The notes: a model not told the origin generated them from the letters alone. DNA of 38,381 nucleotides from Lacipirellula sp. (GCA_041750715.1 JBGSYU010000713.1:1-38381); one strand, 5' to 3'. Counted from the first letter of the stretch, positions 1 through 38,381 are shown. Program-made: numbers and translations.

Positions 1-657
1 CTACCCGCCGGCATGTACTTGGAATGGAGCGGACAGTTTGAGCACCAGGTCCGCGCTCGGCGCACGCTGTCGGTGTTGTTTCCGCTAGTCATCGCGCTCA
101 TCTTCTTGATTCTGTACATCACCTACCACGACTTCGTCGACACGGTGCTCGTCATGGGACTCGCCGTGCCCGGGGCGATCGCGGGCGGCGTGTTGTTCCA
201 GTGGCTCTTTGGGTTCAACTTCAGCGTCGCCGTGTGGGTGGGATACATCGCTTGCTTTGGGCTTGCCACCGAAAACGGACTGGTGATGCTAGTGTACTTG
301 CGCGAAGCCATCGAAGAGCGCGGCGGTCTGGAAAATATGACCCTCGAAGAAGTTCGCGAGGCGGTTATGCAAGGGGCCGTGCATCGCACGCGACCCAAGC
401 TGCTCACCGAGCTGACGACGATGGTCGGCCTCGCGCCGATGCTCTGGGCCACCGGCACGGGATCGGAACTCATGCGACCCATGGCGGCCCCCGTACTCGG
501 GGGAATTCTAGTGTCCGACGAGGTCGTCGACTTGTTGTTGCCGGTCTTGTTCTATCAGGTTCGCCGCTGGCGCTGGAATCGCATCCATCGACGCCAGCCG
601 GCCGGCGCACCGGTCCTTACTGAACGAACTTATGAGCCCGCTACGCCGGGCGTTTGA
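1..657 (+). CDS. cusA: CusA/CzcA-family heavy-metal efflux RND permease, C-terminal part (gene starts before window)
   Basis: Frame is open from base 1. LEWSGQFE, FSVAVWVGYIACFG, GAVHRTRPKLLT and GTGSELMRPMAAPVLGG are typical of the last TM helices of CusA-type HME-RND pumps. Adjacent to a Cu-ATPase gene. Confidence 0.9.
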   Translation, partial: LPAGMYLEWSGQFEHQVRARRTLSVLFPLVIALIFLILYITYHDFVDTVLVMGLAVPGAIAGGVLFQWLFGFNFSVAVWVGYIACFGLATENGLVMLVYLREAIEERGGLENMTLEEVREAVMQGAVHRTRPKLLTELTTMVGLAPMLWATGTGSELMRPMAAPVLGGILVSDEVVDLLLPVLFYQVRRWRWNRIHRRQPAGAPVLTERTYEPATPGV

Positions 658-695
658 CGTCACGAGTTGGAACCACCATTTTAAGGAGTGAATCG

Positions 696-1073
696 ATGTC
701 ACGCTTCATGACCGCAGTCGCTATGGGATGTGCAATGATCTCGGCTGGTATGCTGTCGGGGTGCAATGCCAAATCGAAACCGGCGCCAGTTCAGGACGCC
801 GCGACGACCGATTCGGCGGTCGACGAGGAGCCGCAGTCCGAAATCGATGGCGAACTTGCCAAGTTATCCGATGCAGACCGAACGCTGGCCGAGGTTCAGA
901 AGGTGTGTCCGGTGAGCGGAGAACCGCTAGGGTCGATGGGTGCGCCGATCGAGGTTACGGTCGAAGGCCGGAGCCTATTCGTTTGCTGCGAAGGGTGCGT
1001 CGAAGACGCCAAGAAGAACTTCGACCAGTACATCGCGGAGCTAGAATCGGCTTCTGCCTCAACCGCTGAATAG
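696..1073 (+). CDS. Lipoprotein with YHS/TRASH-like metal-binding domain
   Basis: AAGGAG RBS before ATG 696; lipobox LSGC; QKVCPVSGEPLGSMG...FVCCEGC motif, as in small proteins found beside Cus loci. Confidence 0.75.
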   Translation: MSRFMTAVAMGCAMISAGMLSGCNAKSKPAPVQDAATTDSAVDEEPQSEIDGELAKLSDADRTLAEVQKVCPVSGEPLGSMGAPIEVTVEGRSLFVCCEGCVEDAKKNFDQYIAELESASASTAE

Positions 1074-1270
1074 GAGGCCGCTGAATGGGAGGCTGCAAGT
1101 GAGTTCCCGCGCCCGCTTAGTCGTTAAGGCACGCCTGGAAGAAACATGCCGAGCGTGTGGGACCCACGGCTGCCTCGATGGCGCCTGCAAGGAGTGCTAA
1201 TTTCCCTGTTCGACGTGCGGCTGGTCTTCGTCTTCCTTGATGAAACCCTCGCATTCAAGGAGAGATTAAA

Positions 1271-3616
1271 ATGGCTTCGACAAAAGATCCCGTCTGCGGG
1301 ATGAACGTGGACGAAGAAACGGCGGTCGACGCGGTCCAACTCTCCGGAAAGACGCATTTCTTCTGCAGCAAGGGCTGCGCTGCGCGGTTTCGCGCGAATC
1401 CGGATCGCTACCTTGCCGGCGGCGCCGATCCGATGCACAAAACGGATGAGCATGGCTCGCACGCTCCCTCGCAGCTCCATTCCATCGAGACCGATCAAGC
1501 CGACGAAGCGACGTACACCTGCCCGATGCACCCAGAGATCGTGCGCGACGAGCCTGGGAGCTGCCCAAAATGCGGCATGGCCCTCGAACCGCGGACCGTA
1601 ACCGCGGAAGAGTCCCATCCCGAGCTTGTCGATATGACGCGCCGGTTTTGGATTAGTGCGATTCTGACCGTGCCGCTGGTCACCTTGGCCATGTCGCGGA
1701 TGTTCCTCGCGGACCAATTGCACGCTTGGCTGCCTGGACGGGCGCTCTCGTTCGTCGAATTCGCTCTCGCCACGCCGGTGGTGCTGTGGTGCGGCTGGCC
1801 GTTCTTCGTGCGGATGTGGCAATCGCTGGTTAATCGCTCGCCGAACATGTTTACACTCATCGGCATCGGCACGGGAACCGCCTACGCCTATAGCGCGGTC
1901 GCCGCGATCTTTCCCGGACTGTTTCCGGCCTCCTTCCGCACCCACGGCGACGTCGGATTGTACTTCGAAGCCGCCGCGGTAATCGTGACGCTGGTGCTGC
2001 TGGGACAGGTGCTCGAACTTCGGGCCCGAAGTCAAACGGGGGCCGCGATTCGTGGTTTGCTCGGCCTATCGCCGAAGACCGCGCGTCGCGTCACGCCGGG
2101 CGGCGACGACGAGGAGATTCCGCTCAACCACGTCAACGTCGGAGATTCGCTCCGCGTACGGCCCGGCGAAAAGGTTCCTGTCGACGGCCTTGTAGCCGAA
2201 GGCAGCAGCTACGTCGACGAGTCGATGATCACCGGCGAGCCGATTCCCGTGGAGAAGTAAGGCAATGACCCGGTCATTGGCGGCACGGTGAACGGCGCCG
2301 GCGGGTTTGTCATGCGTGCCGAGCGCGTGGGCAGCGAGACGATGCTCGCGCAAATCGTTCAGATGGTAGCGCAAGCCCAGCGGAGCCGCGCCCCCATTCA
2401 ACGGCTGGCCGACCTGGTCGCCGCCTATTTCGTACCCGCCGTGCTGGCGGTGGCCGTGGCGACGTTTGGCGTATGGGCGACATGGGGTCCGGAGCCGCGA
2501 TTCGCTTACGCGCTCATCAACGCCGTCGCCGTGTTGATCATCGCTTGCCCGTGCGCGCTGGGGCTGGCGACGCCGATGTCGGTCATGGTGGCGGTGGGCC
2601 GCGGAGCGACGGCGGGCGTTTTAGTTAAGAGCGCCGAAGCTCTCGAACGGATGGAGAAAATCAACACGCTGATCGTCGACAAGACCGGCACGCTTACTGA
2701 GGGCAAGCCCAAGCTTGTATCCGTGACGCCCCTGGGGAAGTGGAGCGAACGCGAATTGCTGCAATCGGCCGCGAGTTTGGAAAAAGGGAGCGAACATCCG
2801 CTGGCGGCCGCCATCGTTCGGGGCGCCCACGACCGCGAGATTGAGCTGGCTGACGCCAAGGACTTTCAGTCGATCACGGGCCAGGGCGTGCAGGGCAGCG
2901 TTAACGGCAAGCACGTTGCGGTGGGGAACCGCAGCTTGGTCGAAACGCTTCAACGAGTGCCCGCCGAGGTCGTTGATCGCGCCGAGTCGCTTCGTAGAGA
3001 TGGGCAAACGGTGATGTTGATCGCCATTGAGGGCGAATTGGCCGGTCTCCTTGGCGTGGCCGATCCGATCAAAGAGTCGACGGCCGAGGCGCTGCGCGCA
3101 CTGCGCGAGGAAGGCATCGAAATCATCATGGTCACCGGCGATAGCCGCACGACGGCGCAAGCCGTGGCCGGCAAGCTGGGCATTGACCGCGTCGAGGCCG
3201 AGGTTCTTCCGGAGCAAAAGGTGGAGGTGGTAAAGCGGCTGCAAGCCGAAGGTCGAACCGTAGCGATGGCGGGAGATGGCGTGAACGACGCCCCGGCGCT
3301 CGCCGCGGCGGAAGTCGGAGTTGCGATGGGCACGGGCACGGACGTGGCGATCGAGAGCGCCGGCATCACGCTGGTGAAAGGCGACCTCCGCGGAATTGTC
3401 CGCTCTCGCCGGCTAAGCGAGGCGACGATGCGAAATATTCGTCAGAACTTGTTCTTTGCATTCATCTATAACGCCGTCGGCGTGCCGGTGGCGGCGGGCG
3501 CTCTGTACCCGCTGTTCGGCTTACTCCTCAATCCAATGATTGCGGCCGCCGCGATGAGTCTTAGTTCCGTGTCGGTGATTGCTAACGCACTGCGGCTACG
3601 AGCGGTCCGATTATAA
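1271..3616 (+). pseudogene. copA: Cu(I)-translocating P1B-type ATPase interrupted by a single in-frame TAA (2258-2260)
   Basis: ORFs 1271..2260 and 2288..3616 share a frame; the read-through is [23 protein letters not shown]-terminal YHS (DPVCGM..FCSKGC) and [14 protein letters not shown] domains, CPC, DKTGT, GDGVND, YN and MSLSS motifs. AAGGAG RBS upstream. Confidence 0.9.
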
Positions 3617-4009
3617 AGTTCCCAGGGCATTCATCTCCGGTAGGCCGTCGACCGTGAATTCTTACAATCGTCGATGCGCGAGGAGGAGGTCGCATTGCAC
3701 GACGCCGGCGACGGCCGCCTCGCCATTTTGCCGGCTGGGACTGGTGCGAGCAGCACGCTAAACCGGCCCTCGTAGCCGTCTGCCGGAACGATGCCGGCGA
3801 ATGGCGGTTGCCGCGGGAGCGCTGCTTCGTTATCGCGGCCGCCCCCATTATCGGTATATTCGGACGCGCCGGTCGCGCCGAACGGCTGGCCCGGCGTGCG
3901 TTTTTCTCTCGGTCGTTCGCCGCGACGGGCTAAGATTCTGATGACCGTAGCAGGCGCTTCTATCCGCAGAAGCCTGGTCGCCGCGCTGCGCGACTCGCGA
4001 GTAATTGAG

Positions 4010-4636
4010 ATGGCCGCCAGCACCACGACCGCCGCCGCTGAAAGAACGAACGCCTCGGGCGAGTTCACGATCGATCGCTGCGGCGACTGCGAGTCGAAGA
4101 TCGCGCTTCGCTCGCCGACGGCCGACTCCCCGGCCAGCCCGTGGTTGTGCCGTCGCTGCGGTTCCGTGTATTTCGCTCGTTGCCAGGAGAGAGACGGCAA
4201 GCCGTTCCACGCGGGAACGCGAATGGCGTCGTACTACGAAGTCATGAAGGCGATTTACGTCGAATCGGGGGAGAGCCGTCCCGCCATGACGCAAGCGGAC
4301 GTGCGGCGACTGGTGCAATGCCTCGCCGCACGGACTCACGACGGACCCGAGGTTCGCGGACAGCAGCGACACCTCGTCGCGGCGCCGGTGACGGTCGTAC
4401 CGTTGGACGCCGATTTCCGCGTCGCGGGCCAACCCGCTAAAGCGATGACGATCAACGTTTCCGGCGGCGGCGCGGCGTTGATCCATCCACGGCCGGTCGC
4501 GGAGCCCTACTTGGCGATCGACTTTGCGTCCTCGGGCGTCGAGCTGTTGCCGGCGGTCCTGAAAGTGACGCGCGTCCGCCCCTTGGATGCCGCGCACGAA
4601 GTCGCCGGCGAGTTCGTAAGCCGAATTCTGCATTAG
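4010..4636 (+). CDS. PilZ-domain protein with N-terminal Zn-ribbon (start uncertain: 3941 or 4010)
   Basis: CGDC...CRRC pair, then RGQQR (RxxxR) and NVSGGG (D/NxSxxG) PilZ motifs and a C-terminal beta-rich AGEF end. Confidence 0.7.
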   Translation: MAASTTTAAAERTNASGEFTIDRCGDCESKIALRSPTADSPASPWLCRRCGSVYFARCQERDGKPFHAGTRMASYYEVMKAIYVESGESRPAMTQADVRRLVQCLAARTHDGPEVRGQQRHLVAAPVTVVPLDADFRVAGQPAKAMTINVSGGGAALIHPRPVAEPYLAIDFASSGVELLPAVLKVTRVRPLDAAHEVAGEFVSRILH

Positions 4637-4737
4637 AATCAGGCCGCGAAGCTACCGCGCTGATGGGAGCGCCGCTAGCGGAGCCGTCAGGTTGGTTCGA
4701 GCTTGCCGCTAATACGGCTCATGCGGCGGAATGGCTA

Positions 4738-4752
4738 CGGTATGCCGTTTGC
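4738..4752 (+). promoter_or_regulatory. Putative sigma54 (-24/-12) promoter for yihY
   Basis: CGGTATGCCGTTTGC: GG-N10-GC with TTGC, ~48 nt before ATG 4800. Confidence 0.6.
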
Positions 4753-4799
4753 CAACTTCCCCTCTCTTCGCACATGCCATTCACCGGCCGAGACAAGTC

Positions 4800-5807
4800 A
4801 TGTCACATCCAGGGATGAGCCTGCTATCGGGCCGCACCACCGGGCGCATTCTCAAAGGCGCGATCTACGAGTGGAACGAGGATAAGGTTCCGCGGCGATC
4901 GCCTTCTACGCCGTCTTCTCGCTGACGCCGATCGTCGTCATCGCGTTCAGAATCGCCGAACATCGCTTCGGCTCCGAGGTCGCGCTCCGCGAAATTCTCG
5001 CCCAAGCGGCGTTTCTCATCGGCGCCGAAGGAGTCGCCGCCGTCGAGCTGCTCATACAGCACGGCCAGCCGCGAACCACCAACACGATCGACGCCGCGCT
5101 GGGCATCGGCGCCATGATCTTCGCCGCCACGGGCGTGTTCACCGAGCTGAAGGACTCGCTCAACACGATTTGGGAAGTTCAGCCCAAACCGGGCCTGGGG
5201 CTGTTGCAAATGGTTCGCGATCGGTTCTTTGCGTTTGCCATGGTGCTGGTGATTTGGTTCTTGATGCTGATCTCGCTGGTGACCAGCGCCGCGATGACGG
5301 CGCTGACGCGGTTCGCCGCCGACTATTGGACCGGCTTTCAGGTGATCGAAGCCGCGTTGTCGCTGGCGCTAATCACCGTTCTATTCGCGCTGATTTACAG
5401 GGTAGTGCCCGACGTGAAGGTCGCATGGCGCGACGTGTGGCGAGGCGCCCTGGTCACCGCCGGCCTGTTCGTCATCGGCAAATCGCTGTTCGGCCTGTAC
5501 CTGGGTCACAGCTCGCTGGGCAATAGCTACGGGGCCGCGGGATCGCTGGTGATGGACCTATTACTCGTGCCTGATTTTGCTCTTCGGCGCCGAAATGACG
5601 CAGGTCGAAGCGCGACTGCGCCACGCTCCATTGGAGCCAACTCACGAAGCGGTACACGTCACCGAGCATGCCCGCGTGCAGCAGGGAATTCCGCGAACGG
5701 AGGATATTGAGGAGGCGTTTCATGAAAGCGCACCGCCGCCAAGCAAAAAAGATGGCGGCGACACGAACGCTGCCGCCGCTCAGCGCGAGAGCGCAGGTTC
5801 TGGTTGA
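4800..5807 (+). pseudogene. yihY: YihY/virulence factor BrkB family membrane protein with two frameshifts (~4893 and ~5553)
   Basis: Three consecutive frames join to EWNEDKVPR / AAIAFYAVFSLTP...ATGVFTELKDSLNTIW...YGAAGSLV / WTYYSCLILLFGAE, the characteristic YihY motifs. Confidence 0.85.
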
Positions 5808-7744
5808 TCGATCCAAGTATCTCCCGAAGTTGACCCGCCCGCCGGTTGCGGGCCTTCGCGGAAGTTGGCGTGGAGCGAATCCCAGTCGATGGACAGGCGG
5901 CCGCCGGTGGCTTCATGCTGCTTAGCCCACGCGGTCAACAACTCCAGGCACGCATGGTCGATATATGTCAGCCGATCGAGTTCCACATGCAATTCCGCGT
6001 TGTCCGGCACCTGCTCCAGGGCGGCCGCGAGCTGCGGCAAGCGCACGAAGGTGGCGGCGCCGGCCAGATGCATGACGAATCGCCCGTCGAGTTCGTTCGC
6101 GTCCATCTTCACCTCGAGATGGGAAAACGTGTACAGCAGCTTAGCCGCGGCCAGGGTAATACCCACGATCACCCCGGTCAGCAGGTCTTTGGCGACAATG
6201 GTGATAAGCGTGGCGGCGTAGATGCCGACCTCGCCCCAGCCTGCCTGCCGAAGCTTCTTAATCTCCTTGAAGTTCACCAGTTTGTAGCCGGTATACACCA
6301 ACACGGCCGCGAGGCTGGCGGTGGGAATCATCTGCAGCAGCCCGGCCAGCACGACGACGAACACCAAAATCCACACCCCGTGGAGGATGGATGAAAGCCG
6401 CGTCTTGGCGCCGGCCTGCACGTTCGCCGAGCTGCGAACAATGACGCCGGTCATGGGCAGCGCCCCCAGCAGGCCGCACAACATGTTGCCGACGCCCTGC
6501 GCGGCGAGCTCGCGATCGTAGTTGGTGCGCGAGCCTTGCGAGAGCTGGTCGACCGCGGTGGCGCACAGCAGCGTCTCGGCGCTGGCGACGACGGCGATCA
6601 ACAGCGCCGTCGCCAGCAGGTCGCTCCACGGAGTGCTTTGGATGAGGCTCCAGGTCGGAAAGTGAATGTCGTCGGCCAGATTGGCGGGAATCTCGACATA
6701 CAGTACCGGCAGCAAAAAGTACGCCGCGACCAGCGTGGCGGCGACGATGGCTAAGAGCGGGCCCGGAACCAGCCGCAGCCTGTGCGGCGCGAACTTCAAC
6801 CACAGTACGATCACCGCAATGGTGAGAATGCCCAAACTTGCCGCCAGGCGATGGTTCTTCAGTCGCGAGGCGGCCACGTCGAGCGCGGCGACCGACTCGT
6901 CCTGCGTGCGGACGGCATCGACCGCCTTGCCCGAGTCGAGCGCAGCTTCGGCGTTGCGGCTGCGCTTAACGGCCTCGGCAAGCGCGGCCTTGGCGCGATT
7001 CAAGTGAATGGCGCCTGCGGATTCTTCTTCGACTTCCTCCAGGTCGTCCGCTAGATCGTCGAGCGCCTCGGAAATTCTCGCTTGCTCTTCCACCAAGTCG
7101 TGAAGCCGCGGCTCGACGATGCGGTCGAGCGCTTCGTGGTCGATGTTGTGGTAAGGAATCAGCTCGGCGATGTGCGTGCGGAGATTAATCTGGTCGTGAT
7201 GCAAGTCGCCCGTCGCCTGCAGGGCGTGCGTGCGAAACGCGCGCTCCTGTTTGCCCGAAATTCGCGGGATGCCGACGCCCTTGTACAGGGCCTGCGGAAT
7301 CGTGACGAGGTTCTCCAGCCCGCTGCCGCGCGGCTCGTCGTCGACCATTACATGAAATTGGCCGGCGAAAATCAGCACGCCAATGCCCGCGAGCATGCCG
7401 TGAATCACCGCTGGCGAAACGGCGCGGAACCACGGGCCCAGCCGCAGGGCGCCGGCGGCGATTTGCAGAATGCCGGCCAGCAGCACGACCAGGCCGAGCA
7501 TCTCCAGGCCCAGACGCTGGATGACTTCGTAGACGATCACCGTCAGCCCCGCCGCAGGGCCGCTCACTTGCAGCGGACACCCCGCTAGCGAGCCTGCGAC
7601 AAGTCCGCCGACGATGCCCGTGATCAGTCCCGCGGCCACAGGGGCGCCCGAGGCCAGCGCGACGCCCATGCACAGCGGCAACGCGACGAAAAAGACGACG
7701 ATCGAGGCGAGCAGGTCTTGCTTAAAGTATCTGGTGATCGTCAT
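5780..7744 (-). CDS. SulP/SLC26 family anion (likely bicarbonate) transporter with C-terminal STAS-like domain and a ~138 aa soluble insert
   Basis: DLLASIVVFFVALPLCMGVALASG, QVSGPAAGL, ELAAQGVGN, PMTGVIVRSSAN. Directly downstream of a carbonic anhydrase. Confidence 0.9.
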   Translation of the reverse strand: MTITRYFKQDLLASIVVFFVALPLCMGVALASGAPVAAGLITGIVGGLVAGSLAGCPLQVSGPAAGLTVIVYEVIQRLGLEMLGLVVLLAGILQIAAGALRLGPWFRAVSPAVIHGMLAGIGVLIFAGQFHVMVDDEPRGSGLENLVTIPQALYKGVGIPRISGKQERAFRTHALQATGDLHHDQINLRTHIAELIPYHNIDHEALDRIVEPRLHDLVEEQARISEALDDLADDLEEVEEESAGAIHLNRAKAALAEAVKRSRNAEAALDSGKAVDAVRTQDESVAALDVAASRLKNHRLAASLGILTIAVIVLWLKFAPHRLRLVPGPLLAIVAATLVAAYFLLPVLYVEIPANLADDIHFPTWSLIQSTPWSDLLATALLIAVVASAETLLCATAVDQLSQGSRTNYDRELAAQGVGNMLCGLLGALPMTGVIVRSSANVQAGAKTRLSSILHGVWILVFVVVLAGLLQMIPTASLAAVLVYTGYKLVNFKEIKKLRQAGWGEVGIYAATLITIVAKDLLTGVIVGITLAAAKLLYTFSHLEVKMDANELDGRFVMHLAGAATFVRLPQLAAALEQVPDNAELHVELDRLTYIDHACLELLTAWAKQHEATGGRLSIDWDSLHANFREGPQPAGGSTSGDTWIDQPEPALSR

Positions 7745-7753
7745 CGGAAAACC

Positions 7754-7817
7754 TGTAGCCGGCCTCTATGAGGCCGGTATTCACCCGAGGCCGCCGGGGT
7801 CGCAGACCCCGGCTACA
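7754..7817. repeat. GTAG-type REP doublet (REPIN-like)
   Basis: TGTAG-CCGGCCTC-TAT-GAGGCCGG and, inverted, TGTAG-CCGGGGTC-TGC-GACCCCGG fill the 74 bp CA-SulP gap. Confidence 0.75.
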
Positions 7818-7818
7818 A

Positions 7819-8484
7819 TTAAATCGCGCGCAGCTCCGCCGTCAACGCATGAGCTTGCAGGCTGGGATGTCCCACCGATTCGAACTGCTCCTGTTCCGCA
7901 TCGTAGACGAACACCTGCCCCGACTCGAATTTGTAGACCCACCCGTGGAGCGCCATGCGCTTTCGCCCTATCGCGGCCAGCACGGTCGGGTGCGTGCGTA
8001 GGTTTTCGAGCTGCACGAGCACATTTTCCTCGATCGTCGCCGCCAGCCGGACTGGCCCTTCGCCCAGGTGCGAATAGTTTTCCGAGATGATGCGCGACGT
8101 CGCGTCGGCATGACCCAGCCATTGCCGGACGGCTGGCAGGCGCTCGGTCTCACCGGGGTTCAACAACGCGTTCATCGCCCCGCAATGCGAATGGCCGCAG
8201 ATGACGATGTCTTCCACTCCCAACACGCCGACGGCGTATTCGATGGTCGCCGCTTCGCCGCTGCTAGCCGATCCGTACGGCGGAACGATGTTACCCGCGT
8301 TCCGCATGATGAACAGTTCGCCCGGCTTGGTCTGGGTGAGCATATTGGGATCGATCCGCGAGTCGGAACAAGTGATGAACAGGGCCAGCGGTTTCTGCCC
8401 GTTCACGAGTCGCTGAAAGAATCGCTCCTGCGAGCAGAAGACGTCTTTTTGGAACTTGTGAATGCCGTCGACAAGTTTTTGCAT
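7819..8484 (-). CDS. Beta-class carbonic anhydrase
   Basis: [30 protein letters not shown] (Cys-Asp-His-Cys zinc site), LHGWVY. Confidence 0.95.
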
Positions 8485-8678
8485 GGCTTGGTCCTCGACG
8501 AACGCGGCGCTGCTACCGAGCGCCGCTACTGGTGATCGCGGGGAGGCAACTTCAACCCCTCCGAACGACGGGATCGAGACTGCAATTACCGTAAGAAAGT
8601 GTGCGAGAAGCTACGACGCGGAGATGCCGGCGCTGCATCTGCCAATGATGGAAACGCAGCCGGCGCGCACTTTCGCGC

Positions 8679-9032
8679 TCAACGGCGCAAGGGAACCGCG
8701 AGTCCCAGAGAGAGCTGGGGCCCAAGGTGCATGGCGGTCGCGTGCAAAGCCGTGCGACGGCAGGGCATCCGCGTCGCCGATGCAACCATGGTGACGCCGG
8801 CGCGGCGATGGGCGGACCCGCGAAGCTTGGTACGCAAGTCGGTCGTGGCGCCTGTGTTGGCAGCCGCTTCCTGAATTTGCGCCTCGTGCTCGGTCTGCCC
8901 GGCGGCGCTAGGAACAGCGCCATAACATAGGAGCGCGGCCGCCATCACAAGAAATCGGCACGCGAATCGCCCGATCCTGGATATTTCCAGGAGGCTGTTC
9001 TCGCGAACGGATGTAAAGGTGGAAGCGGACAT
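8679..9032 (-). CDS. Hypothetical small protein with hydrophobic/signal segment upstream of the CA-SulP operon (start uncertain)
   Basis: ORF in the same direction as CA; FACRFLVMAAALLCYGAVPSAAG hydrophobic stretch followed by a low-complexity basic tail. No recognisable family. Confidence 0.35.
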   Translation of the reverse strand: MSASTFTSVRENSLLEISRIGRFACRFLVMAAALLCYGAVPSAAGQTEHEAQIQEAAANTGATTDLRTKLRGSAHRRAGVTMVASATRMPCRRTALHATAMHLGPQLSLGLAVPLRR

Positions 9033-9223
9033 GCGCTTTTTAGACGTAAGGAACCTCAATCGCATCGCCGAGCGATGATTGGCCACGCCCTCTACTTCTA
9101 GACACAGGTCAAGGATTAGTCAACATGACTCGCGGGCTCGTTCAGCGTTCGTCACGTCAAGTAACCGATCGGCGTCCTCGCAAATATCGCGCCGGAAAAA
9201 TTTTCAGAAAACTGCTGCCTACC

Positions 9224-9265
9224 GCGGCGAATCTCGGACAATGAGCGGCGAATCTCGGACAATGA
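9224..9265. repeat. Perfect 21 bp tandem duplication
   Basis: GCGGCGAATCTCGGACAATGA x2 in the divergent intergenic region. Confidence 0.9.
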
Positions 9266-9419
9266 CCAGTAGTGCTGCCGGTCAGTTTCACCGAGCGAAT
9301 AGGCGGATGGTATCGCAACCGGATCGCCAATCCGGGTTACTGCGACGTTGCCTCGGGATATAATGCCTACTCGCCCGCAGGGCGTACGGGTCGTCCATTC
9401 GAACCGCGAGAACCACGAC

Positions 9420-12110
9420 ATGCAGGTTGCGATGCGGCTTCTACCGAGCATTGCGGCGGGCGTTCTGATGGCCCTGACCGCGATTGGAGGCCCAGCCCAG
9501 TTGGTCCACGCCGCCGACCTGCCGGCGATTGCCCCCGAGGCGGCCGAGTTCTTCGAAAGCCGCATTCGTCCCGTGTTGGCAGAGCACTGCTACGAGTGCC
9601 ATTCCGCTCGCGCCTCGATCCTGCAAGGCGAACTGCGGCTAGACGCGGCGGCCGAACTTCGCCAGGGCGGTCAGTCGGGGCCAGTCGTCGAACCCGGCAA
9701 GCCGGCGGACAGCTCGCTGATTTCGGCCCTGCGATACCAGTCGTACGAGATGCCGCCCAAGGGCAAGCTGCCCGACGTGGTGATCGCCGACTTCGAGCAG
9801 TGGGTGGCGATGGGCGCGCCCGACCCGCGAACTGAAGACGCCGCCGGCGGTGGCGTTGTCGGCAATGCCGTTGTCGGTGAAGCCGCCCCGAAGAAAAATC
9901 CCCGCGACCATTGGTCGCTGAAGGCGCCGCACAAGCCCGCGGCGCCCTCCGTCCAATCGCGGTCGTGGGTTCGCACGGTGATCGACTCGTTCGTGCTGGC
10001 GCGGCTGGAAGCGGCCGGGCTAGCGCCCTCCGGCGAGGCCGACCCCCGTACGCTGCTGCGGAGACTTTCCTACGATCTTACCGGCCTACCACCCACAGCC
10101 GAAGAGCTCGCGCAGTTCGAAGCCAACTTCAGCAACGCCGATTACGAGCAAGCCGTCGATCGGCTCCTCAGCTCGCCGCGGTTCGGCGAGCGGTGGGGCC
10201 GCACCTGGCTCGACGTGGCGCGCTACGCCGACACTAAGGGATATGTCTTCGAAGAAGATCGCAATTACCCCACGGCGTACAAATACCGCGATTGGGTGAT
10301 TGCCGCCTTCAATGGCGATATGTCGTTCGATAAGTTCATCGTCGCGCAGATTGCGGCGGATCAAACGGGCGATCCATCGCACGCCCCTGCGTCGGGTTTC
10401 TTGACGCTCGGCCGGCGGTTCCTCAATTCGCCGCCGGAGATCAACGACGACCGCATCGACCTCATGACGCGCGGCCTCATGGGGCTGACCGTCGCGTGCG
10501 CACGATGTCACGATCACAAGTACGACGCCATTCCCACGGCCGACTACTATTCGCTCTACGGCGTGCTGGCCAGTTCGACCGAAACGCCGCGCGACGATGG
10601 CCCGGCGACGCTGGTCGACGCTCCGACGCCGGTCGAGCCGCACATCTTTCTACGCGGCAACGCCGGCGCCTTGGGCGCGCAGGTGCCGCGGCACTTCCTC
10701 TCGTGCCTGAACGAGGGCGAGCCGCAACCGTTCAAAACCGGAAGCGGACGGCTAGAATTGGCCCAGGCCATCGCCAGCCGCGACAATCCGCTCACGGCCC
10801 GCGTGTGGGCCAATCGAGTGTGGTCGAAGCTGTTCGGCCGCGGACTGGTGACCACGCCGAGCGATTTCGGCGTTCGCGGCGACGCGCCCAGTCACCCCGA
10901 GCTGCTCGATTGGCTCGCCTGCACGTTCATGGACGACGGCTGGTCGACCAAGCGATTCATTCGCCGCATGGTGCTTTCGAGCGCCTACCGGCAGGCCAGC
11001 GGTCCGCGCGACGATTGCCGCGAGGCGGACCCCGAAAACGCGCTGCTGGCTCGCATGAATCGTCGGCGGCTCGATCTCGAAGCCGTTCGCGATAGCCTGC
11101 TCGTCGCCGCCGGGCGACTCGATGAGACGATGGGCGGCCCGTCGATTCAACTCACCGAGCCGCCGTATCCGCCGCGGCGGGCCGTGTACGGGTTCATCGA
11201 GCGGCAGAATTTACCGGCGTTCTTCCGCACGTTCGATTTTGCGAACCCCAACACGCCTTCGGCGTCGCGACCGCAGACGGCGTCGCCGCATCAGGCGTTG
11301 TTCCTCTTGAACAGCCCGTTCGCCCTGGAGCAATCGCGGCAACTGGCGACGCGAACCGCGGCGACGAAGTCGGACGGCGCCGCGCCCAGCGACGCTCAGC
11401 GCATCGCATCGCTGTACCAGTTCGTGCTGGGTCGCGGTCCGAGTGAAGCGGAGCTTGCCGAGGCGTCCGTCTACCTGGCTTCGGGGCAGTCGAGCGACGA
11501 GGCGGCGCGACTATCGGCCATGCCGCGCTGGCAGTACGGGTGGGGCGCGTACGATCCGTTGTCCGACCGCGTCGAGTTCCATCCGTTCGCTCACTTCGTG
11601 AGCAACGTTTGGCAAACCGCCGAGGTGCTGCCCGACCCGCAGTTAGGGTACGTCCTGCTGAACCTCGAAGGCGGCCACCCGGGCGACGGCGCCCACCAAG
11701 TCATCCGCCGTTGGACCGCCCCCGCCGCCGGCGTGCTTCACATTCAAGGCGATTTGAACCATCCGGCGCCGGAAGGCAACGGCGTCGTCGGACGAATCGT
11801 CTCCAGCGCTCGCGGGCGCCTCGGCGAGTGGCCCGCCGCGCATGGCGTGGCTCCGACGCCCGTCGACGCGGCGCCAGTCTCCCCCGGCGATACGGTCGAC
11901 TTCATCGTCGATTGCCAAGGCGATTATTCGTTCGACGCGTTCACCTGGCGAACGACGCTACGCCTGGAGCGTGAAGGGGGCGCCGTAGAAAGCTGGAACT
12001 CCCACGACGGCATCGACGGCCCGAAACCGCCCGCGCCGCCGTCGCTCGATCGCTGGGGCCAGCTCGCGCAGGTGCTATTGATGTGCAACGAGTTTATGTT
12101 CGTCGACTAA
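9420..12110 (+). CDS. Planctomycete cytochrome c + DUF1549 + DUF1553 (PSD1) domain protein
   Basis: FFESRIRPVLAEHCYECH, GAPDPR, DHWS, RRLSYDLTGLPPT, GERWGRTWLDVARYADT, CARCHDHKYD, NPLTARVWANR, PSHPELLDWLA, NEFMFVD; N-terminal signal peptide. Confidence 0.92.
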   Translation: MQVAMRLLPSIAAGVLMALTAIGGPAQLVHAADLPAIAPEAAEFFESRIRPVLAEHCYECHSARASILQGELRLDAAAELRQGGQSGPVVEPGKPADSSLISALRYQSYEMPPKGKLPDVVIADFEQWVAMGAPDPRTEDAAGGGVVGNAVVGEAAPKKNPRDHWSLKAPHKPAAPSVQSRSWVRTVIDSFVLARLEAAGLAPSGEADPRTLLRRLSYDLTGLPPTAEELAQFEANFSNADYEQAVDRLLSSPRFGERWGRTWLDVARYADTKGYVFEEDRNYPTAYKYRDWVIAAFNGDMSFDKFIVAQIAADQTGDPSHAPASGFLTLGRRFLNSPPEINDDRIDLMTRGLMGLTVACARCHDHKYDAIPTADYYSLYGVLASSTETPRDDGPATLVDAPTPVEPHIFLRGNAGALGAQVPRHFLSCLNEGEPQPFKTGSGRLELAQAIASRDNPLTARVWANRVWSKLFGRGLVTTPSDFGVRGDAPSHPELLDWLACTFMDDGWSTKRFIRRMVLSSAYRQASGPRDDCREADPENALLARMNRRRLDLEAVRDSLLVAAGRLDETMGGPSIQLTEPPYPPRRAVYGFIERQNLPAFFRTFDFANPNTPSASRPQTASPHQALFLLNSPFALEQSRQLATRTAATKSDGAAPSDAQRIASLYQFVLGRGPSEAELAEASVYLASGQSSDEAARLSAMPRWQYGWGAYDPLSDRVEFHPFAHFVSNVWQTAEVLPDPQLGYVLLNLEGGHPGDGAHQVIRRWTAPAAGVLHIQGDLNHPAPEGNGVVGRIVSSARGRLGEWPAAHGVAPTPVDAAPVSPGDTVDFIVDCQGDYSFDAFTWRTTLRLEREGGAVESWNSHDGIDGPKPPAPPSLDRWGQLAQVLLMCNEFMFVD

Positions 12111-12135
12111 ACTAATAGTTAGCGTGTTAAGATCT

Positions 12136-12302
12136 CTCGCAAAGTCGCAAAGAAACGCGCAAAGAAGACAGGACTTGGGAATGCTAATTTCCACTAATCT
12201 GCACTAAACAAGATTGGTGAGGATGAGCGCTGTTAGTGTTCCCTCATTGATTTTGGTTGATGGTATTCTTTGCGTTCCTTTGCGACTTAGCGCCTTTGCG
12301 TG
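12136..12302. repeat. Nested inverted-repeat element (CGCAAAG-rich outer arms, CACTAA-rich inner arms)
   Basis: CTCGCAAAGTCGCAAAGAAACGCGCAAAGAA (12136-12166) versus TTCTTTGCGTTCCTTTGCGACTTAGCGCCTTTGCGTG (12266-12302). Imperfect inner arms at ~12177-12207 and ~12214-12243. Confidence 0.65.
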
Positions 12303-12331
12303 CTAAAAACCACCGTCAATTCGAGAACGAG

Positions 12332-13766
<1,435 letters not shown>

Positions 13767-13768
<2 letters not shown>

Positions 13769-13837
13769 GCCCGAAGCGCTAGCAAGGGCGTGCCATGTTG
13801 TGGCGTTGACGCACGCCCTTGCTAGCGCAGCGGGCTC
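13767..13837. repeat. REP-like inverted repeat between convergent genes
   Basis: GAGCCCGAAGCGCTAGCAAGGGCGTGC / GCACGCCCTTGCTAGCGCAGCGGGCTC: 27 bp arms with 2 mismatches. Confidence 0.8.
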
Positions 13838-13854
13838 GCGTCGCGCACGCAACT

Positions 13855-14889
13855 CTATCGGGCATAACTTAGTTCAGTCGCCGTCAGTTCCAAATCGTCC
13901 TCGAGCGCCCGCCGCGGCGGAATGTTCAGCTTCTGCAACTCGTCGTGGTACGCGCGAACGGCTTCTTCTGCCGCCAACTCGCCGTCGGCGACTCGTCGCA
14001 GCAGCGCGACGAACGACAGCGGATGCTCGGCATCTTTAATCTTGCGGCCAAACAGCGCCACGCGGGCGCCATGCTTCTTCGCTTCGGCCAGCAGCGCGAA
14101 CGCGTCAAAACTGGTCCCGCTGCTGCCGCCCAAGACGCCGACGATCGTGCCGGGGTCGTAGTTCACCAGCTCTTCGAGCGATTCGGGGCCGAAGAACGGA
14201 ATCTTGAGAAACTCGGGCCGCCCGTTTAGCGGTACGCCGGCGAGCATCCGACAAATGTGGTCGTTCACAAAACTGCCGACTTGGTCGTCGGCTACGGCGT
14301 CTTTGAGATTCGGCGCGAACACTTCGAGGAAGTAGTGAAAGCCGCAGCGCTCGGCGTACTCGCGGAACTCGCGAAACGCATCGAGCGTAGCCATGTCGCT
14401 TTCGAGTCGGTTGTTGAACGTGGCCGAGTAGAGGCCGAGGTTCACCGCCGGAGCGCCTGTGGCCGGAGCGGTGACGCTGCCGTACTGCGCCTCCTCGATG
14501 TAACAGGTGGCAAACGGCAGCGACGGCGAATCTCGATAGTGGCTGCCCCGCGGCAACCACACGTCGGTCGCGTCGTTCGCCCGAACTGCCGGCGTCACGT
14601 CGCTGCCTTCAAACAGCCGCTCGCGGTGGGCGAGAAGGCTCATCGTCGACACCGACGCCAGCATAATGTCGACGGCTCCCTGGCGAACGATCTCGCGAAT
14701 CTGCTCGCGAAAGTCGACCATAGAGCGGTATGGTCGCGGTCCTTGCAGCAGCGGATCGAGCGGATAGTCTTGGCCCGGGCTGGTCGCCCCCCACGCCATA
14801 TCAGCGTCCTTGGCGTCGGCGAGAATAAACTCGCCGCAATTCAGATCGCCGCGGAGTGCGTTCAGTTTTTCAGTGAGTCGAGGCTTCAT
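13855..14889 (-). CDS. Conserved hypothetical protein, probable TIM-barrel class I aldolase-like enzyme
   Basis: FILADAKDADMA, VDIMLAS, YFLEVF, FLKIPF, VGVLGG, ALFGRKI: strand/loop pattern of class I aldolase-type barrels, with a candidate Schiff-base Lys in FLKIP. Confidence 0.55.
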   Translation of the reverse strand: MKPRLTEKLNALRGDLNCGEFILADAKDADMAWGATSPGQDYPLDPLLQGPRPYRSMVDFREQIREIVRQGAVDIMLASVSTMSLLAHRERLFEGSDVTPAVRANDATDVWLPRGSHYRDSPSLPFATCYIEEAQYGSVTAPATGAPAVNLGLYSATFNNRLESDMATLDAFREFREYAERCGFHYFLEVFAPNLKDAVADDQVGSFVNDHICRMLAGVPLNGRPEFLKIPFFGPESLEELVNYDPGTIVGVLGGSSGTSFDAFALLAEAKKHGARVALFGRKIKDAEHPLSFVALLRRVADGELAAEEAVRAYHDELQKLNIPPRRALEDDLELTATELSYAR

Positions 14890-15005
14890 CGAGCAGGTGA
14901 TTCATGGAGTGAAAGGGCGGACACGAGAACGCCCCGATAATACCGCCGCGACGGCAGCCTCGCCAGCGGAAGGATTGACGCCGCCTTCCGCGCGGAAGGC
15001 GAAAC

Positions 15006-16385
15006 CTATTCCCCGGCAATTTGAAATCGCTTGCTATCAACATGTGCGTCGCGCATAAGCTGCCGCAGTCGGGCGACGACCTCGGGATGCTTGGCCGCCA
15101 CGTCGTGCGCCTCGCCGATGTCGTTCGACAGGTCGTAAAGCTCCAATGGCCGATCGGGCTGCATCTCCACATCGAGCCGCACCGCCTTCCATTTTCCTTG
15201 CCGAACGGCTTGCTTGCCGCCTTGCTCGTAAAATTCCCAATAGACATAGTCGTGCGGCCGCTGCTCGCCTTCACCTAGAAGCGTCGGCAAATAGGAGATG
15301 CCGTCGGTGTCCTTCGGCGCATCGACGCCCGCTAAGCCGCATGCGGTTGGCAGGAAGTCCCAGAACGCGGAAATGTGATCGGTCGTACCGCCGGGCTTGA
15401 TGAAACTTGGCCACCAGGCGATCAGCGGCACGCGAACGCCGCCTTCGTACAGGTCGCGCTTTCCCCCGCGCAACGGGCCGCTGGAGTTGAAGAAGTCGCG
15501 GTCCCAGCCCCCCTCGTTCATCGCGCCGTTATCGCTGCTGAACAGCACTAGCGTGTTCTCCGCGACGCCCAGTGATCGCAGCTTCGCCAGCACTTGCCCC
15601 ACGGCGTCGTCCAGGTGCGTAACCATGCCCGCGAACGTCGCCTTCGGGTTCGGCTCTGCTCGATAGCGGTCGCCCGCAAACGGCTTCTCGTCGAACTTAC
15701 CGAGGAAGGTTTCCTTCCACTTCGCCGGCACGTTCAAGTCCGCATGCGGCTGTTGCAGCGTGAGATGCAAAAAGAACGGCTCGTCGGCGTGATCGTCCAG
15801 CCAGTCGAGAGCGTCTTCCACGAACAGATCGGACGAGTAATTCGCCCCATCGACACCCCGATTGCCTTCGTAATGGACTTTCTCGCCGTTCCGCCAAAGC
15901 CACTTAGGGTAATAGCGATGCGCGGCCGTATGGCTGGCGTAGCCGAAGAAATGATCGAACCCTTTAGCGTTCGGGCGGCGGCCTTGGTCATCGCCAATGA
16001 ACGGGCTCTTGCCGATTAGCGCCGTGCGGTAGCCTGCCAAGTTAAGCAGCCGTGCGATGGTCGCATCTTGCGGATCGACCCGCAGGCCCACGGCGCCGTT
16101 GGCTCGCTGCCAGCCGTGCCCCGTGTGCAGACCCGTCATGAGGCACGCCCGCGACGGCGCACACACCGTGCTGCCGGCATAGTGCTGGGTGAACCGCAAT
16201 CCTTCAGCCGCCATGCGGTCGATGTTCGGCGTCGCGAAATTCTTCTGGCCATAGCAGCCCAGGTCGCCGTATCCCAAGTCATCGGCCAAAATAAAAACAA
16301 TATTCGGCCGCTCGGCAGCCCCGCCGCGAGTTGCAAGCCCGCAAACGACCGCCATCGCGACGCCAACGAGAAACCTCACTCGCAT
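15006..16385 (-). CDS. Formylglycine-dependent (S1) sulfatase, secreted
   Basis: RPNIVFILADDLGYGD, CAPSRACLMTG, FSSDNG, GGKRDLYEGGVRVP, ELYDLSNDIGE; signal peptide from Met at 16385. Confidence 0.93.
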   Translation of the reverse strand: MRVRFLVGVAMAVVCGLATRGGAAERPNIVFILADDLGYGDLGCYGQKNFATPNIDRMAAEGLRFTQHYAGSTVCAPSRACLMTGLHTGHGWQRANGAVGLRVDPQDATIARLLNLAGYRTALIGKSPFIGDDQGRRPNAKGFDHFFGYASHTAAHRYYPKWLWRNGEKVHYEGNRGVDGANYSSDLFVEDALDWLDDHADEPFFLHLTLQQPHADLNVPAKWKETFLGKFDEKPFAGDRYRAEPNPKATFAGMVTHLDDAVGQVLAKLRSLGVAENTLVLFSSDNGAMNEGGWDRDFFNSSGPLRGGKRDLYEGGVRVPLIAWWPSFIKPGGTTDHISAFWDFLPTACGLAGVDAPKDTDGISYLPTLLGEGEQRPHDYVYWEFYEQGGKQAVRQGKWKAVRLDVEMQPDRPLELYDLSNDIGEAHDVAAKHPEVVARLRQLMRDAHVDSKRFQIAGE

Positions 16386-16403
16386 GAATGCCCCCGTTCT
16401 TCT

Positions 16404-16473
16404 TCTTTGCGTCCTTTGCGACGTTCTGTTCAAAATCAAGTTATCGAACAAAAGGTCGCAAAGGACGCAAAGA
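16404..16473. repeat. Inverted repeat of the CGCAAAG family
   Basis: CTTTGCGTCCTTTGCGACGTTCTGTTC / GAACAAAAGGTCGCAAAGGACGCAAAG, same motif family as 12136-12302. Confidence 0.8.
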
Positions 16474-16567
16474 GAAAAAATGCCGCCTACTAAATATGAT
16501 CCGCCGAGTAAAGTTAGATTCGATTAGCGGAGATTAGTCTTCCGCCGCATTGACTTAATGTGCGTTC

Positions 16568-17842
16568 TCAAACCTCGGGCAGTTCAAATCCCTCGCGCCG
16601 CGGCCGATCGAGCAGCTCGCTCGCCTCGGCGTCGTCGGGGAACGTCTCCTGCACCGGATCCCACTTCAGCTTTCTGCCCACTTCCCGCGTAATGTTCACC
16701 AGGTGGCAAACGCTGATCGACCGGTGGCCAATCTCCACGTCGGCAATGGGCAGCTCGCGCGTCTTGATGCAATCGAGCCAGTTTTGAATGTGCGGCCGGG
16801 CAATCCAGCCGTCCCCTTCCCACTTGTCCTGCACGGCCGGCTCCGGCGCGTCCTTGACGAAGTCGGGCGGGTTGGTGGCGAACTTGTTGCGGTTGATCTC
16901 CATCTTGCAATCGCTGCCGACGAAAATGCCGCCGCCCACAGGGCCGCTCGCTTCCAGTTCAAAGTGAACCTCGACGCCGTCGTCATATTTCATCGACACC
17001 TTGCCATTGGGGCCAGGTGTCACGGGCCACAGCTCCACCGGGCCGGTCAGGCTCTTACCCAGCGCGCACTGGATTTGATCGACGCCGTGAGCGCCCCAGT
17101 TGGTCATCTCGCCGCCGGAGTAGTCGCGCCACTGCATCCAACCGAATTGCAACTGGCCGTTGAACGGCCGCACCGGCGCCGGACCAATCCAAGTGTTCCA
17201 ATCGTCGCCCTCGGGCGTCGGCTCTTCCGGCAAGGTTTCCATCTGCCGCGGACCGACGTAGTTCACGGCAAGCACCTTTTTGAGCTTGCCGAGCTTCCCC
17301 TCGCGGACGAATCGACAAGCGAAATCGTTCAGCTCCATCGAGCGCTGTTGCGAGCCGACCTGAAACACGCGCCCCAGCTTGCGAGCCGCATCCGCCAGCA
17401 CGCGCCCTTCGCGTACGTATGCGGTGAGCGGCTTCTCCGCGTACACGTCCAGCCCGGCTTGCATCGCCCGCATGCAGGGCAGGGTACGCCCATGGTCGGG
17501 TGTGGCGACCACCACCGCGTCGAGCTGCTCCTTATCGAACATCTGGCGGTAATCTTGATAGGTATTCCACGGCTTCTTCTTCTGATCGAGCGTCTCGGCC
17601 ATCCGCTGCTGGTAGCAATCGGCGATCGCGACGATGCGGCCCCCCTCGGGAATCTGGTCCATCAACTGCCGCGCGCGGCCGCCCGTGCCGATGAACCCGA
17701 TGAGAATCTCCTCATTCGCCCCGCTTGCGTCTTCGCGCCCAAGCACCCGCGCCGGCACATACATCGGCAGGGCGAGGGCCGAACTGGCAGCGGCGGCATG
17801 CTTGATGAATTTGCGGCGGGAGACGCGAGGCGGCTTGCTCAT
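16568..17842 (-). CDS. Tat-exported Gfo/Idh/MocA family oxidoreductase
   Basis: VSRRKFIK twin-arginine signal; IGFIGTGGR, VATPDH, YAEKP, QVGSQQRS, NWGAHGVD. Confidence 0.92.
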   Translation of the reverse strand: MSKPPRVSRRKFIKHAAAASSALALPMYVPARVLGREDASGANEEILIGFIGTGGRARQLMDQIPEGGRIVAIADCYQQRMAETLDQKKKPWNTYQDYRQMFDKEQLDAVVVATPDHGRTLPCMRAMQAGLDVYAEKPLTAYVREGRVLADAARKLGRVFQVGSQQRSMELNDFACRFVREGKLGKLKKVLAVNYVGPRQMETLPEEPTPEGDDWNTWIGPAPVRPFNGQLQFGWMQWRDYSGGEMTNWGAHGVDQIQCALGKSLTGPVELWPVTPGPNGKVSMKYDDGVEVHFELEASGPVGGGIFVGSDCKMEINRNKFATNPPDFVKDAPEPAVQDKWEGDGWIARPHIQNWLDCIKTRELPIADVEIGHRSISVCHLVNITREVGRKLKWDPVQETFPDDAEASELLDRPRREGFELPEV

Positions 17843-18029
17843 GGCGGGCTCCAAGATGGCAGAATAAATCGCTTGTCTGGACCTACCATTGTAACGGGCA
17901 GCATTCCTTTTGGGAGCCGCAACTCACGCCGAAACCTGCCCGCGACGTCGCAGAAGTTGCAATGGTTGCATCCGATCAAGACTTCGCCAAGAATAGTTGA
18001 GGGATGAACTCTCTTCAACGGAGCCTGCG

Positions 18030-19784
18030 ATGTCGATGTCGAAGTTTCGTATTTGTTTGGCGATGGCACTTCTGGCGTGCCCGAACGGGCCGCTCCACGC
18101 CGCCGAGGCGACGCGGCCCAATATCGTCGTCATCCTCACCGACGACATGGGCTTCAGCGACGTCGGCTGCTACGGCGGCGAGATCGACACGCCGAACCTC
18201 GACGCCCTGGCCGCCGGCGGGCTGCGGTTCACGCAGTTCTATAACACGGCCCGCTGCTGCCCCACGCGCGCCGCCCTGCTGACGGGGCTTTATCCGCATC
18301 AGGCCGGCATGGGGCACATGACCGGGGACAAGCCGCGCCTGGATCAGCCTAACTACGCCGGCGACCTGAACCGCCGCTGCGTCACCATCGCCGAAGCCGT
18401 CCGCCCCGCCGGATACCGCACCTACATGGCCGGTAAATGGCACCTCACGCCCTTCGTGAACGATGCTCGTCCGCATCGCCAGAACAATTGGCCGCTGCAA
18501 CGCGGGTTCGACCGCTTCTACGGCACGATCAAAGGCGGCGGCAGCTATTACGATCCGCCGTCGCTCACGCGCGACAACAAGGTGATCTCGGCGCTGGCCG
18601 ACCCGGAGTATCGGCCCAAGGAGCCGTACTACTACACCGACGCGATCAGTGACCACGCGGTCCGCTTTATCGACGACCATGCCAGTGAGCACAACGAGCA
18701 GCCGTTCTTCATGTACGTCGCTTACACGGCCGCCCACTGGCCGCTGCATGCGAATGACGCCGACATTGCGAAGTACCGCGGCCGCTACGACGCCGGCTAC
18801 GGCGCGATCCGCGCCGCACGGTTCGCCAAGGCCAAAAAGCTAGGCGTGATCGACGCAGCGTGGCCCATGTCGCCGCAGGCGGAATCTTGGGAAGACGTCG
18901 AGGACGTGAAGTACGAACAGCGTTGCATGGAAGTCTACGCGGCAATGGTCGACTCGATGGACCAGGGCGTCGGCAAGATCGTCGCATCGCTCAAAGACCA
19001 CGACATGCTCGATCAAACGCTCGTCCTCTATCTGCAAGACAACGGCGGCTGCGCGGAGTTGATGGGCCGCCGCGGCGACGAAGATGTGAAGCCGCGGGCC
19101 GAGGGGCCAACGCTGCCGCCGCTCGCCGCGGATTACCTGCAACCGGAAATCGTTCCGGCGCAAACTCGCGACGGCTACCCCATACGCCAGGGTATCGGCG
19201 TGATGCCGGGCCCAGCGGATACCTTCGCGGGATACGGTCGCGGTTGGGCGAATGTGAGCAATACGCCGTTTCGGGAGTTCAAGCATTGGGTTCACGAGGG
19301 GGGAATCAGCACGCCGCTCATCGCCCACTGGCCGGCGGGCATTGCGGCCCGCGGCGAGCTCCGCCACGAGCCGGGTCACTTGATCGACGTAATGGCGACG
19401 TGCCTGGACCTTACCGGCGCCTCGTATTTCTCGGAGGTGGACGGCGAATCAATTCACCCGGTGGAAGGCGTGAGCCTGCGGCCCGCGTTCGCCGGGAAAC
19501 CGCTCGAGCGTAAGGAGCCGATCTTCTTCGAGCACGAAGGCAACCGCGCCGTGCGCGACGGCCGTTGGAAGCTGGTCGCCAAGGGTCCCGCGGGACGCTG
19601 GGAACTGTACGACATGGTCGCCGACCGCACGGAGGCGACCGACCTGGCCGCCGAGCAACCGGAGCGCGTCGCCGCGATGGTCGCCCAGTGGGAAGCCTGG
19701 GCGAAGCGAGCGGGCGTGCTGCCATGGATTTGGAAACCAGCGTACCGCGCCGTCCCAAATCGGGCCGCGGCACGATCAAATTGA
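18030..19784 (+). CDS. Formylglycine-dependent arylsulfatase, secreted
   Basis: RPNIVVILTDDMGFSD, CCPTRAALLTG, GKWH, YTAAHWPLHA, WANVSNTPFREFKHWVHEGGISTP. Confidence 0.93.
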   Translation: MSMSKFRICLAMALLACPNGPLHAAEATRPNIVVILTDDMGFSDVGCYGGEIDTPNLDALAAGGLRFTQFYNTARCCPTRAALLTGLYPHQAGMGHMTGDKPRLDQPNYAGDLNRRCVTIAEAVRPAGYRTYMAGKWHLTPFVNDARPHRQNNWPLQRGFDRFYGTIKGGGSYYDPPSLTRDNKVISALADPEYRPKEPYYYTDAISDHAVRFIDDHASEHNEQPFFMYVAYTAAHWPLHANDADIAKYRGRYDAGYGAIRAARFAKAKKLGVIDAAWPMSPQAESWEDVEDVKYEQRCMEVYAAMVDSMDQGVGKIVASLKDHDMLDQTLVLYLQDNGGCAELMGRRGDEDVKPRAEGPTLPPLAADYLQPEIVPAQTRDGYPIRQGIGVMPGPADTFAGYGRGWANVSNTPFREFKHWVHEGGISTPLIAHWPAGIAARGELRHEPGHLIDVMATCLDLTGASYFSEVDGESIHPVEGVSLRPAFAGKPLERKEPIFFEHEGNRAVRDGRWKLVAKGPAGRWELYDMVADRTEATDLAAEQPERVAAMVAQWEAWAKRAGVLPWIWKPAYRAVPNRAAARSN

Positions 19785-19860
19785 TCGCTTTTTTCGCTTT
19801 CTAATGCACGCCTTGGCAGCTAGCGGCCGTCGTTGCGATTGCTAGCCGATCGCGCCCGAT

Positions 19861-19875
19861 GGGCATAGCGTTTGC
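19861..19875 (+). promoter_or_regulatory. Putative sigma54 promoter for the 57 aa ORF
   Basis: GGGCATAGCGTTTGC, ~47 nt before ATG 19922. Confidence 0.6.
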
Positions 19876-19921
19876 GTCTTGTAAGGCGCAGAATCAATTT
19901 CGCCAGCAAGTGGAGGCAATC

Positions 19922-20095
19922 ATGAGTCGTGAAAATATCCGTCAACGAGCTACCGACGTACAGCGCCATTGGTCGTCTAGCGAGCGTAGCAGACGCGTCG
20001 AAGCCAGCCGGCTGCGTTGCACCGATCTGCTCTTTCGTATTACCGCCCAGCGCGAACCGATCCTTGCCGTTTGGCAGTCCAAAACGACGCGCTAA
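19922..20095 (+). CDS. Small basic hypothetical protein (57 aa)
   Basis: GGAGG RBS 5 nt before ATG, upstream sigma54-like motif and downstream terminator. Sequence MSRENIRQRATDVQRHWSSSERSRR... Confidence 0.55.
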   Translation: MSRENIRQRATDVQRHWSSSERSRRVEASRLRCTDLLFRITAQREPILAVWQSKTTR

Positions 20096-20136
20096 TCGCA
20101 AACGACGCCCTAATCGCGCTCGATTCGCTTCAGCGA

Positions 20137-20188
20137 ACAAATAAAGTCGCCCGGCGGAGCAACGTGCTTCGCCGGGCGATTGTCATTT
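20137..20188. terminator. Probable (bidirectional) intrinsic terminator
   Basis: TCGCCCGGCGGAGCA-ACG-TGCTTCGCCGGGCGA stem with an A-rich left flank and T-rich right flank, between convergent genes. Confidence 0.7.
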
Positions 20189-20215
20189 AGGTCAAAAGCC
20201 GTTGAAGGCGAAAGA

Positions 20216-20926
20216 CTACTCACCAGCGCGCGCCTGCCGCGGGGCGTCCTTGTCCTTCACTTTTTCCATCAGCTCTTTGGCTTTGGTCAAGTGCTGCTCG
20301 GTCGTCTTCATGCACTCGTTCAGCAGCGGCTTCATCTGTTGCGAAGCAAACGGCTCCGAACCCTTGATCCCGGCAAGCATGCCCATGTGGGCCATGCATT
20401 GTTGACCCAGGAACGCTTTGTCAAAATCGGCGCCTTCCTTTTCGTTCAATGCTTTGCGGGTCATCGCCAAGCACTCTTCCTTGATCTGCCGCGCCATCAT
20501 CAGTTGCGGGTCCATCGCGACAGCTTGCTGATCGTTGGCGGCCGGCTGGGAATCGCCGTCCGCATTGCGGAGCATAAGATTCATGCTAGCAAGCTGGGGC
20601 GCCGCCTTCTCAATCTTCGAGATCGCTTGCTGGTGATGCTCGATCAGCATCTCGGCGAACTTCTTCACGTCCTCGTGGTCCGCCTTCTCAACGCCCAATT
20701 TGGCCAGCGCCACTTCTTCTTGGTTCGACAACAACGCACACGCGGCGATGTGTTTGTCCAAATTGCCGGGTCGACCGGCCTGCCCCTGCTGATTTGACTG
20801 TCCAGCTTGTTGGGAATTGGCGCCGGCTGGACGTTCCTGCGTGGCGTCCGTCGCCGACTGGGCAAAGCTTTGGCCTGCACAGGCGACCGCCAAAACTAAC
20901 GCCGAAGCAATACAAAATTTCATCAC
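20216..20926 (-). CDS. Secreted DUF4142 (ferritin-like) domain protein
   Basis: Signal peptide; NQEEVALAKLG..VKKFAEMLIEHH, GADFDKAFLGQQCMAH, TEQHLTKAK; GGGAG RBS. Confidence 0.8.
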   Translation of the reverse strand: MMKFCIASALVLAVACAGQSFAQSATDATQERPAGANSQQAGQSNQQGQAGRPGNLDKHIAACALLSNQEEVALAKLGVEKADHEDVKKFAEMLIEHHQQAISKIEKAAPQLASMNLMLRNADGDSQPAANDQQAVAMDPQLMMARQIKEECLAMTRKALNEKEGADFDKAFLGQQCMAHMGMLAGIKGSEPFASQQMKPLLNECMKTTEQHLTKAKELMEKVKDKDAPRQARAGE

Positions 20927-21207
20927 AATCTCTCCCTAGTAATTTAAGTTAGGCGGCGTCCACGAAATTGGCCGCCGCGTTAGTGAACGGTGTCCTTTCA
21001 ATCATCCGAATCGAATCAAAAACATCTTCCTCCTTTGTGAGCAGGTCGCCGGGAACCGACCTCGACAACATCCCGAAGCCTTCGCAATGAGCCACGTTCG
21101 TCCCAGTCGTGATCTACGAGAAGTCACAGCGTCGCCGTTAAGAGTTAGCGACGACCGCATGACGGCCGCATTAAGTGCGATCTCCAAGTGCGATCTCCCT
21201 TAGGCGT

Positions 21208-21222
21208 GCAACGCATGTGCCG
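21208..21222 (-). promoter_or_regulatory. Putative sigma54 promoter for the DUF4142 gene
   Basis: Minus strand reads CGGCACATGCGTTGC. Confidence 0.65.
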
Positions 21223-21403
21223 CGATTCTCAACAATCCCTTAAAGGGCAAATTGCGGTGCTCCGCTTCATGCTGCCCGCAAATCGCCGCGTTGGTCATCG
21301 AGCAATCGCCGCTTACGACGATTCGGTTGCGCACGGACCGACCGCGCCGGTCAATCCAGGACCACAGCGCGAGTCGTTGCTTTTGGGGCGGCGTTTTATC
21401 CCT

Positions 21404-21439
21404 TGAACCAGGCGGTACGGCTGAACCAGGCGGTACGGC
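21404..21439. repeat. Perfect 18 bp tandem duplication
   Basis: TGAACCAGGCGGTACGGC x2, immediately upstream of a sigma54-like motif. Confidence 0.9.
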
Positions 21440-21445
21440 GACCTA

Positions 21446-21460
21446 CGGCACGGCATATGC
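21446..21460 (+). promoter_or_regulatory. Putative sigma54 promoter for the general stress protein (and possibly the kinase)
   Basis: CGGCACGGCATATGC, ~77 nt before ATG 21537. Confidence 0.6.
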
Positions 21461-21536
21461 TCGGATCGCTCCTACCCGTTCCGTCGGCGACATCGGGGTT
21501 GCTGCGCTCGCCGGCTTTCACCAAGAGGACCTAAAC

Positions 21537-22061
21537 ATGCACCGAGACGCCCACCGAGACGCCGTAGTAGCAGTTTTTTCTACCGCAGAAATCGCGAAGC
21601 AGGCGGTCGCCCGCCTCGACGGAGCCGGATTTGACGTACACGTCTCACTCATCACTCGCGGCGATGAAAGCGAACTGGACGCCTCGAGTCTGGTCGATCA
21701 CGGCGACCAGATGGAGAAGACCGCGGCCATCGGCGCAGCCGCTGGCGCCACGATCGGGCTCTTGGCCAGTTCGGCCTTGCTGATCGTTCCCGGCTTAGGC
21801 CCCGTCTTGTTCGTCGGAGCGATGGCCAGCGGAATTACTGGCGGATTGGTCGGTGGTCTCGTCGGCGCTATGGGTGGCTGGGGCGTTGAAGAAAATCACG
21901 TCCGCCAGTACGAACGCGAGTTGCAAAGCGGCAAGACGCTGGTTCTAGTCGCGGACGGCGACCCGCTAAGACTCGCCGAGGCTCAGTCGATACTGGATGA
22001 CACCGACGCCGAGCGAGTCGAGCTCCACGCGGAATCCGCCGACGTGCCCGTCGATAGGTGA
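21537..22061 (+). CDS. General stress protein 17M-like / Gly-zipper membrane protein
   Basis: GAGG RBS; AVVAVF...AVARLDGAGF..VSLI, Gly-rich hairpin IVPGLGPVLFVG..GGLVGGLVGAMGGWGV, YERELQSGKTLVLV. Confidence 0.75.
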   Translation: MHRDAHRDAVVAVFSTAEIAKQAVARLDGAGFDVHVSLITRGDESELDASSLVDHGDQMEKTAAIGAAAGATIGLLASSALLIVPGLGPVLFVGAMASGITGGLVGGLVGAMGGWGVEENHVRQYERELQSGKTLVLVADGDPLRLAEAQSILDDTDAERVELHAESADVPVDR

Positions 22062-22166
22062 TTCGCCGCCGCCGCATACGCCGCAATGTGGGCCGGATGG
22101 TCGCCCGTGCAGTGCCCGATTGCGGTTGTCGCCGAGAAATACGATAATTTCGTTATCTGAAACGAC

Positions 22167-25100
22167 ATGTCGGCGTCTCCGTGCCGAAGTCTTCCTCGGC
22201 TCACCCAACTGACGGAAGCGCAGCTCGACAATGCGCCCCCACTCGTTCTGAACGGCGAAGTCCCTCATATCCTGCTGGCCGAGGCCGACGCCGACGCGCG
22301 AGAGCACGTTAGGCGTTCGCTCGGCGACGGATTTCATGTAACTGCGTTCGCCGACGGGAAAGCCGCGCTACAAGCCGCCCTAGAGCACCCCCCCGATCTC
22401 GTGCTGACGGGAGTCGAGTTGCCGACGCTCGACGGTGGCGCGCTGATCCGCGCCCTCCGCAAGCACGAGCGTACCTCGGAAGTTCCCGTCATCATGCTGT
22501 CCGCGCGGATCGGCGAATCGGAGCTAGCCGGACTCGACGCCTGCGCCGACGAGTATCTTCTAACGCCCACGATCGCCAGCGAGCTTCGTGCGCGCGTGGC
22601 GGCCCAACTCTCACGAAGCAACCGGTGTCGGGAAGCCCTCAACCGCGAACGAGCGCTTCGGCTCGAAGCCGAGACGCAATTAGACCGGGTGAAGAAACAA
22701 TTCGCCCAGCGCGAGAACGTCGAGTCCGCGCTGCGTGATAGCGAAGAGCAATTTCGCGCGATCATGATGAACGCTCCGGTGGCGGTTTACATTAAGGATC
22801 TCGAAGGCCGCTACACCTTGTGCAATCCGCTGGCGTCGCAAGCGTTGGGCCGCACGGACGGCGCCGCCGGACTAACCGACCACGAACTTCTTCCCGCCGC
22901 CGCGGCGGAGCGTCTTCGGCAGGGCGATCTGCAGGTGATCTCGTCGGGCCAGTCGCTTGAGGTTGAAGAACTGGTGCCAACGCCGGCCGGCGATCGATTC
23001 TTTCTTTCCGTTAAATTCCCGTTGCGCAGCGCCGATGGGGAAGTCGCCGGCGTGTGCGGCGTCTCGGTCGACGTTACCGAGCGAAAGCAGGCGCAGCAAG
23101 CGTTGCGCGAGAGCGAGCGCCGGCTACTGCTCGCCACGCAGGCGGGCAAGGTCGGCGTCTGGGCCTGGGACGTCGACGGCAACCGCGTCTCGTGGTCGGA
23201 ATCGCTGCAAAATATCCTCGGCATTCACCCGCAGGAGCTGGGCGACTTCGAGGGGTTCGAGTCGCTCGTTCACGGCGACGACCGAGCCGATGTGCAGCGA
23301 TCGATTCTGCACGCTCTCGAAAACGACGCCCCGCTAGAAATCGAGTTTCGAGCCCTTCGTCCCGACGGAGGCTTCGTCTGGCTGTTCAGCAATGCGTCGG
23401 TCATCCGCGAGGGCGGCCGGGCGGTGCGAATGCTCGGCGCCACGCTGGACATCACCGAGCGAAAGCAGAGCGAAATCGCGTTGCGCGAGAGCGAGGAGCG
23501 GTTTCGCACGCTGGCCGACCACGCGCCGGTGGGTATTTTTCGGTCCGACGTCCGCGGCGGCAACGTCTTCGTCAACGAGCATTGGTGCGCCATGGCGGGC
23601 CTAACGAGAGACCAGGCGCACGGCGACGGATGGACCACCGCGATTCATCCCGACGATTACGATCGCGTAATGCAAGACTGGCAAGCGTCCATCGCGAATG
23701 GAGCGGCGTCGGCTGCGGAGTTTCGCTTCCTGCGGCCCGACGGCGTCGTTACCTGGCTGCAGGGAAACGCGGTGCCGCTGCGCGACGCGACAGGGAGCCT
23801 CATGGGCTACATCGGCACCATCGCCGATATCACCGCTCGCAAGGAAGCGGAGTCCGCGCTTCGCAATAGCGAGCGAATGTATCGCGCCATTGGCGAGTCC
23901 ATCGACTACGGCATTTGGGTGTGCGACGCCGAAGGCCAGAACATCTACACCAGCGAGTCCTTCTTGAAGCTAGTTGGACGCACGCAGGAGCAATGCTCCA
24001 GCCTGGGATGGAGCGACGTTCTCCATCCCGACGACGTCGAGCAGACGATAACGGCATGGAATCAATGCGTCAGAACCGGCGCCTCGTGGGACGTCGAGCA
24101 CCGGTTCCGCAGCGTCGACGGCGAGTGGCGCCCGGTGCTAGCGCGCGGCGTGCCGGTGAAAAACGAACGCGATGAGATCATCGCCTGGGTCGGAATCAAT
24201 CTCGACATCAGCGAGCTTAAAGAAGTCGAACACGAGCTGCGCGAGAGCGAGGCCCGGTTCCGCAACATGGCCGATAACGCCCCCGTGCTCATCTGGGTGC
24301 ATGGCGTCGGAGGGTGCCAGTATGTGAACGAGGAATTCATGCAGTTCGTCGGCGGCGCCCTGGCCGACGTGCAAGGAACGAATTGGACTAATTTTATTCA
24401 TCCGGACGACGGCGATTACGTCGAAAAATACCGTGAGGCGTTTGAGCGTCGCCAACCGATCGACGCCCAGTACCGCTTCCGCCGCGCCGACGGCCAATAC
24501 CGCTGGCTGGCCGCCACCGGTGCGCCCCGGTTCCGGCCGGACGGCGCCTTTCTCGGTTACGTCGGCTGCTCGGTCGATATCACCGACATCAAGAATTCCG
24601 AGGCCGCCCTGCAAGACGCCGATCGGCGAAAAGACGATTTCCTCGCCATGCTGGGGCACGAGCTTCGCAATCCGCTCGCCGGCATCGTCTCGGGGGCCCA
24701 GGTGCTCAGCATGCTTCCGCTCGACGACGAAGCCGCGGAAATGCAGGCCGTTATCGCGCGGCAGTCGTCGTACATGTCGCGTATCGTCGACGATCTGCTC
24801 GACGTGTCCCGCATTACCCGCGGCAAGCTGCGACTGCGGCACCAGTATACGAACCTTTGCGACCTGCTACGCGACACCGTCGACGACTATCGTAAGAGCC
24901 GTGCGCTCGACCGGTGTCAGCTACGCGTCGATATGCCGGACGCCGATCTGTGGGCGTGGGCCGATCCGGCGAGATTGGCCCAGGCGTTCTCAAATATTAT
25001 TCACAACAGCTATAAATTCAGCGACGGTCCGAACGTGATCACGATCGAGCTGGCCGCCGATTTGGAGCGGTCCGAGGCGACGATCGCCGTGAGCGACCGC

Positions 25101-25721
25101 GGCATTGGGATGTCGCGAGAAACGCTCGATCGGATTTTTGAGCCGTTCATCCAGGCCGACGCCAGCTTAGAGCGCACTCGCGGCGGCCTTGGGCTGGGTC
25201 TGGCCCTCACGAAGGGGTTAATCCGCCTGCATGGCGGCTCGGTCTCCGCGGACAGCGACGGACTTGGCCGGGGGGCGATCTTCACCATTAAGCTCCCCTC
25301 GGTTCCGGCGCCCGGCAGCGCCCCCGCGAGCGAGGCTCCGAGCGTCGTCGTGCAGCAGCGAGTTCTCATCATCGACGACCGGCGAGATGCCATTCTCCCC
25401 CTGCAGAAGATGCTGCAAATGGACGGTCACACCGTGGCCACGGCTGTGGACGGGCCTTCAGGCCTGGCGACGGCGGCCGACTTTTTGCCGCAGGTCGTGC
25501 TGTGCGATATCGCCTTGTCCGGTAATTTGAACGGTTACGAGGTATGCCGCGCCCTGCGGAATACGCCGCAAACCGCGTCGACCTACCTGGTCGCGGTCAC
25601 CGGATTCGGGCACGAAGACGCCAAACGGATGGCGAAGGAAGCGGGGTTCGACTACCACCTGACCAAGCCCGTGGGAAAGCAGCAACTTCGCGACCTGCTC
25701 GCTCGGCGCCCTACTTTTTGA
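22167..25721 (+). CDS. Cytoplasmic hybrid sensor kinase: pseudo-REC, 5 PAS, HisKA, HATPase_c, REC
   Basis: Five PAS/PAC units ending DVTERK, DITERK, DITARK, DISELK and DITDIK; H-box MLGHELRNPL; N box NIIHNSYKF; G boxes DRGIG and GGLGLGL; C-terminal REC (IIDD, LCDI, LTKP). No TM helix seen. Confidence 0.93.
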   Translation: MSASPCRSLPRLTQLTEAQLDNAPPLVLNGEVPHILLAEADADAREHVRRSLGDGFHVTAFADGKAALQAALEHPPDLVLTGVELPTLDGGALIRALRKHERTSEVPVIMLSARIGESELAGLDACADEYLLTPTIASELRARVAAQLSRSNRCREALNRERALRLEAETQLDRVKKQFAQRENVESALRDSEEQFRAIMMNAPVAVYIKDLEGRYTLCNPLASQALGRTDGAAGLTDHELLPAAAAERLRQGDLQVISSGQSLEVEELVPTPAGDRFFLSVKFPLRSADGEVAGVCGVSVDVTERKQAQQALRESERRLLLATQAGKVGVWAWDVDGNRVSWSESLQNILGIHPQELGDFEGFESLVHGDDRADVQRSILHALENDAPLEIEFRALRPDGGFVWLFSNASVIREGGRAVRMLGATLDITERKQSEIALRESEERFRTLADHAPVGIFRSDVRGGNVFVNEHWCAMAGLTRDQAHGDGWTTAIHPDDYDRVMQDWQASIANGAASAAEFRFLRPDGVVTWLQGNAVPLRDATGSLMGYIGTIADITARKEAESALRNSERMYRAIGESIDYGIWVCDAEGQNIYTSESFLKLVGRTQEQCSSLGWSDVLHPDDVEQTITAWNQCVRTGASWDVEHRFRSVDGEWRPVLARGVPVKNERDEIIAWVGINLDISELKEVEHELRESEARFRNMADNAPVLIWVHGVGGCQYVNEEFMQFVGGALADVQGTNWTNFIHPDDGDYVEKYREAFERRQPIDAQYRFRRADGQYRWLAATGAPRFRPDGAFLGYVGCSVDITDIKNSEAALQDADRRKDDFLAMLGHELRNPLAGIVSGAQVLSMLPLDDEAAEMQAVIARQSSYMSRIVDDLLDVSRITRGKLRLRHQYTNLCDLLRDTVDDYRKSRALDRCQLRVDMPDADLWAWADPARLAQAFSNIIHNSYKFSDGPNVITIELAADLERSEATIAVSDRGIGMSRETLDRIFEPFIQADASLERTRGGLGLGLALTKGLIRLHGGSVSADSDGLGRGAIFTIKLPSVPAPGSAPASEAPSVVVQQRVLIIDDRRDAILPLQKMLQMDGHTVATAVDGPSGLATAADFLPQVVLCDIALSGNLNGYEVCRALRNTPQTASTYLVAVTGFGHEDAKRMAKEAGFDYHLTKPVGKQQLRDLLARRPTF

Positions 25722-25884
25722 GCCGAACAACGAAGTTTGGTTTCAGTCGCGGCGGCGCCTTGAAACTCGAGCAAGAGGCGAAAGCCTCGTTACTCTCGTA
25801 AATCGGCAGGACTGAGATAAAATGCGTAGCAATGAGTCGCCGCTCCCCATAGAACCAGGCGAACGGCAAAGTGCCGCGCGCACC

Positions 25885-25942
25885 GTCATTCTGAGGTACT
25901 CCGAAGAATCTGGCCAGACTCTTCGGAATACCTCAGAGTGAC
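25885..25942. repeat. GTCATTCTGAG-family near-perfect palindrome (copy 1)
   Basis: 58 bp GTCATTCTGAGGTACTCCGAAGAATCTGGCCAGACTCTTCGGAATACCTCAGAGTGAC; near-identical copy at 32519. Confidence 0.85.
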
Positions 25943-26051
25943 AGCTTCCGGACTTTGCAGTTTTCCTGCCCACAAGATGGCGAGATCGCCATCACACAGT
26001 TTTTTTCACCAACTTGGGACGCCCGACGCCCGGGCGCCAAACCATCGAACT

Positions 26052-27497
<1,446 letters not shown>

Positions 27498-27563
27498 CCA
27501 GTTCCGCGTACGTCGGTCAACTGCGTGTTCGTCCGTCATCAACTCCGCGTACGTCGGTCAACC

Positions 27564-27626
27564 GTCATCCTGAGCGGAGCGAAGGATCTGGCGAGATCCT
27601 AGATTCTTCGCTCCGCTCGGAATGAC
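27564..27626. repeat. GTCATCCTGAG-family inverted repeat, preceded by a 19 bp direct repeat (27503, 27544)
   Basis: GTCATCCTGAGCGGAGCGAAGGATCT / AGATTCTTCGCTCCGCTCGGAATGAC: 26 bp arms with 3 mismatches. TCCGCGTACGTCGGTCAAC occurs twice just upstream. Confidence 0.8.
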
Positions 27627-27651
27627 ATGCTCCTCGTCGTAATATTTCGAG

Positions 27652-27879
27652 TCACCAGGGCTTCAGTTTCCATCCAAGAATAAAGCCGACGCCGAACGCC
27701 CACATCGCCACCACTTCGGGCCGCTCGCGGGCGTATTGCGAGAAGAACTCAGCCGCGGCCTCCGGCACGCTTAGCTCGTCGCTGCCGCGTCCAGATTGGC
27801 CCCACGTCAGGTCGCCGGAATTCTCCTGGCTTCCGAAGTTTGAAGGGAGTCCAGTACCAGTAGCTGTTGTTCCGGGCAT
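27652..27879 (-). CDS. Small tail-anchored protein, DUF883/YqjD C-terminus-like
   Basis: GGAGG RBS; YARERPEVVAMWAFGVGFILGWKLKPW C-terminal anchor. Confidence 0.75.
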   Translation of the reverse strand: MPGTTATGTGLPSNFGSQENSGDLTWGQSGRGSDELSVPEAAAEFFSQYARERPEVVAMWAFGVGFILGWKLKPW

Positions 27880-27923
27880 GGTCGCCTCCGAGAAAGTTTC
27901 GAGGGGTTAACCGGCGAGCAGTA

Positions 27924-28370
27924 TCAGTCGGAACGCGTCGCCGTCAAGGGTTGAGTCAGCATTTCCTTCAACCAGCGAACGTTGTGCCGAAGTTCGCTGC
28001 GAAAGCGATGGAGCATCGGCTGCTCGCGCTTGAGCAGCATCGCGCCGACGGTGCCAAAGATTGCCGCGATCGCCACGCTCACCGCCGCGGCAATGAGCAT
28101 CGACGTCGACAACGATAATTCAGTCGCCGCAGCCAGGTAGTATCCCAAGCTCAAGAGCAAGACCGGCACGCTGGCCAACGCAAAAACCAACGCCGCGACG
28201 AGAGCCGCCACTCCTCTCACGAAGGCGCGGCCCCACTCTCGCAAGTCAGCTTGTAGTAGATCGGCCAGCAGTTCGGCGAGCGTCAGTACGTCGCTGCCAA
28301 GCTGTCGCACGCTCCCGCTCTTGCCTCGTTCAATGTCGGCCGATGGCGCGTGCTCGTTTTGCGTCGTCAT
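27924..28370 (-). CDS. YqjE-like (phage-holin-superfamily) two-TM membrane protein
   Basis: LGSDVLTLAELLADLLQADLRE helix, two TM segments, RSELRHNVRWLKE. Start overlaps the upstream stop (ATGA). Confidence 0.75.
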   Translation of the reverse strand: MTTQNEHAPSADIERGKSGSVRQLGSDVLTLAELLADLLQADLREWGRAFVRGVAALVAALVFALASVPVLLLSLGYYLAAATELSLSTSMLIAAAVSVAIAAIFGTVGAMLLKREQPMLHRFRSELRHNVRWLKEMLTQPLTATRSD

Positions 28371-28573
28371 CGCTTCACCAGCCTTCCCAAGACGATGCCA
28401 ATGGCCAGCCCGGCGGCAACGGTCGCCAAGGGGTTCGCGCCGACGGCGCTCTTGGCCGCGTCGATAATTCGCGTTCGCCACGCAGGGGCCATGGCGGCAC
28501 GGTCCGTCCGCGGCGTCCGGAAAACGGCTGCTGAGGCGCCGCGAGCGTGGCCATCCTCAAGTCGATTGATCAT
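28367..28573 (-). CDS. Small tail-anchored DUF883-like protein
   Basis: VGANPLATVAAGLAIGIVLGRLVKR C-terminus; translationally coupled to the next gene. Confidence 0.7.
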   Translation of the reverse strand: MINRLEDGHARGASAAVFRTPRTDRAAMAPAWRTRIIDAAKSAVGANPLATVAAGLAIGIVLGRLVKR

Positions 28574-28593
28574 GGTCGTCGTCGCTTCCGCCT

Positions 28594-29103
28594 CTAGCGA
28601 GGCCGGTTGAACTTCTCGCGAATTTCCACTTGCCGTGCGAGTTCCTCGTCGGCGGAGTTCTGCTCATCATCTCGTTCGTCGCGACCCGCCTTCGGCGTGC
28701 GATTCTGCCCGAGCGTTGCTACGAAGTGTTGGCCGTAATTCATGGCAGCCCGAAAGACGAGCGGCGCCGCCATACCTGCGAGCGTGGCGAACATCCCCTT
28801 GCTGGCGGTAGCCGCTTCGGGGAGCGCCGATGCCGTCTTGATGCCGTGCTTTTTAAGCAGAGCGATCAACTCCTGGGCGTCGGCGCTACTAAGGTCGGTG
28901 GAGGCGGCCTTGTCCTTCCGTTTAGGCACTAGCAAGAATCCCAACGCCGCCGCGGCGCCTAGGCAAAGCAACGGGTGCTTTCGCACATGGCCGCGCCAAT
29001 CGGCCAGGGCCTTCGCCGACCGCACGATGCCCGCCACGTCGTCACCCACTTCGAGACGCACCTCGTCCATGCGTTTGCGGATATTGTCGGCCGATTCGCT
29101 CAT
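28594..29103 (-). CDS. DUF3618-like / YqjK-like membrane-associated protein
   Basis: SADNIRKRMDEVR N-terminal helix and VRKHPLLCLGAAAALGFLLVPK hydrophobic motif; lies within a csbD-DUF883-yqjE-type run. Confidence 0.65.
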   Translation of the reverse strand: MSESADNIRKRMDEVRLEVGDDVAGIVRSAKALADWRGHVRKHPLLCLGAAAALGFLLVPKRKDKAASTDLSSADAQELIALLKKHGIKTASALPEAATASKGMFATLAGMAAPLVFRAAMNYGQHFVATLGQNRTPKAGRDERDDEQNSADEELARQVEIREKFNRPR

Positions 29104-29214
29104 ATTAAAAATCATCCTCGTAAGCAAAAACCTTCGGAGCGTTAACTTTCGTAACTGACGCTGCCGACCACCCTACAAGGATAGCCCTACAAGGATAGCA
29201 CGAGGAATCGCGAC

Positions 29215-29263
29215 TAAAAAAATTCGGTCGCTAAATGCTGCCGCATTATCGCCGCAGCGACCG
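29215..29263 (-). terminator. Possible terminator after csbD
   Basis: CGGTCGCT...AGCGACCG stem followed on the minus strand by AATTTTTTT. Confidence 0.45.
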
Positions 29264-29265
29264 CG

Positions 29266-29697
29266 TTAATACCGCGAGCCCGACCTCATCATCAGGCCGA
29301 TGACGACCCCCGCGATCAGCCCGGCGCCGAACCCTACGGCTAACGACTCCATCGGACGCTGTTGAATCATTCGCTCGGTTTGCCCGTAGCCGCCACGCAT
29401 CATTTCCGCGGCGCGTTGCCGTGCGTCGTCGACCGACTCGACGGCGCTCGAGGCGTAGCTGCGAACCGCCTCGGCAGCCTTGCTGACTCCACCCGCGCCG
29501 CCGGCGGACACATCGGAAAGGAATTGCTCGATGCCTTCGCGGGCTTCGCCCGTTTTCCGTTGAATGACCCCGACCAATTGGTCGACGCTGCCGCGAGCCT
29601 TCTGGAGGTCATCTTGCGTAAGTTGGCCCCATCGTTCGTGCAGCTTGCCCTTGATCTCGTTCCAGTTTCCCTCAAGCGTCTGTTGATTCATTTTCAT
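29266..29697 (-). CDS. csbD: CsbD/YjbJ family protein fused to a DUF883-like C-terminal anchor
   Basis: MNQQTLEGNWNEIKGKLHERWGQLTQDDL...DQLVGVIQRKTG (CsbD), then IQQRPMESLAVGFGAGLIAGVVIGLMMR. Confidence 0.88.
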   Translation of the reverse strand: MKMNQQTLEGNWNEIKGKLHERWGQLTQDDLQKARGSVDQLVGVIQRKTGEAREGIEQFLSDVSAGGAGGVSKAAEAVRSYASSAVESVDDARQRAAEMMRGGYGQTERMIQQRPMESLAVGFGAGLIAGVVIGLMMRSGSRY

Positions 29698-29780
29698 CGC
29701 CTCAATCCTTCTCTTAATGGTAATGCTAGTGTCTGCTGGTCGCTTTCGGACGCACGACGGCCGAGATGACTACGGTAGGT

Positions 29781-29795
29781 GCAATAGCCATGCCG
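29781..29795 (-). promoter_or_regulatory. Putative sigma54 promoter for the csbD operon
   Basis: Minus strand reads CGGCATGGCTATTGC, ~84 nt before ATG 29697. Confidence 0.7.
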
Positions 29796-30021
29796 TTCGG
29801 GCAACGGGCATTTAAGACTTCACAAATATCCCCGAACTGGCCGTTCGCGTCCCGGTTGCGTCGAGCCTTTGCACGCTTTGCTTAAGCGAAAGCCACCGTG
29901 GTCGCGCAGCGACCCAGGGCTAGGATTATAGGCCGTCCGCATGCTAGTTACGCAGCTAGTATAACCTGCCCGGATGACTCAGAAAACGCATTCCAGAATA
30001 AGCGGCTTCATAACTCCATAG

Positions 30022-30036
30022 TGGCACGAAGAATGC
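30022..30036 (+). promoter_or_regulatory. Putative sigma54 promoter towards the BON gene
   Basis: TGGCACGAAGAATGC. Confidence 0.6.
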
Positions 30037-30140
30037 CCCTTCTGCCAGTCGCGTCGGAACGCCTGGCCTACGTCGTGCCGTTTAATCGGCGCTGCCGGCC
30101 GACCGCCGCGATAATAATCCATTTCGGGAGCCACGGAAGT

Positions 30141-30235
30141 GCCGACGGGCGAATCGCCGAGCAAGTCGGCCGATCGTCGCTACGGTGTCCGCGCCGATCG
30201 GCGGCTTGCCGCCTTCGCCCGTCGGTTGGTTTTTT
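30141..30235 (+). terminator. Long stem-loop with U-tract in the leader of the BON gene
   Basis: GCCGACGGGCGAA/TTCGCCCGTCGGT, GCAAGTCG/CGGCTTGC and GCCGATCG/CGATCGGC stacked helices, followed by TTGGTTTTTT. Confidence 0.55.
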
Positions 30236-30298
30236 CCGTTGGCTCCGCTTCGCTGTGGATTCGATCACTCCGCACGTCGCTCCCTCCGTTCAGGGTCT

Positions 30299-30685
30299 AT
30301 GTCTATCCGCAAACAGGCGACGGAGCTCGATGAGGATAGGGCAGGCTCGGCCCTTTCCAAGCAGGACGCCTGTGGGGTCGGCAGTCCGCCGTCCCACAGC
30401 TTGGCGCCGTTGGAACGCCAAGCTGTCGCTCGGCAGGGCACGGCGGCTTCCCAGCACAGTCGAGATCGGCAGGAACTGCGCATCCGCGTCGTTGCCTCAT
30501 TAGTCGACTCGGGATACGCTGCTCTAGCGCTGGTCGGATGCGACGTCGAAGAGCAGCGCGTGGTCCTCAGCGGGTCCGTCCCCAGCTATCATCTCAAGCA
30601 GTTGGCGCAAGTGTACGTCCAGCGCGTCGAGGGGATCGGCGAGATCGACAACCGTCTGGAAGTGCGCCGGCGCGGCCGCGGTTAG
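30299..30685 (+). CDS. BON-domain protein
   Basis: LRIRVVASL...VVLSGSVPSYHLKQLAQ..VEGIGEIDNRLEV. Confidence 0.85.
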   Translation: MSIRKQATELDEDRAGSALSKQDACGVGSPPSHSLAPLERQAVARQGTAASQHSRDRQELRIRVVASLVDSGYAALALVGCDVEEQRVVLSGSVPSYHLKQLAQVYVQRVEGIGEIDNRLEVRRRGRG

Positions 30686-30856
30686 GCCAAAAGGCTCGCG
30701 GGATCGCGGTGCGGAACTCTTCACCACCAGTCGTCATGCTTGCGGGGCGCTGGAGCGACTCGAGCATGACGGAAGAGGTCGGCTAACAAAAAAGCGTTGG
30801 CGATCGCCCCGCGACCGCCAACGCTTGAACTACGGAACCGCTTGACCGCGCCGTCG

Positions 30857-31501
30857 CTACTTAATTTCCCGCAACATCCGGTCGAGCTCGGCGACAGCAA
30901 GCTGCACGTTCTTTTGCTCGGTCTGCCACTTCATGATTTCGGCCGAGTTCATTTCGCCCAGGGCTTCGTCGACGCGCTCGCGTTGCGCCTTGAGGCTCTC
31001 GATCTGATCTTCGGTCGCTTGTTCGGCGGCGCCGTCTCGATTGTCTTCGCGATTCTCAAGCTGCTCGATCTTCTGATCGGCCGACGCGAGCGACTGCTCC
31101 GTTTGCTGCGCAAACGCGTTGCGGGCTTGAGTCTGCTTCAGTTTGGCCTCGGTCGTCTGCAACTCTTGCTGAGCGTCGGCGACGTCGGCTTGCTCGTCTT
31201 GAATGTCGGCGTTCGCATCGGTGCGAACTTCAGCGAGATCCCGTTGCTCTTCCCTCACGCCTGCGGAGGCGACGTCGCCGTCTAACACCGGCTTGTTGGC
31301 TTCGCGGCGGGCAGCGTCGAGATCGTCCCGCTCCGCCGCCATGTCGACGTCGGCGTCGGCTCTCGCGTCGGCGACGTCTTGCTGTTCTTCCTGCACGTCC
31401 GCCCGGGCGTCGGCGACGTCTTCCCGCGTCGTGCCTTCTTGGCAGCCTGCAACGAGCAGCGCCAACGATGCGAAACAGGGATAGTAAAGCCTGGCGATCA
31501 T
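30857..31501 (-). CDS. Acidic coiled-coil lipoprotein
   Basis: Lipobox LVAGC; repeated DVADAR/DVADAQ helical motifs, rich in D/E/Q/A. Confidence 0.75.
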   Translation of the reverse strand: MIARLYYPCFASLALLVAGCQEGTTREDVADARADVQEEQQDVADARADADVDMAAERDDLDAARREANKPVLDGDVASAGVREEQRDLAEVRTDANADIQDEQADVADAQQELQTTEAKLKQTQARNAFAQQTEQSLASADQKIEQLENREDNRDGAAEQATEDQIESLKAQRERVDEALGEMNSAEIMKWQTEQKNVQLAVAELDRMLREIK

Positions 31502-31569
31502 AGTAGGGTTCCCTTCTAAAACGTGAACTGGAGGTCTGGTTACGATTCGTCGAGCTCAAATCGTTGGGC

Positions 31570-31707
31570 TTAAAAGTCGCAACCGTTAATGAACAGGGCG
31601 ATCAGAATGATGGGTATCGGCAAGCCCAGGAGCCATGCGAAAATTCCGTACTTGATTTTGCCGCTCCTGTCCGGCGCTATTGTCGCACTTTTTAATCTTC
31701 GTTTCAT
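31570..31707 (-). CDS. 45 aa single-TM small protein (not in ORF track)
   Basis: MKRRLKSATIAPDRSGKIKYGIFAWLLGLPIPIILIALFINGCDF; GGAG RBS 9 nt upstream; near-consensus sigma54 motif ~81 nt upstream. Confidence 0.7.
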   Translation of the reverse strand: MKRRLKSATIAPDRSGKIKYGIFAWLLGLPIPIILIALFINGCDF

Positions 31708-31787
31708 GTCATGATTCTCCGAGGCATTGCGTCACTGTGCATCGAACGTCGCGTTCGCCGTTCTAGCACGCTTGGGTAGATCGATAT

Positions 31788-31802
31788 GCAATTGACGTGC
31801 CA
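31788..31802 (-). promoter_or_regulatory. Putative sigma54 promoter (consensus match)
   Basis: Minus strand reads TGGCACGTCAATTGC, close to TGGCACG-N4-TTGC. Confidence 0.8.
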
Positions 31803-31919
31803 ATAGAAAATTGCCTGTTCCTGCGAGTAATCGAGCGGCTTGAGGCGGGAGGTGAGTGTTCGTCGAGGGTCCAGCGCGATGCGGCGATGATCCGTCTGGA
31901 TCGGCGTTGATAGCTGGAA

Positions 31920-31934
31920 CGGTACGGTGTTTGC
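31920..31934 (+). promoter_or_regulatory. Putative sigma54 promoter for the HPt gene
   Basis: CGGTACGGTGTTTGC, ~99 nt before ATG 32033. Confidence 0.6.
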
Positions 31935-32032
31935 CCCATTACTCGGATAACAATCGCGAGTCGCATCAACGCCGGCGAGGCCTCTGGCTAAAATCAACTC
32001 GGTACGAGCGCTCGCGTTACCGGTGGTCACCC

Positions 32033-32437
32033 ATGAAGAGCACTATTCAATCGCAAAACAACGGACCGCAAGGTCGTAACGACGTACCGCAGGGGTACGC
32101 GGCGATGGACGTCGATGACGCGCTTCGTCGACTCGGCGAGGATACGCAGCTTTTGCGAGATATCATTCAGATCTATCTGGAAGACTCGCCCAGCATGGTC
32201 GAAAGGATTCATTCCGCGGTTGCGACGGCGGATGCATTGGGCCTGCAGCACGCAGCTCATCAACTCAAGGGCATTGCCGCCACGCTGAGCGCGCCCGACG
32301 TCGTCGGCGTGGCTTCGCGCTTGGAGCACATGGGCGCATCGCGCGATCTTTCAGATGCCGCCAAAGCGCTCGTTGAGGTCGATCGGCGCGTCTCTTCGCT
32401 GAATCAGGCGGTGCAGAAGTTCTTGCGGCGAAAGTAG
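32033..32437 (+). CDS. Stand-alone HPt (histidine phosphotransfer) protein
   Basis: DVDDALRRLGEDTQLLRDIIQIYLED...AAHQLKGIAATLSA...LE: HPt HxLKG motif. Confidence 0.9.
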   Translation: MKSTIQSQNNGPQGRNDVPQGYAAMDVDDALRRLGEDTQLLRDIIQIYLEDSPSMVERIHSAVATADALGLQHAAHQLKGIAATLSAPDVVGVASRLEHMGASRDLSDAAKALVEVDRRVSSLNQAVQKFLRRK

Positions 32438-32518
32438 ATCGCACGGCGGCCTTTTTCCGCCGCGAACCTCAATCCGGCCGCCGCCGGAAGTGATACCGTT
32501 TGCCGAGGTACGGTTCGT

Positions 32519-32570
32519 GTCATTCTGAGGTACTCCGAAGAATCTGGCCAGACCCTTCGGATTACCTCAG
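32519..32570. repeat. GTCATTCTGAG-family palindrome (copy 2, right end degenerate)
   Basis: GTCATTCTGAGGTACTCCGAAGAATCTGGCCAGACCCTTCGGATTACCTCAG, nearly identical to 25885-25936. Confidence 0.85.
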
Positions 32571-32712
32571 GTCGCCACGGCGACTCGCTGCGGCGGGGTG
32601 ACGGGGAGAATGGTATCACTACCCCGCCCGCCGCGCGGCTAGTATCTTGCAGGGGGGCGAAATATACTGAACGTTGGCCGCTTGCCTTCCACGGTAAAAA
32701 AGGTCGCGAACA

Positions 32713-34041
32713 ATGGCAGCACGTCAACGAATCTGGTCGGAGGTCGCCATCGGGCCATGCCTGACCGCCGCTTGCGGATTGTTCTTCTCTCTTGGATGTG
32801 GCGCCGGCGGCGACGACGTAGGCGTTGCGAAGCTCTCCGGCGCTGCGACGAACCCGCCGCTGGCGCGACGAGCGGCCGTCGACGCGCCGGCTGAAATCGC
32901 GGCAGGAAAGCAAGCGCTCGCGGAAGATAACTACCAGGAAGCGGTCGACCGCTTCACGAACGTCATCGTGGCAAGCGAAAAGTCCGTGGCGGCGCGACCC
33001 GATACGACGGGCGCCCAGGCGTACCTCGACCGCGGCATAGCGTTCCTCGAAATGGGCTTCCCCGACACTGCGGCGCAAGATTTCTCGGCGGCGATCGATC
33101 TCACGCCGCTCGACGGCGCCGCTTACGAACTTCGTGCCCGGGCGTATGTCGAACTGGGCGACGCTTACAAGGCGCTCCGCGATGCGACCCGCGCGATTCG
33201 ATTGCGGCCCCAGAGCGCTGGGGCGTACCAGGTTCGCGGCGTCGTTTATCTCGGCCGCGGCCAGTTTGAGCGTGCCGTCGCCGATTTGCAGCAGGCCATT
33301 GTCCAGGATGCGGAGTTTGCGGACGAAGTCCGCCCGCGATTGGCCGAGGCCTACGTTGGCTGGAGCAGGGAATTTGAGGAGGCCGGCGACCAGGTGGCGG
33401 CGGCGGAACGGCTGGCCCTGGCCCGCGATCTGGATCCCGCTTCCGTGGACGTTCAGATCGTAAACGTGCTGGCGGAACCCACGCCGGTCGAGCAAGCCGT
33501 CGCGAAGCCCGTCATCGACGCGGCGGATGAGAATTACAGTCTCGGGCGCGAGCGACAGGCGGCGCAGCAGTACGACCAGGCGCTCATTGAGTTTACCGAA
33601 GCAATCTCGCTGCGCTCCGATTTCCACCAGGCGTATCTGCGCCGCGGCGAAACGCTGCTGGCGCTTGGCTTCCCCGACACGGCCCTCGAAGATCTAAAGC
33701 GGGCCGCCCCCCGTGGCGCCGACTCGGCCGAGGCCTATCGGCTCCAGGCCGAAGCGCACATGGCGCTGGAAAGCCCACACCGCGCTGCGCTGTCCGCGAC
33801 CGATGCGCTCCATGCGGACCCCACGGACGCCAAAACTTACGCTCTCCGCGGCGACGCCTACTTGCAATTGGAGAATTGGGACCGGGCCGTCGCCGACTTC
33901 AACGAAGCTGCGCGACGGGCTCCGGCGCTTCGCAAGTCGGTGGAGCCCAAGATCGCGGTGGCCCGCCGAGGACAGGCTAAAGCCCGCGAAGCCGGGCTCG
34001 AAGCTTCCACGGAAGTGGCCGGCGCCGACGATCCGAGCTAA
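32713..34041 (+). CDS. TPR-repeat protein, possibly a lipoprotein
   Basis: Repeated AY..RG..Y/F..LG....A..D TPR units; FSLGC possible lipobox; two internally similar halves (GFPDTA twice). Confidence 0.85.
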   Translation: MAARQRIWSEVAIGPCLTAACGLFFSLGCGAGGDDVGVAKLSGAATNPPLARRAAVDAPAEIAAGKQALAEDNYQEAVDRFTNVIVASEKSVAARPDTTGAQAYLDRGIAFLEMGFPDTAAQDFSAAIDLTPLDGAAYELRARAYVELGDAYKALRDATRAIRLRPQSAGAYQVRGVVYLGRGQFERAVADLQQAIVQDAEFADEVRPRLAEAYVGWSREFEEAGDQVAAAERLALARDLDPASVDVQIVNVLAEPTPVEQAVAKPVIDAADENYSLGRERQAAQQYDQALIEFTEAISLRSDFHQAYLRRGETLLALGFPDTALEDLKRAAPRGADSAEAYRLQAEAHMALESPHRAALSATDALHADPTDAKTYALRGDAYLQLENWDRAVADFNEAARRAPALRKSVEPKIAVARRGQAKAREAGLEASTEVAGADDPS

Positions 34042-34058
34042 CTCCTTCGCACGGTTCG

Positions 34059-35066
34059 TCAGAAGACGATCGCGATCTTACCGAAGTGGCTGCCGGTTTC
34101 CATATAACGCAGGGCCTCGGGCGCTTCGTCGAACGGGAATGTGCGGTCGACGATCGGTTGCAGGCGATTGGCCGTTATCGCGGCGTTCATGTCCTCGAAC
34201 ATTTGCCGCGAGCCGGTGAAGATGCCTTGCAGGCCGACGCGTTTCATGAGCAGGCTGACGGGATTGAAGCCCGCACCGGTGGCGAGCACGCCGATCAGCG
34301 TGATGCGGCCATCGATCCGCGTCGCGGCGACACTCTTGGCCAGCGTGCCGGCGCCGCCGACTTCGACGACGTAATCGACGCCCACCCCGCCGGTGAGCCG
34401 GAGGACTTCCTGTTCCCACTCGGGGTGCGTGGTGTAGTTGATCGTTTCGTCGGCGCCGAGTTCCCGGGCACGGGCGAGCTTCGCGTCGCTGCTGGAGGTG
34501 GCGATCACCCGGGCGCCGTGCATCTTTGCGAATTGCAAGGCGAAGATGCTAACGCCGCCCGTGCCGAGGGTGAGCACCGTTTCACCGGACCGCAGTTGGC
34601 TGTACTCGACCAGCGCGTGCCAGGCCGTAACCGCGGCGCAGGGCAGGGTGGCGGCTTCCTCGTATGTGAGATGATCGGGGATGCGGACGAGGCTCTGCTC
34701 GTCGAACGCGCCCAATTCCCGGAGTACGCCGTCCCGATCACCGGCGCCGAGCGTGCTGCGGGCCTTTTCGGCGTTAAAGCGACCTTCGATCCAGCCTTGC
34801 GTGAAGATGGGGCAGACGCGGTCGCCCAGCTTCCAGCGTGAGACCCCTGCGCCCAGCGCCACCACCTCGCCGGCGCCGTCGGAGAGCGGCACGACCGGCA
34901 GGCGAGCCTTCGGGTTGTAGGCGCCGCGGGCGAACATCAGGTCGCGGTAATTGAGCGACGCAGCGTGGAACTTCACGACCACCTCGTGCGACCCCGGCTG
35001 CGGCGCGGGGCGCTCGACGCGAACGAGGTTCTCGATGCCGAAGCTGGGGAATTCGTAGGCTCTCAT
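34059..35066 (-). CDS. NAD(P)-dependent MDR-family alcohol dehydrogenase/quinone reductase-like protein
   Basis: SLNYRD, PLSDGAGEV, AATLPCAAVTAW, LGTGGVS, VEVGG, HFGKIAI. Confidence 0.92.
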   Translation of the reverse strand: MRAYEFPSFGIENLVRVERPAPQPGSHEVVVKFHAASLNYRDLMFARGAYNPKARLPVVPLSDGAGEVVALGAGVSRWKLGDRVCPIFTQGWIEGRFNAEKARSTLGAGDRDGVLRELGAFDEQSLVRIPDHLTYEEAATLPCAAVTAWHALVEYSQLRSGETVLTLGTGGVSIFALQFAKMHGARVIATSSSDAKLARARELGADETINYTTHPEWEQEVLRLTGGVGVDYVVEVGGAGTLAKSVAATRIDGRITLIGVLATGAGFNPVSLLMKRVGLQGIFTGSRQMFEDMNAAITANRLQPIVDRTFPFDEAPEALRYMETGSHFGKIAIVF

Positions 35067-35143
35067 GGCGGGACCTGGGGCTGGCTAGCAGGTGGGCGGT
35101 TCGGAGGGGACGCGACCCTAATGATAGAGTATTGCACATGGCG

Positions 35144-35305
35144 GGTGGCCGAGGTTGGCGTACTCGCCTACCTGGGTCGCTACGGCGACAAGAGGCGCCA
35201 ATTGCGATTGAACGTCGCACCGCGGCGCACCCGGAACTGCCTTCTAGCGGAGGACCTCTTGCGGCTGCGCCGCACGGGTAGGCGAGTATGCCAACCCGTG
35301 CCACC
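35144..35305. repeat. GTGG-type REP doublet (REPIN-like)
   Basis: GGTGGCCGAGGTTGGCGTACTCGCCTACC (35144-35172) is the inverted copy of GGTAGGCGAGTATGCCAACCCGTGCCACC (35277-35305). The right arm itself folds (CACGGGT...ACCCGTG). Confidence 0.7.
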
Positions 35306-35416
35306 GCGGAGGTTCAGAGAACCTGGGCCACCGGCGCACTGGTTTTCATTTTGCCGGCAGGATAGGATCAGCGCATGGAAGCGCGGTGAGAATTATTGTC
35401 CTGGGCGATTCTCCTT

Positions 35417-37297
35417 ATGTCACAACGCCTCCATTGCCGTCCATCCATCCGCATGGTTTCCCTCGCGTGGGTCGGCGCCCTCGTTGGTTCGCACACTTTT
35501 CCGGCGAGTGCGGACGATCACGACCACGATCGGCTCGCGGTCGGCGTCGCCCAGCACGCGTTCGATCATCTCGGAAACATCGACGAACAAGCGGAAGCCG
35601 CCGCGGCGATCGGCGCGAACGTTATTTACGGGACGGGATGCGGACAAGTCGGCTACAACGGTCTGCCGCCGGAGGAGCAGCTTGCCTCGATCCAGCAGGA
35701 TGCCGCCGCCTACAACGAGAAGGCCCATACTGAGGGCATTCGCATCATCCTCGGCTACATGTGCGCGACTTCGATCGTGAATTTAGACGCCTTCGATAAG
35801 AACTGGAGCGACGAGTTTCGCGGCAAGTTCAAGACGCCGCCCCCCCAGTGGCGGCAGCAGGACGCCGCCGGCAAGCCGCTGCCGTCGTGGTACGGCGGGC
35901 AATACAGCCCTGCCTGCATGAACAACCCCGACTGGCGCGAGTACGAAACATTCATCGTTCGCCAGCAGCTCGACAGCGGCCACGACGGCGTCTTTTTCGA
36001 CAACCCGACGGTGCATCCGCAGGGCTGCTACTGCCCGCACTGCATGAAAAAGTTCGCGGTATTGCTCGGGGAAGAAGGCGTCGTGAATGCAGAGGCGTCG
36101 GTCGATGAAGCCCGGCAGCTAGCCGTCAAACACCCGGAGCACTTCCTCCGCCTGCGAGCGACGACCGCTCGCGATTTCCTCCAATTCATTCGCGACTACG
36201 CACGCAGCATTCGGCCCGATGTGCTGGTCACCTGCAACAACAGCCTCAACACGCCCGACGTGCTGTTCGCCCAGTGTCATACTCACGGCTACAACATCTA
36301 CGAAATGAGCAAGGCCGAGGATCTCGTGGTGGTCGAGGACATGGCGACGCAGCCGCGCCTGCTGCCGGGGGGGCGGACGCTCGAATACGGATCGACGCTG
36401 GCCCAGCTTCAGGCCATCAGCCGCGGCAAGCCCTTGGTCTCGAACGTCCTGGCCGAGGCGGACAATCACACGCCGCCGAACCTAGTGCGACTGGCGATGG
36501 CCGAGGCCGTGGCCCACGGCGCCTCCTACCTGTCGTGGCCCACCTGGCCCGAAGACCAGCGCGAGCGGATGATCCGCGAAATCCGTCCGCAGGCCGAAAT
36601 GCTGCGCAAACACGCTTCGCTCTTGAACGACGCGCAACCTCGCCGCGACGTGATTCTGTTCCTGCCGTTCCGCAAATGGACTGAAGGCAAGCGGTGCGTT
36701 CCGTCGGAGCTCGCGGCTCGGCTCACGGCATCCAACGTGCAGTACGGCGTCGTTTCTGAGGACGATCTCGTCGTTGCGGTCACGCCGAAAGCCTCCGACA
36801 AGCCCGCCGGCCCCATCCGCACCGCAGCGGGCGCCCCGGCGCGGCAAGTGTTTCTGGTCGAATCCCGCTCGGTGTTACTGCCCGCCGAGGAGGCCGCCCT
36901 TAAGGAGTTCGAGAACTCGAGCGGCTTGGTGGTCGCCGCCGACGAGGGCGATTGGATGAAAAGCGTTCAGTCCGCGTTGAGTCCGTCACTGGAGCTACAG
37001 GCCCCACCGACCGTTCGCGCGGTCATTCGGGATCAATCCCATCGTACGATCGTCCACGTTTACAACCTGGCCGTCGAGCGGTTGTCGTCATTTGAGGATA
37101 AAGTCCATCCCGCTAACGACGTCACGCTGCGCGTGCGCGTTCCATTCGACGAGGTCAAGTCGGTGAAAGCGATCAGCGCCGATTCTCAGGCAACGGCGGG
37201 CGACGTGCCGTTCACGATCCTGCCCGAGGGTAGCCGCTCGAAAATTGAGATAAACCTTCCTGCGGTACTCATTTCGACCTTGCTAGTAATCGAATAA
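35417..37297 (+). CDS. Secreted glycoside-hydrolase-like protein (GH42/GHL-type TIM barrel + GATase-like + beta-sandwich)
   Basis: Signal-like N-terminus; WRQQDAAG, ACMNNPDW, DGVFFDN, CYCPHC motifs typical of GH42-like barrels. Family not resolvable by eye. Confidence 0.6.
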   Translation: MSQRLHCRPSIRMVSLAWVGALVGSHTFPASADDHDHDRLAVGVAQHAFDHLGNIDEQAEAAAAIGANVIYGTGCGQVGYNGLPPEEQLASIQQDAAAYNEKAHTEGIRIILGYMCATSIVNLDAFDKNWSDEFRGKFKTPPPQWRQQDAAGKPLPSWYGGQYSPACMNNPDWREYETFIVRQQLDSGHDGVFFDNPTVHPQGCYCPHCMKKFAVLLGEEGVVNAEASVDEARQLAVKHPEHFLRLRATTARDFLQFIRDYARSIRPDVLVTCNNSLNTPDVLFAQCHTHGYNIYEMSKAEDLVVVEDMATQPRLLPGGRTLEYGSTLAQLQAISRGKPLVSNVLAEADNHTPPNLVRLAMAEAVAHGASYLSWPTWPEDQRERMIREIRPQAEMLRKHASLLNDAQPRRDVILFLPFRKWTEGKRCVPSELAARLTASNVQYGVVSEDDLVVAVTPKASDKPAGPIRTAAGAPARQVFLVESRSVLLPAEEAALKEFENSSGLVVAADEGDWMKSVQSALSPSLELQAPPTVRAVIRDQSHRTIVHVYNLAVERLSSFEDKVHPANDVTLRVRVPFDEVKSVKAISADSQATAGDVPFTILPEGSRSKIEINLPAVLISTLLVIE

Positions 37298-37365
37298 ATC
37301 GCAGGAGTCCTGCAAAGATCGTCTAGGTCAAGAAATCACGCAGAGACGCAAGAGACGCAGAGGGG

Positions 37366-37583
37366 AAGGGTACGGTCAACGTCGCCGGGCACGACCCCGA
37401 CACGGGCGAATTGACGCCGCTCTTTCATCCCCGGCACCACTCGTGGAGGCGCACTTCGCGTGGGACGGCCCCTTCGTGCGGGGACTCACTGCCGTCTCCC
37501 GCACGACGACGGACGTTCTGCGCATGAACCTTTCCGAACGCATGGAACATCGCCGTTTGCCGACGGAATTGGGCGTGTTCGCG
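37366..37583 (+). pseudogene. Relic: C-terminal half of an HNH-endonuclease-family gene with a 1 bp frameshift
   Basis: KGTVNVAGHDPDTGELTPLFHPRHHSW / (frameshift ~37446) EAHFAWDGPFVRGLTAVSRTTTDVLRMN..ERMEHRR..ELGVF resembles the LFHPR..W..HF.W....GLT..GR.T...L.MN tail of small HNH proteins. No start codon or HNH core. Confidence 0.65.
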
Positions 37584-37700
37584 GCGCCGCAAAAGGCACA
37601 AGCCCGCCAGCGCTCCGAGCAGCAGCGAACTTGGCTCCGGAACGGCGACGCGGTTGGAGACGAAGACGCCGGAGGCGCCGCCGGTGAAAGTGACGTTGCC
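37581..37700 (-). pseudogene. Relic: C-terminus of a PEP-CTERM surface protein
   Basis: Minus strand reads GNVTFTGGASGVFVSNRVAVPEPSSLLLGALAGLCLLRRR; an in-frame TAG lies upstream and there is no start codon. Confidence 0.7.
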
Positions 37701-37772
37701 AACTATTCCTAGCCCCCTTTCCGTTCCCGCGGCTACAAGCGGTGCGTTGGCCCGCTAGCTGAGCAGCGATCT

Positions 37773-38381
37773 TTAGTTCCCCATGCGGCGTTTTACTTTT
37801 GGCGATTGGAAGTCTTTGGTCCAAGCTGGCCTTGGGGGCTCTTGTTCCATAAGCAGCATTTGCTGCCAATCTTGGTTGGTGAGCCGCCCGGCTGACGGTT
37901 GGTGAAACTCGAAGTAGGAGTACGCGGGACCGACGTAGATCATGCGATCATCTTCGTTATTGATCGCCGCGACCAAATAGGTGCAATTGCCGACGCCCTG
38001 TTCGAGGACCATGCCGTTGGTGGGATCGGTGTGAACATCGACGACCAGCGCGCCCCAGTCGGCGCACGCGCGCGGGCCGCCGTAGAAAAGCTCGCAGTAC
38101 CAGCCGGTATATCTCGGCAAGCCGCTGCCGCCGCCTCGGCCGTCGATCACGCGCTTCAGCCACTGCTGGTCTTCGTCGGTGAACGGCTCGGCGGCCAGTT
38201 CTTTGCGGGCAAGCGTTTCCAGCCGGCCGAGGGTGACGGCCATTTGTTTGAGGAATTCGACCTGCTTCCGCTTGATCTCAGAGTGATCGCGGCTGGCCAG
38301 CGTAAAGTCGGCGGTTTCGATCAGCCGCGCCGCCTCAGTGGCGAAGTACTTGATGCGGGCATAAGTCTCGGGATACGGCTC
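37773..38381 (-). CDS. DUF3160 domain protein, C-terminal part (gene starts beyond window)
   Basis: EPYPE, ARKEL, LVVDVHTDP, VLEQGVG, GPAYSYFEF, RLTNQDW, RPAWT motifs; frame open to the window end. Confidence 0.8.
   Translation of the reverse strand, partial: EPYPETYARIKYFATEAARLIETADFTLASRDHSEIKRKQVEFLKQMAVTLGRLETLARKELAAEPFTDEDQQWLKRVIDGRGGGSGLPRYTGWYCELFYGGPRACADWGALVVDVHTDPTNGMVLEQGVGNCTYLVAAINNEDDRMIYVGPAYSYFEFHQPSAGRLTNQDWQQMLLMEQEPPRPAWTKDFQSPKVKRRMGN

Follow-up and report, generated by a model that had tools for sequence, protein, structure and literature searches.

The window analysed here is a stretch of 38,381 nucleotides from Lacipirellula sp. (GCA_041750715.1 JBGSYU010000713.1:1-38381), and between positions 19861 and 32437 it carries a block in which small stress-type genes lie together with a hybrid kinase, a sigma-54 activator and a stand-alone HPt protein. 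The matrix used to score sigma-54 (-24/-12) motifs was built from 104 sites, all of them in relatives; predicted enhancers were scored with a threshold of 10 and a scan reach of 220 bp, which would miss weak or distant sites.

4738..4752, + strand: sigma-54 motif before yihY, without enhancer; matrix score 14.2
19861..19875, + strand: sigma-54 motif before the 57-aa ORF; matrix score 16.7
19922..20095, + strand: conserved small protein, 57 aa, no Pfam family; ORF position corrected from the earlier sequence-only reading
20216..20923, - strand: DUF4142 ferritin-like exported protein (Pfam)
21208..21222, - strand: sigma-54 motif for DUF4142; matrix score 15.1
21292..21308, no strand: joint predicted enhancer of the DUF4142/yflT promoters; score 10.6, distances to the GG elements 79 and 147 bp
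21446..21460, + strand: sigma-54 motif for the yflT-like gene and probably the kinase; matrix score 15.4
21537..22061, + strand: YflT-like general stress protein (Pfam E 2e-4, below cut-off)
22167..25721, + strand: hybrid kinase with pseudo-receiver (G82), 5 PAS, HisKA (H831), HATPase and receiver (D1114) (Pfam and residue check)
26052..27497, + strand: sigma-54 activator with receiver (D52), AAA+ with GAFTGA at 217-222 and Fis-type HTH (Pfam)
27652..29103, - strand: four small membrane-anchored genes downstream of csbD (75 aa, YqjE-like, DUF883_C, 169 aa) (Pfam)
29266..29697, - strand: CsbD with DUF883-like C-terminal tail (Pfam)
29781..29795, - strand: sigma-54 motif for the csbD operon; matrix score 17.9
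29899..29915, no strand: predicted enhancer midway between the csbD and RNA/BON promoters; score 15.8, 113 and 116 bp
30022..30036, + strand: sigma-54 motif before the hairpin RNA and BON gene; matrix score 15.9
30130..30234, + strand: conserved rod-like structured RNA, 105 nt, U-tract end (conservation, folding; no Rfam family)
30299..30685, + strand: BON-domain protein (Pfam; start codon inferred)
30857..31501, - strand: coiled-coil lipoprotein (weak match to the sll1863 stress family, below cut-off)
31570..31707, - strand: conserved membrane peptide, 45 aa (conservation)
31788..31802, - strand: sigma-54 motif of the 45-aa ORF; score 22.0, the genome's best
31857..31873, no strand: weak predicted enhancer of the 45-aa ORF/HPt promoters; score 9.5, below the threshold; 64 and 56 bp
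31920..31934, + strand: sigma-54 motif for HPt; matrix score 13.1
32033..32437, + strand: stand-alone HPt, conserved His (H76) (Pfam and residue check)

Profile matches place the effector set typical of a general stress response in this block and in the rest of the genome. Pfam bore out the gene labels of the sequence-only reading for DUF4142, the kinase, the activator, YqjE-like (holin_3_6 in Pfam), CsbD, BON and HPt, while its YflT-like and DUF883_C labels remained below cut-off. The motif that it had placed before yihY is present but the gene is not intact, its reading frame being broken by two frameshifts, and the motif that it had directed towards BON at 30022 is likewise present but a hairpin RNA would be transcribed first. 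All parts of a relay had also been claimed for the block; the relay residues are intact (kinase H831 and D1114, HPt H76, activator D52, as well as GAFTGA), with the exception of the kinase N-terminal receiver, which has Gly82 where the phospho-Asp is expected. The activator gene has no sigma-54 site upstream. Gene calls came from an in-house hexamer caller that misses short ORFs, so the label "non-coding" used below is approximate.

Eight -24/-12 motifs had been listed for the window, and all eight were recovered at the same positions and on the same strands, each with GG-N10-GC spacing (8/8). The pattern GGYAY-N5-WTGC, which had been fitted to these eight sites, matched the window at exactly those sites (8 matches versus 2.0 expected, with 0 of 100 shuffles reaching 8); a loose consensus with two free mismatches was not enriched in the window (38 versus 40 expected). 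The relatives-only matrix gave the eight sites scores of 13.1-22.0 and left every other non-coding position of the window at or below 11, so that, as first noticed, there is no motif at that level before the copper, carbonic anhydrase and sulfatase genes. The -24/-12 motif is real in the genome as a whole, which contains rpoN, 11 sigma-54 activators, 2 HPt proteins and 27 sigma-70-family matches: non-coding DNA holds 82 sites at canonical spacing versus 32-42 at eight other spacings, an enrichment over background with which the relatives-only matrix agrees, and coding DNA is depleted of them (118 versus 148-190). Sixty-six of the 82 point towards the next gene, 13 point against it and 3 have no next gene. 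Further sites precede treZ, treY-glgX, a lmo0937-family gene, topoisomerase IB and two more csbD operons, and also flagellar and chaperone genes, which were named by eye.

The promoters are conserved in relatives, as the sequence-only reading had asked of orthologous genes. A sigma-54 motif stands upstream of the 57-aa ORF in all seven same-genus loci holding it, and upstream of csbD in 24/27 loci of the same order (controls 3 and 1) and in 36/40 from two families of other orders (19/20 and 17/20; shifted controls 0/40), where the exact spacing is kept 50-240 bp from the gene. The motif was found in 9/21 csbD promoters of other classes and in only 6/50 from four other phyla. These counts overstate significance because the genomes are kin and not independent. 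They exclude the duplicates L145, L146, L037 and L038; L132; L339 and L341, which carry the same genes as rows kept; and L346 (from an unpublished genome) with 11 more last-phylum loci (extra G563 copies and weak hits). Unpublished genome G448 underlies no claim. Activator and csbD were both present or both unfound in 36/40 relatives; class-wide their co-occurrence is loose, with family f26 carrying csbD in 40/49 genomes and an activator match in 21/49, and family f28 in 2/42 and 28/42, respectively.

Among 67 csbD upstream regions, 55 contained the sigma-54 pattern and other stress patterns stayed at shuffle level: the EcfG pattern GGAAC-N16-CGTT occurred in 1 (0.5 expected), and the SigB and RpoS-like promoter motifs in 2 (1.4 expected) and 0, respectively. 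The corresponding protein models passed their cut-offs in 0/5 genomes for SigB, for RpoS (a proteobacterial model that may miss an analogue) and for PRK09191, which we take to be PhyR, the component of EcfG-NepR-PhyR that was searched for.

We found a 17-bp palindrome, TGRTCGC-N3-GCGAYCA, between each divergent promoter pair of the block. This element, which is new relative to the sequence-only reading, is predicted to be the activator-binding site (enhancer). It was found separately in two orders, with cross-validation at 17/23 and 13/20, and occurs at 48/165 held-out promoters versus 4.1 expected, with a phasing of about 10.5 bp. At held-out loci it is equally common upstream of unlabelled genes (24/97) and of genes labelled as stress or relay (24/68). 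In its own genome it accompanies only 16/81 sigma-54 sites, including those of both csrA copies (named by eye) and a fatty-acid desaturase; treZ, treY, topoisomerase IB, the FGase operon, the C35 csbD operon and yihY have promoters without it. Family f26 has kept promoters with no palindrome (0/19). Sites near paralogues outside the activator's clade carry it in 5/19 cases, which suggests that close paralogues, too, may recognise it. Two matches were rejected: one at 30801, a terminator-like hairpin, and one at 19836, 18 bp from a promoter.

The candidate enhancer tracks the planctomycete clade to which the window's activator belongs, which adds support to the sigma-54 stress reading. Neighbourhoods of this clade contain an HPt domain within 10 kb in 40/62 loci and stress genes in 52/62, compared to 2/36 and 1/36 outside the clade (three in four outgroup loci were removed before counting), which upholds the conserved linkage of the activator with HPt and stress genes that the first reading had proposed to check. 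About half of the clade's HPt domains are part of a hybrid kinase. At locus L013 kinase, HPt and activator are consecutive, and of 44 HPt domains 21 share a protein with kinase or receiver domains. Clade activators neighbour hybrid or HPt-fused kinases, whereas near paralogues lie mostly beside classical kinases; the kinase partner varies between genomes and is not one orthologue. The best activator match lies within 12 kb of csbD in 16/68 genomes, which we counted in favour of the regulon. Counted against it are the lack of csbD linkage in f18 (0/9) and f26 (0/16), and 4/11 same-genus loci that have no kinase or HPt nearby, three of them ending at a contig edge; in f26 the sampled activators fall mostly outside the clade (5/6). 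The window's own genome has a single activator in the clade, and the runner-up reaches no more than 46% identity.

The 105-nt hairpin RNA between the 30022 motif and the BON gene is also new here, and unclassified. No Rfam family reached gathering score, the region has no listed RNA holder, the exact RNA pattern was found in 0/200 other genomes of the class, and an RNA model gave strong hits in 8/13 same-genus genomes and two weak hits elsewhere.

We put a probability of about 0.63 on the reading that the block is the core of a general stress regulon in which a kinase would signal through HPt to the activator, and from there through the predicted enhancer to sigma-54 promoters. The cytoplasmic hybrid kinase would pass phosphate via HPt to the activator encoded next to it. 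Bound to TGRTCGC-N3-GCGAYCA, this activator would then open the sigma-54-type promoters predicted to drive CsbD, BON, DUF4142, YflT-like and small membrane genes. The PAS domains of the kinase suggest a cytoplasmic signal (redox, energy or oxygen), and several kinases may converge on HPt. A single enhancer may serve each back-to-back promoter pair, and an activator made from a non-sigma-54 promoter would be present before stress. Kinase and HPt genes behind sigma-54 motifs would provide positive feedback, and the csrA copies and hairpin RNA may add a post-transcriptional arm. Judged from sequence, the first interpretation, a stress effector set wired to sigma-54, is largely supported by enrichment, conservation and synteny, with two qualifications. 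The kinase partner is no single orthologue, and, with 11 activators in the genome and several stress promoters lacking the enhancer, the block's activator is probably not responsible for all sigma-54 stress promoters.

A narrower account, which we regard as possible though less probable than the regulon just described, is that these promoters are sigma-54-dependent and stress-related while several activators share their control, the neighbouring one driving only the enhancer-bearing subset. The enhancer-less promoters of treY/treZ, topoisomerase IB and family f26, the low share of own sites with an enhancer, the 11 activators and the palindromes near paralogues speak for shared control; set against these are the lone clade member in the genome and a scan that would pass over weak or distant enhancers. 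This account is a restricted version of the best explanation and agrees with most of it. Chance matches or unproductive RpoN binding, with a sigma-70-family factor transcribing the genes, are very improbable: although the loose consensus is not enriched and a short, conserved sigma-70 resembling the primary factor exists alongside many ECF factors, exact spacing is kept across orders with no shifted control matching, the upstream palindrome is phased, and EcfG, SigB and RpoS-like motifs are not enriched.

We think it unlikely that the regulon is a programme for the life cycle or the stationary phase (the switch from swimmer to sessile cell, remodelling of the envelope, storage of carbon) instead of a cross-protective stress response. 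The enhancers before csrA and the desaturase, the many membrane or exported targets and the motifs before flagellar and chaperone genes would suit such a programme, but BON/OsmY, YqjE/ElaB, YflT, DUF892, lmo0937 and trehalose synthesis are outputs of known general stress responses, with treY/treZ, the lmo0937 family, YflT, DUF892 and BON being SigB or RpoS targets. Among the targets, csbD is reported as a direct EcfG target (PMC7083833). We give somewhat less credence still to direct phosphorylation of the activator by the adjacent or a classical kinase, with HPt serving another receiver. The genes for kinase and activator lie side by side in the same direction, with HPt 4.5 kb away, a second HPt lies on C5, and 22/62 clade loci have no HPt within 10 kb; yet the kinases beside clade activators are hybrid or HPt-fused, and hybrid kinases usually phosphorylate their own receiver first.

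Motifs, relay proteins and activator together likely constitute a stress switch unlike the RpoS, SigB and EcfG systems known from model bacteria. It is an even bet that Planctomycetia possess a fourth general stress response, in which interchangeable hybrid kinases would act through HPt on one ancient sigma-54 activator clade reading a class-wide enhancer and inducing protective proteins, csrA and, in Lacipirellula, an undescribed structured sRNA. Planctomycetes abound in soils, in sediments and on algae; the papers found give no description of their general stress response, which would operate without recognised RpoS, SigB or PhyR. The finding names a regulator, promoter class, operator sequence and relay that can be tested in those members of the class that grow in culture and are open to genetic manipulation, and the regulon gives context to many unnamed small proteins and one RNA. 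If true, sigma-54, usually tied to single pathways, would be master of an ATP-gated survival programme.

The activator shares its receiver-AAA-HTH architecture with NtrC of NtrB-NtrC, whose site is a 17-bp palindrome, as is the enhancer predicted here about 60-190 bp upstream and at times in tandem. It scores below the NtrC equivalog cut-off (TIGR01818, 494.5 of 558.6 bits), and differs from NtrB-NtrC in the proposed HPt relay and many scattered targets. Sigma-54 regulons of Planctomycetia are said to have been predicted by Studholme and Dixon in 2004. Carrera-Reyna et al. 2025 (PMC12316311) predicted Planctomycetia sigma-54 motifs before chaperones, UspA, MscS, csrA, kinases and activators; the main text of that paper does not contain csbD, trehalose or "general stress", and the paper is not known to name an activator clade, an HPt relay or an enhancer. 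In Rhodopirellula baltica rpoN is reported not to be induced by heat and to be down under salt (PMC2754498), an observation we counted against the sigma-54 stress reading. The relay recalls Vibrio LuxN/LuxQ/CqsS-LuxU-LuxO, where hybrid kinases and a stand-alone HPt feed a response regulator that drives small RNAs (PMC5394107), and LuxO, like the window's activator, is a sigma-54 activator (NCBIfam description). Orthology to LuxO and LuxQ failed (330 of 800 and 172 of 1200 bits), and the kinase here is PAS-rich without an autoinducer-sensing domain, with stress proteins as outputs. The EcfG-NepR-PhyR, SigB and RpoS responses share output genes with the block, among them the EcfG target csbD (PMC7083833), and in them several kinases converge, as proposed here. 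They use a dedicated stress sigma factor, whereas none passed the model cut-off here, and the promoters of the block are of the -24/-12 type with an upstream palindrome rather than of the GGAAC/CGTT (EcfG) or SigB type.

The assembly (4.29 Mb, 89% complete, 63% G+C), of which the window is the largest contig, carries one rpoN gene and 11 full sigma-54 activator domains. The eight -24/-12 motifs that a sequence-only reading had placed before yihY, a 57-aa ORF, DUF4142, yflT-like, csbD, BON, a 45-aa ORF and HPt were confirmed at their coordinates by sequence check, as were its gene labels in the block by profile search. A pattern fitted to these sites matched the window 8 times versus 2.0 expected, whereas a loose consensus was not enriched (38 matches versus 40 expected), so independent tests of the motif matter. 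Genome-wide, GG[CT]A[CT]-N5-[TA]TGC occurred 82 times in non-coding DNA compared to 32–42 at eight other spacers, and was depleted in coding DNA (118 versus 148–190 at other spacers); the stricter, consensus-derived GGCA[CT]-N5-TTGC gave 48 versus 11–19 in a genome-wide spacer test. Sixty-six of the 82 non-coding sites point towards the next gene, 13 are opposed and 3 have no next gene, compared to about 20 facing and 14 opposing in shifted-spacer controls, and 8 of the 82 fall in the window, 0.9% of the assembly. With a scoring matrix built from 104 sites of relatives, the eight window sites scored 13.1–22.0 and no further non-coding window site exceeded 11. The enrichment over background on which the earlier reading depended is thus present and specific to spacing, and these are almost certainly real sigma-54 promoters.

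Other features of the window are as follows.
1271-3616, + strand: copper P-type ATPase gene, interrupted by an in-frame stop near 2258
about 4799-5810, + strand: yihY/BrkB-family gene with two frameshifts
21404-21439 and 21540-21563: short perfect tandem duplications of 18 and 12 bp
25884-25946, 27561-27630 and 32519-32570: copies of a palindromic intergenic repeat
30130-30234, + strand: conserved rod-like hairpin RNA of 105 nt, between the sigma-54 site at 30022 and BON

The stop in the copper ATPase gene reflects either decay or an assembly error. Further yihY genes lie on contigs C395 and C559, one each. Short perfect tandem duplications number 92 genome-wide (67 non-coding), and the intergenic repeat family has about 90–150 BLAST matches in the genome, one copy sitting between the kinase and activator genes. 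DUF1328 and AI-2E transporter genes, which relatives carry at the places corresponding to 29104-29265 and 30686-30856, are absent from the window; an AI-2E orthologue is on contig C733.

Loci of the same genus largely share the gene order of the cluster, and the motif precedes csbD in 11 of 11. Using a matrix of 60 own-genome sites from outside the window and calling scores of at least 10 within 300 bp, we found a site before 24 of 27 csbD orthologues of the same order, against 3 and 1 with shifted controls, and before 8 of 13 short csbD paralogues; of the three orthologues without such a site, two are second genes behind one. Long csbD genes in two families of other orders, chosen by open-frame length among 150 of 181 matches, had a site in 19/20 and 17/20 cases (controls, 0/40), compared to only 11, within 300 bp, among the 30 csbD genes with the highest scores, most of which are short. 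Motif conservation at orthologous promoters, which the earlier reading implied, is therefore borne out. Sites preceded 9/21 csbD genes in other classes of the phylum, and 3/12, 1/6, 1/16 and 1/16 in four other phyla (controls, 2/50 and 3/50); strong sites before csbD occur in a few genomes of other phyla (loci L334, L336, L337, L347 and L354). Among 67 csbD upstream regions, 55 carried the sigma-54 pattern (1.7 expected), compared to 1 with an EcfG pattern, 2 with SigB and 0 with RpoS-like.

We then considered the activator, which is 75–88% identical within the genus and about 55–69% across the class. A FastTree tree of 108 activators placed it in a clade of 62 loci (support 0.95), with an HPt domain within 10 kb in 40/62 loci versus 2/36 outside the clade and a stress gene nearby in 52/62 versus 1/36, although loci entered the tree as best matches and also supplied the seeds of the stress-gene models. 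Excluding the own genus, the clade retained HPt in 33/50 and a stress gene in 40/50, in agreement with the proposed synteny. Among the 44 HPt domains, fusions to kinase or receiver domains account for 21, and the other 23 are stand-alone; at locus L013, kinase, HPt and activator are consecutive. Sensor domains of the neighbouring kinases differ (PAS, CHASE3, DUF4118, putative GAF-like insertions). In the window, all four phospho-accepting residues are intact and the first receiver of the kinase is degenerate. A route through HPt is probable. A related stress cluster also contains a receiver-ANTAR protein (L023:7228-7827).

A strict one-to-one link between activator and csbD is a different matter. 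In 40 relatives both were found in 25, neither in 11, and 4 were discordant; the best activator match lay within 12 kb of csbD in 16/68 genomes and within 50 kb in 21/68, with 0/9 in family f18 and 0/16 in f26, many assemblies being fragmented. Scoring seven candidates per genome, we found activator-like matches in 28/42 f28 genomes but csbD in 2/42, and csbD in 40/49 f26 genomes but activator matches in 21/49, both of which count against such a link. Of the proteins sampled, 4/4 from f28 and 5/6 from f26 group in a sister clade, one associated with classical kinases.

De novo search upstream of 63 csbD promoters yielded a 17-bp palindrome, TGRTCGC-N3-GCGAYCA (log-likelihood 134 versus 26–30 in shuffles), which emerged independently in the own order and in family f27. 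Cross-tests exceeded the 95% null in 17/23 and 13/20 cases, and in 0/19 in f26. The palindrome accompanied 48/165 held-out sigma-54 sites of clade loci (4.1 expected) and 5/19 near close paralogues, and its distances to the GG followed a period of about 10.5 bp (n=79, R 0.32, nominal p=3e-4, inflated by shared sites and kinship). In the window, each divergent promoter pair flanks one copy (scores 15.8 for csbD/RNA-BON, 10.6 for DUF4142/yflT and a weak 9.5 for 45-aa ORF/HPt, threshold 10) and the yihY promoter has none. Genome-wide it marks 16/81 sigma-54 sites versus 2.9% of random non-coding windows. The recognition helix of the clade is nearly invariant, which fits one shared site; we infer that the activator would bind the palindrome, and consider the activator-enhancer pairing likely. 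Two csrA-like genes (G000:C319:1041-1526 and 4785-5291) each have a sigma-54 site and predicted enhancer, as does a Cu/Zn superoxide dismutase at L041.

The hairpin RNA has folding z-scores of -2.6 to -7.8 and double changes at 8 of 34 pairs; its apical loop is invariant, as is its outer stem, which is therefore uninformative on structure. It ends in a U-tract, as do hairpins in 8/10 aligned sequences, matches no Rfam family, and is single-copy in the genome and in 8/13 same-genus genomes (one outside the training set). It may act as a small RNA, or else as an attenuator for the BON operon.

Outside the window, the genome also has sites before treZ and treY-glgX, topoisomerase IB, two further csbD operons, DUF3309, a gene of the lmo0937 family and an operon resembling FGase-glutathione synthetase, as well as before flgB, glnB, csrA (two), dnaK and groEL (recognised by eye). 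Sigma-54 is therefore a global factor here, with stress genes one part of its range. The treZ, treY, topoisomerase IB, dnaK, groEL and flgB sites lack the enhancer; for dnaK and groEL (contigs C563 and C620), whose sites are strong, a separate heat-shock activator is therefore likely. An ECF-type sigma gene (G000:C171:3117-4041) lies 238 bp downstream of a strong site, making a sigma cascade possible. A second stand-alone HPt (G000:C5:3184-6484) lies immediately 5' of DUF892, which has a weak site upstream, and a 700-aa gene resembling catalase by eye.

In the mechanism we propose, at a probability of about 0.63, a cytoplasmic cue would turn on PAS hybrid kinases, phosphate would pass from His831 to Asp1114, HPt His76 and activator Asp52, and the activator would oligomerise at the predicted enhancer and open sigma-54 holoenzyme at one flanking promoter or at both. 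Both hpt and the yflT-kinase unit stand behind sigma-54 sites and the activator gene has none upstream, which suggests feedback on hpt and kinase. A general stress role for the regulon is quite likely. The sequence-only reading, that stress effectors are wired to sigma-54 through kinase, HPt and activator, is supported as far as sequence goes, and the activator clade, enhancer and RNA extend it.

RpoS, SigB and PhyR models fell below cut-off in 5/5 genomes. A literature search, in which subscription journals were mostly missing, gave no description of such a system, and the available portions of PMC8103513 and PMC3162934 add nothing further on planctomycete general stress control. As far as the accessible text goes, Wecker et al. 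suggested rpoN control of a thioredoxin and reported rpoN down under salt (PMC2754498), and Carrera-Reyna et al. predicted for Planctomycetia that chaperones, UspA, MscS and csrA are under sigma-54 control (PMC12316311); the main text of the latter, as available, does not name csbD, trehalose or 'general stress', though its Figure 8 and COG lists may name such genes. In Sphingopyxis, csbD is described in the accessible part of PMC7083833 as a direct EcfG target. Although profile search shows the window proteins not to be orthologous to its components, the relay resembles the LuxN/Q/CqsS-LuxU-LuxO system as outlined in the available part of PMC5394107.
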